Below, piece by piece: positions 1 to 64,000 of a stretch of 64,000 nucleotides of DNA (positions are counted from its first letter, which is position 1; each line of letters begins with the position of its first letter). This DNA is from a virus, in the IMG/VR virus record IMGVR_UViG_3300009082_000002, positions 43,407 through 107,406 of that record. One strand, written 5' to 3'. The notes beneath the pieces are model-generated. The model made no database searches. It worked only from the letters and a program-made list of their open reading frames with translations, and was not told the DNA's origin. Both the position numbers and the translations under genes were made by a program.

Positions 1-42
1 TCTCTTCGAGTCGTTGAAGAAGCGAACGAAAGGAATCGAGGG

Positions 43-321
43 GTGATGGCAAAGCCAAAGGTGAAGGCGACTATCCTGCCGCTGGTCCAGGTCCGCATCG
101 AGGGCGAGCAGCCGAAGGGGAAGATCGGGTTCCCGGTCATCCGCGACGATGGCGGCCTGGTCCACGAGTTCCTTCTGTGGCAGCTCGACTCCGGCGTGTT
201 CGGTGTGGCGCGGGCCGGCGGGCAAAGCGGCGGCGGTTCCTTCTGCGGGTACTTCTATCCGGAGGATGCGGAAGCTGTCGCCGCGTGGCTGCGCGAGCAC
301 GGCGTCGAGGTGGAAGCGTGA
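43..321 (+). CDS. hypothetical protein
   Basis: 92 aa ORF with an upstream GAGGG SD; its stop overlaps the next start (GTGA). Confidence 0.6.
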   Translation: MMAKPKVKATILPLVQVRIEGEQPKGKIGFPVIRDDGGLVHEFLLWQLDSGVFGVARAGGQSGGGSFCGYFYPEDAEAVAAWLREHGVEVEA

Positions 322-584
322 CGGAGCTGACCACCTTCGACCTGGTCGTCATCGTCGTCGCGACGTTCGGGACCGGCCTGCTGATAGGCCGACTCTTCGA
401 GCGGACTGGCTGGCGGTACGGCATCGCGCTCAACACCGAAGCGGACGGTTTTTTTCATGTCCTTTTCCTCAAGCTCTGGCGCCGCGAGCTTCATCCTTCA
501 CAAGCCGCGACCGCGCTGGTCGCGTGGAGTCGCGGCGACGCAGCCTTCCGGGTCTGGATCAGTGACCACGTTGACTCTGACTAA
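318..584 (+). CDS. small membrane protein
   Basis: GTG start overlapping the previous TGA; hydrophobic N-terminus LVVIVVATFGTGLLIG. Confidence 0.55.
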   Translation: MTELTTFDLVVIVVATFGTGLLIGRLFERTGWRYGIALNTEADGFFHVLFLKLWRRELHPSQAATALVAWSRGDAAFRVWISDHVDSD

Positions 585-676
585 AGCGCGTTTTTTAGGT
601 CCACGGCCGACCGCTTCCGCGAATCATTGGCTAGGTACGGGCATGGCGCCCGATAGTCGAACCAAGGAGGGCAAAG

Positions 677-1873
677 ATGATCAGGGTCGATCAACGCGAC
701 TTTTCGGCGGCGTTGGAGGCAGCGCGGCAAGCCTGTAGCCGGGTAGGCTCGCTCCCCATCCTGGCGCAGGCGAGCGTTGTCTGCCACGACGGCGAGTTGA
801 AGATCGACTGCACCGATCTCGACGTGCGGCTGGTCTGCACGCTGGCCGCGGCAGGCGAGGGCAAGTTCCTTCTGCCTGCCGCGAAGCTGGCCAAGGTCGT
901 AAAGCCGCAGGGCGCGAAGAAGGCTTCGCGCCAGATCGTGATCGGCGTCGAGGACGAAAAGCCCATCGTCATGATCGACGGCGCGAAGGTGAAGTTCCCG
1001 CTCCAGTGCGCGCCGGAGGACTGGCCTGTCGAGGCCGTCTGTGAGTGGAAGCTCCGCGGCCACTACGCGACGGCCGAGACGCTGCGCGCGTTGAAGTACT
1101 GTCTGCCGGCTGCTTCCACCGACGATATGCGCCCGCACCTGGGCTGTGTGTTCTTCTTCGGCTCGCGGCTCATCTCCACGGACGGGCACCGGCTCCACAT
1201 CGTGCACCTCGGCGGCGAGCCACACGAGAGCACGTGGCTTGCGCGTCAGGGCGTGTGCCACCTCGTCAAGCTCTGTGACGCCGAGTCCTTCGATCTCTTC
1301 GCGGTCGATGGCGAGGATCACATCGGTCGTTGTCGCGTGACGTGGCCAGGTCGTGTGCTCGTCCGCGACACGCCGGTCGGTGCCATCGATCTGAACTTCG
1401 ACCGAGTCATCGGTGACACGCGCGCATCCCGCGGCATCGTCTTCAATCTGACGCGCGTGGATCTGCTCGACCGGTTGAAGAAAGCGAAGGCGATGCTCGA
1501 CAAGAGCGCGGATCTGATCGTGGAGTACGAGTCGGGACGCTGGCTGAAAATGGAGGGGTGCGAGCGTGTCGCGGACAAGACCACGGTGGAGTGGAAGCAA
1601 CCGCACGACGGCGTCGAGGACAATCGCGAGAAGTTCGTCCCAGACTGTCAGCCGAGCGACGTGAGCGACGAGGAGTGGGCCGAGCATGCGCACGCCGAGC
1701 CACAGTCCTGTCACTTCGCGCAGCCGGCCAAGTTCTGCGTTGGGCTCGACTACGCGATTGACGCGCTGGCCGATGGTGACGACCTGGTCGAGCTGAAGTT
1801 CACCGACTCGCTGCTGCCGATCCACTTGCGCAGCGGCGATTATGAATCGATCGTCATGCCGATCAGGATCTAG
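677..1873 (+). CDS. dnaN: DNA polymerase III beta sliding clamp-like protein
   Basis: Clamp-like motifs LPILA, CTDLD, AASTDDMRPHLGCV, STDGHRL and C-terminal IVMPIR; AAGGAGG SD. Confidence 0.85.
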   Translation: MIRVDQRDFSAALEAARQACSRVGSLPILAQASVVCHDGELKIDCTDLDVRLVCTLAAAGEGKFLLPAAKLAKVVKPQGAKKASRQIVIGVEDEKPIVMIDGAKVKFPLQCAPEDWPVEAVCEWKLRGHYATAETLRALKYCLPAASTDDMRPHLGCVFFFGSRLISTDGHRLHIVHLGGEPHESTWLARQGVCHLVKLCDAESFDLFAVDGEDHIGRCRVTWPGRVLVRDTPVGAIDLNFDRVIGDTRASRGIVFNLTRVDLLDRLKKAKAMLDKSADLIVEYESGRWLKMEGCERVADKTTVEWKQPHDGVEDNREKFVPDCQPSDVSDEEWAEHAHAEPQSCHFAQPAKFCVGLDYAIDALADGDDLVELKFTDSLLPIHLRSGDYESIVMPIRI

Positions 1874-1882
1874 TTCGGAGGT

Positions 1883-2908
1883 ATGCGAGCGATGAGCAAG
1901 TGTCGGGTGGCGCGAGTTCCGAAGGAGGAAAGCAAGGGCTGGCATGAGTACGGGTGGCTCAAGCCGATCTTGCTCGCTTGTGACAGCCTCATCGGCCATG
2001 GCCGGCTGGAGTACTGGCTCGGCGTCGAGGCCGAGGGCAAGCTGCCGGCCGAACCCATCCCGCAGATCCACTGGCGGCACTCGATGGATACCGAGACCCG
2101 TGAGAACTTGCGCGAGTTGTCGAAGACGGTCGCGGAGCGCGGCGAGTACAAGGGCCCACCGCTCTCGCCCAAGGGTGCGTACCAGCACGTCGGCCAACTG
2201 ATCGACAAGCTCGGCGGCGGGTGGGATGCGCTCACTTACTTCATCCGCTGGCTGGCCTGGGGGCTGGGCGTGAGCGCGGAACGCAACGAGGAACCATACC
2301 AGCCATGGGGCGCGGATGCGGCCTGGGGCGATACGCTCTTTCGTGAGTTCCACCTTCAACGCCTGCTCGCGGCTGACGCGGACGTGCTTGGCTACTGGCT
2401 CGCGGAGCGACGCGGCAAGGGCTGGAATCCTAACGCGTTCTTCCCGACGCCGATGAACGTGTGCGATTGCATGGCGCGGATGACCATGCACGATGTCGGT
2501 TCGACATTGCCGGACGGCCGGGACGCGCGGCTCGCCTCGGTGTGCGATCCATGCGTTGGCACCGGGCGGATGCTCCTGGCTGCGAGTAACTTCTCGCTCA
2601 ACCTCCACGGTATGGACATCGACGGCCTGATGGTCGACGCCTGCTCGGTGAACCTCGCCCTTTTCGCGCCGTGGGCGGTGTACATCGGACCGCGCCAGCG
2701 GGAGATCCTGTCGCGCGACTCGGGCTCCGGCGAAGACGGTGAGCGGCGCGTGGAACAGATCGATGCGCTCCGCGCGGAGCGCGGGATGCCGACACTACCG
2801 AAGACGATCAAGCGCGAGCGGCCGGGATATGTGGTCAGCCGTCACGGCAGCGGCGACATCTTTTCGGCCAAGGTCGTGAAACGTGAGCGACCGAAAGGGA
2901 TCGTATGA
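1883..2908 (+). CDS. N6-adenine DNA methyltransferase-like protein (HsdM-like SAM-binding half; no NPPF motif visible)
   Basis: FFPTP, DPCVGTGRML (motif I), GMDID; start may be 1892. Confidence 0.75.
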   Translation: MRAMSKCRVARVPKEESKGWHEYGWLKPILLACDSLIGHGRLEYWLGVEAEGKLPAEPIPQIHWRHSMDTETRENLRELSKTVAERGEYKGPPLSPKGAYQHVGQLIDKLGGGWDALTYFIRWLAWGLGVSAERNEEPYQPWGADAAWGDTLFREFHLQRLLAADADVLGYWLAERRGKGWNPNAFFPTPMNVCDCMARMTMHDVGSTLPDGRDARLASVCDPCVGTGRMLLAASNFSLNLHGMDIDGLMVDACSVNLALFAPWAVYIGPRQREILSRDSGSGEDGERRVEQIDALRAERGMPTLPKTIKRERPGYVVSRHGSGDIFSAKVVKRERPKGIV

Positions 2909-3276
2909 ATGCGTATGAGTGGGGGCGAACACGCAAGCCATACCCGAGCTGCGAGGTCGCGCTGGAGTGGCGGAGTAGGCTTGGGCCGATCAGGAGGTAC
3001 CCCGTGAGCGAGTCGCATGCGTTGATGAGTGCAGAGTTGGTGGCTCTGCGTCAGGAGAACGACCGGCTCCGCGAGGAGAAAGACCAGGCTGTGCAGGCGC
3101 TCCGGCAGGAAGTGGAAGCACTGCGCCAGCGGTACTCGGTGCTCATGCAGCAGTATCAGGACGAGGTCGAGTTGCGTCTGGCCGCGGAGTGCGACGCGAA
3201 GACCCTGGAAGAGAAGCTGGCTGTCCTGCGCGAATCGATCACGGTCCTTCCGCAAAGTGGCGGCAGGATGCCTTGA
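2905..3276 (+). CDS. coiled-coil hypothetical protein (paralog of 4814..5032)
   Basis: Heptad pattern; shared motif QYQxExELRxAAECDA. Confidence 0.6.
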   Translation: MNAYEWGRTRKPYPSCEVALEWRSRLGPIRRYPVSESHALMSAELVALRQENDRLREEKDQAVQALRQEVEALRQRYSVLMQQYQDEVELRLAAECDAKTLEEKLAVLRESITVLPQSGGRMP

Positions 3277-3326
3277 CGACACGTGGGCTATCATCGACGA
3301 CGAGCGCTGGCTCGGAGGAGGCTGCG

Positions 3327-3551
3327 ATGGGATGGATCGGTGATGCGAGCAGGATCGAAGACGCGCTTAAGGCGCGCGGTGCCGGGAAGGACGAGCAGGG
3401 CCGCTTCCTGATTCGCAGCGGGCGCGTCGTGACTTTCATGGGCGCTGGCGGGGAGGCCGTGGTGGACGACGCTTGCGAGTGCCTGATCAACGGTGAGTGG
3501 ACGCCGCTCATCCCGCTGCTTCACGGCGGGCTGCGCGTGACGGTGATCTGA
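3327..3551 (+). CDS. hypothetical protein
   Basis: GGAGG SD before ATG 3327; coupled to the next gene (TGATG). Confidence 0.55.
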   Translation: MGWIGDASRIEDALKARGAGKDEQGRFLIRSGRVVTFMGAGGEAVVDDACECLINGEWTPLIPLLHGGLRVTVI

Positions 3552-3871
3552 TGTTGACCAGGACTGCGCGCTTGAGGGTTGTGCTGGAGATGCCGGAGGA
3601 GCACTGCTGGCACGATCCACCGTGCCTGGTTTCGGTTGAGTTCGTGGACCCGACCGCGTGCGAGCCCGGGAGGATGGCGGATACGAAGGCGTTCCGCGAG
3701 GAGTGGGGCGCTGTCGGCGAGGCTCTGTTCTGGGATGTCGAGGATCGCGAGTTTCACGGGTGCAGGATCGAGGTGGTCGGGACTCTCTGGTGGGAGAGCA
3801 CGAGCAGCGCCGATTATGGGATCGACTACGACTGTGGCTTTGATGTCACGGAGAGGAGGATTGTGCCGTGA
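3551..3871 (+). CDS. hypothetical protein
   Basis: Overlapping start/stop at both ends. Confidence 0.55.
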   Translation: MLTRTARLRVVLEMPEEHCWHDPPCLVSVEFVDPTACEPGRMADTKAFREEWGAVGEALFWDVEDREFHGCRIEVVGTLWWESTSSADYGIDYDCGFDVTERRIVP

Positions 3872-4506
3872 ACACGGAGATCCCGTGCATGGCCGATGTG
3901 ATGCCCGAGGGCGAGGTTGGTGCGGCACGGGTGTCGCACTTCGAGCTGAAGGGTGATGCGTTACTGCTCGCCAACGTGCGCGCGATCTGTAGCGGGTTCG
4001 GCATCGGCATGGTGAGTACCGGACGGTACGCGCGCTTGAGCATCGGCAGCGTGCTCTGGATGTCTGACACGCAGTTGGAGCGGCGTTCTTCGGAGGAGTT
4101 CTTGTGCGAGGCGCGGGGGGACGTGCTGATCAGTGGCCTCGGTCTGGGGATGGTCGTCGTCCCGCTGCTGTCCGATTCGAAGGTGCACTCGATCACGGTG
4201 ATCGAGCGCAGCGAGGATGTCGTGCAACTCATCGAGCCCAGGCTCAAGGCGATGCCAGGTGGTGAGAAGCTCACGGTCATCGTAGCCGATGTGTTCGAGT
4301 GGCAGCCGCCCAAGGGGCAGACGTGGGATGTGATCTATCACGATGTCTGGCTGGACATATGCACGGGCAACCTGAAAGAGATTGCGGTGCTGAAGCGAAA
4401 GTTCGCTCGACGGAAGCGCCCTGGCGGCTGGCACGGGGCGTGGTTGCACGGCTGGTTGACCAGGAGGCGGCGTCAGGAGCAGAGACGGTCGGGGAGGATC
4501 TGGTGA
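3868..4506 (+). CDS. class I SAM-dependent transferase, spermidine-synthase-like
   Basis: DVLISGLGLG, ITVIERSEDV, IVADVF, DVIYHDVW. Confidence 0.75.
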   Translation: MNTEIPCMADVMPEGEVGAARVSHFELKGDALLLANVRAICSGFGIGMVSTGRYARLSIGSVLWMSDTQLERRSSEEFLCEARGDVLISGLGLGMVVVPLLSDSKVHSITVIERSEDVVQLIEPRLKAMPGGEKLTVIVADVFEWQPPKGQTWDVIYHDVWLDICTGNLKEIAVLKRKFARRKRPGGWHGAWLHGWLTRRRRQEQRRSGRIW

Positions 4507-4545
4507 ACACATCGAAGAGATCCAAGAAGTACCGCAAGCGAGACG

Positions 4546-4809
4546 GTGCGGCGCACGAAGGGCCGCGCAGCCTTCCTCACGGAGCACGGCGTGGTCTGCA
4601 TCCACGACGCCGTGAAGCTCGGGCCGTGGCGCGTCGTTGCGTACAGCGAGATCAAGGCTGGCGACGTGATCCGGCTGGCACCGCACGAATCAGGGATCTG
4701 TTCGTGCTGCGGCGAGATTAACCCTGACGCTCACGAGCCAGTCCTGGTGCGGCTCGTGAGGTCCGACGGTTCGCGCGAAGGCGTCTTCGTCCGCGACTTG
4801 AGAAGGTGA
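4546..4809 (+). CDS. hypothetical protein
   Basis: ORF fills the gap in the operon; start uncertain. Confidence 0.4.
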   Translation: MRRTKGRAAFLTEHGVVCIHDAVKLGPWRVVAYSEIKAGDVIRLAPHESGICSCCGEINPDAHEPVLVRLVRSDGSREGVFVRDLRR

Positions 4810-4813
4810 AGCG

Positions 4814-5032
4814 ATGGCGACGTCTGATGCAATCCCGATCCAGGAGATCGCGGATCTGCGGCGAGAGAACCGACTGCTCCGCGAGCGGTGCGAGGTGCTG
4901 GCCGACCAGTATCAGCAGGAGGCCGAGCTGCGTTATGCTGCCGAGTGCGACGCAGCCTGGCTGAAGAAGAAGCTGGACGAGGCGCAGGCGAAACAGGTCG
5001 CCTGGGAACGCGACGAGGTGAACTGGCCATGA
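4814..5032 (+). CDS. coiled-coil hypothetical protein (paralog of 2905..3276)
   Basis: LRRENRLLRE...QYQQEAELRYAAECDA. Confidence 0.6.
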   Translation: MATSDAIPIQEIADLRRENRLLRERCEVLADQYQQEAELRYAAECDAAWLKKKLDEAQAKQVAWERDEVNWP

Positions 5033-5283
5033 AGCAGAGTCGGCGGCGTGGGCGGCAGGAGCGGCGGCGCGGCCCGGACGGGGACATGTGCGCGCTCCGA
5101 ATGATGCGGAAGGATCTTGGTGTGCGCCAGAAGGAACTCGCCTTCGCAGTCGGCTGTTGCCGGCAGTATCTAGCAGGCTGCGAGATCGGCACCAGAGTTC
5201 CGAGCCCAGAGCTGCGAGAGCGAATTCGTGCTGCACTGACGCGGTACGATCTCGGCGGAAGCCTGGAGGCGAGGAAGCCGTGA
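5029..5283 (+). CDS. XRE-family helix-turn-helix protein
   Basis: LRMMRKDLGVRQKELAFAVGCCRQYLAGCEIGTRVPS; ATGA overlap. Confidence 0.75.
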   Translation: MKQSRRRGRQERRRGPDGDMCALRMMRKDLGVRQKELAFAVGCCRQYLAGCEIGTRVPSPELRERIRAALTRYDLGGSLEARKP

Positions 5284-5474
5284 AGACCTTGCGCGAGTTC
5301 GAGGTCGGTAGCAGCTTCGAGATCAAGGACAAGACGGACCTCATGATCCGGCTTGTCTGCTTGAAGTGCGGGCACGACTTCGTTGTGGACCTCACCTGGC
5401 TCGACAACGCGGCCTGGAGCTCGCGTCTTGCTTGCTACATGCCGCGCTGCCCGAACTGCGGATCGACCGGATGA
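5280..5474 (+). CDS. Zn-ribbon protein
   Basis: CLKCGH...CPNCG. Confidence 0.6.
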   Translation: MKTLREFEVGSSFEIKDKTDLMIRLVCLKCGHDFVVDLTWLDNAAWSSRLACYMPRCPNCGSTG

Positions 5475-5800
5475 CGGACGAGCTACCGATCCGGCCCTGC
5501 GTCGGCTGCGGGTATTGCTGTCGCAAGGCGCGCTGCGCTGTGTCCTTCATCGCGGAGGGCTGGCCAGTTGGCGTGGACCCGTTTGATGTCGTCGGCGAGT
5601 CGCGGGCTTGTCCGTTCCTGTTGCGGCACGGCGGACTCTATCGCTGCAGCATTGCCGGGCAGTATGCGGCGGCGTTGGCTATCGGAGCCGGCTGTTGTGC
5701 GCCTTTTAACAGCGACCGGCTGGCGATGGTCCGTCGCCTTCGCGAGCAGCGAATCATCGAGCAGACCGCGCAGAGCCGCGGCGAGGAGGACAGCCGATGA
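5471..5800 (+). CDS. CxxCxxCC (YkgJ-like) Zn/Fe-S-binding protein
   Basis: CVGCGYCC...CPFL...CSI. Confidence 0.65.
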   Translation: MTDELPIRPCVGCGYCCRKARCAVSFIAEGWPVGVDPFDVVGESRACPFLLRHGGLYRCSIAGQYAAALAIGAGCCAPFNSDRLAMVRRLREQRIIEQTAQSRGEEDSR

Positions 5801-6207
5801 GCGACGAGAAGAAACGGCCGGAGCCGCGCGAGTGGGAAGTGGTGCTCGACGACGTGGGTGACAAGCTCAATGAGGATCTGGCGTCTGGTGCTCTTGGCCG
5901 GCGCGTGGTGGGATACATCCGCGAGGTGGTCCTGCAGTTCTTCGAGACCGAGTTCAAGGCAATGGCCGAGCGTATGGACGCCGACGAGGACAGGATCTCC
6001 GAACTGGAGGAGGAGAAAGAAACCCAGCTCACGGTCGAGTGCGAGGACGTCGAACGCGCGCTCGTCATCGGTGGCTTGCTCTCGCATCGCTTCGAGGCTC
6101 ACGATGCGGCGCGCTTCCTGTCGGAAGTCGCCGACCTGCTGCGCGGGGCGAGTCGCGAGCTGGCAGAAAAGCTCGACGAGGTGGCGCGCGTGATCGGGAG
6201 GTGCTAG
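5797..6207 (+). CDS. hypothetical helical protein
   Basis: GAGGA SD; ATGA overlap. Confidence 0.6.
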   Translation: MSDEKKRPEPREWEVVLDDVGDKLNEDLASGALGRRVVGYIREVVLQFFETEFKAMAERMDADEDRISELEEEKETQLTVECEDVERALVIGGLLSHRFEAHDAARFLSEVADLLRGASRELAEKLDEVARVIGRC

Positions 6208-6546
6208 GTGGCGAAGCCAGGGAAGAAGCGGAGCCCAGCGCCGGCTGCGGAGCCAGCGCGGATCACGGCAGTCACAGTCGCGATGCAACGGGTCTATAGC
6301 ATCGGTCGCTTCAAGACGCTGCGCTACGATGTCCAGGCCCAGGGCGAGGTCCAGTCTGGTCACGACGCGTCCGACGCGGTCGATCAACTCACGGCATTCC
6401 TTGACGCGAAGGTCGCGCAGTTTGCAGCGGACCGAGACCTTGACCACTTGGTCCCGAACCGCGACTCGGCCGCAGCGCTCGGCAGCGAGTTTGAGGAAAA
6501 GGAAGAAGACGAGAACGATCCCGATTATGACGACGAGGGCGAGTAG
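6208..6546 (+). CDS. hypothetical protein with acidic tail
   Basis: GGAGG SD; abuts the previous stop. Confidence 0.6.
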   Translation: MAKPGKKRSPAPAAEPARITAVTVAMQRVYSIGRFKTLRYDVQAQGEVQSGHDASDAVDQLTAFLDAKVAQFAADRDLDHLVPNRDSAAALGSEFEEKEEDENDPDYDDEGE

Positions 6547-6548
6547 CG

Positions 6549-6597
6549 GGGCGCCTGGCGCGGCAAGTTCCCCTCCGACTTGCCGCGCCAGGCGCCC
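6549..6597. repeat. perfect 20-bp inverted repeat, 9-nt loop
   Basis: gggcgcctggcgcggcaagt (6549-6568) / acttgccgcgccaggcgccc (6578-6597); intergenic, no U-tract. Confidence 0.85.
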
Positions 6598-6621
6598 GGG
6601 GCTCAACGAAAGGAGCACACG

Positions 6622-6927
6622 GTGAAGAAGGAACGAACCGGAAAGGGTCAAGCGCCGAGGCGGCACAGGCGAGACCTCTCCACGCTCGGCGAGTTCGTCG
6701 TGGCGCGGCTGAAGCGGCTCGACGTCGAGAAGCAAGCCGTTGCAGCGCGGCACGGGATCTCTCCGCAGAACTTGAGCGCCATGCTGCGCTCTCACGATCC
6801 GCGTCTTTCAACGATTCGCAAGCTGGCTGCGATTCTCGGCACGACTGCCGCCAAGTTGCTCGGCGACGTGGACCGTATCGCGCATCGGCGCGGAGCCATC
6901 AAAAGGATGCGGCCGTCTTCCACTTGA
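6622..6927 (+). CDS. XRE-family helix-turn-helix protein
   Basis: AVAARHGISPQNLSAML...PRLSTIRKLAAILG; AAGGAG SD before GTG. Confidence 0.75.
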   Translation: MKKERTGKGQAPRRHRRDLSTLGEFVVARLKRLDVEKQAVAARHGISPQNLSAMLRSHDPRLSTIRKLAAILGTTAAKLLGDVDRIAHRRGAIKRMRPSST

Positions 6928-6953
6928 CCATCCGTCTCTTCGTCTGGTAGGCT
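6924..6953 (+). promoter_or_regulatory. putative sigma70-type promoter
   Basis: TTGACC-N18-TAGGCT, 40 nt upstream of ATG 6994. Confidence 0.4.
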
Positions 6954-6993
6954 ATGTCCGTCTTGCAAGGCATTTTTGCCAGGAGGAAGGACA

Positions 6994-7584
6994 ATGGCAA
7001 TCGTAGCTCTCACAGCGGACCAGAAGCTCGCGGAAGCGGACCTCGAAGGAAGCGGGGCATCGACAAGCCACGCGCCGGAACTGAAGGAGAAGTTCAACGA
7101 CGTGGTGGACAAGGTGAACGAGCTGGTGGCCATCGGCTCCGACGACATCGCCAACGACTCGGGCGTGACCGGCACCACGATCAGCGACGCCATCGACCAG
7201 CTCGACACCGATCTCGGCGACCGCATCGAAGGTTCCGTGGCCGCCGTCGATCTCAAGGATGCCGGAGCCACCGACTACACCATCGCGCTCGGCGGCACCA
7301 CGGGCAAGCGCTTCGTCCCCACGAAGGTCGCGGTCCGCTGCAAGACTGCCACGGCTCTCACCGGCGACGCCAAGATCAAGATCGGTACCGCGCTCGGCGG
7401 CGAGCAGGTCGCGGCCGAGATCACGCTCACCGGGCTCAACGTGGTGGACGAGGTGTACGTCGCGACGCCGGCCGATGGCGTCCGCGCCGTGGCCGCCGAC
7501 GCCACGATCCACGTCCAGGTCAGCAGCCCGGACAGCGGCACCAGCGGCACCGCCGACGTGTCGATCATCGGCTTCGAGGTCTAG
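6994..7584 (+). CDS. hypothetical protein, possible virion decoration protein
   Basis: AGGAGG SD; Ala/Gly/Thr/Val-rich beta-type C-terminal half; strongly C/G-ending codons like the capsid gene. Confidence 0.6.
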   Translation: MAIVALTADQKLAEADLEGSGASTSHAPELKEKFNDVVDKVNELVAIGSDDIANDSGVTGTTISDAIDQLDTDLGDRIEGSVAAVDLKDAGATDYTIALGGTTGKRFVPTKVAVRCKTATALTGDAKIKIGTALGGEQVAAEITLTGLNVVDEVYVATPADGVRAVAADATIHVQVSSPDSGTSGTADVSIIGFEV

Positions 7585-7587
7585 CCG

Positions 7588-8175
7588 TCAGCGGTGGCGG
7601 TAAATCGACGCGAGCCTGACCGCGTGGTTCGTCGAGCCGACGACGGCGATGAGTCCGCACTGTAGAAGCTCGCTTTTCCTGTACTGTGGATTGATGGTAT
7701 CGAGCCACACGGCGAAACCGCCGGGCTCCAGCACGCGTGCCACCTCGCGCAGCACAGCGAGTCGGTGCGGTACCTTCGGCACCCCGTAGATCCTCGCATC
7801 CTTGTCGGTGTACGGCGTGTCGGCCAGGACCAGATCGAAGCTCGCTGGTCGGAACGGCAGCGCACGCGCGTCGCCGCGGACGTCGGCCTTGGCCTCTGGG
7901 TTGGGCTGCAAGTCGAGCCGCACGGTCGCGGGCTCGGCTCGGAGCGAGCCGCTGAACAGGTGCAGGGTCCGGCACCGGTCCGGGAACATCGAGCGCACGC
8001 GGGCCAGGTATCTACGCGGGTAGGAGCCATGGTACCCGCTCCCGCGGTAGCAGGCCCCGGTCACCCACACGGCCTGAAGCCAGCGCCCGGTTGCCACCAC
8101 TGGCCAGGAGTCGGGCCACTGCGGGAAGGCCCGGGCGTATTGCTGCGCGCGCCATCGGAGCGGCCTGCGGTCCAC
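7588..8175 (-). CDS. small amino-DNA methyltransferase-like protein
   Basis: GSYP, LHLFSG (motif I), GDARALPF, DLVLADTPY (DPPY variant); GGAGG SD on the - strand. Confidence 0.7.
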   Translation of the reverse strand: MDRRPLRWRAQQYARAFPQWPDSWPVVATGRWLQAVWVTGACYRGSGYHGSYPRRYLARVRSMFPDRCRTLHLFSGSLRAEPATVRLDLQPNPEAKADVRGDARALPFRPASFDLVLADTPYTDKDARIYGVPKVPHRLAVLREVARVLEPGGFAVWLDTINPQYRKSELLQCGLIAVVGSTNHAVRLASIYRHR

Positions 8176-8358
8176 GCTTCACCTCCGGGTTGATGGTTAG
8201 AAAGAGCAAGAGTTTCCGGAGCTTCCGTGCTAAATTGGGCCTAACTAGCTGGTATTATTAGGGGTTTTTCCAGGGGACACGCCGCCACCAGCGCCGCAAG
8301 AAAAAAACGATTTTTTTTAGCCTCCCTTCTATGCGGTATTCTTACTGATTCTGATTCG

Positions 8359-8443
8359 CTAAAAAAAAACCTTTACAAGCTCCGCGCCCCGTGTATAATG
8401 GGAACCATGGAAAGAAAGAACCGCAAGCGGGAGAAGAAAATGG
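8359..8443 (+). promoter_or_regulatory. early promoter/leader repeat, copy 1
   Basis: A-tract, TTTACA(8372)-N16-TATAAT(8394), leader gggaaccatggaaagaaagaaccgcaagcgggagaagaaaATG; near-identical to 9757-9841. Confidence 0.85.
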
Positions 8444-8631
8444 AAACGAAGAACTGGGAAAGCGCGCACATCGAGATCAACCTGGCTCGTCGCGCAGAGC
8501 GCTTCGGTGAGTACGGGGCTGCCGTGGGCCACTGGTGCAGGGCCGCTCGCATTCACGAAAAGCGCGGCAGCATGCACGCTGCGGCCGAGTGCCGTCGCCA
8601 GGCGGACATCCAGCAGGCGCTCGCGGAATAG
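8440..8631 (+). CDS. hypothetical early protein (alternative in-frame start 8407)
   Basis: Follows the promoter repeat; GGGAG SD. Confidence 0.6.
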   Translation: METKNWESAHIEINLARRAERFGEYGAAVGHWCRAARIHEKRGSMHAAAECRRQADIQQALAE

Positions 8632-8641
8632 GGAGAAAAAA

Positions 8642-8881
8642 ATGGCAAAGCGCACCAACCTGATCTGGAAGGGCCGTGGCAGCAAGCTCACCAGCGTGGC
8701 CGCCCTGGTTACCTTCCGCGGCACGCGGTACGAGGTCAAGAAAATCCTGCGCTCCAACGGGCGCGAGGAGATTATCTATTCGGAGCTGACTCCGGCCGGG
8801 ATCTGCCAGCTGAAGCTGGCCAGCGTTCCGGCTGCTCTTTACTGGAAGCGGGATCTCGTCGCCCGCTGCTCACTCGGTTAG
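8642..8881 (+). CDS. hypothetical early protein
   Basis: GGGAGaaaaaaATG, similar to the repeat RBS. Confidence 0.6.
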   Translation: MAKRTNLIWKGRGSKLTSVAALVTFRGTRYEVKKILRSNGREEIIYSELTPAGICQLKLASVPAALYWKRDLVARCSLG

Positions 8882-8892
8882 TGGAGGACACG

Positions 8893-9177
8893 ATGAAGAC
8901 CAAGAAGACCGGCCCCAGCAAGCGCGACGTCGCCTTCGCGCTCACGTCAACCCAGGCCCAGATCGTCCAGACCGCTGGCCGGCTGGCGCGCGCCTTCGAC
9001 CCAGCGCAGCAGGCCGAGCTGGTCGAGGAGCTGGAGTGCCTGAAGCGCGCGGAGCGTGGCTTCCGCGCTGTGCTGCGCAGCTTCCAGCCCGAGCAGGAGC
9101 CCGCGCCGCGCTTCTCCAGCCGGCCCCAGCTGCCCCAGGCGCTCACGGTCATCCGCCGGCCGCTCGCGGCCTGCTAA
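8893..9177 (+). CDS. hypothetical early protein
   Basis: GGAGG SD. Confidence 0.6.
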   Translation: MKTKKTGPSKRDVAFALTSTQAQIVQTAGRLARAFDPAQQAELVEELECLKRAERGFRAVLRSFQPEQEPAPRFSSRPQLPQALTVIRRPLAAC

Positions 9178-9189
9178 CAGGAGGAAAAG

Positions 9190-9429
9190 ATGAAGACCAG
9201 CAGTGCACAGCTCGCAGCCCTGCGCAAGATCCGTTCCTGCGGCGGGTGGATAGTCATCGGCCTCGGGATCTCAAGGACCATGGCCCGCGCGTTGGAACGG
9301 CGCGGGCTGGCTGTCGTCACCGGCCAGCCGATGACCCAAGCGGATCTGGAGTGGCGGGCCATCACGGAGCAGATCGGGCGCGTGGCACTGACCAAGGCGG
9401 GTGCGAAGCTCGCAGAGCAGGAGGGCTAA
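9190..9429 (+). CDS. hypothetical early protein, possible winged helix
   Basis: AGGAGG SD; ARALERRGLA...LTKAG pattern. Confidence 0.55.
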   Translation: MKTSSAQLAALRKIRSCGGWIVIGLGISRTMARALERRGLAVVTGQPMTQADLEWRAITEQIGRVALTKAGAKLAEQEG

Positions 9430-9432
9430 CCG

Positions 9433-9663
9433 ATGAAGGACAACCAGACACCGAAGGCAATCCAGAACGCACGTGATGCCCGCGCCGAGTACGATGCCAC
9501 CGAGAAGCGCTGCCGCGCAGTGCTCGACGCGATCCGCCTGCGGCTCGACGCCGAGACCGTGGGCGCGAAGAACTGGGCCGAGGTCGGCAGCCTGGGCCAC
9601 GTTGAGGAACTGCTCGGCGAGGTCGCGGCCTTCCTGGACTGCCCGGGCTACCGTGACCGCTAG
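9433..9663 (+). CDS. hypothetical helical early protein
   Basis: GGAGG SD; NWAEVGSLGHV motif. Confidence 0.6.
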   Translation: MKDNQTPKAIQNARDARAEYDATEKRCRAVLDAIRLRLDAETVGAKNWAEVGSLGHVEELLGEVAAFLDCPGYRDR

Positions 9664-9756
9664 CTTCCCGCCCCCGCGCCTGATCGCTGGCCCAGCCGCG
9701 CAAAAGCCGAAAATCCCGCTGGTCAACTGCGCGGAATCCTTGCCGAAACAAAAAAA

Positions 9757-9841
9757 CTAAAAAAAATCCTTTACAAGCAATCAGCACCGTGTATAATGGG
9801 AACCATGGAAAGCAAGAACCGCAAGCGGGAGAAGAAAATGG
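9757..9841 (+). promoter_or_regulatory. early promoter/leader repeat, copy 2
   Basis: A-tract, TTTACA(9770)-N16-TATAAT(9792), same leader and RBS as copy 1. Confidence 0.85.
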
Positions 9842-10233
9842 CAAAGGCAACGGCCAACGGCAGCCACGGTGCGAAGTGGATAAGACGCGAGAAGCGGCTC
9901 GCGATTTACATCCGCGACGGGCTCTGCTGCTGTTACTGCGGGGCGAGCGTCGAAGACGGCACGGCGCTCACGCTGGACCACATCAAGCCGCGTGGCAAGG
10001 GCGGAAGCCACGACCAGACCAATCTGGTGACTTCCTGCCTGCGCTGCAACTCCGCGCGGGGCGACCGGCCGCTGGCCACCTTCGCCCGCGCGGTCGCAGA
10101 GTACTGCAACGATCGGACCGCGGACCAGATCGTGAAGACGGTAAACCGCCTCCGCCGCCGGGTGCTCGACGTGCCCGCTGCGAAGGCGCTCATCAGCAAG
10201 CGCGGCTCCTACGCTGCCGCGCTCAACAAGTAG
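9838..10233 (+). CDS. HNH endonuclease
   Basis: RDGLCCCYCG, LTLDHIKPRGKGG, NLVTSCLRCN. Confidence 0.9.
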   Translation: MAKATANGSHGAKWIRREKRLAIYIRDGLCCCYCGASVEDGTALTLDHIKPRGKGGSHDQTNLVTSCLRCNSARGDRPLATFARAVAEYCNDRTADQIVKTVNRLRRRVLDVPAAKALISKRGSYAAALNK

Positions 10234-10246
10234 GGAGGATGCAAGG

Positions 10247-10717
10247 ATGAAGACCAAGGATCTGGAGCCCGGGATGGTGGTCGCCGTGGGGTCAGTGCAG
10301 GACTTCGAGAACGGATGGTGCCAGCGCGCGATGGTCGTCGAGGTCGGCAACTGGGAGGCGGACGGCCGTTTCCACAGGATCATCCGCCGGCCGGGCGCGA
10401 CCGGCATCGCGCTGGCCATCGCGTACCAGCGGGACGGCAAGCCCACCGAGTGGAACAGAGTCGTCAAGCTCGCGAACCAGATCCGTTGCACCTGGGAAGC
10501 GTACCTGGAGCACGGAGAGCTGGTGGAGGCGCGCAAGGCGCAGGCGCTCAAAGCCAAGGCGCAGGGCGAGGCCAGGCGGGATGAACTGGTCAAGAAGCTC
10601 TCGGAGCTGCTGGGTGTGCCCTGCCGGGTCGCCTTCGAGCGCATCGGCGGAAACTACGTGCCAGGCCACATTGCCATCAACTTCAGCGACGCCGAGTCGC
10701 TGGTCGACACGCTCTAG
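10247..10717 (+). CDS. hypothetical protein
   Basis: GGAGG SD. Confidence 0.6.
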   Translation: MKTKDLEPGMVVAVGSVQDFENGWCQRAMVVEVGNWEADGRFHRIIRRPGATGIALAIAYQRDGKPTEWNRVVKLANQIRCTWEAYLEHGELVEARKAQALKAKAQGEARRDELVKKLSELLGVPCRVAFERIGGNYVPGHIAINFSDAESLVDTL

Positions 10718-10735
10718 GGCGTGGTGGAGGACGTC

Positions 10736-11944
10736 ATGCGCGAGACTTACGAAATCCCGGTGAGCCGCTTGGAAGAGCTGAAGGACCGGATGGCCAAGGT
10801 CAACAAGGTCGCCGACAAGCTCGGCTGCGCGCCGGTCAAGCTCTTCGAGGGCGACGAGATCGTCCGCGACCATCCGGAGGACGGGCACAAGCCCGAGCAC
10901 CTGCGGCGTAAGGTGAAGTTCATCGCGGTCACCATCGAAGGCGAGACGCCGATGATCGCTGGCTACACCTTCCGGGCAACGCTGCTTCACACCTACGGCG
11001 AGGAGGCTGGCACCATCATCCTCGCAGTGCCAGGCTACTCGAAGGATCTGCCGCCGCAATACCGCGAGGCCAGCGCGACCTGCGACCATTGCGGACACGA
11101 CCGCAAGCGCAAGAAGACCTACGTCCTTCAACACGAGGACGGCTCCTGGATTCAAGTCGGCTCGACGTGTATCTCGGACTTCCTCGGCGGCGCTCACGAC
11201 CCGGACCGCGTGGCGAGTCTCTGCGAGGGTCTGGGCAAGCTGGTCGCGTTCTGTCGCACGGCGGCACGGGAGCCGGGCGATACCGCGGAGCCGATCTTCG
11301 ACCTCGTCGCGTACCTTGCGATCGTGATCGCGGTTGTTCGAGAGCACGGCTGGGTCAGCAAGGCGGTCGCGAGGCGCAGCGCGAGCACGGCGACGGTTGC
11401 GCGGGTCGACGCCCGCCTCTTCGGCCTGAACACGGATGCTAGCCCTTCCTTCACGGAAGACGACAAGACGCGGGCCGAAGGCATCGCGGCGTGGATGGAG
11501 AACCTCGGCGAGCGACCGGATCTCAACGACTACATGCACAACCTCTCGGTCATCGGCGCGGCCGGATACGTTGGCCTGAAGACCTCCGCGCTGGCTGCAT
11601 CCGCGCCCGCCGCCTTCGCACGGGAGTCGGACGACAGCAAGCCCGCCGAGATCCCGAGTCGTGGCAACGCTTACTTCGGCACGCTGGGCGAGCGCGAGAC
11701 CTTCACGCTCACGGTCACGCGGATCGGCACATTTGACGGCCGCTATGGTCGCACCTGGGTCGTCGGCTTCGCGGATGCGGATGGCAACGAGGGAGTCTGG
11801 TTCGCGACCAAGGAGCCGGAGATCGCGCGCGGCGACTGCTGCGCGGTCACGGGCACGGTCAAGAAGCACGGCAGCTTCCGGGGCATCAAACAGACCACCC
11901 TGGCGCGCTGCAAGGTCGTCGTCGTCAAACGGTGTGCTGCATAG
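10736..11944 (+). CDS. phage protein with Zn-binding motif and C-terminal OB-fold-like domain
   Basis: CDHCG...QVGSTC; C-terminal YFGTLGER...VTGTVKKH...QTTLARC. Confidence 0.65.
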   Translation: MRETYEIPVSRLEELKDRMAKVNKVADKLGCAPVKLFEGDEIVRDHPEDGHKPEHLRRKVKFIAVTIEGETPMIAGYTFRATLLHTYGEEAGTIILAVPGYSKDLPPQYREASATCDHCGHDRKRKKTYVLQHEDGSWIQVGSTCISDFLGGAHDPDRVASLCEGLGKLVAFCRTAAREPGDTAEPIFDLVAYLAIVIAVVREHGWVSKAVARRSASTATVARVDARLFGLNTDASPSFTEDDKTRAEGIAAWMENLGERPDLNDYMHNLSVIGAAGYVGLKTSALAASAPAAFARESDDSKPAEIPSRGNAYFGTLGERETFTLTVTRIGTFDGRYGRTWVVGFADADGNEGVWFATKEPEIARGDCCAVTGTVKKHGSFRGIKQTTLARCKVVVVKRCAA

Positions 11945-11960
11945 CAGCCGCAGGAAAACA

Positions 11961-11988
11961 GCGGGGCGGGCGGTACCGCCCGCCCCGC
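11961..11988. repeat. perfect 28-bp palindrome
   Basis: gcggggcgggcggt|accgcccgccccgc, immediately 5' of the SD of 12004. Confidence 0.85.
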
Positions 11989-12003
11989 GCGGGAGGAGAA
12001 GTC

Positions 12004-12675
12004 ATGCCGAGGATCAACACCGTGAAGAAGGCCAGGAAGGATCAGGGCGCCTGCTCGAAGTGCGGCAAGCAGATCGTTGTCGGAAGCCCGTACCAGTGGA
12101 TCGCTTTTCGCCACGGTGGGCGCCGCGTGATCTGCGACGGCTGCACGTTTCGCGCCAGCGACCTCACGCAGTCGAAGATGAGCGGCGTCTATGCCGCGCA
12201 GGAGAGCGCGGTTGAAAGCATCGGCAGCTGGGACGGCGAGGACGTGGAAGAACTCCGAGACATCCTTCAGGCCTGCGCGGAAGCGATCCGCGAGGTGGCG
12301 CAGGAGTACCAAGACAGCGCGGACGCGATCCACGATAGTTTTTGCGAGTCCGCCACTGCGGACGAGTGCGAGGAGAAGGCGCAGGAGCTGGAGAGCTGGG
12401 CAGACATGATCGAGGGCACCGAGTTCGATGAGTTCGACGAGGATGAGCACCGGAGCAAGTTGACCGAGGAGTTCGAGGGCTTGGAGCCAGATTATGCCTG
12501 CGAGGCGTGCAATGGCGTCGGGCATGACGTGGCCGGCGCGGGGTGCCAGGCGTGCGGCGGTACCGGGAACACCATCGCCGCAGAGATCGAGGACCGGCTG
12601 GAGAAGATGAAAGCCGACTGGGTCCAGGAGCAGTGCGACGAGGCGTCCAGCGTCCTGGAAGATTGCCCCTGCTAG
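12004..12675 (+). CDS. hypothetical protein with Zn-finger motifs and acidic helical region
   Basis: CSKCG; DnaJ-like CEACNGVG / CQACGGTG; GGAGG SD. Confidence 0.65.
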   Translation: MPRINTVKKARKDQGACSKCGKQIVVGSPYQWIAFRHGGRRVICDGCTFRASDLTQSKMSGVYAAQESAVESIGSWDGEDVEELRDILQACAEAIREVAQEYQDSADAIHDSFCESATADECEEKAQELESWADMIEGTEFDEFDEDEHRSKLTEEFEGLEPDYACEACNGVGHDVAGAGCQACGGTGNTIAAEIEDRLEKMKADWVQEQCDEASSVLEDCPC

Positions 12676-12701
12676 CGCAGGGCGCGGAAGGAGACTGGAA
12701 G

Positions 12702-12971
12702 TTGACGAGCGGGACAGACAAAGTCATCGAGGCCCTCGCGGACATGGCCAACGGCGCGCGCACTGTGTACACGCCGCAGGCCAAGCAGATCGCTTCAGCA
12801 ATGCGGAGCCTTGTTGGCCGCTGTTGCTGCAGCGGGACGGACCGGGCGCAGCTCGACAAGCTCGCGGACGCGGCCGAGCCGATGATCATCATGCTCGCGC
12901 AGAAGATCGCAGCCGATGCTCTGGCGCTGGCAGAGGCCGTCGTCGAGCGCGGCGAGGTTGAAGAGAACTGA
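12702..12971 (+). CDS. hypothetical protein
   Basis: AAGGAG SD before TTG. Confidence 0.5.
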   Translation: MTSGTDKVIEALADMANGARTVYTPQAKQIASAMRSLVGRCCCSGTDRAQLDKLADAAEPMIIMLAQKIAADALALAEAVVERGEVEEN

Positions 12972-12997
12972 TGCCGGAAGGCGAGGAGGATGGAAGG

Positions 12998-13384
12998 ATG
13001 ATCACGAGCATCGACAGACGGGCATGCAAATTGATTATGCAGGAGTGTGGCGAAGCGTTGACCGCGGTCGCGGCGCGGCACGGCCTCAACCTCACCAAGC
13101 GTCCCGGTCGCTTCACCAACGCGATGATGACCTTCAAGTGCGAGTTCGTGGTTCAGAACGAGGAAGGCATCCCGGCTGACTTCATCGCGCACGCCAACCG
13201 CTTCGGGCTTCGCGCAACGGACCACGGGCGCGAGTTCAAAATGATGGGTGGTGCAATCGCCATCCTGGTCGGTATCAACCCGCACGCCAAGAAGTATCCG
13301 ATGATCGGCGAGCGGCGCAGCGACGGCCAGCGCTTCCGCTTCTCCGCACACTTCATTCGCGAGCAGTTCGCCAGTCCAGAGTAG
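12998..13384 (+). CDS. hypothetical phage protein
   Basis: GAGGAGG SD; ends just before hairpins. Confidence 0.6.
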   Translation: MITSIDRRACKLIMQECGEALTAVAARHGLNLTKRPGRFTNAMMTFKCEFVVQNEEGIPADFIAHANRFGLRATDHGREFKMMGGAIAILVGINPHAKKYPMIGERRSDGQRFRFSAHFIREQFASPE

Positions 13385-13436
13385 CTCACCGGCCCTAGCC
13401 GCTGGTTAGCGTCCTGCCAGCTAGCGGCCCCCACGC

Positions 13437-13462
13437 AGGCCAGCCCTCGGGCTGGCCTTTCT
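13437..13462 (+). terminator. putative intrinsic terminator ending the early cassette
   Basis: aggccagccc-tc-gggctggcct followed by ttct; lies between convergent genes. Confidence 0.55.
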
Positions 13463-13510
13463 ATGTGCGGACCAGGCTTGACCAGGGCGCGCCAGGCGCG
13501 CGAACCGGGT

Positions 13511-13900
13511 CTAGGCTGGACGCTTGCGCGTGACGAGGCGTGTGCGCTCCCTGGCGCGCTCCGGTTGGCTGGCTTGTCCTGCGCTGGCGTGAGTGCCCCC
13601 CGCGGCTTCGGTTTTCCGGTGGAGCTTCCGCAAGTACTCCTGCCAGCGGTCATACACGCGCTGGCAGTCGCGGTCGACGAAAGTTGCGAAGGGGACTTTG
13701 ATCTTCTTGCCGGTGCTCGGGTCGCTGACGATGAGATCGTAGGATGTAAGGATGCGGACGTTGAGCATCGCGCCGCTGACCAGCCGCGAGAGGTTGAAGA
13801 AGTACCAGTGCTGGACGTCAGGCGTCAGCCAGCGTCCGTCCGACGTCTGACAGCACTTGGCTTCCTGTACGAGCGGAAGATCGAACCCGAGGTCCTTCAT
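13511..13900 (-). CDS. hypothetical protein
   Basis: GGAGG SD on the - strand before MKDLGFDLPL; one of only two credible - strand genes. Confidence 0.55.
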   Translation of the reverse strand: MKDLGFDLPLVQEAKCCQTSDGRWLTPDVQHWYFFNLSRLVSGAMLNVRILTSYDLIVSDPSTGKKIKVPFATFVDRDCQRVYDRWQEYLRKLHRKTEAAGGTHASAGQASQPERARERTRLVTRKRPA

Positions 13901-14276
13901 CGCGCCTCCCCTCCGATCAGGTTGCGTGCAAGCCGATCCGCGCCGGGCCCCATTCTCAATTTGCACGTTGACGGCGAGTGCAGCAGGCGCACCAGACATT
14001 CCTTGCGTCTGGTCCGAGCCTGAACTTTCATCGCAGGCCTCCGGCGGATAGTTCGCGAACTGCGAGCCGCACGAACGATAGAAGGGACTTGCGCGGCTCG
14101 GCGCGTCCCGTCTATACTTGCTGGCGAGATGCGCCAGGAGGTTCGGATGTTCTGGTCTGGGTGGGTCGACGTGGTACGGTCGAGATCAGGGACAAGTTCC
14201 CCCCCCTTGGCTTTGGTCGAAGCCGTGTCGGCCCACCCGCTTTCTCACCTAGACAAGAGACGAGGGAGCGTGCTAC

Positions 14277-14693
14277 ATGGGCGAGCGTGAGTACACCGAC
14301 GCTGATCTCGGACTCGATTTCATCACCAGCCGCCGAGGCGCGACTGACCTCCGCGAGCTGGTGGTTGTCGGCTTCACAAAACAGGGTGCCGCAATCAAGC
14401 AACTCGGACGGGACGTCGAGCGCCTGGAGAGCGTGATGGTAACCGACGAGTCCTGCAAGGTGCGCATTCTGCAATTAGCAGCGGATGTCGGCAAAGTGGT
14501 CAAAGCCGAGACGAAGGAAGCGATCCAACAGGCAACCAGAGCAGCGGTCATGGATGCTACCACGGAGGCGGTGCGCAGGTCGAACGGATACAAGCCGTTC
14601 TGGCCGGTCGATGCGCGCGGCTGGTTAGCGCTCGCAGTCATGTTCGTCACCTTCCTCGGCTGGGTCGGTGCCAACGTCCTGCTCCTGAAGTAG
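14277..14693 (+). CDS. hypothetical protein with C-terminal transmembrane helix
   Basis: GGGAG SD; WLALAVMFVTFLGWVGANVLLL. Confidence 0.6.
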   Translation: MGEREYTDADLGLDFITSRRGATDLRELVVVGFTKQGAAIKQLGRDVERLESVMVTDESCKVRILQLAADVGKVVKAETKEAIQQATRAAVMDATTEAVRRSNGYKPFWPVDARGWLALAVMFVTFLGWVGANVLLLK

Positions 14694-14714
14694 CGCGCGC
14701 CTCGGGGGGTGTCG

Positions 14715-16163
14715 ATGGCCAGTGCGTCAGCTAAAGCGATCCGTGTCGACGAGAAGGAAGAGCTCGTCCGCGCCTTTGGCGAGTATGAGGCCATCTCCAA
14801 TGAGACCCTACGACGCGAGATTCTGCTCAACAGCCGATTCGACCTGCTCGCGGAATACGTGCTTGGCATCGAGCTGGAGCAAGTCCACCGTGAGCTGATC
14901 GCATACGCGCTCGAACACCCGGAGTCTCTGCACCTTGCCTTCCGTGGTTGCGGGAAGACGACTTCCTTCGTCTGCGTGTACATTGTCGGCCGCTTGCTTC
15001 AGAACCCGGAGCTTTGTATCCTGATCGCATCGCGCGCCGGACAGTACGCCAAGGCGATCTTGAAAGAGGTCAAGGGCCACCTAGTCAGCGAGCGGCTGGT
15101 CAGGATCTTCGGCGAGCAGATTGGCGAGAAGTGGGAAGAGACCGAGATCGTCGTCGGGCGAAAGAAGCGAAATACGAAGGAAGCCTCGGTCACGGCGCTC
15201 GGCGCCGAGGGCTCGATGACCGGTCGGCACTTCGACATCATCTTCTTCGACGATGGCGTGGACTTGGCGAACAGCCGCACGCGTGGCCAGCGCGAGAAGA
15301 TCAAGGAATTCTACTACACGACTCTCGACCCGTGCCTGAAGCCGGGTGGAGAGCGCAAGGTCGTCGGCACACGCTACCATCCGCACGACCTCTATGGCTG
15401 GCTCTCCGCTCACGAGTACAAAGGTTGTGCGCAGATCCTTCCGGCCCTGCACGAGGTCCGCGATGGCGGCGGATCGGTCACATACTACTCCAGCGCGCCA
15501 AAGCGCTTCACAGTCGAGTACCTCCTGGGCAAGCGATCCACGATCCCGACCTTCTCGTGGGTCACGCAGTTCCAGTGCACGGCGGAGCGGTTCCAGGGCA
15601 AGGTCTTCAAGCCGGAGTACTTCGAGGCCGAGGGCTTCTTCTTCACCGGCCCATTGCCGACCGGCCCTCTCTTCCAGTCCGTCGACCCTGCCGTGACCGA
15701 GGACACAAAGAATGACTACTTCGCCCACATGACTGGCGTCGCTGATCACGAGGGCCACGTATGGGTCGACGTCTTCCACAACATCCGTATCGAGTTTCCG
15801 AAGCAATCGCAGTTTTGCCACGATGAATTTGAGGCGCGCGATCCGGTGCGACTTGGTATCGAGAGCAACGCATACCAGAAGGCGCTCGGCCAGCAAATTG
15901 TCGCCGACTACCCGGACCTCAAGGGCAAGGTGATCGGCGTTCCGACCGACAAGGACAAGATGACTCGGGCCCTGAAGTTGACAGCCTATTTTGAGGCGGG
16001 CAGAATCCACTTCAGACCGGAGCACAAGGAACTCGTCGAGCAACTGCTGGAGTTCCCGGACGGAGAACACGATGATCTTTTCGACGCCCTGTATCTGCTA
16101 GTCTTGCTCGGGACGCGGATGCGGGTGAAGAAGAAGCGGCGCAAAGAGCCGGGCGTCCTTTGA
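14715..16163 (+). CDS. terL: terminase large subunit
   Basis: Walker A FRGCGKT, Walker B IIFFDD, GTRYH, nuclease SVDPA, IESN, FPDGEHDDLFDA. Confidence 0.95.
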   Translation: MASASAKAIRVDEKEELVRAFGEYEAISNETLRREILLNSRFDLLAEYVLGIELEQVHRELIAYALEHPESLHLAFRGCGKTTSFVCVYIVGRLLQNPELCILIASRAGQYAKAILKEVKGHLVSERLVRIFGEQIGEKWEETEIVVGRKKRNTKEASVTALGAEGSMTGRHFDIIFFDDGVDLANSRTRGQREKIKEFYYTTLDPCLKPGGERKVVGTRYHPHDLYGWLSAHEYKGCAQILPALHEVRDGGGSVTYYSSAPKRFTVEYLLGKRSTIPTFSWVTQFQCTAERFQGKVFKPEYFEAEGFFFTGPLPTGPLFQSVDPAVTEDTKNDYFAHMTGVADHEGHVWVDVFHNIRIEFPKQSQFCHDEFEARDPVRLGIESNAYQKALGQQIVADYPDLKGKVIGVPTDKDKMTRALKLTAYFEAGRIHFRPEHKELVEQLLEFPDGEHDDLFDALYLLVLLGTRMRVKKKRRKEPGVL

Positions 16164-16174
16164 AGGGAGCAGGC

Positions 16175-18001
16175 ATGGCAGATCAGAAGGTGGTGAGGAT
16201 GCGACGGCGCCCGGTCGTGGGCTCCGCGAAGTCTTCTCCCAGCGACGCAGTCGAGAGCGGTGCAGTTCACATCGTGGACCACGCGTCTCGAGCTGTCGTC
16301 AAGGCGCTGGTGATCGAGGCCGACGCGGAGAAGGTGCCGGTGCCGACGTCCCAGGTCATGCCCGACGATCCCTTTCAGTCGCTCCTCGACAACCGTCAGA
16401 TCCTCGCGCCGCCACTCGACCCGCGGCTGCTCGCGTCGCTGTGGGAGTACAACTCCCACCTCGGCCCGTGCATCGCGACGATGATGGTCAACTGCGAGAG
16501 CTTCGGCTATCAGTTCGAGCCTCGCATCCGCGTCAACGAGGACACGTCGAAGGCGGTGCGCCAGCGCATCGAAGAGGAGCGCCTCATCCTCGACAACTTC
16601 TTCGGCAACTGCGTGATCGAGGGCGACGACAGCTTCACCGGTCTACGGATGCGGAAGCGGCAAGACGAGGAGGCCATCGGCTTCGCGGCGTGGGAGGTCA
16701 TCGAGGTCAACGGCGACCTTCTCGGCTTCAACTACATGCCAGCTCATACCGTCCGGCTGACGGGGCTCGACGAAAAGCGGGTCCGTATCGGGCGCAAGCT
16801 CCTCGTCCGCGGGGCCAGCGGTGTCTTCTCCTACGTCGAGCGACCGGTCTGGCGGCGGTTCCGCAAGTTCGTCCAGGTGCGCGGGACCAAGATGAGGTGG
16901 TTCAAGGAGTACGGCGACCCGCGCATGATGAACGCGGACTCTGGCGAGTACGTCGACGACCCCGCCAAGCTCCCGGTTCACAAGCGGGCCAACTCCGTCC
17001 TCTTCTTCGCGCTGCCCGCGCCGCGCACGCCATACGGCATCCCGCGCTACATCGGCAATCTTCTCGGGGTCTACGGCTCGCGCGCGACCGACGAGATCAA
17101 CTTCTTCACCTTCGAGAGCAACAACGTGCCGTCGATGGTCGTGATGGTCAGCAACGGGATGCTGACCGAGGGCTCGGTGGATCGGATTCAGAAGTTCGTT
17201 GAAGCGCAGGCCAACGGCCAGCGGAACTACAGCCGCTTTCTCATCCTCGAAGCGGAGACCGACAGCGAAGGTCTCGGCGACCCGGGCCGCGTCGCGCTCC
17301 ATATCGAGCCGCTCACGAATCAGCAGCGGACCGACGCTCTCTTCACCGAGTACAAGAAGCAGTGCAAGTCCGATGTGCGTCAGAGCTTTCGCATCCCGGA
17401 CCTTTTCTTCGGCGAAGCCTCATCGTCTGCCGGAGGCGCGGTCGGCGCGATGGAGATCATGAGAAAGCTCACGGATGAACAGGTCTTCATGCCGGAGCGC
17501 AACGCCTTCGACGACCGCATCAACAAGCTCATCATTCCGGCGCTGGGCGTGGTCTATCTGAAGTTCAAGAGCAACACGCCGGAGACGACGGACAACAAGG
17601 ATCTCATCCGCATTCTCGCAATGGCCGAGAAGTCCGGTGGCGTCACCCCACGGATCGCTCGCGAGGTACTCAACCGCGTGGTCGGGCAGAACCTCGGCGA
17701 CGTCACGGATATCGAGCCCGACGTCCCCTTCTCGCTCCAGGTCGCGGAAGCTGCACGCAGTCAAGGCGATCCGCGCACAGCGCTCTCCGTGCCCGGTACC
17801 AACTCGCTCCGCAGGATGGGCGCGACGACCCGCGCCGAGCTAGGGCTGGAGTCCACGGCCAAGGCGGAGGACGGCGACGAACCGTGGGAAGGCGAGGCCG
17901 TCATCGCAAGCCTCGGCTTGCTCCACAACAAGATCGCCGAGGAGCAAGCTCGCCGCGCTGGCAAGATGGTCAAGCGCGAGCGGCCGAAGCCCGTCGAGTA
18001 G
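16175..18001 (+). CDS. portal protein (PBSX-like)
   Basis: Directly after TerL; YGIPRYIG, FESNNVP, VRQSFRIP pattern. Confidence 0.9.
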   Translation: MADQKVVRMRRRPVVGSAKSSPSDAVESGAVHIVDHASRAVVKALVIEADAEKVPVPTSQVMPDDPFQSLLDNRQILAPPLDPRLLASLWEYNSHLGPCIATMMVNCESFGYQFEPRIRVNEDTSKAVRQRIEEERLILDNFFGNCVIEGDDSFTGLRMRKRQDEEAIGFAAWEVIEVNGDLLGFNYMPAHTVRLTGLDEKRVRIGRKLLVRGASGVFSYVERPVWRRFRKFVQVRGTKMRWFKEYGDPRMMNADSGEYVDDPAKLPVHKRANSVLFFALPAPRTPYGIPRYIGNLLGVYGSRATDEINFFTFESNNVPSMVVMVSNGMLTEGSVDRIQKFVEAQANGQRNYSRFLILEAETDSEGLGDPGRVALHIEPLTNQQRTDALFTEYKKQCKSDVRQSFRIPDLFFGEASSSAGGAVGAMEIMRKLTDEQVFMPERNAFDDRINKLIIPALGVVYLKFKSNTPETTDNKDLIRILAMAEKSGGVTPRIAREVLNRVVGQNLGDVTDIEPDVPFSLQVAEAARSQGDPRTALSVPGTNSLRRMGATTRAELGLESTAKAEDGDEPWEGEAVIASLGLLHNKIAEEQARRAGKMVKRERPKPVE

Positions 18002-18010
18002 GATCGAAGG

Positions 18011-21000
18011 ATGATCCTCGCAGCGCGCAAGCTAGGTCCGATGGATGCCATCTTCCGGTCGATGACCGACGAGCAACTTGCGACCGCGAAGGCGGTCGCT
18101 CGCGAAGCTCTCCAGTGGTCGGGCGTACTCAAGGCGGCAGATGTCTATCTCGGCGTCGACGAGGATCTCTCCGCGACGCTCCTGCACAAGTGGGATGCCA
18201 AAGCGAAGGAGCAGATTGACAAAGGCGCCAAGGTGCTTGCGAAGGCGCAGAAGGGCGAGGTTGTCCAGTCCACGCTGAAGGGTACGTTGTGGAAGCTCGG
18301 CAAGGTGATGGGCGAGGAGTATGGCGAGGCCGTGTTGCCCGACTTCATCCGCGCGACGCTACTGACCTGGAGTCTGGCAAGCAAGGAAACGATGGGCCGA
18401 CTTCAGCTCAAGTGGTCAACCGAACTTGTCGACCAGAACGCCGCAGCTCGGCTTTCCAAGTTCCACACCTATTGGGTCGGAAAGCACTACGAAACTAGCA
18501 TTGCGAATTCGCTCCAGATCGCCACGCGGCAGACCATCATCGAAGGCGGACTTGCTGGCACGCAGGCAGCCAACGCCTTCCGCGACATCGCCTCGAAGTA
18601 CTTGGCCGGCAAGGGCGAGTCCTTCCCCGAGGTTCCGAAGGGCTGGACTGGCACGACGGACGAGTACTTTGCTGGGCTCGCGAATCACGTCGGCACACAG
18701 GCCCGCGTCTTCAGCCGACTCGAATCCTACGAGCGCGTCGGGATCACGACCTACACCATCGTCGCCGTCCTCGACAACCGGACGAGCGATATTTGCCAGA
18801 TGATGCACGGGCAGACATTCACGGTCGAGCAAGGTCTCGGCGTCGCGGAGACCTGGACGGAGGAGTACACTCCAGAGGCAGTCAAGGAGAAGGCCGGCTG
18901 GATGCGCGCGCAGGACGCAGCCAAGCTCGCCGGGCTGTCGGACTACAAGCCCGGCACGGTCTCACCAAAGATCAGCCCGAAGGGAATGGACGCACTGGCC
19001 GAGGCTGGCATGGCGCTTCCGCCGTACCACTTCCGCTGCCGGACAGACATCGTCGCGGAGCAGGAGGTCATGACCTTCCCGAGCGGCGGCGAGCCGACTT
19101 ACAAGCCGGTGAAGCCGCCGAAGGCCGAATCGCCGAAGCCGCCGCCGGCCGCGCCTACGCCGCCATCCAAGGCGACGGGCGGATTCCCGTGGCAGATGTC
19201 CCAGCTCACGTCGGTTGAGAAGTCCGCGAAGGGAATGCACGCCAAAGCCTTCTTCCACGACCCGGACGGCAACGAGTGGATGTTCAAGCCCGCGCCGGAG
19301 GGGCTGCGTTTTCGTGCAGAGGTCGAGAAGCTGGCTGCCGATGCGGCGCGCGCGCTCGAAGTCGACACGGCCGACGTCTTCATGGTTGAGCACGAAGGAA
19401 AGATCGGGACGATTCAACGCCTCTTCAAAGACATCAAGCACGACGGGCTCACCAAGGTCGGCGTCCAGGGCTTGACGCAGGAGCAGGTCGCACAGCTCCA
19501 GCGCCAGCACATTTTTGACTGGCTCATCGGGAACAACGACGGCCACATCGACAACTTCCTCGTCTTGAAGGACGGCAAGCTCGTCGGCATCGACCGAGGG
19601 CAGGCCTTCCGCTATTTCAAGACAGACAAACTCGCGCTCGACTACAACCCCAATGCGCGCTATGGGATCAAGGTCTTCTACAACGACGTCTTCGCAGCGG
19701 CACGCGACGGCAAGTTGCCGACTGGCGTAGAGATGCTCGGGCTCGACGCGCCGGAGATTGCCAGTCTGGTTAAGAAGGCCGAGTCGCTGTCCGACGAGCA
19801 GTGGCTTACGATCTGGCGGCCGTACATCGACGGCGCGATGAAGAACAAGAGCCTCGCCTACGGCTCGCGCGCCGCCTTTGAACGCGAGCTACTTCGACGG
19901 AAGAACCAGCTAGGGAGTGATCTCGACGAGTTCTATCGCGGCCTCCTCGGAAAAGGACGCGCGGCGCGTCGGACAGCGGAGACGCAGAAGGGTGTCCTGA
20001 CTCCGGTTGACAAGTCCTTCGTGAGTGAGATGCAAGCCGCGAAGAACCGCGGCAAGTCCGTGCTCGTCGCGTCGGAAGAGATCGAAAACGGCAACGTCCT
20101 CGTCTACACCTACGCGGACGGGACGGTCGTGGTCGAAGGCAAGATGCGGAAGCTCGCCGACGAGATGGTGCGGGCGCAGCTTGCTGGCCCGCAGGCTGCG
20201 GGCGCAACGCCGGGGACCGACTCGCTGTGGGACGACGTGCTCTCCTGCATCAAGTCTTTCAATCACCATCTCGGGCCAGGCGGCAGCGGTACGATCCCGG
20301 ACAGCAAGCAACGTCTTTTCGTGCGGACGCTCAACGCGGCAAAAAAACAATGGGCCGAAGGCTGGACCGTACCGGGCGGGACGCAGGCTGGACAGATGGG
20401 TGAATACTACGTCAAGCTCCTCCAGCAGTATGGGACCGAGTCGCTCGGGATGCGGCTGACCACAACGACAAAGAAAATGCTCGGCGTCAAGAACCAGCCG
20501 TTCAAGGTGCCAGGCGTGAAGGCCAAGGCACTCGCTGGTCGCGTGAAGCGGTCGAGCATCGAGAGAATCTACGAGGAGGAGCGCAAGCTGGTCCGCGGAG
20601 TGATCAAGAACAAGCACGGCGAGATTGCGAGTCAGTCCACCTTCGGATGCGGAATGGATGAGACCAAAGAGATGATTGTGGCTGTGCTCGATGACGGCAC
20701 GGAGATCCACTACATCCCACACAACGGATATAGGCAGGGCCAGGCGTACTCGAAGCAAGGCCGCTTCAGGATTAAGGTGCAACCGGCTACCGGCGCGAAG
20801 GACGTCACGCCGAAGCAAGTCCAGAAGGCACTTGACGCCATCGGTGATCTCGGCGTCTCGCCGAAGCTGATGACCGAGGCCGACTTCGAGTTGCTCTACT
20901 TGCAGAAAAACCAGTTCGCGATGGGCTACGCGAACGATGCGGCTTTCGCCAACATCCCGGCCAACGGCTCAACCGAGGAAAAAATCCAGGCGTACCTCGA

Positions 21001-21661
21001 CGCCTTCAGAAAGAAGCTGCGGAAAAATCCGCGTTCGCTGCCCGGCTACGATCCGCGGCCGGTCTACTACAGCGGGGACAACGCGGGCATTCCGCGTTTC
21101 CGGCGTTTCGACATTGACCGGAAGAAGCTAGCAGAGGCGGACCTTGAATTCACACACAGAGTTCAAGGGGGCGCGGATGAAGTGCTTCTTTCGATCATCG
21201 ACGGAGAGTCTGGCGGCTTGATCTCGACGGAGGAGAAGCTCCGTCGCGGAGTTGAAATCAGCGGGATGAGCCCTGGCGAGGACCAGATGACCGGCGGTGC
21301 GCAATACGTTTTCGCGCGGGCGAAGGGGATTGGCCGGGAGCGCAACTGGAACATGATCATCTTTAAGAAGGAACTGGCACTCGACACGAACATGGTCTCC
21401 TATTCGACAGACAAATTCGGGTGTATGGAGCCAGGCAGGAAGGAAGCGACTCGCGCGAAGACGTTTCAGAAGTTGATGGGTTTCCGCAAATTCGACGCTA
21501 ATGAGTCGCTCATCAAAAACGAGATTCCGCTGGACATGTGGGAGCACGTCATCGTCAGGCGGTCCACGCGGGTCAAGCTACTCGATGAACTCGAAAAGCG
21601 TGGCGTGAAGACACTTGGCGGGAAGCCCGTCGAGGAGTTCGTGATCGGGCTCGGGAGGTGA
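18011..21661 (+). CDS. MuF (SPP1 gp7-like) minor head protein fused to a HipA/PI3-4K-like kinase and a C-terminal ART-like domain
   Basis: MuF: AVLDNRTSDICQMMHG, PPYHFRCRT; Pro-rich linker; kinase: WMFKP, DWLIGNNDGHIDNF, GIDRGQAF; C-terminal H..GLIST..YVF pattern (weaker call). Confidence 0.8.
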   Translation: MILAARKLGPMDAIFRSMTDEQLATAKAVAREALQWSGVLKAADVYLGVDEDLSATLLHKWDAKAKEQIDKGAKVLAKAQKGEVVQSTLKGTLWKLGKVMGEEYGEAVLPDFIRATLLTWSLASKETMGRLQLKWSTELVDQNAAARLSKFHTYWVGKHYETSIANSLQIATRQTIIEGGLAGTQAANAFRDIASKYLAGKGESFPEVPKGWTGTTDEYFAGLANHVGTQARVFSRLESYERVGITTYTIVAVLDNRTSDICQMMHGQTFTVEQGLGVAETWTEEYTPEAVKEKAGWMRAQDAAKLAGLSDYKPGTVSPKISPKGMDALAEAGMALPPYHFRCRTDIVAEQEVMTFPSGGEPTYKPVKPPKAESPKPPPAAPTPPSKATGGFPWQMSQLTSVEKSAKGMHAKAFFHDPDGNEWMFKPAPEGLRFRAEVEKLAADAARALEVDTADVFMVEHEGKIGTIQRLFKDIKHDGLTKVGVQGLTQEQVAQLQRQHIFDWLIGNNDGHIDNFLVLKDGKLVGIDRGQAFRYFKTDKLALDYNPNARYGIKVFYNDVFAAARDGKLPTGVEMLGLDAPEIASLVKKAESLSDEQWLTIWRPYIDGAMKNKSLAYGSRAAFERELLRRKNQLGSDLDEFYRGLLGKGRAARRTAETQKGVLTPVDKSFVSEMQAAKNRGKSVLVASEEIENGNVLVYTYADGTVVVEGKMRKLADEMVRAQLAGPQAAGATPGTDSLWDDVLSCIKSFNHHLGPGGSGTIPDSKQRLFVRTLNAAKKQWAEGWTVPGGTQAGQMGEYYVKLLQQYGTESLGMRLTTTTKKMLGVKNQPFKVPGVKAKALAGRVKRSSIERIYEEERKLVRGVIKNKHGEIASQSTFGCGMDETKEMIVAVLDDGTEIHYIPHNGYRQGQAYSKQGRFRIKVQPATGAKDVTPKQVQKALDAIGDLGVSPKLMTEADFELLYLQKNQFAMGYANDAAFANIPANGSTEEKIQAYLDAFRKKLRKNPRSLPGYDPRPVYYSGDNAGIPRFRRFDIDRKKLAEADLEFTHRVQGGADEVLLSIIDGESGGLISTEEKLRRGVEISGMSPGEDQMTGGAQYVFARAKGIGRERNWNMIIFKKELALDTNMVSYSTDKFGCMEPGRKEATRAKTFQKLMGFRKFDANESLIKNEIPLDMWEHVIVRRSTRVKLLDELEKRGVKTLGGKPVEEFVIGLGR

Positions 21662-21667
21662 GCACCG

Positions 21668-22096
21668 ATGGGTCGGTACTCCACGCGTGGCGACAAGGCA
21701 ACCATGGCCGCGGCGCAGGCGCACTTCAACCAGCTCATCAAACGATACGGCGGGGTCGTCGTCGAGCCGTTCTTCGCTGACGAAGACGGCTCCGAGTTCG
21801 CTGCTGCCGGCTTGCTGCCGACCGACCTCGTGATTTTTGATGAGGACGACCGCCGCTTCGGCTGGAGCTTCGGAACTTGCCCGCACGTCCTTCGGTTCCA
21901 CGAGGCGCGGATCGATGACGTCGATCTGATCTTGCTCGGGTACATGCGCGGCGACGACGAGCAGTTGACGGGCGTGGTCGTCTCTGGCATCCTCTTCGGC
22001 GTCGACGCGGAGACGCTCAAGCAGGGGAAGAAGGACGTCGGCGGGGAGCTGTGGAAGCAAGCGGAGGCTGACTTGCTGGAGGCGATGAGTGGCTGA
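21668..22096 (+). CDS. hypothetical acidic protein, candidate immunity protein
   Basis: GGAGG SD; immediately downstream of the MuF fusion. Confidence 0.55.
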   Translation: MGRYSTRGDKATMAAAQAHFNQLIKRYGGVVVEPFFADEDGSEFAAAGLLPTDLVIFDEDDRRFGWSFGTCPHVLRFHEARIDDVDLILLGYMRGDDEQLTGVVVSGILFGVDAETLKQGKKDVGGELWKQAEADLLEAMSG

Positions 22097-22448
22097 CCGG
22101 ACCTACACCGCGGTTTTCGTCCAGCGAATGGAAGCCGACGACCTCACTACCATCGCCGCGCTCGCCTTCTGGGAACGTGACGCCTGTGTACTCCCGGTCC
22201 CTGGCTTCGAGCAAGCCGCGCTTCTCTGGCACCATCGCCTTCTCGTGGCCAGACAGCACGGCGTCACGCCCCAGGAATTCTATGAGGAGTGGGACGGGCA
22301 CAACGGCGTGACCTACGGCTTCGGACCGCCGGAGCGGGTGCGCGCCCGAAGCGCGGCTGACGCCTGCCGGAAGGTACTCGCACAGCACCCGAACTTCGGC
22401 GGCACCGTCAATTGGGATTCCGCGCAGGAGTTCGGCCCGCAGCCGTAG
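22089..22448 (+). CDS. hypothetical protein, candidate immunity protein
   Basis: GGAGG SD; overlaps the previous gene. Confidence 0.55.
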   Translation: MADRTYTAVFVQRMEADDLTTIAALAFWERDACVLPVPGFEQAALLWHHRLLVARQHGVTPQEFYEEWDGHNGVTYGFGPPERVRARSAADACRKVLAQHPNFGGTVNWDSAQEFGPQP

Positions 22449-22458
22449 CGGAGGGGCG

Positions 22459-22632
22459 ATGAGCAGAGATCCGCTTGTTGAGATCGAGCAGCGCTACCGC
22501 GCGAAGAGGCTCTCCGCTCTCGGCCTCGCCAGCATCATCAGACGAGCCTGCGACACCTTTGAGGCATCCGAGCGACTGCGCAAGCGTTGGTCCGCACGCA
22601 AGGCCGTGATCGATCAGGAGGCCGGTCGATGA
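22459..22632 (+). CDS. small basic hypothetical protein (57 aa, not in the ORF track)
   Basis: GGAGG SD; MSRDPLVEIEQRYRAKR...; ATGA overlap with 22629. Confidence 0.45.
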   Translation: MSRDPLVEIEQRYRAKRLSALGLASIIRRACDTFEASERLRKRWSARKAVIDQEAGR

Positions 22633-25600
22633 AGATCAAGGACATCTCGCCGACTTCCTTGCGCGGAGTAAAGGACCAGGAGCTTCTCTCGCTCCACCTT
22701 CGGACTCATCAGCTTTACGGCGCGAACTTCGGGCCGGACGCCCCGCCAGAGCGCGGCTACCGCGACGACACGGGAGACACGGCCAAGGACGGCTTGAGGC
22801 TCGACGAGGAGACCGCGCGGAAGATCTGGCGCGGCGAGGTCAAGGCGGTCACCTTCTCCGACGACCCCGGTGACGTTGAGCGCGCTCTGTTCCTGCTGTC
22901 GCCCGGCTTCGCCTACGGCATCATCCGGCTTGACGAGACCGACACCGACGACCACAAGTACAAGGTCGACTACTTCCGCGCTTTCGAGGTGCCGCTCACA
23001 TTCAAGGGCACGGGCGACGGCCTGCTCGTGACGGGAGTCGAGATCACGTCGGAGGAGTCGCCGCTGTCGCTGGAAGACCTGGTCCACGCTCACCAGTTCA
23101 TCCTCGACGAGATGAACCGCCGGAAGATGCGCCACCAGTGGGCCTCGCAGCTCGACGACGAGACCAGCCCGGGCGAGGAGATTGAGAAGGCGACCGGACC
23201 TTTCAAGCGCTGGGGTGGGTCTGCCCAGTACGCAGCAAAAATCGCGAAGTACGTACCAGCGAACGCTGGCGCGTACATCGAGCCCTTCGCTGGTGCGGCC
23301 AGCGTGTTTTTCTCACTGACCGACACGCCGAGGAAGCGCGTGCTGGCCGACCTGGACCCGGAGCTAGTTCACGCCTTCAAGATGATCCAGGGCGCGGCGA
23401 AGAACGGGCTCATCAAGGCGCTCGAAAAAAAGGACCGTGTTGTCAGCGAAAAGCAGTGGCAGAAGTTGCGGCATCGGATTCCGAGCGGCGACGTCGAGCG
23501 CGTTCATCGGTTCCTGTACCTGCTCGGCGGATCGTGGTCCGGCGTGCGGAGTGGCGCGCGCCCGAACAAGAAACGAGTCGGTCAGATTTCCTACGATCCG
23601 AAGCGGCTGGAGAAGTTCATCAAGCCGTTGCAGGGCGTGACGCTCAAGAACCAGAACTGGCAGAAGACGCTGAAGGACAACGACGCGCCGGACGCCTTCT
23701 TCTTCATCGATCCGCCGTACCCGGGCGAGTGGGACAAGAACGCCGACGACACAGGCACGGACGGCAAGCAGTTCGACGTCGAGGCTCTTGTCGAGGCGAT
23801 GAAGGATCTGAAGGGTGGCTGGCTTCTCGTTCTTGGCGACACCAAGACCCAGACGGATGCGCTGGCGAAACTGGAGAAGGAAGCCGGCGCATCTCGCTTC
23901 AAGATCCAGTTGAGCGAGGCTGCGAGTTCTGGTGGGCACAAGGAAGCCTATCGGTACTTCGCGATGCGCCCGCTTCAGTCCCGCGTGCGGAAGGCCGACG
24001 ACGTTGGCGTGAGCCGCGACCAGGTACTCGACCTCATGGAAGAGGCCGGCAGCTTTGTGGTGGTACCGAGTTATGTGTCGCTCGTCGGCTCCGTCGTGAC
24101 CGGCGAGGATGACCAGTCGGCACACGACATTGATCTGCTTGTTCGCGATGACGAGATCGATTCCAAGGTCGGGCTCAAGCTGGACCGCCTCTTTCCCGCG
24201 TCGATGCGCGACAAGGTCCACTACATCCCCGACCCGCAGGGACCGAATTGGGATCACCTGCCGCTGTACGATCTGGTCCTGCGGAAGCGCAGCGCGCTGG
24301 AAGTGGTCGAGGTCGATGAACCGGAGTACCACCCCTTCCTGTCCGGCGATGTGCGCCGCTACGGCGAGCAAGTCGCGAAGGGGAAGTTCACCATCGTCCG
24401 TGGAATCTGGGGCTCGCCCGGCGGCAAGGCTTTTCTCGCAAAGCGCATCGCCACCGTCATCCCGCCTCACAAAATCTACGTCGAGCCGTTCGCTGGCGGT
24501 GGCGCGGTTCTCTTCGCGAAGCCGCCGGTCGAAAAGGAAGTCGTCAACGACCTCGACAGCGAGATCGCCTTCGCGTGGCGGTTCGTCAGCAAGGTCACGG
24601 ACGACCAGCTCGACGCGCTCCGCAAGATGAACTGGGTGGCGAGCGGCAAGCTGTTCGCCAAGCTGCGTGACATGAAGCCGCCGTCCGATCCGGTCGAGCG
24701 ATTTCATCGGTTCATGTACCTCTACCGCTGGAGCATCAACGGCAACCGCGAGAAGACGCACACGATGCCGCCGACCTACGAAGGGCTCCGGCAGCAGGCA
24801 GTCGAAGCGGTCGAGCGGTGTCGCGAGCGCGTGCATGGCCTCATCGTGCGGAGCGCCGACTACGAGAAGGTTATCGACGAGTTCGACAGCAAGGACACCT
24901 TCTTCTTCATCGATCCGCCGTACAAGCATTATGATGCCCAGCTCACCGAGGAGAAGAAGCAAGAGGACTTCGACGAGGAGCGATTCGTCGAGGTGCTGAA
25001 GAAAATCAAGGGCAAGTTCCTTGTGACCTACGGAATCCGCAGCGGCACGGATCTCTTCAAGGGCTTCACGGTCCAGCGGTGGCAGCACCGAGGTCGGCCC
25101 GGGCCGGCCGTGGGCGGCAAGTTCCAGAAGGTCACGACGCTCATGGTCTCAAACTATCCGCTGCCGCAGCGGACGCGCAAGGCGAAGGTGGGGCTCATGC
25201 AGCCCTTCACTCCGCTGAAGGCGAAGGGCGGGTACCATCAGGGCGAGTTCTTCGAGGCCGACCCGCTGTGGGATCTCTGGGCTGGCCCTGCGATCAAGGA
25301 CGGGAAGACCGTCGCCGTCGAAACCAAGTTCGACGGAATTCGGATGGTCATCCACAAGGAAGGCGACAACGTCGCGATCTACACCGAGGATAAGAAGCGC
25401 GACCGCGCGAGCATCCTTCCGGACTTGGCCGACGAGGTTCGCAAGCTGACAGTCGAGAACGTGATCCTTGACGCCGAGGTCGTCTGGTGGAAGGGCAGCA
25501 AGCCGCTGGCCCGTCACGACATGATGGCGCTCGTTGTCGGCAAGGACCCGATCAAGGGCGAGGATATCCGGGCCAACGTGTTCGACGTCCTGTGGTTCGG

Positions 25601-27917
25601 CGGCGAGGGCAGCCTGGCCGATGAGTCGTGGGAGGATCGCCAGTCGTACCTGCGCAAGGTTCTGCCGAAGGATGGGAAGCATCTCATTCGCGTGGTGCCG
25701 CGGCTGGTCAACAACCGGCGCGAGTTCGATGCCGCACTCAAGGCTGCGCGTCGAGCAGTCGGCAGCGAAGGCGCGATGCTGAAGCTCGCCAATGCGCCGT
25801 ACGATCTGGAAGGCCAGACTGGCGCGTGGGCCAAGCTCAAGGACGTGTACGAGATCAAGTGTGTCGTCATCGGTGTCCGCAAGAAGATCCCGAGCGAGCA
25901 GGAGGACCCCGGCTTCAAGAAGGACCCCTCGCGCTGGAACTACGCCGGTATCAAGGAGCCCAGCGCTTTCACCTACCGCTGCGCCGTCCGTGGTGAGGGT
26001 GGCAAGCTCATCCCCATCGAGGGCGAGCGGACGTACACCGGCTCGGATCTCAAGGTGCGGTGGGTCGAGAAGGGCCAGAAGGACCCGGTGACGGGTGAGA
26101 CCGCGAGCGAGAGCGAGTGGCGCGGTACCGACGATCCGAAGCTCTGGAAGATGGGGCTCGGCTTCAACAACCGCGACGTCGGCGACACCGAGTACGGCAC
26201 GACCTACGGCACCGGAGTCGAGGCGAAGATCGGTGACGTCATCACGGTCTCTCCGGTCTTGGTCCGAGAGTGGGTCGGGGACAGCGGCCGGCGTCACTAC
26301 TCGTGGACCTTCCCCATCGTGCGCGAATCCGACCCGACACGCGACGAGCCTGACCGCGTCGAAGACCTGCGGCGCATCGCAGCGGCGAGCCGGCAGCGCG
26401 CACCGGAGAAGATGCCGAGCGAGGAAGCCGTCGAAACCGCGGCGGTGTCGAAGTCCGTCGCGAGGATCGCCCACCTGCAGAAACAGCGGCGCGGCGACCT
26501 GGACCCCGACGAGACCAAGCTCAATCGCGAGGAGGAACGCGAACGGCAGGAGAAGATCACGGGCGACCCGTACATGGTCGAGCAGAAGGCCAAGGCCAAG
26601 GCACGGTTCGTCTTGCAACAACACTATCGCGGGTTCTGGTCGCCGGACGAGCGGAAGCAACTGCGAGACGGAATCACGCGGGCTCGCGAGCTGGCCGAGT
26701 CCGACAAGAAAGATGAGGCCAAGGATCTGCTCAAGGGTCTCTGGCAGGAGTACCAACCGCTCATGCTCAAGGCCAGCATCGCAGAGATCCGCGAGGCAGC
26801 CGAGGCCGCAGACAACGCAGGCGAAGGCGAGGTCAGTCCGGCGGTTGCGCGCCGTCTATCGGAAGCGGTGCCGATGTTCGATGAGCTCGAAGGGGTCGAA
26901 GATCGGATCGTCAACCGGGGCAACGTCCACACCGACCTTCGGATGGAGTCGCCGTCCGGCGACTGGCTGATCGGCTGGACGCTGGATACGCCGAAGCTGG
27001 CCCTGCAGACGCTCGACGGGAAGGCGCATGACCTCCTCCGGTCCTACGTGATTGACAACAAGCCGGACGACAACGCGCTCGCCCAGCGCAAGCTGGTCCA
27101 GCCCGAGAACTGGCTGGCCATCGTCAACGAGAAGAAGCCGATCTACCAGACCGCTCCGGGCGACGTCGGCTCAACGCGCGGCACCGCTGGCGAGTACCAC
27201 TACATTGACTCGGGCGTTGTGATCTTCGGCGTGCAGAAGTCCGACTATCACGAGTACTTCTTCTTCCCCGAGAAGCACAAGGGCTGGGCCGGTCGGTGGG
27301 GGCTGCAGCTCATCGAGGGGAGCCCGAGCTACGCCCGCGCGCCGAGCGAGTTCTGGATGGCCAACCGGCCGAAGGAAACGCAGACCCCCTACATCCAGAC
27401 GCACGACCTCGACGAGGAGGAGAAGAAGGCCAAGACCGACAAGATCGACCTCGTGTGGAACCCCGACACGGTCGAGGCACTGAAGGCGGTCGGGTACGAA
27501 TCGCTCGCCGACGTGTCGAAGTCCGCTGGCGGCGAGCTTGAACCGATCAGCGTCAACGTCCGAATCGTGAAGGCGGCGAAGGAGGAGCGGTACGTTCTCG
27601 GCGTTGTGATGAAACCGGATGACGTCGACGCCCACGGAGAGATTACCACGGCAGCCGAGATCAGGAAGGCTGCCCACAATTTTCTTGTCAATGGTCCGAA
27701 GATCGGCTATCAACATGAAGAGACACCTGGAGGTCTGATCTTGATCGAGAGCTTCCTGGCCCCCGCAGAGTTCAAGCTCGGTGGCGAGACGATCACTGTT
27801 GGCACCTGGCTCATCGCGGTTCGCGTGAACAACGACAAGGTGTGGAAGGCCGTCAAGGAAGGGAAGATCACCGGCTTCAGCATCGAAGGTTACGCAAAGA
27901 AAGTGCCGCTCGAATAG
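22629..27917 (+). CDS. prohead protease polyprotein: His-rich/ASCH-like + Dam MTase + nucleotidyltransferase-like + Dam MTase + ATP-dependent DNA ligase + LigD-PE-like + XkdF-type protease
   Basis: Two EPFAG..DPPY sets; LVGSVV..HDIDLLV; ligase ETKFDG, LDAEV, FDVL, EGAMLK, WAKLK; RFVLQQH..HTDLRME; protease DAHGE..GYQH..ESFLAP..TGFSIEG; AGGAGG SD. Confidence 0.85.
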   Translation: MKIKDISPTSLRGVKDQELLSLHLRTHQLYGANFGPDAPPERGYRDDTGDTAKDGLRLDEETARKIWRGEVKAVTFSDDPGDVERALFLLSPGFAYGIIRLDETDTDDHKYKVDYFRAFEVPLTFKGTGDGLLVTGVEITSEESPLSLEDLVHAHQFILDEMNRRKMRHQWASQLDDETSPGEEIEKATGPFKRWGGSAQYAAKIAKYVPANAGAYIEPFAGAASVFFSLTDTPRKRVLADLDPELVHAFKMIQGAAKNGLIKALEKKDRVVSEKQWQKLRHRIPSGDVERVHRFLYLLGGSWSGVRSGARPNKKRVGQISYDPKRLEKFIKPLQGVTLKNQNWQKTLKDNDAPDAFFFIDPPYPGEWDKNADDTGTDGKQFDVEALVEAMKDLKGGWLLVLGDTKTQTDALAKLEKEAGASRFKIQLSEAASSGGHKEAYRYFAMRPLQSRVRKADDVGVSRDQVLDLMEEAGSFVVVPSYVSLVGSVVTGEDDQSAHDIDLLVRDDEIDSKVGLKLDRLFPASMRDKVHYIPDPQGPNWDHLPLYDLVLRKRSALEVVEVDEPEYHPFLSGDVRRYGEQVAKGKFTIVRGIWGSPGGKAFLAKRIATVIPPHKIYVEPFAGGGAVLFAKPPVEKEVVNDLDSEIAFAWRFVSKVTDDQLDALRKMNWVASGKLFAKLRDMKPPSDPVERFHRFMYLYRWSINGNREKTHTMPPTYEGLRQQAVEAVERCRERVHGLIVRSADYEKVIDEFDSKDTFFFIDPPYKHYDAQLTEEKKQEDFDEERFVEVLKKIKGKFLVTYGIRSGTDLFKGFTVQRWQHRGRPGPAVGGKFQKVTTLMVSNYPLPQRTRKAKVGLMQPFTPLKAKGGYHQGEFFEADPLWDLWAGPAIKDGKTVAVETKFDGIRMVIHKEGDNVAIYTEDKKRDRASILPDLADEVRKLTVENVILDAEVVWWKGSKPLARHDMMALVVGKDPIKGEDIRANVFDVLWFGGEGSLADESWEDRQSYLRKVLPKDGKHLIRVVPRLVNNRREFDAALKAARRAVGSEGAMLKLANAPYDLEGQTGAWAKLKDVYEIKCVVIGVRKKIPSEQEDPGFKKDPSRWNYAGIKEPSAFTYRCAVRGEGGKLIPIEGERTYTGSDLKVRWVEKGQKDPVTGETASESEWRGTDDPKLWKMGLGFNNRDVGDTEYGTTYGTGVEAKIGDVITVSPVLVREWVGDSGRRHYSWTFPIVRESDPTRDEPDRVEDLRRIAAASRQRAPEKMPSEEAVETAAVSKSVARIAHLQKQRRGDLDPDETKLNREEERERQEKITGDPYMVEQKAKAKARFVLQQHYRGFWSPDERKQLRDGITRARELAESDKKDEAKDLLKGLWQEYQPLMLKASIAEIREAAEAADNAGEGEVSPAVARRLSEAVPMFDELEGVEDRIVNRGNVHTDLRMESPSGDWLIGWTLDTPKLALQTLDGKAHDLLRSYVIDNKPDDNALAQRKLVQPENWLAIVNEKKPIYQTAPGDVGSTRGTAGEYHYIDSGVVIFGVQKSDYHEYFFFPEKHKGWAGRWGLQLIEGSPSYARAPSEFWMANRPKETQTPYIQTHDLDEEEKKAKTDKIDLVWNPDTVEALKAVGYESLADVSKSAGGELEPISVNVRIVKAAKEERYVLGVVMKPDDVDAHGEITTAAEIRKAAHNFLVNGPKIGYQHEETPGGLILIESFLAPAEFKLGGETITVGTWLIAVRVNNDKVWKAVKEGKITGFSIEGYAKKVPLE

Positions 27918-27932
27918 CGGTCGGGATGGGCG

Positions 27933-28946
27933 ATGTCGAAGAAGGCCGAGCGCGAACTCAAGGACATCGTGGTCACGAATGTGGACCTTGTGGACCGCGC
28001 CGCGAACGAGGAACAATTCGCAGTCGTGAAACGGAAGGAGGGCCGAGGGATGGCCGACAAGACCAAGGTGAAGAAGGACGAAGAGACCGAGGAGGAGAAG
28101 GTGGCCGGCGAGGTGGCAGGCGCCGCCGAGACCGAGACCGACACGGAGGCCAGCACCGATGAAGGCGGCGACGACAAGAGCGCGGTCGCCAAGACGGCCG
28201 AGGCCGTCACGGGCCTGACCGCGCGGCTCGACTCGCTCCTCGACCACCTGGAGAAGAAGGGCAAGACCTCGAAGCAGGACGAGGACGAGGAGGACGTCAC
28301 GAAGGCGGACGGGATCAAGATGGCCAAGGACGCGCTCGCTGCGGCCCTCGTCGTCAAGAACCTGCCGGCCGACGCGAAGGCCAAGATCGAGTCGGCAATC
28401 GCCCTGCTCGACAAGATGAAGGCCAACGGCTACGGCTACCCGAAGCCGACCGAGGCCAAGAAGTCCGAGAGCGTCGTCGGCGACGCCGAGGCCGTGGCCA
28501 AGGCCGGTCGCATCCTGTCGAAGGCCAACCTCGGCAAGCTCCAGACCGCGGCCAAGGCCATGAACGACGCGACCGAGACGATCACATCCATGCTCAAGCA
28601 GGCGATGGGCACGACCGACGAGGAGGAGGACGAGGAGGCCAAGTCGAAGACGAAGAAGGCCAAGGCCAAGAAGCAGGACGACGAGGAGGACGAGACCGAC
28701 GTCGAGGCCAAGAAGGCCAAGGGCAAGAAGGCCGAGAAGGCCGAGGACGAGGACGAGGAGGTCAAGAAGTCGCTACTCGCGATCTCCGACAGCCTCACCA
28801 AGATCAGCAAGCGGCTCGACGACGCCGAGGCCGCCGTGGGGATCACCAAGTCCCTCGGCGACGGCGAGGATGCTCCCGAAGGCGAGACGGTCAAGAAGTC
28901 GCAAGGCGGCCTGTGGGCCGGACTCGGCCTGGTGCCGGGGCGCTAG
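27933..28946 (+). CDS. capsid scaffolding protein with N-terminal protease-like segment (internal start 28050)
   Basis: K/E/D/A-rich; between protease and MCP; repeated VxK[AS]; N-terminal RELKDIVVTNVDLVDRAAN. Confidence 0.75.
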   Translation: MSKKAERELKDIVVTNVDLVDRAANEEQFAVVKRKEGRGMADKTKVKKDEETEEEKVAGEVAGAAETETDTEASTDEGGDDKSAVAKTAEAVTGLTARLDSLLDHLEKKGKTSKQDEDEEDVTKADGIKMAKDALAAALVVKNLPADAKAKIESAIALLDKMKANGYGYPKPTEAKKSESVVGDAEAVAKAGRILSKANLGKLQTAAKAMNDATETITSMLKQAMGTTDEEEDEEAKSKTKKAKAKKQDDEEDETDVEAKKAKGKKAEKAEDEDEEVKKSLLAISDSLTKISKRLDDAEAAVGITKSLGDGEDAPEGETVKKSQGGLWAGLGLVPGR

Positions 28947-29021
28947 CAGCAAGGACAACCGACGCGTTGACCGCGTAGGAAGAACCGGGTGAAGGAACCC
29001 ACGAGAGAAGGAGGCAGGAAT

Positions 29022-30230
29022 ATGCCGGCAGTGACCAACAGAGAGGCGCTCAAGAAGGCGGTCATCACGACGGACTCGATCACGACCGCCGGGAAGCTCA
29101 ACCCCCTCCAGGCGGATCGGTTCATCGACTTCGTCTGGGACGTGACCAAGCTCAAGGGGCACGTGCGGACCGTCAAGTTCCGCAACGACGAGATGTACAT
29201 CGACAAGGTCGGGGTCGGCACTCGCGTCGCGGTGCCGAAGGTCGAGGCCGTGGACCCGGGTGTCCGGCGCGGCATCACGACCTCGCGCGTGACGCTGAAG
29301 CCGTCCGAGGTCATGTGCCCCTTCGAGATCAGCTACGAGATGCTCGACGAGAACCTGGAAGGCGAGGCCTTCGCCGAGCACCTGGTCAAGATGTTCGCCA
29401 CGCAGTTCGGCAACGACATGGAGGAGCTGTGCATCAACGGCGATGCGCTGGGCCCGGCAGTCCTCCAGTCCGAGTACGTGGCCGGCGGCAGCGCGACCAA
29501 GTACGTCAAGGACGCGTACCTCGCGCTTCACGACGGCTGGCTGACCCTCGCGCGGCAGGGGCACGGTGTCGACTTCGCCGGGGCCAACGTGAGCAACCGC
29601 CTCTTCAGCCGACTGATCAACGCCCTGCCCGAGAAGTTCAAGAAGGACCGGACCAAGCTCCGCTTCTTCTGCTCCACGGACTTCGAGCAGAACTACCGCG
29701 AGAAGGTGGCCGCCCGGGCGACCGGCAAGGGTGACGTGGCGCTGATGAGCGAGATGCCGCTGACGCCCTTCGGCGTGCCGCTCATCGCGGTGCCGCTGCT
29801 GCCCTTCCAGCCGAAGGTGGTCCAGCACATCGTCCTGACCGGCACCACGGCGACCGCGCTCCTCTTCAAGGATGTGACCAGCGTGGTCGTGACGACCTCG
29901 ACCCTGGACGCCACCCCCGAGGATGCGTACACCGAGGGCGCGGGTGGTGACTACGTGCTGGATGCGGTCAACGGCACCATCGCTCGGACCGCCGGCTCGA
30001 CCATCGGTTCCGGCGCGACCGTGAAGGTGACCTACAACGCCGAGGCCCAGGTCATCTGCACGCACGAGAGCAACTTCATCATGGCGCTCGGCCGTGACTC
30101 GATCCGGCTGGAGACGGACCGGGACATCTTCAAGTCCACGCTCCAGTACTCGCTGACCGCCAAGATCGACTGCGAGTTCGAAGAGGCCGATGCGATCAGC
30201 TTCGGCTACAACATCGGGCTCGACGTCTAG
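29022..30230 (+). CDS. major capsid protein (HK97 fold, XkdG-like) with inserted beta domain
   Basis: AGKLNPLQADRFID, LDENLEG, NDMEELCINGD, LPEKF; AAGGAGG SD; strong codon bias. Confidence 0.9.
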   Translation: MPAVTNREALKKAVITTDSITTAGKLNPLQADRFIDFVWDVTKLKGHVRTVKFRNDEMYIDKVGVGTRVAVPKVEAVDPGVRRGITTSRVTLKPSEVMCPFEISYEMLDENLEGEAFAEHLVKMFATQFGNDMEELCINGDALGPAVLQSEYVAGGSATKYVKDAYLALHDGWLTLARQGHGVDFAGANVSNRLFSRLINALPEKFKKDRTKLRFFCSTDFEQNYREKVAARATGKGDVALMSEMPLTPFGVPLIAVPLLPFQPKVVQHIVLTGTTATALLFKDVTSVVVTTSTLDATPEDAYTEGAGGDYVLDAVNGTIARTAGSTIGSGATVKVTYNAEAQVICTHESNFIMALGRDSIRLETDRDIFKSTLQYSLTAKIDCEFEEADAISFGYNIGLDV

Positions 30231-30333
30231 TCGGCCAGTGCTGCTCGACTGCTAGTGCTCGACGCGGGAGCGGCCTGGTGACGGGCCGCTCCCGCTCTGC
30301 TCTTTCAACTGCCAGACGAGGAGGAGGAACCTC

Positions 30334-30837
30334 ATGGCCACGCGCAAGCCCAAGTCAGGGGCAAAGAAGAAGCCTGCTGCCAAGGCGAGCAAGCCCGAGA
30401 AGCCCGAGTGCTACGGCGACGCCGAGAAGCTGGACCCGTCCGATCTTGACTGTCTGGAATGCGACACCTTCGAGGCCTGCTCGGACGCGGTTTCGCTTTC
30501 ACAGGTTCCAGAGCCCGAGTCCGAGCCCGAGCCCGAGCTCGAGGACGAAACCCAGGCCGAGCCGGAGCCGAAGCCAGAGCCGAAGCCGAGCGCGATCACC
30601 ACGAGCGATCTTCCGCCGAAGCCGGGTGCACCGCGCCGCGCACGCCCGCCGGTTGATCCGATGTCGGGCGTGAAGCCGCCGGAGCATGGCGCCGTCGTCA
30701 TGCTCCTCGTCGGCGCCAGCGATTCTCTGGCCGGAGGCCAGCGGTTCGTCAGGAACAAGCCGGTCACGATCTATGACCAGCGGCTCATCGCCTGCCTCGA
30801 AGGTAACCCGCGGTACTCCGTCGTGACGAAGAAGTAG
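30334..30837 (+). CDS. hypothetical head-associated protein with Cys motif and EP-rich linker
   Basis: CYG..DCLECDTFEAC; (EP)n; GGAGG SD. Confidence 0.6.
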   Translation: MATRKPKSGAKKKPAAKASKPEKPECYGDAEKLDPSDLDCLECDTFEACSDAVSLSQVPEPESEPEPELEDETQAEPEPKPEPKPSAITTSDLPPKPGAPRRARPPVDPMSGVKPPEHGAVVMLLVGASDSLAGGQRFVRNKPVTIYDQRLIACLEGNPRYSVVTKK

Positions 30838-30847
30838 GGAGGCGGCC

Positions 30848-31270
30848 ATGACCATGACCTGGAAAGTCCGCACGAAGAAGCGCGGTCTGCACATGGTCGA
30901 GATCGGCAAGCGCAAGCTGCCGCTCGTCGGTGGTCGCTGGGTCCGCGTCTCCGAGGACGATCTGACGGAGCTGCGCGAGCATCCCGACTCCGCGAGCTTC
31001 GAGTTCAAGAAGCTGGCCAGCCCGCCGCAGGTCAAGCCGCAGGCGAAGCCGCAGCGGCCGACGCCCAAGCCCGCGCTCAAGGTCAAGCCCGCGCCCGAGC
31101 CGCCGCAGAGCCCGTCGCCAGAGGATTCCGCAGAGGCGAAGGCCGTAGACCAGGAGCGCAGACAGTCGCACCTGCATGACGACGGCGCGAAGGAGTCGCG
31201 GAAGAAGCGCGGCCGGAAGCCAACGTCAGATAGCGGCGACGAGGGTGCCGAGAGCTGCGAGGGCGAGTAG
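30848..31270 (+). CDS. hypothetical protein with Pro/Lys-rich tail
   Basis: GGAGG SD. Confidence 0.55.
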   Translation: MTMTWKVRTKKRGLHMVEIGKRKLPLVGGRWVRVSEDDLTELREHPDSASFEFKKLASPPQVKPQAKPQRPTPKPALKVKPAPEPPQSPSPEDSAEAKAVDQERRQSHLHDDGAKESRKKRGRKPTSDSGDEGAESCEGE

Positions 31271-31295
31271 CTCGCCGCTCGCCCCGGGGGCGGCC

Positions 31296-31694
31296 GTGCT
31301 GAAGGTTAACTGTCGCGACGGCCGGACGCTCACCTTCGATCTCCTCGATGATCGTGGGCACGAGGACTGGCTGCGCTACCAGCGCGATCTCAATTTCCAG
31401 TCGCAGATCACAGCGGCAGGGATTCTCCACGATGGCACGCTTCACGCGCTGCCGCTTCCGGCTGGCTTCCGGCATCCCGTCTTCGAGGCCGACGTCCTCA
31501 CTCGGGCGAACGGAGGTGGAGAGCAGAGAGTTGCAGGCGAGTGGCTCGCCTGCTACGCTGATCAGGTGAAGTTCACGCTGACGGTCTACTACGGAACGCG
31601 GCCGAAGGTGGTGAGGTTCAGTGGTGCGAAGGTGGGGAAGATGCGCTACAATCCGGCCATCCATGGCCCGGTGAAGGAAGGAGACAGACAATGA
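31296..31694 (+). CDS. hypothetical protein
   Basis: Start uncertain; ATGA overlap with the next gene. Confidence 0.5.
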   Translation: MLKVNCRDGRTLTFDLLDDRGHEDWLRYQRDLNFQSQITAAGILHDGTLHALPLPAGFRHPVFEADVLTRANGGGEQRVAGEWLACYADQVKFTLTVYYGTRPKVVRFSGAKVGKMRYNPAIHGPVKEGDRQ

Positions 31695-32167
31695 CCGTTT
31701 ACAGATACGAGGGCGGCACGCCCCACCTCGACGACCCGCGCCAGCTCGAACCGGACGCAGGATCTGCCGAGGGGCATCCCATCCAGGCGCCGAAGATCAA
31801 GACCAAGCAGGGCCAGCTCTCGGGCGTGCTCGTCACGGTCGGCGCTGTGCTGGAGCTGAACCCGCTGGAGTTCAGGGGCAAGATCGTCAGGCTCCAGGTC
31901 GAGCAGACTGCCGGCAGCGCGGCGAACTACACGGTTGCTCTGTTCACGCAGGACCCGGCCGCGACCACGTTCCACGACTTCGACACTGCGTATCCGGCCA
32001 CGTCCTTCGCGGTTGCCAGCGATCCGGTCGACGTGCCCGTGGACAAGGTGTACGAGAATCAGGATGCTCCGACGATGAAGCGTTCACTCTACGTTCAGAT
32101 CATCCCTGACGACAGCGCCACGCCGAACGACTACGACATCCGCGTGACCGTCGAACAGCGGGTCTGA
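31691..32167 (+). CDS. putative virion structural protein
   Basis: AAGGAG SD; beta-rich composition; position in the head module. Confidence 0.55.
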   Translation: MTVYRYEGGTPHLDDPRQLEPDAGSAEGHPIQAPKIKTKQGQLSGVLVTVGAVLELNPLEFRGKIVRLQVEQTAGSAANYTVALFTQDPAATTFHDFDTAYPATSFAVASDPVDVPVDKVYENQDAPTMKRSLYVQIIPDDSATPNDYDIRVTVEQRV

Positions 32168-32173
32168 TGATCG

Positions 32174-32677
32174 ATGCGCCTTGCACTCGCGACCGATGGC
32201 CGCTCACACGATGGTCTCGTGGTCGGGGTTCATGATCACCACGCACAGCCAGCAATGTTCTCATTCTCGAACACCTCGCAGAGTCTTCCGCCCGGCACAA
32301 CTTACGATCTGGACGTTGCGCTCGGCCGTGACGACTACCAGCTCGCGACGATCCACATGATCGGGGCGCGACGCTATCCATCGACGACGAACTGGTACGA
32401 GACGGCTTGTGTGTACGCCACGAGAGTCGCCGCCGAGGCTATTGCTCGGAGTGCACGAGGCGTCGGCTACAGGCAGAGCTACGTCTCCCAGTACTCAAAG
32501 TTCGCTGGAGACGCGTATCTCACGCACAAGATTTTTGACTCGAATACTACCGAGGCGAACATCTACATCGCGCTCCAGGACGCGGTGCTCACGGGCTCCG
32601 TGCTGCGGCTGACGTTCAAGAACTTCTACGGAGGGAGCGCGACCCTCTGGGTGAAGGGCGAGGCGCTGCTGCGATGA
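32174..32677 (+). CDS. putative virion protein, tandem paralog 1 of 3
   Basis: MRL start, H..HH, YSK..LTH, IALQD. Confidence 0.65.
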   Translation: MRLALATDGRSHDGLVVGVHDHHAQPAMFSFSNTSQSLPPGTTYDLDVALGRDDYQLATIHMIGARRYPSTTNWYETACVYATRVAAEAIARSARGVGYRQSYVSQYSKFAGDAYLTHKIFDSNTTEANIYIALQDAVLTGSVLRLTFKNFYGGSATLWVKGEALLR

Positions 32678-33162
32678 GACTTAACGGACGCCAGATCGTG
32701 ACCGACCACGACCTGATGCTGAATCAGGGGCCGGATGACCACCACAACCAGGCCACGAGCTACACGATCCTCGTCAACTCTCTATCGATCGCTCCGGGCG
32801 CGTACCAGTACCGGGTGTCAGTTGGCCTCGGGTTCAAGTGCGTCGAGACGAGTCTGCGAGGCCCCGAACTCGTGGACATCCAGGGCGCCGTTGGATTCTG
32901 GGGCGTGGCGACGGACACGGCCGGTCAGAGCGGCGGCGAGAGCATCCGACCCTACGGAGGCGGCTACTACACGTCGTACATGGGCGCATATTCCCGGCTC
33001 CACGGCGACAGCTACCTGACTCACGCCGGTCAGTTCGGGACGGGGATCTCACTGCGGGATCTCTGGTACGACTCTGCGACGGGCGAAGTGGTTCACGAGT
33101 TCTACAATCATGCCCTAGTGAATCGCAACTTGACCGTTCACGGCACTGGTCTGGTGAAGTAG
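32674..33162 (+). CDS. putative virion protein, tandem paralog 2 of 3
   Basis: MRL start, H..HH, YSR..LTH, ISLRD. Confidence 0.65.
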   Translation: MRLNGRQIVTDHDLMLNQGPDDHHNQATSYTILVNSLSIAPGAYQYRVSVGLGFKCVETSLRGPELVDIQGAVGFWGVATDTAGQSGGESIRPYGGGYYTSYMGAYSRLHGDSYLTHAGQFGTGISLRDLWYDSATGEVVHEFYNHALVNRNLTVHGTGLVK

Positions 33163-33684
33163 ATGCGCCTCGCGGACCCGCGCCAGCATCCGGCAGTTCA
33201 CGCGGCGTTGACGGGCGTGCTGCCCGAGCAGCACCACATCCGTCCGAGCAACGTGGAGACGTCGAACACGTCGCTGGTCGTGCCGCCGCTTCCGGGCGGC
33301 CCTGGCGTCTGGGACATCTCTGTGCCCTATGACGCTCTCGTAGTCGCATTCTACTTCCGGTCTGCGCTCACCGTGGACGACGGCGGGGGCAAGGCGGGTG
33401 TCAGTGGTATTGCGACTCGAAGCCAGCTCCAGACGACAGCGCTCTCGCATGGTGGTGACTCGACGACGGCGATGACTGCGCGCAACGCCTGGTATAGCAA
33501 GGTCGCCGCTGCACTGAACCTTTCACACAAGGTCTTCAGCTCGGTGGGCGACGCCATCGCGTTGACCGACGCCTGGCTCTACGCGACTGGGCCGAGTACG
33601 CGAGTGCTTCGGACCTACTGGACGAACTACGGCGTGGCACTGAAGACGCTGAACTGCTGGGCTGAAATCGCGGTGCTCGGATGA
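33163..33684 (+). CDS. putative virion protein, tandem paralog 3 of 3
   Basis: MRL start, H..HH, YSK..LSH, IALTD. Confidence 0.65.
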   Translation: MRLADPRQHPAVHAALTGVLPEQHHIRPSNVETSNTSLVVPPLPGGPGVWDISVPYDALVVAFYFRSALTVDDGGGKAGVSGIATRSQLQTTALSHGGDSTTAMTARNAWYSKVAAALNLSHKVFSSVGDAIALTDAWLYATGPSTRVLRTYWTNYGVALKTLNCWAEIAVLG

Positions 33685-33757
33685 GAGGGAACTTGACAGA
33701 GCAATTTTATGTTACGAGCGACGGTCTGGAATTGTACGCCTGTCTGTGGGTAAGCGG

Positions 33758-34981
33758 ATGAGTGACAAGCTCCGCGTCCTGGCCGTCTGCCACGAAGACC
33801 CGGCGAACATCCTCGGCGGCATGGGGATGCACGTCCGAGAACTGTACCGGGCTCTCGGAACACGGGGCGACGTAGAGATCGATCTGCTAACCAGCGGACC
33901 GGGCGAGGGCTCACAGCTCTACTCGCCGGGGTTCACGCGGCACTTGTCGGACAAGCTCATCTGCTTCAAGCCGCGCGAAGCAAACCTGGCCGCGCTGCTC
34001 TCGGCGGACATCCAGTTGATCAAGACGTTCACACGGCTGCTCGCGGAGGGCAAGTGCTGGGATGTGCTGCACGTCCACGAGTGGAACTCGCTTCAGGTGG
34101 CGCGGCTGATCCGTGACACGCTCGATCTTCCGATGGTCGGCACCATGCACTTGTGCATGAGCAAGCTAGCCGAGGAAGATCCGATCGAGCGGTTCACAGA
34201 GGGCCACCTCTACATGCTCCAGCAGGAGGGAGCCCTTGTCTGCGGATCGGACGAGCTGATCCTCTGCTCGCAAGCCTACGAACGCATCGCTCGCGAGAAG
34301 TTCATGACTGACCGCAAGATCAACGTGATCTACAACGGCATCCGCTGTGACGAGTGGAGCAGGGAGCGTGGAGTCGGTGTGCGGGCGCGAGCGAAGCACA
34401 ACCTGCCCCCGAGGGACATCGCGCTCTTCGTCGGGCGTATCGCCGACATGAAGGGCATTCGAGTCCTGCTCGATGCAATCGAGGCCGACGAGAGCGGGCG
34501 CTACTGCTACGTAGTCGCCGGTTCCGTCAACGCGGACACGCCCGAGCAAGGAGAGCACTGGGACGTGACGCAGAGGTTGCGTCAGATCGAACGCGAGCAT
34601 CCGAGCCGGCTGCGCTGGGTTGATTTCGTTCACGGGCAGGACTTGCTCGACCTCTACGCCTGCGCCAGCGTCGGGCTCATGCCGTCGCTACATGAGCCCT
34701 TCGGCATCGCTGCGCTGGAGCACATGGCAATGGGCGTGCCTCTCGTCGCCACCGAGGTCGACGGCCTCGGCGAGATCGTCTGCGACGGTCTCGGCGGCGA
34801 GTACGCGATGATCATCCCGGCTGGGTGTCCGGTTGCGATTTTATCGGCGCTGGCCGAGCTTGACGTGGAGAAGCGGCAGGCGCTCTCGGCCCTCGGTCGG
34901 GCGCGAGCGGCTGCATTCGACTGGACCGAGGTTGCAGCGCAGACGCTCTCGGTGTACAAGAGGGCGGTAGGGAGGCTATGA
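33758..34981 (+). CDS. glycosyltransferase family 4 (GT-B)
   Basis: GGMGMHV, DVLHVHEW, VIYNGI, LFVGRIADMKG, PSLHEPFGIAALEHMAMGVP. Confidence 0.92.
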   Translation: MSDKLRVLAVCHEDPANILGGMGMHVRELYRALGTRGDVEIDLLTSGPGEGSQLYSPGFTRHLSDKLICFKPREANLAALLSADIQLIKTFTRLLAEGKCWDVLHVHEWNSLQVARLIRDTLDLPMVGTMHLCMSKLAEEDPIERFTEGHLYMLQQEGALVCGSDELILCSQAYERIAREKFMTDRKINVIYNGIRCDEWSRERGVGVRARAKHNLPPRDIALFVGRIADMKGIRVLLDAIEADESGRYCYVVAGSVNADTPEQGEHWDVTQRLRQIEREHPSRLRWVDFVHGQDLLDLYACASVGLMPSLHEPFGIAALEHMAMGVPLVATEVDGLGEIVCDGLGGEYAMIIPAGCPVAILSALAELDVEKRQALSALGRARAAAFDWTEVAAQTLSVYKRAVGRL

Positions 34982-35484
34982 TGCTCGCGACCATCATCAA
35001 CCCAGACCCGAACTCCCCGCTGGACAAGGCGAGAGTTGCAGCGTTCAAGCCGGAATTGAACAAGTACCAAGGAAGACTCTGGTTGGAAGTCTGGGTCGTG
35101 ATCGGGAAGCTGCTCGACCCCGAGGATGAGGACAGCTTCGTGGAGTACCCGGTCCCCGGCACCGGGAAGGCCGCCCTGGAGTTCAAGATCGAAGACGGCG
35201 TGCATCCACTTCGGCCGGGCACCGCGCTTGGAAAGTGCCGGACTTGCGGAGCGTGGCACCCTAGGACGGCTGGGGTGTGCGGCGATGACGGCTGCGAGGG
35301 AACAGTCGTCATGTACGACGGATTCACCCGGGTTCGCCAGGTGCCGGAAGTGATCGAGGGCGACTGCTGCTTCTCGATCCAGGCTGACAAGATCCTGGAG
35401 TTCCTGGTCACGGAAGAAGTACCGGACCCAGACACCTGGGAGATCGTTAAGGTGTTCAACGCCACGCTGAACGGAGGGGAGTGA
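34978..35484 (+). CDS. hypothetical protein with Zn-binding motif
   Basis: CRTCG..C...C; GGAGG SD. Confidence 0.55.
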   Translation: MMLATIINPDPNSPLDKARVAAFKPELNKYQGRLWLEVWVVIGKLLDPEDEDSFVEYPVPGTGKAALEFKIEDGVHPLRPGTALGKCRTCGAWHPRTAGVCGDDGCEGTVVMYDGFTRVRQVPEVIEGDCCFSIQADKILEFLVTEEVPDPDTWEIVKVFNATLNGGE

Positions 35485-35485
35485 C

Positions 35486-37678
35486 GTGCCTTCCGTCGTC
35501 CGCATCCAGACCGGGGCGACCGAGCGCATCGAGGCCCTGATCCTCGACGGCTCGCTGGTTCCGCTCGCGGGTAAGACCGACATCCTGGTATCGATCCGTC
35601 GGTGGAGCGACGGCTACTTCCTCGACTGGAACGACGACACGTTCAAGGCGAGCGGGTGGACCACGCGCCAGGTCGCCATGACCGAGGTGTCGGCAACGAA
35701 CGCTCCCGGCGAGTACTATCGCGCGCTGGATACCTCGGCGATCACGAACCAGACCGCCGACGACACCTACGAGATCAGGGTGGACCAGAGCCCCGGGACT
35801 GACGCGAAGAACTTGCCGCAGGTTGGCGAGATCAAGGTCGGGCAGTTCGTTGATGAGCTGGACGCGGCCGTATCAAGCCGGGCCGCGCCGGGCGACGAGA
35901 TGGCGCTGGTGGATGACGCTATCGAGGCTGGGAAGTTCGACGAGAGCACGGCGTTCCCGCTGAAGGACGACGACAGCGGCGCAACACAGGTCGCGCGTAC
36001 TGGGGCAGACGGGGACACGCTGGAGACTCTGTCGGATCAGCTCGACGTTGCCCAAGCTGATCTCGACAACCCGAACCAGTACAAAGCCGATGTGTCTGCC
36101 TTGGCCTTGGAAGCGAACGTCGAGGGCCATGCAGCGGACGCGTTAACGACCTATGATCCTCCGACCAGAGCAGAGGCTACGTCGGATAAGAACGAGATCC
36201 TTGCCGCGATCCCAACGGCAAGCTCCGTTGCGGATGCGGTCTGGGACGAGCCGATGGCCGGACACACGACTGGCGGCACGGCTGGCGAGCAGCAGAATCA
36301 CCTCGACGCGGATATCAGCTCGCGTGCCACGCAAGCCGACATCCTTGCCGACGCGACCCCCTTCAACGGGGCAGACATCGACGCAGCTATCAGCAGCCGA
36401 AGCTCCCACTCGGCAGCGGACGTGGACACCGTCCTCACGGCTGCGCACGGTGCAGGCTCCTGGCAGACTGCTGATCTCTCGACGATCCCGGCCCTAGTTG
36501 CGGATGCGGTCTGGGACGAGGCGCTAGCTGGTCACGTCACCGGAGGGTCTGCCGGCGAGGCCGTTGGCCGCGTCGACGTCCAGGTGAGCACGCGGTCCAG
36601 CCACACACCAGCCGACGTTGACGCGGCTCTTTCCGCTTCGCACGGCGCCGGCTCTTGGCAACCGGCGTCGCTGGCCTCGATTGCGAGCGCGGTCTGGGAG
36701 GAACTTCTCGCCGCGCACACCACACCAGGCACGACCGGCTTGGCACAGAACAGGATCGACGTCGCGGTCAGCAGCCGCAGCTCACACACGCCGGCAGATG
36801 TGGACACCCAGCTCTCGGGGAGCCACGGCGCGGGGTCGTGGCAAAGCGATTCGAGCGCTGTTGCTGACGCGGTCTGGGATGAGCTGTTGGCAGGGCATAC
36901 CGCGGCGGGCAGCGCGGGCCAGGCGATGGCCAGAGTGGATGCGACGGTCAGTAGTCGGGCTGTGCCGGGCGACGCGATGGATCTGATTGCGAACGCAGTT
37001 GACTCCGCGAGTCTGGCGGCCAGTGGCGTCAATGAGATTCGCGATGGCATCCTCTCGGACTCGACGCCTTTTGCTGGTGCCAGGATCGACGCGGCGATTA
37101 GCTCGCGCAGCTCGCACACGCCAGCCGACGTCGACGCGCAGCTCTCCGGTAACCACGGTGCCGGGTCGTGGGAGAGCGGCCCGACGACCTCGCAGATCGC
37201 GGACGCCGTCTGGGATGAGGCCCTCGCTGGTCACGTCGTCGCAGGGAGCGCGGGCCAAGCGCAGGCCCGTGTTGACGTCGCGGTCAGCAGCCGCAGCTCA
37301 CACACGCCGGCCGACGTGGACACGGAGCTGACGGCAACGCACGGAGCTGGAGCCTGGAACACTGGCGACCCGGGGGCCATTGCGGATGCGGTCTGGGATG
37401 AGGCGCTCGCTGGTCACGTCGTCGCAGGTAGCGCCGGCCAGGCGATGGGACGTGTTGACGTCGCGGTCAGCTCGCGCAGCTCGCACTCCGCAACCGACGT
37501 TGATACGGTACTGACAGCCGCACACGGCGCCGGGTCGTGGCAAGCTGCGAGCGTCGACCCGTCTGTCATTGCGGACGCCGTCTGGGATGAGGCCTCGGCA
37601 GACCACATGACCGAGAACACGATGGGCGGGCTGCAGAACAGGCGCGACGTCGGATCGCCCTGGGGTACCGGACTCTAG
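35486..37678 (+). CDS. repeat-containing fibre-like virion protein
   Basis: N-terminal beta domain, then 7 AVW[DE]E..H and 6 HGAG[SA]W repeats. Confidence 0.7.
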   Translation: MPSVVRIQTGATERIEALILDGSLVPLAGKTDILVSIRRWSDGYFLDWNDDTFKASGWTTRQVAMTEVSATNAPGEYYRALDTSAITNQTADDTYEIRVDQSPGTDAKNLPQVGEIKVGQFVDELDAAVSSRAAPGDEMALVDDAIEAGKFDESTAFPLKDDDSGATQVARTGADGDTLETLSDQLDVAQADLDNPNQYKADVSALALEANVEGHAADALTTYDPPTRAEATSDKNEILAAIPTASSVADAVWDEPMAGHTTGGTAGEQQNHLDADISSRATQADILADATPFNGADIDAAISSRSSHSAADVDTVLTAAHGAGSWQTADLSTIPALVADAVWDEALAGHVTGGSAGEAVGRVDVQVSTRSSHTPADVDAALSASHGAGSWQPASLASIASAVWEELLAAHTTPGTTGLAQNRIDVAVSSRSSHTPADVDTQLSGSHGAGSWQSDSSAVADAVWDELLAGHTAAGSAGQAMARVDATVSSRAVPGDAMDLIANAVDSASLAASGVNEIRDGILSDSTPFAGARIDAAISSRSSHTPADVDAQLSGNHGAGSWESGPTTSQIADAVWDEALAGHVVAGSAGQAQARVDVAVSSRSSHTPADVDTELTATHGAGAWNTGDPGAIADAVWDEALAGHVVAGSAGQAMGRVDVAVSSRSSHSATDVDTVLTAAHGAGSWQAASVDPSVIADAVWDEASADHMTENTMGGLQNRRDVGSPWGTGL

Positions 37679-37687
37679 GAGGACGTC

Positions 37688-38866
37688 ATGCCGAGCCTCG
37701 CACGCGGCGAAGAGAACACCACCTCGATTCTCAACTGGTTCATCCGGCAGAGCGGGGTCTTGGTGGATGTACACGAGATCGGTTACCAGGTCTGGGACAT
37801 CTCTGGCGGCGCGCCCGGAACGCTGCGCTTTCCGAATCCGGCGGACCCGAGCGAGTGGGAGGACGTGACCAGCGGCGACGGCCACTTTGGGACCGGCTCG
37901 TACTACGCCTTCGACAACGACAACGCCAGCGGCTTCACGCCGGACCTCGGCGAACCGCTCGGCGAGCACTGGATCAAGTGGCGTTGGAAGTTCGCGTCTG
38001 GCTCCCCCTACGTCGAGGATCAGGAAGCCTTCACCGTCCTCACGCAGAGCAGCGGCTCCGTCTCGGATGAGTACTGTACCGTCGACGAAATCCACGACGA
38101 GGGTGTGCCGCTCGAAGTTGATGGCGGGCCGAGTGACACCGAGATTCTTGCGATCATCCAGCTCTATTCCTCGGCCATCGACAAGGTCACGCGTTCCTTC
38201 TTCGCTCCGCGGACCATGACGTTCTACCTCGACGGCAGCGGACACAACACGCTTTTCTTGCCGTACCCGATCATCAATATCACCGAAGTGGAGGCCAACC
38301 TCCTGCCGGGGCCGAGCCCGCGGTCCGGCACCGTCCTCGCAGAGGACGAGTTCTCGGTCTATAACCGGGACATCCCCAACGATAAACGCAACCCGCGGAT
38401 CGAGCTGGTCCGTGGCGGCGGGTCGATCTACGCCGGCACCTTCAACGGGATCTTCCGCGCGTCCTCGCTCAACCAGAAGATCACCGGGACATTCGGCTGG
38501 CTCGAAGGCGGCGACACCCCCAAGCTCATCAAGCAGGCGTGCAAGCGGCTCGTCATCCGCAACCTCGGCAAGCTCGCGACCGGGGCCGGAGGGCCTGCGA
38601 CTTGGGGTGGCGGCGGGTCTGCGGTCTCGGCGTGGGGCGTCGAGAAGGAGACCACTGACCGGCACTCGATTGACTACACCGACGCACGAGCAGGCGCCGG
38701 GCTTGGCGCCGATGCGACCGCGCTTCAGCTCATCAACGACTCGGTCGCCTACGCGATGATCATGCAGTACCGCGCTGCGACGCCGGCCATCGCCTGGTCG
38801 AGCAGGCCGACCGAGCGCCAGATGATGAGCGACGATTCCGACGAGCGGAGCGGTGGCGAATGGTAG
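37688..38866 (+). CDS. head-tail adaptor-like protein with extra N-terminal domain
   Basis: YCTVDEI..IDKVTRSFF..TFGW...PKLIKQAC..KETTDRHSIDY pattern. Confidence 0.65.
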   Translation: MPSLARGEENTTSILNWFIRQSGVLVDVHEIGYQVWDISGGAPGTLRFPNPADPSEWEDVTSGDGHFGTGSYYAFDNDNASGFTPDLGEPLGEHWIKWRWKFASGSPYVEDQEAFTVLTQSSGSVSDEYCTVDEIHDEGVPLEVDGGPSDTEILAIIQLYSSAIDKVTRSFFAPRTMTFYLDGSGHNTLFLPYPIINITEVEANLLPGPSPRSGTVLAEDEFSVYNRDIPNDKRNPRIELVRGGGSIYAGTFNGIFRASSLNQKITGTFGWLEGGDTPKLIKQACKRLVIRNLGKLATGAGGPATWGGGGSAVSAWGVEKETTDRHSIDYTDARAGAGLGADATALQLINDSVAYAMIMQYRAATPAIAWSSRPTERQMMSDDSDERSGGEW

Positions 38867-39264
38867 CACCGAACCTCATCCACCAGATACCTGTCGTCAT
38901 CGAGCAGATCGACAAGGACGCCACGCTTTACGACGAAGACGCAGAGGAGCCTATTGGCCGCGCCGAGTACAACCAGGTCAGGATCTCCGCGCAGGTCAAG
39001 TGGCGATCGATCGACGACCCGGACTGGATGTGGAGCGGGCGTCGGGAGAACTGGAAGGGGTACCTTCTTTTCCTTCGCTCGACGCTGGTCGCTCGTGGGC
39101 TCACCATCGCCAAGGGCGACCTGATCACGAGCATCGGTCATCGTGCCTGCCGCGTCTACGTCGAGAGCTTTGAAGATGCGGGCCACTACCCGGACATCGG
39201 CGGCAACGGACTCATGCTCGCGTTCTTCTCCGACCGAAGTCCGGCAGAGCCGCAGGAGGTCTGA
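38860..39264 (+). CDS. head closure/stopper-like protein
   Basis: Size, position and KGDLI motif. Confidence 0.55.
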   Translation: MVAPNLIHQIPVVIEQIDKDATLYDEDAEEPIGRAEYNQVRISAQVKWRSIDDPDWMWSGRRENWKGYLLFLRSTLVARGLTIAKGDLITSIGHRACRVYVESFEDAGHYPDIGGNGLMLAFFSDRSPAEPQEV

Positions 39265-39265
39265 C

Positions 39266-39901
39266 GTGGCCACGGTCGAAGGCTTCTCCGTTAAAGGAGC
39301 TGGGCTCAAGCTCTCTGGCGACTGGAAAAAATACGGCGACACGCTCGACGCCTTCTCGGACAACTTCAGGAAGCTGATCGAAAGAGCCACGGAGCGGAAC
39401 GCAATCCTCGCCCGCGACGAGATGCGGTTGCGGGTCAACGCGCGGAAGTACACGGCCAACGCACCGCGCACCGTGATCCTCAAGGGCGGCGACCTGCCGC
39501 TCGCGGGGAAGACCGGCTCGCCGGAGTCGGCAGCGGGGGCCTCTGGTGGTGGTACCGGGGCCGCGCTGCTCAAGTCTCTCGCGTATCAGATGGAAGGTCC
39601 TCTCTCGGCCATCGTCGGTGTGAACCGCTGGGCCAATTATCGCGGCCGGAAGAACATCGGCAAGATCGTCCACGATGGGGTCACCATCCCCGTCACGGAG
39701 CGGATGCGAAAGTACTTCTACTTCCTCGCCTTCAAGTACGGCAGCAAGGGCTTCAAGCCGCTCCACCCGCGGACGAAGAAGATTGTCATCCCGCCGCGAC
39801 CGTTCATCAAGAACGTGATTGACGACCCGACGGTACAAGCTAGAATGAGGGCCCAGTGGGAAGCGGCGGTCGACGCAGCCTTCGGAGGTAAGAAGGTCTA
39901 A
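39266..39901 (+). CDS. neck/tail completion protein (HK97 gp10/Mu gpG-like)
   Basis: NAPRTVILKG, VHDG, IPPRPFI. Confidence 0.7.
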   Translation: MATVEGFSVKGAGLKLSGDWKKYGDTLDAFSDNFRKLIERATERNAILARDEMRLRVNARKYTANAPRTVILKGGDLPLAGKTGSPESAAGASGGGTGAALLKSLAYQMEGPLSAIVGVNRWANYRGRKNIGKIVHDGVTIPVTERMRKYFYFLAFKYGSKGFKPLHPRTKKIVIPPRPFIKNVIDDPTVQARMRAQWEAAVDAAFGGKKV

Positions 39902-41151
39902 TGCAGGAGCGCGACCTCATCAAGGCCTTCAAGTACGGCGAGGAATGGCGCGACGACCTCGTCTTCTCTGGCACGGACATTTACCTCGAAAGCACGAACA
40001 GCGAACGCGGCGTGATGCTGCGCAAGGACAGCGACGGCGACTACCCGGTCACTGGCGAGCAGTACGTCAGGCACCGCGTCACGGAGCCACTCGCGCTCCA
40101 GTCCTGGGAAGGCTTCGACTATGAGGCCGTGGAGCCGACCGGGACCGCGCTCGCCTTCAGGATCTCGGACGGCACGGACGACTACTGGTGGGACGGCGGT
40201 ACGTGGGTCGTGGTCACGCCGGACCCCGCGGAGTGGAACACCAGGCAGGAGATCCACGACCACATCGCGGGCTTCCGCGCCGCTGTCAGCTCGCGCAAGC
40301 TCCAGGTCGTGACTCGTCTGACTACGACAGATCCGAGCTTGACTCCGCGGCTGACCACGACTAAACTCCTGTATCGAGCTTGGATCAACTTCACGGAGGA
40401 TCTGATCTTGCGCTCCTTCGTCCCGACGCTGAAGGCGCAGATCCGGCCCTGGAAAGATTCGTCCTTCAAGGCCAAGTCTGCGACCGATACTTTCGCGCTC
40501 GGCGAAGGTGGCGCTTACACGCTCCGGCCGTACCGCGTGGAAGAGATCGTCGGTGTCTGGGACCACGACAACGACCCGCAGCACCTCGTCAGCTTGTTCG
40601 ACTCTTACGACACCGGCACCGAGATCATGACGCTGACCAGCGCCGTCGCGAGCGGCACGCGTCTCTTCATGACCTTCAAGTACGCGCCGCGCGTGTCCGT
40701 CGCCAAGCACCCGGACTACATCGAGGTCGAAGACGACATCCCATCGCTGACGCTGGAAGGCCTGCGCGCTGTGCTCAAGATGCGCGGCAGCCCGGCGCGG
40801 AGAGATGCCATCATCAACCGAGCTGACTTTTCGGCGAAGGTCGTGGCCAGCGTAGACGCGACGACCTTCGATCTTGACATCTTGGTTTCGGCCGACCGCA
40901 ACACCGACCGCTTCCGGCTCTCGGACGCGGTCCGCGACTTCCTCGAAGACAACCCGCTCCTCAACCTGGTGGGCGTCGACGAGGACACGCCAGTTCGGCT
41001 TTTGCAGGACCCGTCGTTCAGCGGGCGACCAGAGAACAGCGGACTCTTGCAAGAGACGATCACAGTTCGCTTCGACCGTGTACACTACTTCCCGCAAGCG
41101 AAGGACAGGTACTCGGTCAATGAAATGAATGTGGCACTGACGCAAGCCTAG
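39901..41151 (+). CDS. putative tail terminator with extra N-terminal domains
   Basis: Immediately precedes the sheath gene; mostly a positional call. Confidence 0.5.
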   Translation: MQERDLIKAFKYGEEWRDDLVFSGTDIYLESTNSERGVMLRKDSDGDYPVTGEQYVRHRVTEPLALQSWEGFDYEAVEPTGTALAFRISDGTDDYWWDGGTWVVVTPDPAEWNTRQEIHDHIAGFRAAVSSRKLQVVTRLTTTDPSLTPRLTTTKLLYRAWINFTEDLILRSFVPTLKAQIRPWKDSSFKAKSATDTFALGEGGAYTLRPYRVEEIVGVWDHDNDPQHLVSLFDSYDTGTEIMTLTSAVASGTRLFMTFKYAPRVSVAKHPDYIEVEDDIPSLTLEGLRAVLKMRGSPARRDAIINRADFSAKVVASVDATTFDLDILVSADRNTDRFRLSDAVRDFLEDNPLLNLVGVDEDTPVRLLQDPSFSGRPENSGLLQETITVRFDRVHYFPQAKDRYSVNEMNVALTQA

Positions 41152-41207
41152 CAACCCGGCTCGCGCGCAGGCCGCTCGAACAGAACGGGAAGGACGAAAG
41201 GTGGACC

Positions 41208-43625
41208 ATGGCGCAGCGTAGGTTCGGACCTGTCCTCGGGGCTGGCACGGCGGTCGTCGAGAAGGAGTCACAAAAACAGATCGTTCCGGGCTCGCTCGGG
41301 AATATCGGTTACATCGGCATCCTGGAAAAGGGTCCGGTAGGCGAGCTGATCGGCTGCCTCAAGCGCGGCGACTTCGACAACAAGTGCGGCGGTCGAATCG
41401 ACGAGTCGCTGGTACCCGACGCGGCCCAGGACTTCTGGAGCCTCGGCGACGGAGCCGGCGAGCTGTGGTGCATTCGAGTCACGGACGGAGAGGAGCAGGA
41501 CGCGAGCGCCACCTTCTGGACCCGCCACGACGACGCCCACACCGGGAGCGGGACCTTCTTCAACGGCGCCGTGGCGTCGCTGAAGGTCGAGGGCAAGTCC
41601 GCTGGCATGTGGGCCGGCGGCGCCTTCCGCCACGAGCAGTCGGTTCTCGTGGCCGACGTGACCGCGACCACCATCGACCTCGATCTGGCACTCACGCCGA
41701 TCCCGGTCGACATCATGATCGACGCCGAGATCTACGTCGAGGAGCCCTACGGTGCGGGGCGTGCCGGACCCTACAAGGTCACGGGCAACACGGCTGCGGG
41801 TCTGGTCTCCGTCGAGTCGCACAACGACATGGCGGCCGACTGGCCGACCTCCGGTGCCAATCCGAGCATCGTGATCATCGAGCGTGGAAACGTGGACCGC
41901 AAGGGCGACCCGCGGCACGTCTCCGTGATGTTCGGTGACGGCGTCGAGAACCCGCTGACCGAGTTCTCGATGACCGTCTACGTGAACGGCAACGAGGTTC
42001 GGACCTACGAGAACCTTTCGATGGACCCCTCTTCCGGTCGGTACGTCGAGAACGTGGTCAACAACGACACTGGCAACCACTGGGTCGAGGTGACGAACCA
42101 GTGGACCGGCGGCGTGACCGCGCTCGCTCGCCCGACCAACTGCTGGCGTGGCGAGTCCTCGGCCCTCACGGACCCCAGCGACGCCGACCCGGATCTGCTC
42201 ACGGCCATCGTGACGGCCGTGACGCTTGGCGGCACCAACGTCGGAAACGGCACCGGCAGCGTCACGGCGTACAGCTCCGACTACCTGGAGGATTCGCTCG
42301 TCTTCACGTGCACCACGCTCGGCGGCGCAGGGGTCGGGAAGTTCAAGTGCGTCTCGACGATCTACGGCACCAGCGCGAACGATGCCGTGACGGACGGAAC
42401 AGCCTTCTCGACCGGTGACCGTGGCGTGAGCGTGACGCTGGTGTCCGGGGCGACGCCGTGGGCGGTCGGCGATATCGTGACGATCAAGGTGTACCGCCTG
42501 GCCAAGAACGATGCGTTGGTCGGCGGGTACCTCTGGCCGGATGCGGATGGCAATCCCAATGACTCCTACCGCATCATCGAGAACACCGGGCACACGATCC
42601 GCGTGAGCGTCGGCAGCGACCTGACCTCCGTCGCCACCATCGGCGACACCTTCAAGGTGCAGGCGCCGCAGCAGCTCATCGAAGGCTGGGACGGCTTCGG
42701 CGGGCTCAAGGCCAACCTCAACCCCTGGCTGGTCGCGCTCGACCCGGTGACCTGTCCCTGGAACGGGCTGCGTGGCCAGGGTAAGGGCCTCGTGAAGCTG
42801 GCCTCGCCTGGCATCGCCTGGTGGGGCGAGGAGCACACGCTCCTTTCCGAGCTGGTCGAGAAGGCCGGCGAGGACTACGCGGAGAGTCGCGGGTACCAGT
42901 GGCACGTCGAGGTGCCGCCGTCCACGACCGACGAGATCAACGCGGACGCCTACGTCAACGGCACGGTCGGCAAGAATGACTTTGCCGTGACCATGATGCC
43001 GGGCTACTGCTACGTCCTCGACCCCGACTCGACGGATGGCGCGCTCAAGCTGGTCTCGATGGTCGGCATGAAGCACGGTCGCGAGGCCGGCGTCGCACGC
43101 GACTACAAGGGCTATCACAAGGCCGCTGCCGGAATCGAGGTCTCGCTGCCGCGCGTGGTGAAGCTGACCACGGACGGCCAGACGCTCAACGAGGAGTACC
43201 TCAACCCACGCGGCCTGAACGTGGTCAAGAAGGTCGGCGGCAACTATGTGATCTGGGGCGACCGCACCATCGCGCAGGACCCGACCTGGAAGTGGAAGCA
43301 CCAACGCGAGCAGATGAGCCACTACGAGCTGTCGCTCATGGAGAGCTTCGACTGGATCATCTGGGCCATCAACGACCAGGCGACCTGGCAGCTCGCACTG
43401 ACCGCGCTGTACAGCTTCTTCCTGCCAGAGTACCGGAAGCGCGCGCTGCAGGGCGACACCTTTGAGGAGGCCGCACGCATCAAGGTCGACGGCGACATCA
43501 ACGACGCAGCCGAGCGTGCGGCCGGGAACCTCAACGCGCAGGTCACGCTCTGGCTCGCCGACACCGTCGAGCGGTTCGTGATCATGATGGGCAAGCGAGG
43601 GATTTTCGAGGAGGTCGCGGCCTAG
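41208..43625 (+). CDS. tail sheath protein
   Basis: GILEKGPV, HKAAAG, LNPRGLN..VIWGDRT, WAIND, GALQG-like, VERFVI. Confidence 0.92.
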   Translation: MAQRRFGPVLGAGTAVVEKESQKQIVPGSLGNIGYIGILEKGPVGELIGCLKRGDFDNKCGGRIDESLVPDAAQDFWSLGDGAGELWCIRVTDGEEQDASATFWTRHDDAHTGSGTFFNGAVASLKVEGKSAGMWAGGAFRHEQSVLVADVTATTIDLDLALTPIPVDIMIDAEIYVEEPYGAGRAGPYKVTGNTAAGLVSVESHNDMAADWPTSGANPSIVIIERGNVDRKGDPRHVSVMFGDGVENPLTEFSMTVYVNGNEVRTYENLSMDPSSGRYVENVVNNDTGNHWVEVTNQWTGGVTALARPTNCWRGESSALTDPSDADPDLLTAIVTAVTLGGTNVGNGTGSVTAYSSDYLEDSLVFTCTTLGGAGVGKFKCVSTIYGTSANDAVTDGTAFSTGDRGVSVTLVSGATPWAVGDIVTIKVYRLAKNDALVGGYLWPDADGNPNDSYRIIENTGHTIRVSVGSDLTSVATIGDTFKVQAPQQLIEGWDGFGGLKANLNPWLVALDPVTCPWNGLRGQGKGLVKLASPGIAWWGEEHTLLSELVEKAGEDYAESRGYQWHVEVPPSTTDEINADAYVNGTVGKNDFAVTMMPGYCYVLDPDSTDGALKLVSMVGMKHGREAGVARDYKGYHKAAAGIEVSLPRVVKLTTDGQTLNEEYLNPRGLNVVKKVGGNYVIWGDRTIAQDPTWKWKHQREQMSHYELSLMESFDWIIWAINDQATWQLALTALYSFFLPEYRKRALQGDTFEEAARIKVDGDINDAAERAAGNLNAQVTLWLADTVERFVIMMGKRGIFEEVAA

Positions 43626-43687
43626 TCGGTCGCGTGCCGTAGTGACCAACGCCTCGCAAAAGAAGCGAGGCCGAGAGGAGGAACGAG

Positions 43688-43996
43688 ATGGCAAGCGGTG
43701 GCAGCAGGTGCGTGACAGGGTCCTTCGTCGGGACGGGTGCGGCGCAGGACGTGCCGGTCGGGTTCCGGCCGCGGGCGGTCGAGATCATCAACCGGTCCGG
43801 CAACTGCCGGGCCGACTGGTGCGAGACCATGCCCGTCGCCTCGATGGCGAAGATCGTGGACAGCGGTGCGGGCGCGACCGACCTGTCCTTCGTCACCAGC
43901 GGCGGCGTGACGCCGGCCGACGATGGCTTCGCGCTGGGGACCGACACGGATCTCAACGTGAGCGGCGAGGTCTGCTACTTCAAGGCCTGGGACTAG
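43688..43996 (+). CDS. small structural protein
   Basis: GSFVGTG..VGFRP..GFALG..LN..YFKAW fibre-type beta motif; GAGGAGG SD. Confidence 0.6.
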   Translation: MASGGSRCVTGSFVGTGAAQDVPVGFRPRAVEIINRSGNCRADWCETMPVASMAKIVDSGAGATDLSFVTSGGVTPADDGFALGTDTDLNVSGEVCYFKAWD

Positions 43997-44077
43997 CCTG
44001 CGAGCCTGGCCTTCCTTTCCTTCCTTGGGGTCCGTTCACCGGGAAGGTCGGAGAGACGCGAACGGAGGAGGTGACGT

Positions 44078-44527
44078 ATGCTCGGCAAGGCGACTCTGGA
44101 ACCGGACCACCTGCCGGTCTCCAGGTTCGATCTTCTCGTGGTCGGCGTTCCCGTCCCGATCCACTTCGTGACCCTGTCGGGCATCGAGGAGGAGGGCGAG
44201 GTCGTCGAGCTGCCGGACCGGACGAAGGCGACCGGCGGACGCACGCGGGCCGTCGAGTTCACGGCGTCGATTCCGCTGCACCACACCGCGGAGTACCTGG
44301 CGTTGGAGCAGTGGTACGCGTCGGCGCACGACAAGGTCTTGCCCGACTACAAGCGGGCCGCGACCCTGTTGATCTGGAACCTCTCGCAGGGGCTCCCGCG
44401 GAGCTTCCTGCTGGAGGGCGTCTGGATCTCCCGGCGTGCGCTGCCGGACCTCGACGCCAACAACGATGGCGAGATGGCCGTGGTCGAGTACACGTTCCAG
44501 GCCGACAACGTGGCTATCGGGACGTGA
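44078..44527 (+). CDS. tail tube protein (T4 gp19-like)
   Basis: 149 aa after the sheath; FVTLSGI, YKRAATL, LDAN..AVVEYTF. Confidence 0.8.
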   Translation: MLGKATLEPDHLPVSRFDLLVVGVPVPIHFVTLSGIEEEGEVVELPDRTKATGGRTRAVEFTASIPLHHTAEYLALEQWYASAHDKVLPDYKRAATLLIWNLSQGLPRSFLLEGVWISRRALPDLDANNDGEMAVVEYTFQADNVAIGT

Positions 44528-44603
44528 GCTAGGCAACGGCACTCACGGTTGACCCAGGCTGACCTCACAACCGCTCGCCACGCGAGCTGACTTGGAGGGT
44601 GCC

Positions 44604-45455
44604 ATGACCCAGGATCAGGAACAGACCTCGGGGAGCGAGAGCGAACGCGCTCCCGCTTTCACTTTCAAGACCGTTGCGAAGCAGGGCTTTCAGCTCCCCA
44701 TCGGCGCGCTCGAAGGCGATGCGCTTGACAAGGCCTTCGCCTTTCGTCCGTACACCATGGCCGAAGACAAGGCCATCGCCAGAGACATCGCGCACGACCC
44801 GCAGGCCACGGAGTCGGCAAAGGTCACGGCTGCCCTCAAGCACACGCTGATCACGCTGGGCTCGCGCGACCTGTCAGAGGCCAAGCCCGAGCAAGTTGAA
44901 GCGGCAGTCAAGGGCATGTTCTTCGGCGATGTGATGTACGCGTACCTCCTCCTCCGCATCGTGTCGGTCGGCAAGGAGGTCAAGTTCCCCTACTCCTGCC
45001 CGTTCTGCCGGACGCCGTTTATCTTCACGGGCGACCTCAACACCGTGAGGGTGACGTGCTTCGATGACCCATCGCGGTTGGAGGACGTGGTCATGCTGCC
45101 GATGCCGTGGCGTGTCCGCGGGATCGACGCGCGGCGCGTTCTGCTGCGACCCTCGCCGTGGGGGATGATCGAGGGCCGGATGCCGACGCCGGTTCACTAT
45201 CAAGCCGCGATCATGCAGGGCGCCATCGCTGGTATCGACGACAAGAGCGAAGGCCCCTTCGCTGGCGAGCGCATCCGCCTCGCACCGACCGAGGTCGACA
45301 CGATGCCAAAGCGCGTGGTGAACCTGCTCAACGACGCGGTCGCCATCGCCAACGGTGGCCCGCGGTTGAACGTGACGACGGCTTGCCCGTCGCCGCAGTG
45401 CAAGGCCGATCTCGACGAGCCGCTGAACTGGAGCTTTGACAATTTTTTCGGCTGA
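44604..45455 (+). CDS. tail assembly chaperone / T4 gp26-like hub assembly protein
   Basis: FRPYT, GDVMYAYLLLR, CPFC, CPSPQC, ends NFFG. Confidence 0.7.
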   Translation: MTQDQEQTSGSESERAPAFTFKTVAKQGFQLPIGALEGDALDKAFAFRPYTMAEDKAIARDIAHDPQATESAKVTAALKHTLITLGSRDLSEAKPEQVEAAVKGMFFGDVMYAYLLLRIVSVGKEVKFPYSCPFCRTPFIFTGDLNTVRVTCFDDPSRLEDVVMLPMPWRVRGIDARRVLLRPSPWGMIEGRMPTPVHYQAAIMQGAIAGIDDKSEGPFAGERIRLAPTEVDTMPKRVVNLLNDAVAIANGGPRLNVTTACPSPQCKADLDEPLNWSFDNFFG

Positions 45456-45652
45456 TACGGCCGGGCCTGGGGCTAACCCTTGACGAGCTGGTCGAGACCA
45501 CGTTCCAGATCTCGTATCACACCAAGGGCGGTGTGCCTGCGCAGTACATCGACTCGCTGCCGCCGGCCGAGGTCGGCCTCTATATGGAGCACCTCATCGC
45601 GCAGCGCAAGCGGGAGAACAAGGAAGCGAAGCGGCTCGCGGGGAAGAAGTAG
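45443..45652 (+). CDS. -1 frameshift extension of the tail assembly chaperone
   Basis: Slippery T TTT TTC at 45443-45449; -1 frame open for 67 codons (RLIRPGLGLTLDELVETTFQISYH...LAGKK) to TAG 45652. Confidence 0.7.
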   Translation, partial: FFRLIRPGLGLTLDELVETTFQISYHTKGGVPAQYIDSLPPAEVGLYMEHLIAQRKRENKEAKRLAGKK

Positions 45653-45662
45653 GAGCTAGGCC

Positions 45663-48266
45663 ATGCCAACGCAGATGGGCCTTTTCGCTCGACTTCAGTT
45701 TGACGGCGGCAAGGCCGTCAGCGGGATGCGCTCGGCAAGTGGGGCCTTCAAGGGCCTCGCTGTCTCTGCGCGCGGTGCACAGCAGGCCACAGCCGGCGTC
45801 AAGCAGGCAATGGGAAGCCTCACCATCGCGTCGGCCGCGATTGCTGGCGTCCTCGGGATCGGGCTGAAGAAGGCAGCCAGCTTCGAGTCACAGATGGCCA
45901 CGGTCAACGGACTCATCAAGCTCAACGCGAAAATCTCTGGCCAGTCGGCAGAGTCAGCGGAAAAGGATTTTCAGGATCTCTCGAACCTCGCCAAGAAGCT
46001 GGGAGCTTCAACGCGGTACTCTGCGACGCAAGCCGCCGAGGGAATTGAAATTATGTCGAAGGCCGGCTTCGGCGTGCAAGACGTCATTGCTGGCTTGCCG
46101 GGAATTTTGAACACTGCTGCGGCAGAAAATATGAATCTTGCGGATGCGACTGATATCGTTTCCGGCGTGCTTCGTCAATTCCGCTGGGATACGGGCAAGG
46201 CGGGAAAGATTGCGGACATCCTTGCGGCAGCAAGCGCAGCGACCAGCACAGACATGCGGGATCTTGGCGAAGCCTTCAGGTATGGAGGCTTACAAGCGGC
46301 CAACCTTGGGTTGAGCGTTCAGGAAACGGCGGCCCTCTTCGGTATTTTTTCGAACTCGACTCTTAAGGCTTCAGTCGGCGGCACCTCGTTGATGAACATG
46401 CTCCTCGGCTTCGTAAAGGGTGTGAAAGGAAAGGGTGGAGCCGCCGAGACACTTAAAAAGTGGGGCGTTCAAGTCAAAGACCAGCAAGGCAATCTTCGCA
46501 ATATCGGTTTGATCTTTCGTGATCTTGCTGAAGTGATCAACAAGACCAGCGGCAATCTGACGAAAGCATCGGAACTCGAAACAGTCTTTGGAGTCCGTGG
46601 CGTGAAGGGCGTAATGGCCCTGATCAACGCACAAGGAGAAGCGAAGGACGCCTTTGGTAAGACTGCTAACGCCGTCGCTCTTTTGTCTGAACGACTCGAC
46701 GTTGACGGCGCAGCCGCGATCCTTGCAGAATCCAAGCTCGACTCCTTGAGCGGGCAGCTTATCATCCTCGGTAGCGCGCTCGAAGGATTCGCGATCGAAG
46801 CAATGGAGCCGTTCCTCAAGGGGATGACTGGTGGCGTGAAGGGCTTTGCCGCAAGTATCGGTGACGCTGCGTCCGCGTTGCGTTTTCTCAATACGGATTC
46901 GAGCCAGCGTTCTGAAGACTTGCTCAAGACGTGGGATGCCCTGCCCGAGTCGACCAAGGAATTCGCGCAGGGCGTGATGGAGGGGATCACCGGGATCAAG
47001 GAAGGTTTCGCATCGTTGAAGCAGACCTTCAGCGGTGTGCTTGATATGTTCGGCGTCGGCGGTTCGCCACGCGAAGCCGCGAAGCTGATGACCCAAGTCA
47101 TCGGTCTCGCACCTGCGATTCTCGGCCTTGCGGCTGCACTCAAGGTTCTTTCGCTTGGCTTCGGCGTCGCGGCCGGCGGCGTGAAAACACTTGTCGGCGC
47201 GACGAAAATGGGGGTTGGCGTTGGCCGTGCCGGGTATGGTGCGGGCAAGGGAATCTTTGGTGCGCTCGCACGCTTTGGCGCAGGTCGCATTCCAGGTGGT
47301 GCTCTTGCGGCAGCTGGCGTTGAAGCGGCGATGGCGCAAGGAACTCCGGTCTATGTCACGAATTTTCAAGAGCTGGCCGCGATGGGTATAGGCGGCGGCC
47401 CACTGTCGAGCAAGCTCGGGGGAGCTGCCGCTCCTGCCGGTGCAACTGCTCTAGGTGCAGCCAGCAGCAAGGCCGCTGCCGCGGCCGGTCTCGGACTTGG
47501 ATCGAAGGCTGCGATGGCAGCCGGGCCGCTCGCGATCCTCACTGGTGGTCTGGCGTTGTTCGGGAACGCTGTCTATCAGTCGATCAATTCGATTGGCGAC
47601 TTCGAGGCGCTCGTTGCGAAGTCCCCGCTTCGCGGAATGTACGAACAGGAGAAGAAGGCGCAAGAGGCTAGAGAAGAAGCCTTGCGGCAGCGTGCAAGAG
47701 CGGATGCGGCGAAACGTCAGGAAGAATTCGGCGGCAAGATGTCATTCGAGACACTTGCAATCGCCAAGCGCATGGGCGGAAAGTATCTCGAACGTGCTCG
47801 CACCGGGTTGCTCGGACAGGCAGAACAGCTCGCAGCACAAGGTGACGTCAGCAAGTCCACGCGTATCCTTCGAGAACTGGACATGCCTTTTCAGGTCAAG
47901 CAGGGCGAGCAAGGGCCGTCAATCGCAATGACGGCGCAAGCTAGAGGCCGGCTTGAACAACTCCGCAAGACGAAGACGATGACGTCACAGGAGCGTGGTG
48001 AGTACGAGCAGTTGAAAGAGATGCAGGCGCAGTTGCACATGATTGGGATCGCGCTTGCGTCACGAGGCGCGGCGGCAGAGCCGCTTGAGGCAACGGCTAC
48101 GCTTCAAGTGAATGTACAAATGGAAGCGGAACCGGTAGCGCGCGCCCTGCAGAAAGCGAAGATGAGGTTCGACAAGAGTCGTGGCGTGGTTCATGAACCA
48201 GAGACGCAGCGCACGATGGAATATACCGGCTTTGAACCCGCGCCAATAGAGGCGAGTGTGCCGTAG
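45663..48266 (+). CDS. tape measure protein (TP901-like core)
   Basis: AKKLGASTRYSATQAAEG, ADILA, LGEAFRY, GTSL, LDSLSGQ..L.SALEG. Confidence 0.9.
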   Translation: MPTQMGLFARLQFDGGKAVSGMRSASGAFKGLAVSARGAQQATAGVKQAMGSLTIASAAIAGVLGIGLKKAASFESQMATVNGLIKLNAKISGQSAESAEKDFQDLSNLAKKLGASTRYSATQAAEGIEIMSKAGFGVQDVIAGLPGILNTAAAENMNLADATDIVSGVLRQFRWDTGKAGKIADILAAASAATSTDMRDLGEAFRYGGLQAANLGLSVQETAALFGIFSNSTLKASVGGTSLMNMLLGFVKGVKGKGGAAETLKKWGVQVKDQQGNLRNIGLIFRDLAEVINKTSGNLTKASELETVFGVRGVKGVMALINAQGEAKDAFGKTANAVALLSERLDVDGAAAILAESKLDSLSGQLIILGSALEGFAIEAMEPFLKGMTGGVKGFAASIGDAASALRFLNTDSSQRSEDLLKTWDALPESTKEFAQGVMEGITGIKEGFASLKQTFSGVLDMFGVGGSPREAAKLMTQVIGLAPAILGLAAALKVLSLGFGVAAGGVKTLVGATKMGVGVGRAGYGAGKGIFGALARFGAGRIPGGALAAAGVEAAMAQGTPVYVTNFQELAAMGIGGGPLSSKLGGAAAPAGATALGAASSKAAAAAGLGLGSKAAMAAGPLAILTGGLALFGNAVYQSINSIGDFEALVAKSPLRGMYEQEKKAQEAREEALRQRARADAAKRQEEFGGKMSFETLAIAKRMGGKYLERARTGLLGQAEQLAAQGDVSKSTRILRELDMPFQVKQGEQGPSIAMTAQARGRLEQLRKTKTMTSQERGEYEQLKEMQAQLHMIGIALASRGAAAEPLEATATLQVNVQMEAEPVARALQKAKMRFDKSRGVVHEPETQRTMEYTGFEPAPIEASVP

Positions 48267-48278
48267 AGGAGGACCGCC

Positions 48279-49121
48279 GTGGCGGGATATAGCTTCTTTC
48301 GACGGCCGACGACCTGGCGGCTCTGGAATACGGATACCTGGGAAAGCATTGAGTCCGGGCACGAGATCGACGGCGACATCACCGAAGCCTTTGGCGGCAA
48401 CTGGGTCGAGGCAGAGGCGCCCGGGATGAACGATCCGCTCCAGCAGTGGACAGCCGGTCGGCAAAAAACCGTCACGCTCGACCTCTTCTTCTTTGCGGAA
48501 TTCTTCTTCAGTGACATCGTCGGCAAGATCAACTTGCTGAAGCGGTGGGCCGAGCTGGACCTGCATCTCTCCCCACCGCGCGTGCCACGTCTGTTGCTCG
48601 ACTACGGTGAGGCGTTTCAGATCCCGTGCAAGCTGGAAGCGGTCGGCGCGCTCCGGTGGGAAGGTCGGCTGCGTGACGATGGCACACCGCGGATCGCTCG
48701 TGTCTCGCTCACGTTGCGGAGATGGATCGACTCGATCCAGTACGAACCGACTGACCCGACTGCGCAGCCGCACTCCACGATCTATCACACCGTCCAGTCG
48801 GGTCAGACCTTCGAGCACATCGCGGCTCGTCGGTACGGATCGGAGAACGCGATCCTCGGCGTGCTCCTGCGGCAGGATAACCCGGCCAGTGTGCACCTCG
48901 TCGAGGGCGAGCAGATCGAAGTCACCGACCTGGACAAGGTCTCTGACCGCGTCATTGCTGGCACCTTCCCGCTCTTCGCAGACAGCGCTCTCGCGGATGC
49001 GGCTCTGAAGTCCCACTGGGATCTCCGCAGCGGCCAGGCGCAGACGGCTGATGGCCGTGGCGTTGCCGCGACAGACGCAGGTCTCTCCGTGTTGCCGATT
49101 CTGTTCGGCGTCGGAGGATAG
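48279..49121 (+). CDS. tail tube initiator with LysM-like domain
   Basis: LQQWTAG..TLDLFF, DGTPRIA, HTVQSGQTFEHIAARRYG. Confidence 0.7.
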   Translation: MAGYSFFRRPTTWRLWNTDTWESIESGHEIDGDITEAFGGNWVEAEAPGMNDPLQQWTAGRQKTVTLDLFFFAEFFFSDIVGKINLLKRWAELDLHLSPPRVPRLLLDYGEAFQIPCKLEAVGALRWEGRLRDDGTPRIARVSLTLRRWIDSIQYEPTDPTAQPHSTIYHTVQSGQTFEHIAARRYGSENAILGVLLRQDNPASVHLVEGEQIEVTDLDKVSDRVIAGTFPLFADSALADAALKSHWDLRSGQAQTADGRGVAATDAGLSVLPILFGVGG

Positions 49122-49606
49122 TGATGGCCGAGACATTCGCCAGCGTCGTCTTCGAGCGGCTGGACGGGAGCACCTGGTCTAGAACTTCTGTTCAAGACCT
49201 CGGTTCGCTCATCGCCGGGACGCCCGGTGCTGCGGTCGATCTTCGCGTGCGGAACATCGGGAAGGATCGCGAGGACGTGTTCCTTTACTTGGCCTCCGAA
49301 TCTGGCAGTCTCGAAGCCGCAGACTTGGCGACCATGCTCGCCTGGGGTGACGGCGGAGACGGCTTCCAGGTTCAGCAAAAGAACGGACCACTCGCCGGGG
49401 ACTGGGGCGCGTGGACCAGCTTCAGCAACGCTGTCTCCTCGATGCTTCTCTCACGCTACGGTGTGGACCCGGTTCAAGCAAGCGACGGCTTGCTACCGAA
49501 GGCCAAGGCTTGCCGCTTCCGTTGTCGGCTCGCTGTGCCGAGTGGTACGGCGAGCAGGAGCAGGCGGTACAAACCGCGCCTCGGCGTGCGCTACGTTGCG
49601 GCGTGA
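49121..49606 (+). CDS. hypothetical tail-region protein
   Basis: GGAGG SD; start 49121 or 49124. Confidence 0.55.
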   Translation: MMAETFASVVFERLDGSTWSRTSVQDLGSLIAGTPGAAVDLRVRNIGKDREDVFLYLASESGSLEAADLATMLAWGDGGDGFQVQQKNGPLAGDWGAWTSFSNAVSSMLLSRYGVDPVQASDGLLPKAKACRFRCRLAVPSGTASRSRRYKPRLGVRYVAA

Positions 49607-49614
49607 GGTGAGTC

Positions 49615-50850
49615 GTGCCCGACTTCTGGGACGTGCAAGGGACTCCGACCTTCGCATTGAAGGTGAACAACATCCGCATCAATCAGGATATGGCTCGTTT
49701 GATCGAATCAGTGTCGTGCCAGTACTCCAACGACGCGGCGGATAGCATCAGCCTCACCATCAAAGACCCGGAATTGCGTTTCGTCGACGAGAAGGTTTTT
49801 GCCGAGGGCAACGTCATTGATCTTTGGATGGGCTACGACCATCGCAATCATTACATGGGCCGCGGGATCTTCTTCGAGCCGCCGAGCGGCTCTGCGCCAG
49901 GTAGTGGCGACTGCCAGATCCATGTGGTCGCGCACAGTGCCGCGCGTCGGATGATGGAACACGGGAAGAAAAAGGGAGGGCGTCGTTTCGGCGGGTATAG
50001 TGACCGGCTGCACGACAAGGAGATCGTGGACACACTGGCGCGCGACTACGCCTTCAAGCCCGCCACTGTCGCGACGATTCAGAAACGAAAATCGTTCAAG
50101 TCGCAGGGGATGAGCGACTGGGAATTCGTCCGGCGGCTGGCGCACCTCAACGGGTACCGTGTCTGGGTCGAGTGGATTCCCGAAAATCTCACGACCGACA
50201 ACCGCGGAGACATCAACCAGGGCCAGTGGAATCTGTGCTTTCTCCCGCCCGGCCTTCAGCCTTGGCGTCCGCGTCACCTCGAACCGAAAGGTTACGAGTT
50301 CGTCTGGGGCACCACGATCCCGAAGCGTGGCAATCGCCTGCTGGACTTCTCGTGGAGCTTTGCGAGCGGCGGCGGTGCGAGCGAGGTCGAGGTGCTGCGC
50401 TTCGACCGCAAGACCTACAACTACGCCAGATATATCGCGCAGCTCGACGTCGAGGGGAAGCCATACGTCTTCAGCGGGCCGGATGCGCGCGAGCTGATCA
50501 AGGACGAGATCAAGACCGGTGCGCGGGTCGTGGCCTCGGTCTTCGGCAAGCAAGTTCACATCATCCGCGACAAGCCGTTCGCGTCGGAGCAAGAAGCGAC
50601 GGAGTTTGCCAAGACCTACCTTGAAAGGATCGCGACGTCCTTCGTCCACCTGCAAGGCACGCTCCCCGGCTTGCCAGACGTGCGCAAGTACTCGCGGCAC
50701 ACGTTCAAAGGCATCCCGGCGCGGCTGAAAGGCGAGTACGAGTTCATGGACGTCGAGCACACGATGAGCCGCAGCAGCGGCTACATGATCCGCTTCTCCG
50801 CGCGTCGCGCACCGGAAGGCCTGCTCGACATGAGCGTGGATCGGGTATAG
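49615..50850 (+). CDS. baseplate hub (P2 gpD/late control D-like)
   Basis: LWMGY, QGMSDWEFVRRLA, G.P, GEY..VEH. Confidence 0.8.
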   Translation: MPDFWDVQGTPTFALKVNNIRINQDMARLIESVSCQYSNDAADSISLTIKDPELRFVDEKVFAEGNVIDLWMGYDHRNHYMGRGIFFEPPSGSAPGSGDCQIHVVAHSAARRMMEHGKKKGGRRFGGYSDRLHDKEIVDTLARDYAFKPATVATIQKRKSFKSQGMSDWEFVRRLAHLNGYRVWVEWIPENLTTDNRGDINQGQWNLCFLPPGLQPWRPRHLEPKGYEFVWGTTIPKRGNRLLDFSWSFASGGGASEVEVLRFDRKTYNYARYIAQLDVEGKPYVFSGPDARELIKDEIKTGARVVASVFGKQVHIIRDKPFASEQEATEFAKTYLERIATSFVHLQGTLPGLPDVRKYSRHTFKGIPARLKGEYEFMDVEHTMSRSSGYMIRFSARRAPEGLLDMSVDRV

Positions 50851-50852
50851 CA

Positions 50853-51836
50853 ATGGCGGGCGTCAAGAGATTTCAGGCCGAGGTTACCAGCATCAAGGAC
50901 CCCGAGCGGCGCGGTAGGATCAAGGTGCGCTGCGAGTCGTTGCTCGACCGCGATGCAGAGGCGGGAGAGACCGAGGCGCCGGAGTTGCCAGACTGGCTGG
51001 AGCCGATGTTCCAGACGGCGGGCAACCCGGACAGGAACGGTGGGCGTGCCTATGGTCACTTCTTTGTTCCACGAGTCGGAGACATCGTCGAGATTTTCGT
51101 GGACGAGGATGCTGGTATAGAAACAGAGGATGGCTTGCGCTGGCTCTGTGCTGTGTACCCGAACGCAGCCGCGTTGCCCCTGGTCTTCAAGGGTGAGGCG
51201 GCGGATCTGGCGGGATGGGGTACCCCGGATGAACTCTATCCGCTGATCCAAGGGTACATCTCTCCGCTCGGCAGCGGGTGGCTCGTAGCCGATCTTCCAG
51301 ACAAGGACGGCAAGACCTACTCGTTCATGTCCCTGTTCCACCGTGCTGGCAGCTCTGGGCCGTGGCACGTCATCACGATGGGGGCGCAGAACGGTTTTAG
51401 CGGTCCCGTCATCTTCCTGGCTGACGGCCGTTTGAACAGCATCAGCATCGAGTACGACGAAGATCGGATCACCGTTCAAACTACAGACGGCCATCGCATC
51501 ATGCTCCAGCCCGATGGGATCGAAGTCGAGCACAGCTCCGGAGCCAAGCTCTCGGTTCAGCAGACCTTCATCGAAGTTCTTTCTGGCGGTGGCGAGGCTG
51601 TCAAGATCGACGACGCAGGTGGCATCACCATTGGAACTGGTGCGACGGAGCCGCTCGTTCTCGGTACCTCGTTCACGAACTTGCTGCTACTCGCGCTCGG
51701 TGAAATTTTGAATCATACTCATGCCGGTGGGGCGATCCCGTCTATGGACCCGCCCTTCAGCTCGAACCTTGCAGCGGTCATCAATACGCTAGCTCTGAAC
51801 GTCCACCTTTCCGACTTGGCGAAGACGAAGAAGTGA
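50853..51836 (+). CDS. baseplate spike (gpV/gp5 OB-fold)
   Basis: DPERRGRIKV, FFVPRVGD.V, C-terminal HTH metal motif. Confidence 0.85.
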   Translation: MAGVKRFQAEVTSIKDPERRGRIKVRCESLLDRDAEAGETEAPELPDWLEPMFQTAGNPDRNGGRAYGHFFVPRVGDIVEIFVDEDAGIETEDGLRWLCAVYPNAAALPLVFKGEAADLAGWGTPDELYPLIQGYISPLGSGWLVADLPDKDGKTYSFMSLFHRAGSSGPWHVITMGAQNGFSGPVIFLADGRLNSISIEYDEDRITVQTTDGHRIMLQPDGIEVEHSSGAKLSVQQTFIEVLSGGGEAVKIDDAGGITIGTGATEPLVLGTSFTNLLLLALGEILNHTHAGGAIPSMDPPFSSNLAAVINTLALNVHLSDLAKTKK

Positions 51837-51887
51837 TCTAGGATAGGCCGACACAGTCGAGCCTTTGAAGGAGGAGGAAGAAAGAAG

Positions 51888-52463
51888 ATGGCCAACAAGA
51901 ACGTGACATTCGGAGACATCGAGAAGATCGCGAAGTCCGCAGTGACCGAGGACAAGGAGAGCGTGGACCAGTTCTGCGACCGTGTGCAGGCGGCGTTCCG
52001 GCGGGTCTGCGACGACATCCGCACGGCCAACAAGACCGACACCGTCTTCGGCAAGTTGCAGATGAGCGAGAAGTACCAGACCAACGACATCCCGCGCGTG
52101 CAGACCTGGTCGCTCTGGCTCAATCGGTTCTATGCCGGCTTCGCCGTGGTGAAGAACTCGCACGTCGCCAAGTTCTACAAGGTGCCGATCAGCGACGACG
52201 GCAGCGACATCAAGTTCGATCTCGCCAAGGTCGCGGAGGTCCGCGAGGACTGGATCGCCAAGGCCGAGGGGTTCTGCATCGAATTCGAGCCCGCGCTCTG
52301 GTCGCCGCTCCTCTTCGGCACGACCGAGAAGGCGGTCGGCCCTGGTGGTCATGTGCCGGACGGAACCGGCCCACATGGTCGCGGCGTGGGCCCCGGCAAG
52401 GGCAAGCGCGACGGTTCGGGCATGGCCAAGGAAGAGGACGAGGACAAGGGCAAGGGCAAGTAG
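51888..52463 (+). CDS. hypothetical protein with Gly-rich C-terminal motif
   Basis: AAGGAGGAGG SD; IAKS/IAKA/TEKA motifs; PDGTGPHGRG. Confidence 0.6.
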   Translation: MANKNVTFGDIEKIAKSAVTEDKESVDQFCDRVQAAFRRVCDDIRTANKTDTVFGKLQMSEKYQTNDIPRVQTWSLWLNRFYAGFAVVKNSHVAKFYKVPISDDGSDIKFDLAKVAEVREDWIAKAEGFCIEFEPALWSPLLFGTTEKAVGPGGHVPDGTGPHGRGVGPGKGKRDGSGMAKEEDEDKGKGK

Positions 52464-52467
52464 AGCA

Positions 52468-52902
52468 GTGACCGAGAAGACCAAGAGCAAGCTAGGGCAG
52501 TGGGCCGCAGTCTTGACCGGGCTTGCTGCCCTCGTCGGCGCGCTGGTCGCGACCTGGGCCACCGTCGTCGCTCCGCATCTCGAAGCGAACACCAAGGTCA
52601 ACCAGGACCAGGGCGCGAAGCTCGACGGCTTCTATGGCTTGTTCAAGACGGTCATCGAGGAGCAACGCCGACAAGTCGACTCGCTCGCGGCTGACCTGCG
52701 CGAGCTGCGCAGGGAGATCGCGGACGACAAGCGTGTGCGAAGTCTGCGCCACGCGATGCGGACGACGGGACACGCGCCCGCCTCTGTCGAGCCTGCTGCA
52801 GAGCTGAAGGCTAGTCACGAGGAGAAGCCGGAGCCCGCGTTGCCCGCAAGCCTTGAGATCTTCGTCCAGAAGGCGTCGGCCCCGTCCGCGCCAGGAGATT
52901 AG
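52468..52902 (+). CDS. membrane-anchored coiled-coil protein
   Basis: N-terminal TM helix then coiled coil. Confidence 0.55.
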   Translation: MTEKTKSKLGQWAAVLTGLAALVGALVATWATVVAPHLEANTKVNQDQGAKLDGFYGLFKTVIEEQRRQVDSLAADLRELRREIADDKRVRSLRHAMRTTGHAPASVEPAAELKASHEEKPEPALPASLEIFVQKASAPSAPGD

Positions 52903-52903
52903 A

Positions 52904-53299
52904 ATGGCAGAGCCGCAGGGGGTCTCGCTGCCGGTCCGGCGCACATCACGCGGCGGCTTTGCCATCGCGGTCGGCGACAGCTACATCCGCGAGGTCGTCA
53001 TGCGTGCGGTCTCGCCTAACTTCTCCGAGCACCCCTTCGAGGTGCTCTACATGGAAGAAGACACGGTCTTCGCCAACCAGAGCCCGGCGCTCCGGGCGAA
53101 GGTCGTGGACAGCCTGTACCGCGTCTTCGCGTACCTCGAAGGTCGCGGCATCGCCCGGCTCGCCGACTCCGGCGGGATCTCCTTCGAGAAGGGCGACGCA
53201 GACGGCGAGCTGAAGCTGGTCGTCGAGTACCTCAACCTCAAGACCCAAGACCCGGGTGTCGTGACGCGCACGCTCCGACCGCGGGCGACCGGGGTGTAG
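52904..53299 (+). CDS. baseplate wedge / sheath initiator (gp25-like)
   Basis: GVSLP..GG, E.R..L, VEY pattern; position before the gpJ-like gene. Confidence 0.6.
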   Translation: MAEPQGVSLPVRRTSRGGFAIAVGDSYIREVVMRAVSPNFSEHPFEVLYMEEDTVFANQSPALRAKVVDSLYRVFAYLEGRGIARLADSGGISFEKGDADGELKLVVEYLNLKTQDPGVVTRTLRPRATGV

Positions 53300-53300
53300 C

Positions 53301-55469
53301 ATGGCGACCGTGACCGTGCCGAGCTTCAAGTTCGCCGTCTTCTTCTACCCGGAGATCCTCGCGGAGCTGCGGTCGTGGGTCCGGCTCAATGTTCCAGAGA
53401 TCACGAGTGAGAACGACTACGAGGTCGCGGTCCAGCTTATCAAGGCTTTCGCTCTGGTCGGTCACCTCAACAGCGTGAACACGGACGCGGCGGCCAACGA
53501 GGCGATCTTCGGGACCGCGAAACTTCTGGAGTCCGTGCGCCAGCACTTCAAACTCATCGGCGTTGAGCCCGACACGGCTTCGCCGTCGACGACGCTCGTC
53601 ATGCTTACGCTATCCAAGCACTTCGACGCCGCGACGGACATCGTCCAGCCTTACGCGCAAGTCGCCACGGAGCCCGCGGAGGGCGAGCCTGGCGTTGTCT
53701 TCGAGTACATCGCCGACGAGCCGCTTGGCGTGACGGTCTCGACGCACTGGCTCGCATACGTCTACGCCGTAGAAGCGTCGGTCTTCTCGGCCAACTTCGC
53801 GGCCGACGCGGAGAGCGGAACACCGTGGACCCCCTTCGCGAGTCTCGCAGCTGGTGACGCGATCTACTTCGGGCACCCCTCGATCTGGTGGCTCGGGATG
53901 GATGTGACCGTGAACACGCCAGGCGCAGACTACTTCGGTGTCTGGGAGTTCTATGCGGGCAACTGGGACCAGGGCGCGCCCGATGCGGTCACGGATCTCG
54001 GGAGTACGCTGCGCTTCGACTTGAACTCAATCCTCGGAGAGAACGATGTCAGCGGCGCGACTGTCCGCGTGATGCACAACCCGACTGGCGTGTACGAGGA
54101 CGTCGTGAGCACCTTCCTCGCCTCGACCAACGTCATCGAGACGGCCACTCTCCTCGGACAGACCTCACCATCCACGGACCCGGCAGACTACACGGTCGGC
54201 GCAGCTTGGCGGCCGTTCTCGGTCATCGACGACGACTCCTCCGACTTCCAAGACGCCGACGTTCACAGCGTCGCCTGGCACGCGCCGTTCCAGGTCGGGC
54301 AGGACTGGCAGCCGGTGACCGTCAACGGCGTCGAGGCGTTCTGGGTTCGCTGGCGCTGTGTCGAGGTTGGAACGCCGACCGAGCCCGTGCTGGAAGAAGT
54401 CACCCTGGAGCGCACACAAGCACACGGACTCCGCTTCCTGGTTACGCAGGGCCAGCTCGTCACCCAGGAGCCACTCGCGACGGGTACTGGCGAAGCTTCG
54501 CAACAGTACACGTTGGCCCGGACCGGATACATCGGGAGCACGCTCACCGTCGATGTTGATGGCGACCAATGGACCGAGGTCGAGAACTTTCTCAACAGCA
54601 GCTCGCTCGACCGGCACTTCACCGTGGAGGTTGGCGCGGACGATCTCGTGCTCGTCACCTTTGGCGACGGAACCAACGGCGCGATCCCGGCCGTGGGCGC
54701 GACCATCAACGCGTACTACCGCATCGGCGCCGACACGGATGGCAACGTGTCCGCGTGGTCCGTGGTGATCAACCGGTCTGGCATCCCCTACGTCAACAGT
54801 CTCGCCAACTACATTGAGGCCACAGGCTGGCGCCAGGCTCGCGGAAAGACCGCGGCAGATCTCGAGCTGCTGAAGGTCGAAGGCCCGGCCGAGATTCGCA
54901 CGCTGGGCCGCGCCTGCACGGACAAGGACTTCGAGACCGTCGCTCTCCTCTACACCGGAACCGGCGGCACTTCGCCAGTCGTCCGCGCCTTCGCCATCAT
55001 CAACGAGCTTGGGCCGAAGACGGTCGGCCTTCACGTCGTCGCTGCTGGCGCCGGTATTCTTTCCGCGGACACGCTGGAGGATCTCGCGGACTGGTTCAAC
55101 GGCGACGAGGACAAAGGATATGACCCGCGCATCCTTTCCAACTACAGCTTGAGCGCGCAGAACTACTCGCGTCGGCACATCACGGTCGAGGCCGTGGTTT
55201 ACGCGAAGGGTGTGACGGAAGGCCAGGTCAAAGCGGCATTGATGACCTTCCTCAACCCGCTCGCGGTCAATGCAGACGGGGTGACCTGGCGCTGGGACTT
55301 CGGCGAGAAGGTACCGCGAAACAAGATCATCTCGGCCATCGACGAAGTCGCACCAGACAAGATCACGGACCTTGTCCTTACGCAGCCGGCCGCCGACGAG
55401 TTCCTCAACCCGGATGAGCTGCCATACTGCGAGGCCGCGGACTTGCTGATCACGGTGGTGGAGGGCTAG
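53301..55469 (+). CDS. baseplate J-like protein
   Basis: NEAIFGTA, VTFGDG.NG.IP, YRIG..GNV, RACT..DFE, WDFGE. Confidence 0.85.
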   Translation: MATVTVPSFKFAVFFYPEILAELRSWVRLNVPEITSENDYEVAVQLIKAFALVGHLNSVNTDAAANEAIFGTAKLLESVRQHFKLIGVEPDTASPSTTLVMLTLSKHFDAATDIVQPYAQVATEPAEGEPGVVFEYIADEPLGVTVSTHWLAYVYAVEASVFSANFAADAESGTPWTPFASLAAGDAIYFGHPSIWWLGMDVTVNTPGADYFGVWEFYAGNWDQGAPDAVTDLGSTLRFDLNSILGENDVSGATVRVMHNPTGVYEDVVSTFLASTNVIETATLLGQTSPSTDPADYTVGAAWRPFSVIDDDSSDFQDADVHSVAWHAPFQVGQDWQPVTVNGVEAFWVRWRCVEVGTPTEPVLEEVTLERTQAHGLRFLVTQGQLVTQEPLATGTGEASQQYTLARTGYIGSTLTVDVDGDQWTEVENFLNSSSLDRHFTVEVGADDLVLVTFGDGTNGAIPAVGATINAYYRIGADTDGNVSAWSVVINRSGIPYVNSLANYIEATGWRQARGKTAADLELLKVEGPAEIRTLGRACTDKDFETVALLYTGTGGTSPVVRAFAIINELGPKTVGLHVVAAGAGILSADTLEDLADWFNGDEDKGYDPRILSNYSLSAQNYSRRHITVEAVVYAKGVTEGQVKAALMTFLNPLAVNADGVTWRWDFGEKVPRNKIISAIDEVAPDKITDLVLTQPAADEFLNPDELPYCEAADLLITVVEG

Positions 55470-55472
55470 AGC

Positions 55473-56930
55473 GTGGCGACCACGACGACGGGCGAGACTG
55501 CCTTCGTCCGCGACATCTACAAGCTCCTCCCGCAGTTCACGCGGATGGTGGATCAAGAGCAGGGGCTCAAGCTCCTGGAGCGGTACCTCCAGGGGATGAC
55601 CAACATCTGGGATTCCATGGCCGAGCGGATCGAGGATCTGCGCGGGTTGATGAACCCGCTCAACATCCCGGACGCAGTGCTTCGTCACGTCTTCCCGCTG
55701 CTCGGCTTCGGCGGGGATCTCTCGTACGTCTGGAACGCGCTCTCACCGACCGACCAGCGGCGGCTCATCTTCGCGGCCATCCCGCTCTGGCGTGCAAGCT
55801 CGACCGAGGCGGCGATTCGGATCGCTGCGCGGTTTCTGTCCGGCAAGCCTTTCTTCGTCCGCGGCGTCCACGACTTCTTGCCGGTTGCGGATGACCTCCT
55901 GATCGGCGTGAGCTACAACAGCAAGGCGATCTGGGTCGTGGGCGAGGACCCCTCTCCGTTCAATATGGACAGCATCGACCTACACATCGTCGACGAGGGT
56001 GACATTGATCACACCCTGCTGCGAAACTTGCTCGACATCACGCGGCCGGCTGGCGAGAAAATCGTGATCGTGTACGCAGACTTCCTCGACCGCTTCCGCG
56101 ATGACACGCTCTCGCAGTGGACAGAGTTGTCTGGCTCGACCATCACCTGCGATGGCGATGGCCAGGTGACGCTCGGTCCCGGACCGGCTGCGTTGATCAC
56201 GAACTCTGTCAACTCGCCTTTCGCCGATCTCTGCCTGCTCTGGACCGCAACGACGCGCGACACCGATCCGGCGTCGAATTATAGGATGGCCTTCGTCCGC
56301 GGCTCTGACATCGGCGGCGCGGCGATGGTAGGGTACATGTTCGCCTGGCTGCCGTACCCGGTCGCAGGAGCAGGGATTGGAACGTGGGGCGTCGCTCGCT
56401 TCGCAGCCGGTGTACCGACGATGCTGATGGGCGGTTCTTTCGCACTGGCTGACGACCATGAGTTCCACTTCTCGCTCTACTGCTACGAAACCACTGGCGG
56501 CACGCTTCTCCGCGCGACCATTGACGGTGAGATGGTGGGCCAGCACATCGACGCCACGCCAGGGCGGCCGCTCTCCGGGGACGTCGCCTTCGCGAACGAG
56601 ATGAGCGGTGGCCCTGGCTCTGTCGAGATCGGTGCCGTCGAGGTGCTGCCGCAGCCTCCGGTCCTGGAGCTGGTCGCGCGCAAGCTCCAGGTCGCTCCGA
56701 CACGCGTCACGCTCAACGGCGGCGAGACCCTCACGCTCACCGGCCGCGGCGGCGCGGAAGACTACTTCTGGTCAATTCCGATCAACAACTCCGGTGCGAG
56801 CGTCGTGAAGCTGGACAACGACGAGGCGGAATACTCCGCTGGCTTCCCGGGCTCGACCGTGGTAGATACGGTCCGAGCGACTGACGCGTTCGGAAACTCG
56901 GCCGAGATTCAAGTCACGGTCGAGCCGTAG
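55473..56930 (+). CDS. baseplate wedge (P2 gpI-like) with C-terminal beta-sandwich domains
   Basis: IYKLLP, LLERYL, RRLI..AIPLW, RPAG. Confidence 0.7.
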   Translation: MATTTTGETAFVRDIYKLLPQFTRMVDQEQGLKLLERYLQGMTNIWDSMAERIEDLRGLMNPLNIPDAVLRHVFPLLGFGGDLSYVWNALSPTDQRRLIFAAIPLWRASSTEAAIRIAARFLSGKPFFVRGVHDFLPVADDLLIGVSYNSKAIWVVGEDPSPFNMDSIDLHIVDEGDIDHTLLRNLLDITRPAGEKIVIVYADFLDRFRDDTLSQWTELSGSTITCDGDGQVTLGPGPAALITNSVNSPFADLCLLWTATTRDTDPASNYRMAFVRGSDIGGAAMVGYMFAWLPYPVAGAGIGTWGVARFAAGVPTMLMGGSFALADDHEFHFSLYCYETTGGTLLRATIDGEMVGQHIDATPGRPLSGDVAFANEMSGGPGSVEIGAVEVLPQPPVLELVARKLQVAPTRVTLNGGETLTLTGRGGAEDYFWSIPINNSGASVVKLDNDEAEYSAGFPGSTVVDTVRATDAFGNSAEIQVTVEP

Positions 56931-56940
56931 GGAGGACGAC

Positions 56941-59900
56941 ATGGCGACGGGCGAGAAGCTCATCAACATGTACAACAAGAAGGTGACCACGGGGTCGCAG
57001 CTCCGTGAGAACTGGATCGAGTACTTCGAGCAACTCATCGAGGACAACCTCGCGGCTCTGTACCCGGCCAGCGGCTTCTTCTCCGCGCCGACGCTCTCAT
57101 ACCCGGGCGCTGGCACCTTCCAGATCAGCAGCTATGCCGGTCTCCAGTCAAGCGGCGTGGAACCCATCCGCCGATATGACTACGCGGGCGGCGACTCCGT
57201 CGTCTTTGAGGATGCGAACGGGACCGACTACTGGGTCCAGAGCTGGCTGTCGTTCTGCCCGGAGTTCGCCGCGGCTGGACTCGAAGGCTCGCCCGCGTTC
57301 GCGAATTATCACTACACGCACCTTGAAGAAAAGGTCGGCTTGCTGGACGAGCCGGACAGCGTGAGCGACCTCGGACCGGGTGTGCGGTTCATCATCGACG
57401 GCGTGCTGACCGCTGGCGAGGGCACGGCCTTCGATCAGTCCGGTCGTGAAGTCACGGTCATGCTCTGGCCCGATCCGAAGTCCCTCGATCCTGCTGTGGC
57501 CTTCCAGACGCTCACGGTTCAGTGGAGCGGCACGCAGAACTATGTTGACGCGCCCGACTACATGGGCGACGCGGCCATCCGCACCGCGAGCGAGTACCGC
57601 GTCTTCGTCCCGGTCTGCTCGGTCAGCAACGCCGCACCGACTGGCGACGGCAACTGGACCGCGAAGATCACGAGCAACGCGCCCGCCGCTCCGACCTTCG
57701 ACTACAGCAACCAAGTCATCCTCGGCTTCTCGCCATCCACGATCTCCTCGGCGTTCCAGCGCGAGCACGTTCTGGCTGGTGGTGCGGACGACGGTCTTCA
57801 CAAGGACGTCAACGCGCTCAACTACGGAAACCGAAGCGCGGCCGAAGGCGGCAGTGCCGGCATCAAGCTCGACTTTACGGCAGTCGATGCGAATGACTAC
57901 GGCGACCAACAGGTCCAGCGAGACCACATCGGCGACCTTCGCTGGGCAGTGGATAGCTATGGTCGGGCGCAGCAGGTCGGCGACGACGCGGACCTCGCCA
58001 GCACCGACTGGCCGTTCCAGTTCAGTCAGGTCTTTGGCTACTCCGGCGAAGGAAAGAACGTACTGGCGCGTGCGCAACTTCTCGGCGAGGACGACAACTA
58101 TATCCAATCGGACTCGTCGATCGTGCGGTACATCGGCGGCGGGTCGTATCCGGAAGGAATGACCGCAACGACGAAGACCGGCGGGGCCATCGACATCAGC
58201 GGCGTGCCGGACCTCACGACCGATGTGGTTCTTCCTGCCATCGGCGGGTTCGGTTTTCTGGTTCAGGTGGGCAACTGCGTCGATCCGACGCGCGACGGCT
58301 GGTACTCTGCAGAAGTCGCGGATGCAGATACGATCAACGTCTGGAAGCTGGACGGCAGCTCGACCGGGTGGAGCGGTGACCAGGCGGCCGAGGTGACGTT
58401 CTACCTCGCTCGGCGGTCGGTGCTCGCGAGGGAAGATAGCGACGCCACGGAGATGCTTCACCTCCTGACATCACCTCACCCGAGCGTCATGTGCCAGGGA
58501 AATTTCGTCGTCGACAACCCGCTCGATGTCGGTACGAATCAGTTTCTCGGATGGGGCTTCGCCTACTACGACCTCAACCGCGAGCGTTTCCTTTTCGAGG
58601 CACGCGCAAGCGGTGCTGCCGCGGCGATGAGCTTCGCCAGCACGGACGAGGTTCTGGCAGATCCGACGAGTGGTGTCACGGGACCGGACGAGCGATACAG
58701 CGGACTCAAGGCTGGCGGCTACGCGAGCAACGAAGGCGATCTGCTTCTCTTCACGGGCAATGATTCCAGTGGCGCGGTTTACCTGGGCCAGCCGCATGAA
58801 GGTGCGACGTGGAGCTGGCTCACGTTCGATGATCTCTTCATGATGCTCACGTCCGTCGACAACTATTCGATGAAGAACTTGCTGCCGTGGACGGCCAACC
58901 TCAATCTCGGCAGTGTGCTCCAGCCGTGGGATGTCTACGCTCACGACTTGCGCGTTGATGGCACCGTCACTGGTAACCTGGTTCCCTTCGCGGCCAGCAA
59001 CGATCTCGGTGATGGCGCACATCCCTGGGACGCATTCCTGGACAACATCACCATCAGCGGCGAGATCACCGGCAACCTTGTACCGGTCTCGGCCGGAAGC
59101 GATCTCGGTGATGGTGCACATCCCTGGGACGCGTATCTCGACAATATCACTATCAGCGGCGAGCTCACCGGCAACCTGACGCCGAGTATCAACTCGGACG
59201 GCTCGACCGGCTACGACATCGGCGGCACGGCCGCGCGCTGGCGCGACCTCTACGCCTTCGATGGTCGCTTCTATGACGCGCTCGAAGCGGACGGGAACTG
59301 CGACTTCGGTCACTCAAGCCCGGCGACGACTTCGGTCCTCCGCGGGAACTGGAGCCTTGGCGGCAACGTCGCAGACGACTTCACCATCCTCGCGGAGGAC
59401 TTCAACCCGGACGCGGACGACGCAACCCACCTCGGCCTTTACAACACCGAGAGCGGACTCCTGCGGCGGTACGAGTGGATCGTGGCCGTCGAGTGGTGGT
59501 GCGGCGAGAAGATCCACCAGGGCACCGAGTACGACAAGAGCGCCTTCACGACCGGCAGCGCGCTCTCCGGTGGCCGCGCCGAGGTCTACATCATGTCGGC
59601 CTATGATGCGAACTTCAGTTCGGGCGTCTGGGACATTGTCAACGATGCGTTGGATATGCCAGAGAGCACCAGCGGTGTCGCTTTCATTCCTATCGACTTT
59701 CAGGACGACATGATCGCCGAGAAGATCACATATCGGTACTATCGGGACGCATCCGCAACCTTGACCCTGGACTTCGGTTACTGGAGCGGCAGCTCATCGG
59801 CCGATTGGGCCTGGAACTCCGTGCAAGTGCTGACCACGGCTGGCTCTAGCTGGACCGGATACAGCGGCACCACGATGAACAAGTACGTCCGGCGGTCGCT

Positions 59901-60006
59901 CGGACGGTGGGGCGTCCGAATCGACGGCACGACCGGCGCGGGCGAAACCGTGAAACTTTCTTTCCTGCGGATCGACGGGCTGATCGATAACTGCATCACC
60001 CATTAA
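56941..60006 (+). CDS. tail fibre / receptor-binding protein
   Basis: 1021 aa after the baseplate; GNLVP..DLG...W shaft repeats. Confidence 0.7.
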   Translation: MATGEKLINMYNKKVTTGSQLRENWIEYFEQLIEDNLAALYPASGFFSAPTLSYPGAGTFQISSYAGLQSSGVEPIRRYDYAGGDSVVFEDANGTDYWVQSWLSFCPEFAAAGLEGSPAFANYHYTHLEEKVGLLDEPDSVSDLGPGVRFIIDGVLTAGEGTAFDQSGREVTVMLWPDPKSLDPAVAFQTLTVQWSGTQNYVDAPDYMGDAAIRTASEYRVFVPVCSVSNAAPTGDGNWTAKITSNAPAAPTFDYSNQVILGFSPSTISSAFQREHVLAGGADDGLHKDVNALNYGNRSAAEGGSAGIKLDFTAVDANDYGDQQVQRDHIGDLRWAVDSYGRAQQVGDDADLASTDWPFQFSQVFGYSGEGKNVLARAQLLGEDDNYIQSDSSIVRYIGGGSYPEGMTATTKTGGAIDISGVPDLTTDVVLPAIGGFGFLVQVGNCVDPTRDGWYSAEVADADTINVWKLDGSSTGWSGDQAAEVTFYLARRSVLAREDSDATEMLHLLTSPHPSVMCQGNFVVDNPLDVGTNQFLGWGFAYYDLNRERFLFEARASGAAAAMSFASTDEVLADPTSGVTGPDERYSGLKAGGYASNEGDLLLFTGNDSSGAVYLGQPHEGATWSWLTFDDLFMMLTSVDNYSMKNLLPWTANLNLGSVLQPWDVYAHDLRVDGTVTGNLVPFAASNDLGDGAHPWDAFLDNITISGEITGNLVPVSAGSDLGDGAHPWDAYLDNITISGELTGNLTPSINSDGSTGYDIGGTAARWRDLYAFDGRFYDALEADGNCDFGHSSPATTSVLRGNWSLGGNVADDFTILAEDFNPDADDATHLGLYNTESGLLRRYEWIVAVEWWCGEKIHQGTEYDKSAFTTGSALSGGRAEVYIMSAYDANFSSGVWDIVNDALDMPESTSGVAFIPIDFQDDMIAEKITYRYYRDASATLTLDFGYWSGSSSADWAWNSVQVLTTAGSSWTGYSGTTMNKYVRRSLGRWGVRIDGTTGAGETVKLSFLRIDGLIDNCITH
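59002..59178 (+). repeat. 99-bp (33-aa) tandem duplication in the fibre gene
   Basis: DLGDGAHPWDA[FY]LDNITISGE[IL]TGNL starting at 59002 and 59101. Confidence 0.85.
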
Positions 60007-60043
60007 CAGGCCGCGCGAAGCGGTACTGACTGGAGGTGCTCGC

Positions 60044-60553
60044 ATGGGAAATCTGAAGAAGAAGATCGCGGCGCAAGTCGGCGGGGTCAAGGCGCGGCAG
60101 GCGCGGCACGAGCGCGAGCAGCCGCCGGACCCGAAGGCGAAGGTGGTCCCGCTCATGCCTGGCAAGCTGGGCAGCGTGACCAGCTCTGGCGACAAGTCGC
60201 TGGATGACGAGCTGAACCGCCTGCTCGCAGCGCCGCCGGAGAAGGTCGAGGACCCGGTGCTGGCGTACCTGCTCAAGCAATGGCAGCCTGCGGCCATCCT
60301 CTTCGGCGGGTCGCAGGGACAGGTCGAGCGGCTTCAACGGCAGCTCGATCTCGCGCGCCGCGAAGCGACCAAGGCGCACGGCGGCGTGAGCGCGGTCGAG
60401 AAGATGCTCTTCGACCGGCTGCGCGAGAAGCAGTCCGCGGGCGCCATCCGCTGCGAAGGATGCGGCGAGACCAGCGAGACCCTTCACGTCACGGGCCAGG
60501 GCGCGAAGCTCTGCCCGGCGTGCTACGAGAAGCAGGGGGCCGCGCAGCAGTAG
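60044..60553 (+). CDS. hypothetical protein, coiled coil plus C-terminal Zn finger
   Basis: CEGCG..CPAC; GGAGG SD. Confidence 0.6.
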   Translation: MGNLKKKIAAQVGGVKARQARHEREQPPDPKAKVVPLMPGKLGSVTSSGDKSLDDELNRLLAAPPEKVEDPVLAYLLKQWQPAAILFGGSQGQVERLQRQLDLARREATKAHGGVSAVEKMLFDRLREKQSAGAIRCEGCGETSETLHVTGQGAKLCPACYEKQGAAQQ

Positions 60554-60572
60554 CGGCCAGAAGGAGGAGCGG

Positions 60573-60929
60573 ATGGAACAGGCAATCGCAACAGCACTCG
60601 CGCGTCTCTTCGGATGGGACGTGCTCTCGCTCGCGGGCGGGATCTACTTCCTCATGGTCGGGCTCAAGATCATGCTGGGCGAGGAGACCAAAGACGGACC
60701 ACTGATCAACCGGCTCCTGTTCGTCGCGCCCTTCCTGTTCTGCATCGGGCTCGCCTTTCTCCCCGGCATGTTCGAGGACGTGACCGCGGCCGGTGCGAAG
60801 CTACGCATGGGACTATGGACTGGTGGCCTCTCGATGTTCTACCACCTCATCATCAAGTTCATCTTCGGCGACAAGGCCCGCGCCAAGATCCAGGGCAAGG
60901 TTAGCTCGCTGATCGAAAAGGGGAAGTGA
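60573..60929 (+). CDS. holin-like membrane protein
   Basis: About 3 TM segments, basic C-terminus, after the tail genes. Confidence 0.55.
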   Translation: MEQAIATALARLFGWDVLSLAGGIYFLMVGLKIMLGEETKDGPLINRLLFVAPFLFCIGLAFLPGMFEDVTAAGAKLRMGLWTGGLSMFYHLIIKFIFGDKARAKIQGKVSSLIEKGK

Positions 60930-61141
60930 GTATGGCCGACGACGCCAAGCGGTGCACCGCGAAGACCGAGGTCTACTCCCGTGTCTGCGGCTTCTACCGC
61001 CCGGTCCAGGAGTGGAACCGCGGCAAGCGATCCGAGTTCGCGGATCGCAAGACCTTCGACGTCGGGCGCGCTCTGCAGGTGGCCAAGGAGGGAAAGGAGG
61101 CCAAGCCGGACGAGGAGCAACCATGCTCAAGCAACGGCTGA
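60926..61141 (+). CDS. stand-alone C-terminal glycyl-radical domain of class III ribonucleotide reductase
   Basis: TEVYSRVCGFYRPVQEWNRGKRSEFADR matches the NrdD C-terminal RVxGY motif region. Confidence 0.8.
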   Translation: MSMADDAKRCTAKTEVYSRVCGFYRPVQEWNRGKRSEFADRKTFDVGRALQVAKEGKEAKPDEEQPCSSNG

Positions 61142-61476
61142 TCAACATCGCGCTGCGCCTGAAGCGCGCGAGCTGGAGGACGTGGCTCGTCGTCGCGGTT
61201 CTCGTGCTCGTGATCTTCGTGATTCTGCGATTCGTCCTCGGCGGCTTCCTGCGGCATCTCTTCTCGACGCCCGAGCAACGGACCCAGGCTGCGGCACTCA
61301 AAGCGGCAGGCCGGCTGGAGACCAGCATCGCCGCCACGCGAGATCGCATCCGCCAGGCCTCGGCCGAGATCGAGGCCCGCGCGGAGGAGCTCGACGAGAT
61401 CAAGGCCTTGCCCGACAAGCAGGCCCGGCTCGCCCGGCTCGCCGCTCTCTCGAACCGCTCCGCTCGCGGGCGTTGA
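61123..61476 (+). CDS. membrane-anchored coiled-coil protein (i-spanin-like topology)
   Basis: Basic N-terminus, one TM helix, coiled coil; GAGGAG SD. Confidence 0.5.
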   Translation: MLKQRLINIALRLKRASWRTWLVVAVLVLVIFVILRFVLGGFLRHLFSTPEQRTQAAALKAAGRLETSIAATRDRIRQASAEIEARAEELDEIKALPDKQARLARLAALSNRSARGR

Positions 61477-61524
61477 CCCGCCAGGAGCCACGAACACCGG
61501 CTCTGACCGGTAAGGAGGTCGCAG

Positions 61525-62034
61525 ATGGGGGAGATCGCCTGTCCTGGGCCACGCTGGAGCACCCTGGCCCTGGTCCTGACCGTTGCCTTGCTGGCAGTTC
61601 CGGCTACCGGCCGGGCAGAGGACTTGAACCTGCGTTCAGGTATCCGCGTCGAGCTGAAGGACCTGCCGGAGTTCCAGCTTCCGCAGGACCCGCGGCCGGT
61701 GCCCGCGCACGTCCCGGAGAATGTCCCGCTCGCCGCTGGCCAGGCCGCGCCTTTCGATGGAGTCCTGGTCAGCGAGGAGTGGATGCGCTGGCACCTAGAG
61801 CTTGAAAACCAGCGCGCTCGGCTGAAGGTCCAGGCCGAGGCCGTTATCTACCTTACCTCGCGGCTGCAGGCGCAATGTCTCGAAGGCCTCGCGGAGACTG
61901 CGGAGCAGGCCAAGACCCCGTGGTGGGAGTCGCCGTCGTTGAACCGGTGGGGCGGATTCCTCATCGGCGTGGCCGTCACCATTGGCGTGATTTTCGCCGC
62001 AGACGAGATCAACGACCACATCGACCGAAGCTAG
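61525..62034 (+). CDS. exported protein with C-terminal membrane anchor
   Basis: Signal peptide ending GRA|ED, coiled coil, C-terminal TM; AAGGAGG SD. Confidence 0.55.
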   Translation: MGEIACPGPRWSTLALVLTVALLAVPATGRAEDLNLRSGIRVELKDLPEFQLPQDPRPVPAHVPENVPLAAGQAAPFDGVLVSEEWMRWHLELENQRARLKVQAEAVIYLTSRLQAQCLEGLAETAEQAKTPWWESPSLNRWGGFLIGVAVTIGVIFAADEINDHIDRS

Positions 62035-62134
62035 CCCGAGCCCGCACCAGGCGCAGCTTGCCGCGCGCTGGTCATCGGCAGCCACCGTTCGCTAACCATC
62101 AGGCCGGAGCGGGCGCGCGCCATCGGAGGTTTTG

Positions 62135-63619
62135 GTGTCCGCAATCAAGCTCATCGTCGGCGACACGAAGACGACCATCCAAGGCGCGGACAAGGCGACG
62201 ATCAAGCTTCTCGACGAGCGGACCTCATACCGGATCGAGGGCGCGCACTTCAGCTCGTCTTTCAAGCGGCGCACCTGGGACGGGAAGGTCCACACGCTCC
62301 GCTATTCCGCACGGTACGGTCTGCGCCTGTACACTGGGCTTGCGCCGCTGGCCGTGCGCTGGCTGGAGAACCACGGACACACCGTCGAGGTCATCGACTC
62401 GCGCCGGCCGCCGACTCGAACTGCGCGGCTGCGCTGGCTCGCGGACGACCTGCAGCTCTACCCACACCAAGCGAAAGCGGTCAAGGCCCTCGTCAACCCG
62501 AGCCGCGCCGTGCCTGGCCGCGGGATGCTCCAGTCCGCGGTGCGCAGCGGAAAGACGGTCATCGCCGCAGGCGTCATTTACACCACGCAGGCGAGGACGA
62601 TCTTCCTCGTCGACCAGGAACGGCAATTCAAGCAGACCGTGAAATTATTTCGACGGATTTTCGGGTATGACGCAGTCGGCGGCGTCGGCAGCGGGCTGTC
62701 CGAGTACGGCCACCCGATCACGGTCGCGATGGTGCAGACCCTCTACCAGCGCCGGAAGTGGGCCGAGATCAAGCGGCTGCTGAGGTCGGTGGACTTGGTC
62801 TTTGCCGACGAGTGTCACCACCTGAAGAACGCAGAGACCTTCAAGCTACCGATGCGCAACTCCGACGCCTACTACAAATTCGGCCTCTCCGCGACGATCT
62901 ACATCTCACACAAGGGCGACGACAACGAGAAGGGCGCGGTCTGGCTACAAGCACTGACTGGCCCGCGGCTGCACTCCGTCAGCACGCGCAAGCTCATCGA
63001 GCTCGGCTTCCTTGTGCCGGCCACGGTGCGGATGCTGAAGGTCAACGGACCCGAGGTCGTCAGCGGCGACTGGCACAAAGTCCAGGACGACGGCATCGTC
63101 CGACACGAGACACGCAACCGGCTCGCGGCGCTCATGGCGCGGCGCCGTCTAGCGTGCGGCCGACGCGTGCTCGTTATTGCGCATCGGCTAGAACATCTCG
63201 ACATCCTCGAGACGCAGTTCGCCATTCAGGGCATTGCTGACCAGGTGGTCCGCGTCGATGGCCGCGTACCTTCCGAAGAACGCGACGAGCGCGTGCGCCG
63301 CTTCGTCAGCGGCGAGCGACCACTTCTGCTGGGCAACGTCTTCAGGGAGGCTGTCGACATCCCAGCTATCGAGGATGTCATCGTCTGCGAGGGTGGAAAG
63401 GATCGCAAGGCCGCGATCCAGAGGATGCGGAACCTCACGCCCAGCGACGGCAAAGCGAAGCGCGTGTATCTTTACGACTTCGCCGACCTGCACAACCCGA
63501 TCCTCGCTGCGCACTCGGCCGCGCGGCTGAAGGCGTACAAGGCCGAAGGGTGTTTTGACTTCCAGGTGGTGGACTTCGAGAAGAAGCGACGCGCGAACGC
63601 GCGTCGTCGGAGACCTTGA
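62135..63619 (+). CDS. SF2 DNA helicase (UvsW/XPB-like)
   Basis: LYPHQ, RSGKT, DECHH, GLSAT, VDG, AVDIP, YDFAD. Confidence 0.88.
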   Translation: MSAIKLIVGDTKTTIQGADKATIKLLDERTSYRIEGAHFSSSFKRRTWDGKVHTLRYSARYGLRLYTGLAPLAVRWLENHGHTVEVIDSRRPPTRTARLRWLADDLQLYPHQAKAVKALVNPSRAVPGRGMLQSAVRSGKTVIAAGVIYTTQARTIFLVDQERQFKQTVKLFRRIFGYDAVGGVGSGLSEYGHPITVAMVQTLYQRRKWAEIKRLLRSVDLVFADECHHLKNAETFKLPMRNSDAYYKFGLSATIYISHKGDDNEKGAVWLQALTGPRLHSVSTRKLIELGFLVPATVRMLKVNGPEVVSGDWHKVQDDGIVRHETRNRLAALMARRRLACGRRVLVIAHRLEHLDILETQFAIQGIADQVVRVDGRVPSEERDERVRRFVSGERPLLLGNVFREAVDIPAIEDVIVCEGGKDRKAAIQRMRNLTPSDGKAKRVYLYDFADLHNPILAAHSAARLKAYKAEGCFDFQVVDFEKKRRANARRRRP

Positions 63620-64000
63620 CAAGGACGACGGGATATAGTAGTGGACCCGATCACGCTCACGCTGAACCAGAACTGCACGGGAAGCGCGAGCGGCAGGACG
63701 TGTGAATGACCCGACTCGCTCGACGGCGTTCAGCCGTGTCTGGTAAAGACCGCGGCCCAGAAAGGCGGAAGCCTTCTCGCAGCGTCCAGGGCCAAGGCTC
63801 GACCGTGCAGGGCTCGGATGAGTCGCCGTCTTCTGCTAGTGGCCCCGGGGGCGTTCTCCCCCACGCCCCCGGGGCCACCCCGCCGCAACTCGCCCACCAC
63901 ACACACCGCAAGCTCATTGCCGAGCTTGCGCGCCTGTCTGACCGCCCGCTTGACCTGCTGCTCGAAGCACTGAAGCTCGACGCGAGCGAGCGCGCCGCGG

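Follow-up and report, generated by a model that had tools for sequence, protein, structure and literature searches.

The gene in the prohead protease slot of an uncultured phage encodes an uninterrupted chain of 1762 amino acids, in which enzymes that act on DNA precede a C-terminal XkdF-type protease. Judged from its sequence, the product is probably a "polyvalent" head protein of the phage. Seven units can be distinguished in it, five of which were identified, and its catalytic motifs are intact (Table 1). The best explanation that we can offer, and one to which we give an even chance, is that the DNA-acting enzymes fused ahead of the protease are loaded into the head, freed, and ejected together with the DNA.

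Table 1. Features of the 1762-aa chain and of its neighbours. Positions are those of the window; a slash marks the bond at a candidate cleavage site.
Feature	Residues (aa)	Position	Strand	Basis or remarks
Putative polyvalent head protein, whole, 1762 aa, stop codon included		22629..27917	+	ORF list, translation, RBS, ATGA overlap, homologue P0002
N1, unassigned unit	1-187	22629..23189	+	Two conserved helices (aa ~16-32, 148-164) around a beta-rich insert
D12 (Dam-class) N6-adenine DNA methyltransferase 1	188-455	23190..23993	+	PF02086, TIGR00571
Minimal Pol-beta-type nucleotidyltransferase-like unit	456-584	23994..24380	+	GS-x11-DxD motif; weak
D12 N6-adenine DNA methyltransferase 2	585-851	24381..25181	+	Best Pfam stretch aa 597-817
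ATP-dependent DNA ligase	852-1275	25182..26453	+	aa 892-1071 form the adenylation domain; a putative OB domain with inserts follows
Predicted LigD-type 3'-phosphoesterase fold	1276-1631	26454..27521	+	AF2 model mc9aa919a39f9, Foldseek, VIA
XkdF-type (Peptidase_S78_2) prohead protease	1645-1758	27561..27902	+	PF14550, phrog_3017
Candidate site I-E-K187/A	187	23187..23189	+	[IVLT]xK[ASG] linker motif
Candidate site K455/A	455	23991..23993	+	[IVLT]xK[ASG] linker motif
Candidate site K584/G	584	24378..24380	+	[IVLT]xK[ASG] linker motif
Candidate site K851/A	851	25179..25181	+	[IVLT]xK[ASG] linker motif
Candidate site K1275/S	1275	26451..26453	+	[IVLT]xK[ASG] linker motif
Candidate site K1631/S	1631	27519..27521	+	[IVLT]xK[ASG] linker motif
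Context: MuF head protein, 1216 aa, with HipA/PI3K-like kinase stretch		18011..21661	+	TIGR01641/Phage_Mu_F, HipA_C
Context: scaffold-like protein, 337 aa, Lys/Glu/Ala-rich		27933..28946	+	Position, composition
Context: major capsid protein, likely start ATG 29022		28989..30230	+	phrog_1623, E 4e-73

Gene context and integrity of the reading frame

The window, a stretch of 64,000 nucleotides, belongs to a complete phage genome of 107 kb (CheckV-100%, terminal repeats). A single stop-free frame spans positions 22587-27917, and its likely start is the ATG at 22629, which follows an AGGAGG (22616-22621) by 7 nt and overlaps, as ATGA, the stop codon of a 57-codon upstream ORF (22459-22632). TerL, portal, MuF, and two small genes precede the large ORF in this order, and scaffold and capsid follow it. 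Both the single ORF of 1762 aa and its placement at the protease position, between MuF and scaffold/capsid, thus agree with what had been proposed for this locus. The MuF protein is a second head protein bearing cargo, and in relatives it measures between 354 and 1265 aa. Homologues of the scaffold-like protein stand at the matching position in L002-L004, L007, L008, L015, and L030.

That the source is a single metagenomic contig speaks for an artefact, in which a chimeric assembly or missed frameshifts would have fused separate genes. Chimeric assembly is, however, unlikely because a homologue from an independent Logan assembly (P0002, 1761 aa) is 92% identical and has the seven units in matching order. 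In-frame family or fold matches for every segment also argue against an artefact of either kind, as do dozens of long homologues that share the same logic, and we regard it as extremely improbable.

The C-terminal protease

The last 118 aa of the chain match PF14550 with 103.9 bits on the protein (cut-off 24) and with 108 bits on the genome DNA, and they also match the head maturation protease family phrog_3017. Their fold is nearest to that of T4 gp21 (5jbl; VIA Z 7.8, 108 residues aligned, 2.2 above the next match), and the VZV protease is also among the VIA matches (Z 4.2), all of which bears out the XkdF-type protease predicted for the tip of the chain. In an alignment of 11 homologues, positions D392, G395, and S476 never vary and H421 hardly does; the Asp, His, and Ser correspond to D1667 (in VDAHG, 1666-1670), H1696, and S1751 (in GFS), which are candidate Ser/His/Asp catalytic residues.

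This domain is the only prohead-protease match (PF14550) in the complete genome, where neither PF04586 nor ClpP was found. Its status as sole candidate, together with the gene slot, suggests that the XkdF unit cleaves head proteins. Separate translation of the protease was considered and rejected, as no strong Shine-Dalgarno sequence with a start codon lies ahead of the domain.

The enzymes ahead of the protease

Two stretches of the chain match MethyltransfD12 (PF02086; 129 bits, above the cut-off), and 152 bits are reached with the NCBIfam model TIGR00571 (dam), whose cut-off is 115. The first methyltransferase matches DpnM (PDB 2dpm, E 5.5e-10) and carries motif I as PFAGAAS (aa 219-225) and DPPY at aa 361-364. 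The second, ~31-35% identical to the first, matches PDB 7m6b (E 2e-16) and carries PFAGGGA (aa 620-626) and DPPY (aa 762-765), so that two Dam-type enzymes are present as predicted. These are the only DNA methylases recognised in the complete genome, and they must therefore act on progeny DNA before packaging, inside the producing cell. The genome gives no clue to the methylase target through avoidance of GATC (785 sites, O/E 0.92).

The ATP-dependent ligase was likewise correctly called. It matches DNA_ligase_A_M (PF01068) with 78-81 bits at aa 892-1071, the only match to this family in the genome, as well as ligases in the PDB, e.g., 3gde (E 2e-16). Motifs I (K900-F-D-G, aa 900-903), III (LDAE, aa 947-950), IV (EGAMLK, aa 1047-1052), and V (WAKLK, aa 1067-1071) are all present. 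The ~200 aa that follow the adenylation domain show OB-like terminal strands by eye, without a PF04679 match.

The next unit has no match in Pfam, LigD_N included. The top five Foldseek hits of its AF2 model (pLDDT 76) are all LigD phosphoesterases, and VIA aligns it with 3p4h (Z 9.8, rmsd 1.9, 117/118 residues) and with 3n9b (Z 8.4, 123/148 residues); the modelled fold therefore supports the LigD-PE-like identity that had been suggested. The patterns QxH, HxDxR, and QKxDxHE, which may supply the metal and phosphate ligands of such an enzyme, are conserved in 11 homologues and read Q-Q-H (1330-1332), H-T-D-L-R (1434-1438), and QKSDYHE (1536-1542) here; a helical insert of ~95 aa separates QxH from HxDxR.

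The unit between the two methyltransferases is weakly nucleotidyltransferase-like. Its motif (G487-S, D498-x-D500, and a later Asp) is conserved in 11 homologues, it reaches only E 0.07 with NTP_transf_2 (PF01909), and its Atlas neighbours, which serve as leads, are viral proteins of ~140 aa, some with PF01909. Used as a profile against PDB sequences, it gave no match.

Bacterial LigD, which works with Ku, likewise combines an ATP-dependent ligase with a 3'-phosphoesterase that shares this fold and with a unit that adds nucleotides. The chain differs from LigD in several respects: Ku (PF02735) has no match in the complete genome, the nucleotide-adding unit appears to be minimal and Pol-beta-like and not an AEP primase-polymerase (Pfam showed no AEP domain in the chain), the phosphoesterase has its 95-aa insert, and the NCBIfam LigD equivalog models score 60-64 bits, far below their cut-offs of 373-989.

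The N-terminal unit N1 had been described as His-rich and ASCH-like. It has zero matches in Pfam (E up to 10), PHROG, and Atlas, its AF2 model (pLDDT 56) is too poor for a structure search, and it contains 6 His in 187 aa; an ASCH-like identity is not supported. Its helical core (aa 1-35 and 146-179) recurs beside the nucleotidyltransferase-like unit in distant homologues, and in L002 and L004 N1 is a separate gene. Thus, from the seven units of the original prediction, the two methyltransferases, the ligase, the LigD-type phosphoesterase, and the protease stand, the nucleotidyltransferase is weak, and the ASCH-like call is unsupported.

Linkers and candidate cleavage sites

All six linkers contain the motif [IVLT]xK[ASG], and 6 of its 15 instances fall within 8.5% of the protein (binomial P ~1e-3, for a motif that was defined post hoc). 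After the end of the methylase fold, hydrophobic-x-K is found in 61 of 82 homologous tails, which are not independent of one another, against a background of 20%. An N-terminal alignment of the major capsid protein shows L-[KR]-K/A-V conserved near the N-terminus. We infer that the linker lysines may be cleavage sites.

Relatives exchange the cargo

A check proposed earlier was whether the cargo varies between phages, and it does so from none to 2.5 kaa. L031 has a bare protease of ~200 aa in the matching head-module slot, and L003, at the other end, has an extra 1.4 kaa of methylases (C5 and others) in the protease slot. A different chain of 1584 aa occupies this slot in L029 and L030. L002 and L004 encode a 7-deazaguanine pathway, in which the protease carries a fused DpdA-like DNA enzyme, and FolE, QueC, QueD, and QueE, which act on small molecules, are free proteins. 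Close relatives swap whole chemistries in the protease slot, namely adenine methylation, cytosine methylation, and 7-deazaguanine. The enzyme module also occurs without the protease (L005, L011, L012, L016) or split from it (L013), and fusion is therefore unnecessary for enzyme function.

Among the 149 nearest XkdF clusters, the protease is C-terminal in 136 (the chain ending at most 20 aa past it), is preceded by at least 200 aa in 80, and is fused to a scaffold in 12. An arrangement with cargo ahead of the protease is widespread. Cargo in other homologues includes InPase, 2H, NUDIX, DHH, and a borderline Tad3. The 2H phosphoesterase is carried by P0025, P0033, and gp18 of the cultured Arthrobacter phage LiSara, and PF09414 by P0010. 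No methyltransferase-protease fusion was found in cultured phages at a coverage of at least 80% among 50,697 records. Bacterial and archaeal genomes yielded only five weak loci; one of them is a 105.8-kb contig binned with a Myxococcales MAG, which gives no host assignment.

Comparison with known systems

The original prediction knew of no characterised system with this architecture. We found no experimental characterisation either, and literature searches on XkdF, DpdA-protease fusions, and Arthrobacter phage virions gave nothing about an enzyme-chain/protease layout; the layout itself, however, had been predicted. Iyer, Burroughs, Anand, de Souza, and Aravind described polyvalent proteins in phages and conjugative elements, in which assemblin-like peptidases are always C-terminal and processing in virion assembly is predicted, this subset receiving one sentence (Iyer et al., 2017; PMC5512222). 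Like polyvalent proteins, the present chain joins unrelated enzyme domains in one polypeptide (two to fifteen in their criterion, seven units here), has portal, terminase, and MuF head genes as neighbours as in the phage type, and ends in a head-type peptidase; InPase and 2H cargo, which its homologues carry, is also shared, and for both, processing while the virion is assembled and passage along with the DNA are predictions. None of the partners found here (XkdF, ATP-dependent DNA ligase, LigD-PE, and DpdA) is named in the text of Iyer et al. (2017). The peptidase of our phage also differs from their subset in being the only prohead protease and in occupying the canonical protease slot.

MuF-fused toxins and effectors (SPP1 gp7 family), one of which lies at 18011-21661 here, likewise combine a head-internal structural domain with variable effectors, but on a different carrier domain and with the cargo C-terminal of MuF. 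Phage P1 Dar also includes a virion-borne protein with a DNA methylase (DarB, a methylase-helicase) that protects incoming DNA in cis; unlike our units, the Dar proteins are separate parts of the head that are loaded in an order of their own and are unfused to the protease, and the DarB methylase is paired with a SWI2/SNF2 ATPase. The internal proteins and Alt of T4 are loaded into the prohead, trimmed by gp21, kept, and injected. They resemble the proposed cargo as head-loaded enzymes or anti-restriction proteins, and gp21 is the nearest fold to the protease here. In T4, however, the capsid-targeting sequence is a short N-terminal peptide on separate proteins and gp21 cuts after Glu, whereas here protease and cargo form one covalent chain with candidate sites after Lys. 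Lambda C/Nu3 and P2 gpO are protease-scaffold fusions in the matching gene slot. These, too, unite the prohead protease and a second function inside the head in one polypeptide, but the partner is C-terminal and structural, and here it is N-terminal and enzymatic.

A proposed model of head loading and its alternatives

In the delivery that we propose, the C-terminal protease domain would co-assemble with the scaffold and the capsid protein, as prohead proteases do, and would take one copy of each enzyme into the procapsid. The activated protease would cut the chain after Lys in the hydrophobic-x-Lys linkers. The folded enzymes, too large for exit from the shell, would remain in the head and then be ejected with the DNA, where they may protect or mend the incoming genome ahead of phage gene expression. 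In the producing cell, unassembled protein would methylate progeny DNA before or during packaging, since no other methylase is encoded. The cargo of the other homologues speaks for delivery, as it includes domains typical of injected polyvalent proteins. So do the head-module synteny, the lack of a second or separately started protease, the exchange of cargo in this slot, the C-terminal protease of most XkdF clusters, the linker motif, the gp21-like fold, and the processing predicted by Iyer et al. (2017). Two observations complicate it: the DpdA-like base exchanger of the sister phages depends on co-expressed cytoplasmic preQ0 enzymes, and the only DNA methylases of the phage must work before packaging. 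A passenger of 194 kDa per protease molecule is also a heavy load, which counts against head loading, as do the enzyme modules that occur without the protease or split from it and the lack of a methyltransferase-protease fusion among the cultured-phage records.

The chain might instead be a late cytoplasmic toolkit that methylates and mends replicated DNA in the producing cell only and delivers nothing useful. Fusion to the protease would then give late, abundant, and equimolar expression, perhaps with self-release, and whatever part enters the head would be degraded or lost. This would suit the presence of the genome's only DNA methylases and only ATP ligase in the late head operon, the need of the sister phages' fused enzyme for preQ0 from free FolE, QueC, QueD, and QueE, and the enzyme modules that occur without or apart from the protease; GATC is not avoided, so full self-methylation would matter. 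Such a purely cytoplasmic role is possible but doubtful, as it leaves unexplained the extreme C-terminal protease in 136/149 clusters, the fusion of DNA-acting enzymes only with small-molecule ones free, and the anti-defence-type cargo domains. Prohead proteases such as those of HK97 and T4 are, moreover, generally inactive until assembled, which argues against release in the cytoplasm. The tying of DNA-touching enzymes (methylases, DpdA-like enzyme, ligase, phosphoesterase, nucleotidyltransferase), and not of cofactor makers, to a procapsid-bound domain would also fit modification during packaging, with procapsid-loaded enzymes acting on DNA that is being threaded in or is loosely packed, SAM or preQ0 diffusing through the shell, and the ligase already adenylated. 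We consider this very unlikely: the density of DNA in the head leaves no room for base flipping, enzyme turnover seems too slow for ~1600 methyl transfers per genome in one packaging run, and we know of no precedent.

A broader reading, in our view quite unlikely, takes the protease domain as a natural, general handle that loads exchangeable DNA-acting enzymes, the genome being modified or mended in the shell during packaging or at ejection and not in the cytoplasm; it would explain why only DNA-touching enzymes are fused and cofactor makers are left free. A last alternative concerns the target only and may be combined with any delivery model, namely that the ligase, phosphoesterase, and nucleotidyltransferase set repairs RNA, e.g., tRNAs cut by host anticodon nucleases, and not DNA. 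It draws on a weak RNA_ligase similarity (E 0.07), on PF09414 in P0010, on the XkdF part included in the "RNA ligase" family phrog_14859, and on the 2H cargo of P0025, P0033, and LiSara gp18. We consider RNA an unlikely target, as the ligase scores best against ATP-dependent DNA ligases and LigD-type NHEJ models, a polynucleotide 5'-kinase was not recognised in the chain, and DNA methylases and a DpdA-like DNA enzyme are found linked to the set.

If the delivery of protease-fused enzymes is true, it would be a modular way for phages to pre-load heads with swappable DNA-protection and repair enzymes, would add a widespread anti-restriction route, and would account for the giant "protease" genes that number in the thousands in metagenomes. 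HK97-fold shells could then also be loaded with proteins by using the protease domain as a natural tag.

Enzyme-protease fusions also call for care in annotation, because they have led to short XkdF proteases being mislabelled "DNA methyltransferase" or "RNA ligase". Two XkdF genes labelled "DNA methyltransferase", one of 149 aa in Pseudomonas phage KIL1 and one of 210 aa in Rhizobium phage RHph_TM16, were rejected as fusions; their labels reflect annotation transfer. The family phrog_14859, named "RNA ligase", contains an XkdF part.

Genomic context of the protease fusion

A stop-free frame in the window contains a long ORF whose likely start is an ATG preceded, 7 nt upstream, by AGGAGG, and whose product is 1762 aa long. 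Because the terminase, portal and MuF genes lie upstream and the scaffold-like and capsid genes downstream, this ORF occupies the prohead-protease slot, and the single uninterrupted ORF originally noted at the protease position is borne out by both the frame and the order of the head genes. A 57-codon ORF without a family match ends in a TGA that overlaps the start codon of the long ORF in the sequence ATGA, suggesting that the translation of the two is probably coupled. The window makes up the right-hand 64 kb of its source, a 107,406-bp IMG/VR virus record that has direct terminal repeats and is 100% complete according to CheckV.

Coordinates of the head-module genes in the window and of features in related loci
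Locus	Feature	Coordinates	Remark
Window	Large terminase	14709-16163	upstream of long ORF
Window	Portal	16160-18001	upstream of long ORF
Window	MuF protein, 1216 aa, HipA/PI3K-like kinase stretch	18011-21661	upstream of long ORF
Window	Two small genes		between MuF gene and long ORF
Window	57-codon ORF	22459-22632	overlaps start of long ORF
Window	Stop-free frame of long ORF	22587-27917 (+)	likely start ATG 22629
Window	Scaffold-like protein, Lys/Glu/Ala-rich	27933-28946	downstream of long ORF
Window	Major capsid protein	28989-30230	downstream of long ORF
L002	7-deazaguanine (preQ0) pathway and DpdA-like fusion	6173-12739	within head module
L004	7-deazaguanine (preQ0) pathway and DpdA-like fusion	7004-11437	within head module
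L012	NTase-ligase-methylase-PE chain	6864-12134	in-frame stop at 8742-8744
L018	Rhizobium phage RHph_TM16 XkdF protease	5989-6621	short, stand-alone
L019	Pseudomonas phage KIL1 gp150, XkdF protease	4929-5378	short, stand-alone
L028	Arthrobacter phage LiSara gp17 and gp18	4493-7408	gp18 annotated 'RNA ligase'

In the MuF head protein, a HipA_C/PI3_PI4-kinase-like stretch (aa ~488-534) is followed by ~650 aa without known identity. Phages sharing the head module have MuF proteins of 354 to 1265 aa, which points to this protein as a second variable cargo carrier. The C-terminal part of the major capsid protein (aa ~289-355) resembles tail-tube Ig-like domains (phrog_807; NF052337, E 8e-6).

Across the complete genome, the long ORF is the only match to PF14550, and HK97-type S78 and ClpP proteases are absent. 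No strong ribosome site with a start codon was found ahead of the protease domain; judging from the sequence, the long chain would be the sole source of the protease, as its C-terminal end. The same genome has no D12 methylase matches other than the two in the long ORF, no N6_N4 or C5 methylases, no PF01068 ligase outside the long ORF, and neither Ku nor QueC. With 785 sites (O/E 0.92), GATC shows no avoidance; strong avoidance was observed for the 6-bp palindromes GGATCC (0 observed vs 36.6 expected), CTCGAG (7 vs 98), AAGCTT (3 vs 32.5) and CGTACG (3 vs 23).

Enzyme units of the chain

Above cut-off, Pfam detects a pair of D12 adenine-methylase stretches, the adenylation domain of an ATP-dependent ligase (aa 892-1071) and Peptidase_S78_2 (XkdF-type, aa 1645-1758); the NCBIfam model 'dam' likewise passes its cut-off. 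Sequence matches in the PDB are to DpnM, to a further D12 methylase and to DNA ligases of archaea and viruses. Given these PDB and NCBIfam matches, DNA rather than RNA is the favoured target of the ligase set. The chain retains the methylase motifs PFAGxxx and DPPY, the ligase motifs KFDG, LDAE, EGAMLK and WAKLK, the putative catalytic motifs of the LigD-type 3'-phosphoesterase (PE) unit, and the candidate catalytic D, H and GFS of the protease.

The PE unit (aa 1276-1631) has no family match. A joint model of this unit and the protease, built on an alignment of 11 sequences, reached pLDDT 76, and all five top Foldseek hits of the PE unit were LigD 3'-phosphoesterases. VIA-align superposed it on 3p4h with Z 9.8 and rmsd 1.9 over 117 of the 118 residues of that structure, and on Pseudomonas LigD-PE with Z 8.4; in this fold, a helical insert of ~95 aa separates the conserved QxH from the conserved HxDxR. 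The protease part is closest to gp21, the prohead protease of T4 (Z 7.8 over 108 residues, 2.2 above the next row), and a herpesvirus protease appears further down the same search (Z 4.2), so the domain can be called 'assemblin-like' by fold.

In residues 456-584, a GS-x11-DxD and an Asp further along are conserved. NTP_transf_2, a family found in some Atlas neighbours, is sub-threshold here (E 0.07), there is no PDB match, and we weakly assign the unit as NTase-like. The N-terminal unit N1 (aa 1-187) has no Pfam, PHROG or Atlas match, and its model is poor. The originally predicted domain list therefore holds for both methylases, the ligase and the protease by Pfam and for the PE unit by fold, and weakly for the NTase-like unit; the ASCH-like identity proposed for N1 is unsupported.

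Candidate cleavage sites

The linkers, as set by fold ends and homology breakpoints, amount to 150 aa, or 8.5% of the chain. The motif [IVLT]-x-K|[ASG] occurs 15 times in the protein, including once in each of the six linkers (binomial P about 1e-3; 5-17% per linker in composition-preserving shuffles). Among 82 different family methylase tails, 61 have hydrophobic-x-K no more than 9 aa beyond the N-[YF] that ends the fold, vs a 20% background; stand-alone DpnM stops at that N-Y, and 7m6b is without the Lys. Twelve residues in from the likely start of the capsid protein (ATG 29022) there is a conserved L-[KR]-K|A-V, which in distant relatives reads I-Q-K|V. Since inspection of the sequence preceded the choice of motif and the tails are mutually related, these patterns are suggestive, not proof, of the hydrophobic-x-Lys linker motifs being candidate cleavage sites.

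Relatives and cargo exchange

Among 5.8 billion proteins searched, we found 55 long homologues of 976-2643 aa. One of them, P0002 (1761 aa, 92% identical), comes from an independent assembly and has the same seven units. Methylases are present in zero to four copies per homologue; C5 and other methylases also occur as cargo, as do RNA-ligase-like, DHH, 2H, NUDIX, metallo-beta-lactamase and InPase domains.

Contents of the protease slot in viral contigs sharing the head module (MCP, major capsid protein; identity to that of the window)
Locus	MCP identity	ORF in the slot	Separate genes ahead of it
L031	52%	bare protease, ~200 aa	
L029, L030	53%	1584-aa chain: NTase-like, methylase, ligase, PE, protease	
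L003	76%	2845-codon stop-free frame (P0003, 2643 aa): N1, ~1.4 kaa with C5 and other methylase families, NTase-like, ligase, PE, protease	
L002	69%	DpdA-like, NTase-like, ligase, PE, protease	N1, radical-SAM QueE-like, FolE, QueC, YhhQ-type transporter
L004	80%	as L002, without ligase	N1, QueD, radical-SAM QueE-like, FolE

That cargo varies between related phages is clear from the range between L031 and L003, and these differences mark the slot as a hot spot for DNA-modification chemistry. The DpdA-like transglycosylase part in L002 is a relative of queuine tRNA-ribosyltransferase (phrog_887, E about 1e-12). In both L002 and L004, which have a preQ0 pathway within the head module, the DNA-touching enzyme shares a polypeptide with the protease, and the enzymes making small molecules are free. 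The enzyme module occurs without the protease in four loci (L005, L011, L012, L016) and is partly split from it in L013. The in-frame stop in L012 splits the ligase into two ORFs, and could be a pseudogene mutation, a sequencing error or a site of read-through.

Possible roles of the fusion

We put at about even the chances that the chain is a polyvalent head protein whose protease is at once the handle for loading and the enzyme for release. The protease domain would bring the enzyme chain into the head and then release the enzymes, and the folded cargo would remain there and exit along with the DNA. The main rival, which we hold to be possible but distinctly less probable, is that the chain acts solely late, in the producing cell; it is favoured by the chain holding the genome's sole methylases and by the dependence of the DpdA-like fusions on cytoplasmic preQ0. 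Delivery in the head and late activity in the cell are mutually compatible, and we expect free protein to methylate progeny DNA regardless of the fate of the assembled fraction. Modification within the shell, during co-packaging, is the least supported reading and seems very improbable to us.

Distribution of XkdF fusions

Polyvalent proteins of this general kind were defined by Iyer et al. (2017; PMC5512222); that study places assemblin-like peptidases always at the C-terminal end of such proteins and predicts that processing takes place in virion assembly. Its text says nothing of XkdF or of ATP-dependent DNA ligase, LigD-PE or DpdA as partners, and in a 2021 paper the same group treats XkdF as a candidate peptidase of the head that is not related to the SH superfamily. 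We found no experimental work on such protease fusions in the literature. The original statement that no characterised system is known thus stands as regards experiments, but the kind was already predicted, and the chain is a variant of it, with ATP-dependent ligase and LigD-PE partners, and DpdA-like ones in relatives, that are absent from that text.

With the protease domain as query, a full HMMER scan returned 6765 clusters at E <= 1e-3. In 136 of the 149 nearest clusters the protein ends at most 20 aa from the protease; at least 200 aa precede it in 80 and at least 400 aa in 48, and 12 have a C-terminal extension instead, likely scaffold. The N-terminal extensions of these nearest clusters mostly have no match to domains of this chain, and Pfam, run on a sample of ten, recognised single cases of a ligase, an InPase and a borderline Tad3. 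Two XkdF-terminal proteins, P0068 (530 aa) and P0085 (872 aa), present the borderline Tad3 (a Thoeris inhibitor; 27.4 bits, cut-off 27) and InPase domains, indicating that anti-defence-type cargo occurs on the same XkdF handle.

The fusion class has a cultured model in Arthrobacter phage LiSara: its gp18, a 2H/LigT-like phosphoesterase with a C-terminal XkdF domain, is sited after the portal and the MuF protein gp17, itself mislabelled 'head maturation protease'. The XkdF proteases of phages KIL1 and RHph_TM16 are labelled 'DNA methyltransferase' or 'DNA methyltransferase/prohead protease', probably by transfer from fusion-containing families (phrog_1530).

Follow-up and report, generated by a model that had tools for sequence, protein, structure and literature searches.

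A 1776-residue protein encoded among the head genes of a phage joins several unrelated enzymes to a terminal protease, and the question raised by this locus is whether a short recurring motif marks the places where that protease cuts. The window, i.e., the whole 64,000-nucleotide stretch of DNA analyzed in this study, covers the head-tail region of a phage genome of 107 kb with a G+C content of 64%. A first-pass annotation had proposed that the motif [IVLT]-x-K/[ASG], where the slash denotes the putative cut, lies at the joints of this polyprotein and recurs in the scaffold, capsid, portal, and MuF proteins. All of its coordinates in these five proteins were correct on checking. The genes concerned are given below by their positions in the window.

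16160..18001, plus strand: portal protein, with VVK/A at K48 (codon 16301) and TAK/A at K568 (codon 17861)
18011..21661, plus strand: MuF-kinase protein, 1216 aa (alignment with relatives)
22587..27917, plus strand: polyvalent "polyprotein" ORF, 1776 aa from a TTG (Pfam, homologues)
27933..28946, plus strand: scaffold protein, 337 aa (four-way alignment of the window with the relatives L007, L008, and L009; 36-48% identity)
29019..30230, plus strand: major capsid protein, likely start at ATG 29019, which is preceded by a ribosome-binding site

The polyprotein gene is located between the portal/MuF and scaffold/capsid genes, and its true start is likely the ATG at 22629 (M15), where the homologue P0004 begins. 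Pfam matches were found to two D12 Dam methyltransferases, an ATP-dependent DNA ligase, and Peptidase_S78_2 (XkdF), so that several unrelated enzymatic domains share one polypeptide among virion structural genes, as in polyvalent proteins. The product is best read as a polyvalent head protein in which six cargo modules precede a C-terminal XkdF-type prohead serine protease. When the predicted cleavage products were searched individually with Pfam, exactly one domain was found per piece. The seven modules are as follows.

22629..23189, plus strand: module A, residues 15-201, 21 kDa, no family match; ends at IEK/A (K201, codon 23187)
23190..23993, plus strand: module B, residues 202-469, first Dam methyltransferase (PF02086, E 4e-17 for the piece alone); ends at VRK/A (K469, codon 23991)
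23994..24380, plus strand: module C, residues 470-598, small domain with a weak nucleotidyltransferase-like match; ends at VAK/G (K598, codon 24378)
24381..25181, plus strand: module D, residues 599-865, second Dam methyltransferase (PF02086, E 2.5e-21); ends at TRK/A (K865, codon 25179)
25182..26453, plus strand: module E, residues 866-1289, ATP-dependent DNA ligase (PF01068, E 1e-22); ends at VSK/S (K1289, codon 26451), with a second candidate site at LQK/Q (K1299, codon 26481)
26454..27521, plus strand: module F, residues 1290-1645, LigD 3'-phosphoesterase-like (Foldseek 3n9d, E 7e-5; 3p43, TM 0.65); ends at VSK/S (K1645, codon 27519)
27522..27914, plus strand: module G, residues 1646-1776, XkdF-type prohead protease core (Pfam, alignment, AF2 model)

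The protease module matched PF14550 above the curated cut-off (E 8.2e-30; 103.8 bits against 24) over residues 1659-1772, corresponding to profile positions 3-124 of 126. The domain ends four residues before the stop, making it an extreme C-terminal peptidase, and the XkdF stretch also ends a few residues from the C-terminus in most of 150 representatives; the main exceptions were those whose best match was to the phosphoesterase module alone. Residues H1683, H1710, and S1765 (in GFSIEG) were invariant in an eight-sequence alignment and conserved in 13 homologues, with the choice of the catalytic His between the first two made by analogy with HK97 gp4. The fold of the module also resembled, weakly, that of the T4 gp21 protease (5jbl), and neither the capsid nor the protease sequence gave a useful match in the PDB. 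The "SLVxxPAN" strand that follows the serine strand was absent from the polyprotein polypeptide, which stops 11 residues past S1765. Its counterpart was identified at the N-terminus of the scaffold.

27969..28031, plus strand: "VDLVDRAAN...FAVVK" strand, scaffold residues 13-33 (alignment)

In HK97 gp4, as in gp27 of Streptomyces phage Comrade, the corresponding strand is part of the protease polypeptide, and the split observed here was also found in the relatives L007 to L010, where the scaffold ORF is in different reading frames. Readthrough of the TAG stop from the polyprotein into the scaffold was rejected, because no stop codon is used more often in this genome than TAG (56 of 119) and the scaffold ORF is in frame +1 or +2 in the relatives.

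The placement of the motif was evaluated against five boundary zones set independently of it, from homologue termini and homology breakpoints, and amounting to 5.6% of the polyprotein length. Each zone contains one match (P 1.5e-5 under uniform placement, and ~1e-6 from local-composition shuffles). Hence the claim that each site lies just before a recognizable domain was borne out for K201, K598, K865, K1289, and K1645, but is doubtful for IVK/A at K1662 (codon 27570), which is inside the conserved N-terminal segment of the protease domain itself. A stand-alone protease homologue of 129 aa (P0140) also has IIK/A, and K1662 was rejected as a simple linker site given its conservation in the protease family including this stand-alone member; self-trimming at K1662 is possible. 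All seven polyprotein sites in the first-pass annotation were present, although they were selected from 15 matches, where 7.6 are expected from composition. The eight left unlisted (K140, K277, K825, K1162, K1383, K1551, K1694, and K1754) are in folded cores or conserved domain motifs. Specifically, AF2 models placed K1162, K1383, K1551, K1694, and K1754 in confident cores, K1289 at a pLDDT of ~60, and K1645 and K1662 at a pLDDT below 50, as throughout residues 1643-1664. In the model of residues 150-1320, the methylase region covering K201, K469, and K598 had a pLDDT of 30-60.

Homologues with different architectures provided the boundaries of individual modules. L007 and L009 encode module A as a gene of its own, five methylase-first homologues begin at projected residues 189-197, marking its end, and the stand-alone gene of L007 retains TAK/A at the equivalent spot after the domain. 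The VRK/A site at the putative end of module B was retained solely in P0004, which is 92% identical. At the end of module C, homologue N-termini project to residues 588-605; P0005 and P0006 are without module D, and module C directly precedes the ligase in these proteins and ends at VTK/A and VEK/A, respectively. A ligase-first homologue begins at projected residue 867, and the well-folded ligase model starts from ~870, with a pLDDT above 90 to approximately residue 1270 and low values beyond. The ligase gene of L001 stops at projected residue 1269, six homologues begin at 1308-1311, and [LVI]-x-K/[QA] recurs before the phosphoesterase module in P0005, P0006, P0018, P0019, and P0022-P0024. At the end of module F, five homologues stop at projected residues 1639-1643. 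Rearranged architectures had the motif at new joints, namely VTK/A in P0005 and VEK/A, VTK/A, and VAK/S in P0006. In contrast, it was absent at some equivalent joints of relatives with ~60% identity; joints without the motif included the ligase-PE joint of P0005, the joint from module C to the phosphoesterase (F) in L007, and L001.

Among the other head proteins, the scaffold had seven matches against 3.3 expected, and the annotated VTK/A, VAK/A, VKK/S (twice), and ITK/S were all confirmed. Five V-x-K/[ASTQ] sites, with Lys codons at 28191 (K87), 28302 (K124), 28500 (K190), 28767 (K279), and 28848 (K306, ITK/SLGDG), were common to four of four homologues amid variable acidic sequence, whereas VKK/S at K322 (28896) was not conserved. 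A related protease-scaffold with ITK/A and IKK/SGDLGG sites is found in Streptomyces phages of the BE cluster, e.g., Comrade. In the capsid, the Lys codon of LKK/A is at 29055, residue 12 from ATG 29019. The form [LV]-x-K/AVI was retained in L007 to L010, and Comrade has LEK/V, but this conservation is not discriminating because the entire N-terminus is conserved. In the MuF protein, the position of VLK/A was confirmed, and VEK/S at K404 (codon 19220) is preceded by a Pro-rich linker beyond the MuF core, the MuF proteins of L009 and L010 stopping at approximately residue 350. This site is VQK/S in L007 and VKR/G in L008, and most of the other 11 matches were unconserved. The three portal matches were not significant (1.6 expected), with K48 retained in L009 and L011, and K568 retained in L007 and L011 and lost in L009. 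As cleavage sites, those in the portal, MuF, and capsid proteins are only suggestive.

In the head proteins, defined as those from portal to capsid, the motif occurred 40 times where 20.7 occurrences are expected (Poisson p 1e-4), compared with 66 against 67.5 (0.98-fold) in the remaining 27,274 aa of the genome. The narrower [VI]xK[AS] occurred 20 times against 6.0 expected in the head proteins (p 5e-6) and at 1.03-fold in all other genes; the enrichment was thus seen in the head proteins and not outside them. In the head proteins of the window, Lys ranked top at P1 (1.93-fold) and was the sole strongly enriched residue there, Val reached 2.96-fold at P3, and Ala or Ser reached ~2.2-fold at P1'. 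The excess is driven by Val or Ile at P3 together with Ala or Ser at P1', and the contribution of Leu and Thr at P3 is weak. Controls with R, E, or D at P1, a reversed motif, or shifted spacing remained at ~0.7-1.4-fold, including 1.35-fold for the reversed motif and ~1.0-fold for both shifted spacing and R or D at P1. A code with Glu at P1 was not observed, as [IVLT]xE[ASG] was found at 1.30-fold in the head proteins and 1.04-fold at boundaries. The same short motif was present above chance on capsid, scaffold, and putatively packaged proteins, and the first-pass observation was overall partly confirmed; chance would account for about half of the matches to the loose motif.

A similar excess was found in the head proteins of relatives L007 to L011, with 105 matches against 68.4 expected (p 2e-5) and 38 occurrences of VxK[AS] against 13.8 (p 6e-8), compared with 0.6-0.9-fold in non-head proteins and 0.9-1.2-fold for the controls. 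This replication is not fully independent, because the relatives share ancestry. A genome-contig scan found no relative. The analysis was extended to a broad set of 115 XkdF-fusion representatives (50% clustering, each at least 600 aa), where 820 matches were found against 505 expected. Lys was again the sole strong P1, Val and Ile were each 2-fold at P3, and the P1' enrichments were 2.0 for Ala, 1.8 for Gln, 1.6 for Ser, and 1.4 for Thr, so that P1' seems wider than originally stated, including Gln and Thr. With the protease domain removed, V-x-K-A ranked 19th and L-x-K-A 14th of 5650 tripeptide patterns. In 23 of 70 representatives, the motif was present in the linker that precedes the protease, compared with 8.9 +/- 2.6 in shuffles (0 of 300 reached 23), and controls were not enriched in this linker. 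Among 232 boundaries in 96 family members, 19% had a match within eight residues (enrichment 1.54). The hydrophobicity of the flanks of matches in the broad set was not clearly below background and gave no clear linker signature.

The motif at the joints and in the scaffold is far above chance, and it is therefore probably a cut site of the head-maturation protease. Specifically, we favor, with some reserve, the interpretation that it reflects an S78-type cleavage preference of the C-terminal XkdF protease with Lys at P1. The proposal of a protease recognition code is partly supported, and is consistent with the head excess, the joints, the scaffold conservation, the presence in over 100 representatives, and the likeness to HK97. 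The further claim that the processing of the entire head can be read from the motif went too far, given the ~50% of chance matches, the eight matches in cores or conserved domain motifs, the 19% of boundaries, the apparently wider P1', and the weak Leu and Thr at P3, and it is also weakened by several 60%-identical relatives without the motif at the same joint.

An alternative, which appears unlikely, is that the motif simply reflects the sequence style of Lys/Ala/Glu-rich helical scaffolds and linkers, for instance via helix periodicity, docking, or packing, and that the polyprotein may act uncut. At boundaries, any Lys was found at 1.22-fold and K[ASG] at 1.35-fold, and the reversed motif was mildly elevated in the broad set (1.28-fold), where the flanks of matches resemble average protein. 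However, R, D, and E at P1 were unenriched at boundaries (0.2-1.0-fold), the exact spacing was needed (0.9-1.2-fold for shifted versions), and neither global nor local composition-preserving shuffles gave the excess. The occurrence at just 19% of boundaries would fit such a by-product, and conserved scaffold sites, e.g., V-x-K-AGR..S..N, could be binding motifs. The return of the motif at new joints in rearranged architectures with unrelated flanks argues against this alternative.

We also consider it quite improbable that cleavage at these sites is limited to the scaffold, and possibly the capsid, as in HK97, with the joint matches being partly coincidence and the cargo uncut or cut elsewhere. 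The scaffold sites are indeed the best conserved (four of four homologues), and joint sites were retained in only some relatives; some relatives have the modules as separate genes, so cleavage would be unneeded there. Coincidence is opposed by the match in five of five independent boundary zones (P about 1e-5), the enriched pre-protease linker among 70 representatives, and the TAK/A retained after the stand-alone N-domain homologue in L007. Finally, the idea that the joint motifs are fossil gene starts, with GTG or TTG read as Val or Leu after fusion and followed by Lys-rich codons 2-3, fits the P3 codon GTG at K469, K1289, and K1645 and the separate genes in relatives, but was rejected as hardly credible: it is largely refuted by the P3 codons at other sites (ATT, ACG, GTC, or ATC) and by stand-alone homologue N-termini without M-x-K-[AS], P3 Met was unenriched (0.56-fold in the window, 1.4-fold in the broad set) compared with 2-fold for Ile, and the internal scaffold sites would be unexplained.

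Under the favored interpretation of a Lys-P1 cleavage preference, the predicted site has Val or Ile at P3 (Leu and Thr being weaker), Lys at P1, and Ala or Ser at P1' (also Gln, Thr, and Gly), with cutting limited to exposed copies in flexible linkers. The polyprotein and scaffold would be co-assembled into the procapsid, where the protease would cleave the linkers at approximately K201, possibly K469, K598, K865, K1289 or K1299, and K1645. The resulting products of ~14-47 kDa would stay inside the capsid and could pass into the host along with the DNA; both virion packaging and host delivery of the polyprotein are suggested by the gene context. Cleavage at the five conserved sites would reduce the scaffold to pieces small enough to exit, and the capsid, portal, and MuF proteins may also be trimmed.

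Prohead-protease codes mapped by mass spectrometry include L/I-x-E for T4 gp21 and A/S/G-x-E for phiKZ gp175 and SPN3US gp245, all of which are free-standing proteases (S77). The T4 and phiKZ systems likewise have a short three-position motif on capsid, scaffold, and packaged or ejected proteins at propeptide or domain borders, and an assemblin-like protease fold, to which the weak 5jbl match corresponds here. In contrast, their P1 is Glu instead of Lys, and the code proposed here was deduced from sequence.

The HK97 S78 protease cleaves gp5 at K103/S104 (PMC10275583). This gp5 site, FNK/SLGSD, resembles the conserved scaffold site ITK/SLGDG of the present phage, both having Lys at P1 and Ser at P1'. 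Similarities to gp4 include the serine prohead-protease family implied by the Pfam name Peptidase_S78_2, the G-x-S-[IV]-G serine motif, and the "SLVxxPAN"-type strand, and a scaffold part is removed by proteolysis in HK97, as predicted here. The differences are that HK97 has a delta domain instead of a separate scaffold protein, that the protease here forms the C-terminal end of a cargo protein of 1776 aa with the PAN strand on the scaffold ORF, and that P3 is Phe in HK97 and Val or Ile at the predicted sites here. Basic P1 residues were also reported in another HK97-like system, where the phi12 capsid is cleaved at R128/L129 and the SaPIbov5 Ccm at K87/Q88, two sites that have little in common apart from P1 according to the authors (PMC8569155). 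The K/Q pair matches LQK/Q before the phosphoesterase module, although that system has no cargo polyprotein.

Domain release by an embedded peptidase has been proposed for polyvalent proteins with a C-terminal assemblin-like peptidase (Iyer et al. 2017; PMC5512222). These are similarly large, multi-domain, head-associated late-operon proteins with DNA methylases, nucleic-acid enzymes, and an extreme C-terminal peptidase. However, no cleavage motif was given in PMC5512222, their dominant peptidase is a zincin-like metallopeptidase, and their typical methylase is a DarB-type fused to a helicase, while the set here comprises two Dam-type methylases, a ligase, and a LigD phosphoesterase.

More tentatively, and with doubt attached to the combination as a whole, XkdF-type proteases fused to cargo may form a very large, unstudied class in which a code of Val or Ile, any residue, and Lys before Ala, Ser, or Gln frees swappable enzyme kits. 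In the lineage of the present phage, a PAN strand from the scaffold N-terminus may complete the protease in trans, and the protease may therefore be switched on only upon this completion. The kits may be modular DNA-protecting and repairing enzymes, freed inside the capsid and delivered with the genome. In the present phage, the cargo of two Dam methylases, a ligase, and a 3'-phosphoesterase would be a plausible anti-restriction and end-repair kit. Literature searches on XkdF specificity, T5 pb11 sites, and methylase-protease fusions gave no result, and no proteomic or biochemical data were found on this phage or any XkdF-type protease. If the motif is the cut site, it would be the first cleavage preference assigned within the XkdF branch of prohead proteases, and it would offer a simple linker with which foreign proteins could be loaded into capsids. 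The head proteomes of thousands of uncultured phages would also become predictable from sequence, including the released enzymes and their sizes, which would indicate what a phage delivers in addition to its DNA. A search of the representative library gave 6181 matches for the XkdF-type class, many of them 600-2600 aa in length.

The window makes up the right-hand end, 64 kb long, of one 107,406-bp contig (64.4% G+C). Its closest relatives are contigs of 107-131 kb from uncultured viruses. The major capsid protein is ~35% identical to capsids of Streptomyces BE-cluster phages. Among the 119 genes called in the whole genome, TAG was the commonest stop codon (TAG 56, TGA 54, TAA 9), which is unusual at 64% G+C. 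The + strand genes of this region follow one another thus:

14709-16163, + strand, large terminase
16160-18001, + strand, portal
18011-21661, + strand, MuF protein (1216 aa, with HipA-like kinase)
between the MuF gene and the 1776-aa protein gene, + strand, two small genes
22587-27917, + strand, 1776-aa protein (probable start ATG 22629)
27933-28946, + strand, scaffold
from probable start ATG 29019, + strand, major capsid protein

In the 1776-aa protein, two D12 Dam methyltransferases are combined with an ATP-dependent DNA ligase and, at the C-terminal end, a Peptidase_S78_2 (XkdF) prohead-protease domain (residues 1659-1772); the protease part has a weak match to T4 gp21 (5jbl). The module preceding the protease (26454-27521) had a confident fold that matched LigD 3'-phosphoesterases in Foldseek (3n9d, E 7e-5; also 3p43); it carries an FV.Q.H.RG-type motif and is widespread, both stand-alone and XkdF-fused. 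Iyer et al. (2017; PMC5512222) described multi-domain phage proteins of this sort as polyvalent proteins and noted that an assemblin-like peptidase, wherever there is one, occupies the C-terminus in every case and is the probable agent of their processing as the particle assembles. The architecture thus belongs to a known kind. The N-terminal 187-aa module (22629-23189) had no family match. Its homologues are separate genes of 224-228 aa in two related viral loci (L007 6298-6972; L009 3887-4570), so it represents an independent head-associated domain.

From portal to capsid, the motif [IVLT]-x-K|[ASG], with a presumed cut after Lys, occurred 40 times versus 20.7 expected, and the narrower [VI]xK[AS] 20 times versus 6.0. 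The rest of the genome (27,274 aa) was at expectation (66 versus 67.5 and 21 versus 20.4, respectively), which confines the excess to head proteins. When positions were scanned by residue, Lys stood out at P1 (1.93x; runner-up 1.6x), Val was best at P3 (2.96x), and Ala and Ser were best at P1' (~2.2x). Among controls in the same head proteins, R and D at P1 gave ~1.0x, E 1.30x, and the reversed motif 1.35x. A bias of sequence style is a weaker reading of the motif.

All coordinates in the first-pass annotation proved right on rechecking. Its seven polyprotein sites were exactly placed, but they had been picked from 15 matches, where composition predicts 7.6. Domain borders were set without use of the motif, by projecting the N- and C-termini of homologues onto the polyprotein; cargo is shuffled among 12 homologous large proteins and 150 representatives. 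The projected termini clustered at residues 189-197, 588-605, 867, 1269 and 1308-1311, and 1639-1651. These five border zones make up 5.6% of the length, and one each holds K201, K598, K865, K1289, and K1645 (P 1.5e-5 for random placement of 15 matches; ~1e-6 for local-composition shuffles). Cuts at these five residues and at K469, which lacks independent border support, would leave one domain per piece. An AF2 model of residues 1270-1776, of good confidence (pLDDT 85.9), places K1645 and K1662 within a disordered segment (1643-1664), K1289 in a helix of low confidence, and K1383, K1551, K1694, and K1754 inside folded cores. A second model resolved the ligase alone (~870-1270), with K865 just ahead of it and K1162 within. 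The claim that every site just precedes a domain or its linker is supported for the five border-zone residues and doubtful for K1662, which belongs to a segment conserved across the family of proteases, a stand-alone protein of 129 aa among them. The eight matches omitted from the annotation were either lost in relatives or part of conserved domain motifs. Some relatives encode the polyprotein modules as separate genes; that the joint motifs are fossil gene starts is a weaker reading.

Where relatives join modules differently, the motif was found at the new joint (VTK|A in the large protein P0005; VEK|A, VTK|A, and VAK|S in P0006). Many relatives also have a further recurrent site, [LVI]-x-K|[QA], immediately N-terminal to the phosphoesterase module; the window's copy is LQK|Q at K1299. 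In P0006 (L008 2834-11350; 2643 aa), four C5-methyltransferase-like modules stand in tandem. Similar junction peptides, PNV[VI]TK|[AQ], come before two of them, as would be expected had cassette and linker been duplicated as a unit; the remaining two junctions have other sequences. Across 115 representative fusion proteins the motif occurred 820 times versus 505 expected (1.62x), with the window's position preferences, and it was present in the linker ahead of the protease in 23 of 70 representatives (8.9 +/- 2.6 in shuffles). Some 60%-identical relatives have equivalent joints without the motif, only 19% of 232 family-wide borders have one nearby (enrichment 1.54), and linker-like flanks around matches were not obvious in the broad representative set. 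The relatives share ancestry, so replications among them are not fully independent.

The four scaffold homologues, rich in variable acidic runs, are at only 36-48% identity, and yet five V-x-K|[A/S/T/Q] sites are common to them, including VG[IV][TS]K|SLGD. Cleavage of the scaffold only is likewise a weaker alternative. [LV]-x-K|AVI is retained at the N-terminal end of the capsid protein, which says little because the whole segment is conserved. In the related loci L007-L011, head proteins held 105 motifs versus 68.4 expected (VxK[AS], 38 versus 13.8), and no excess was found in their non-head proteins. The portal matches and most MuF matches were within chance, but VEK|S at MuF K404 was exceptional: it comes after the MuF core and a Pro-rich linker, and L007 retains it. 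Behind this linker the MuF protein has a HipA/PI3-4-kinase-like domain and ~600 more residues; it appears to be a second head protein with cargo, and the MuF proteins of L009 and L010 are bare (335-355 aa).

In HK97, the capsid protein is cleaved by the S78 protease between K103 and S104 (PMC10275583), and that site, FNK|SLGSD in the capsid record, is very like ITK|SLGDG of the window's scaffold; IKK|SGDLGG occurs in Comrade, a related Streptomyces phage. Phage phi12 is cut after R, and the Ccm of its satellite after K, at K|Q (PMC8569155). Given the head-specific excess, the joint placement, the conservation, and the HK97 and phi12 precedent, the motif most likely reflects a preference of the XkdF protease for Lys at P1 of its presumed cut sites, and within the procapsid the enzyme would act on linkers that are exposed.

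The protease fold is apparently divided over two genes (27884-28031). In HK97 gp4 and Comrade gp27, a SLVxxPAN strand follows ~30 residues past the catalytic-serine strand; the window's polyprotein stops 11 residues past S1765 (TAG 27915-27917), and the strand (VDLVDRAAN..FAVVK) is found at the start of the scaffold ORF. The scaffold may dock onto the protease and complete it in trans. The same split was observed in L007-L010; their scaffold ORF lies in frame +1 or +2, which makes recoding improbable.
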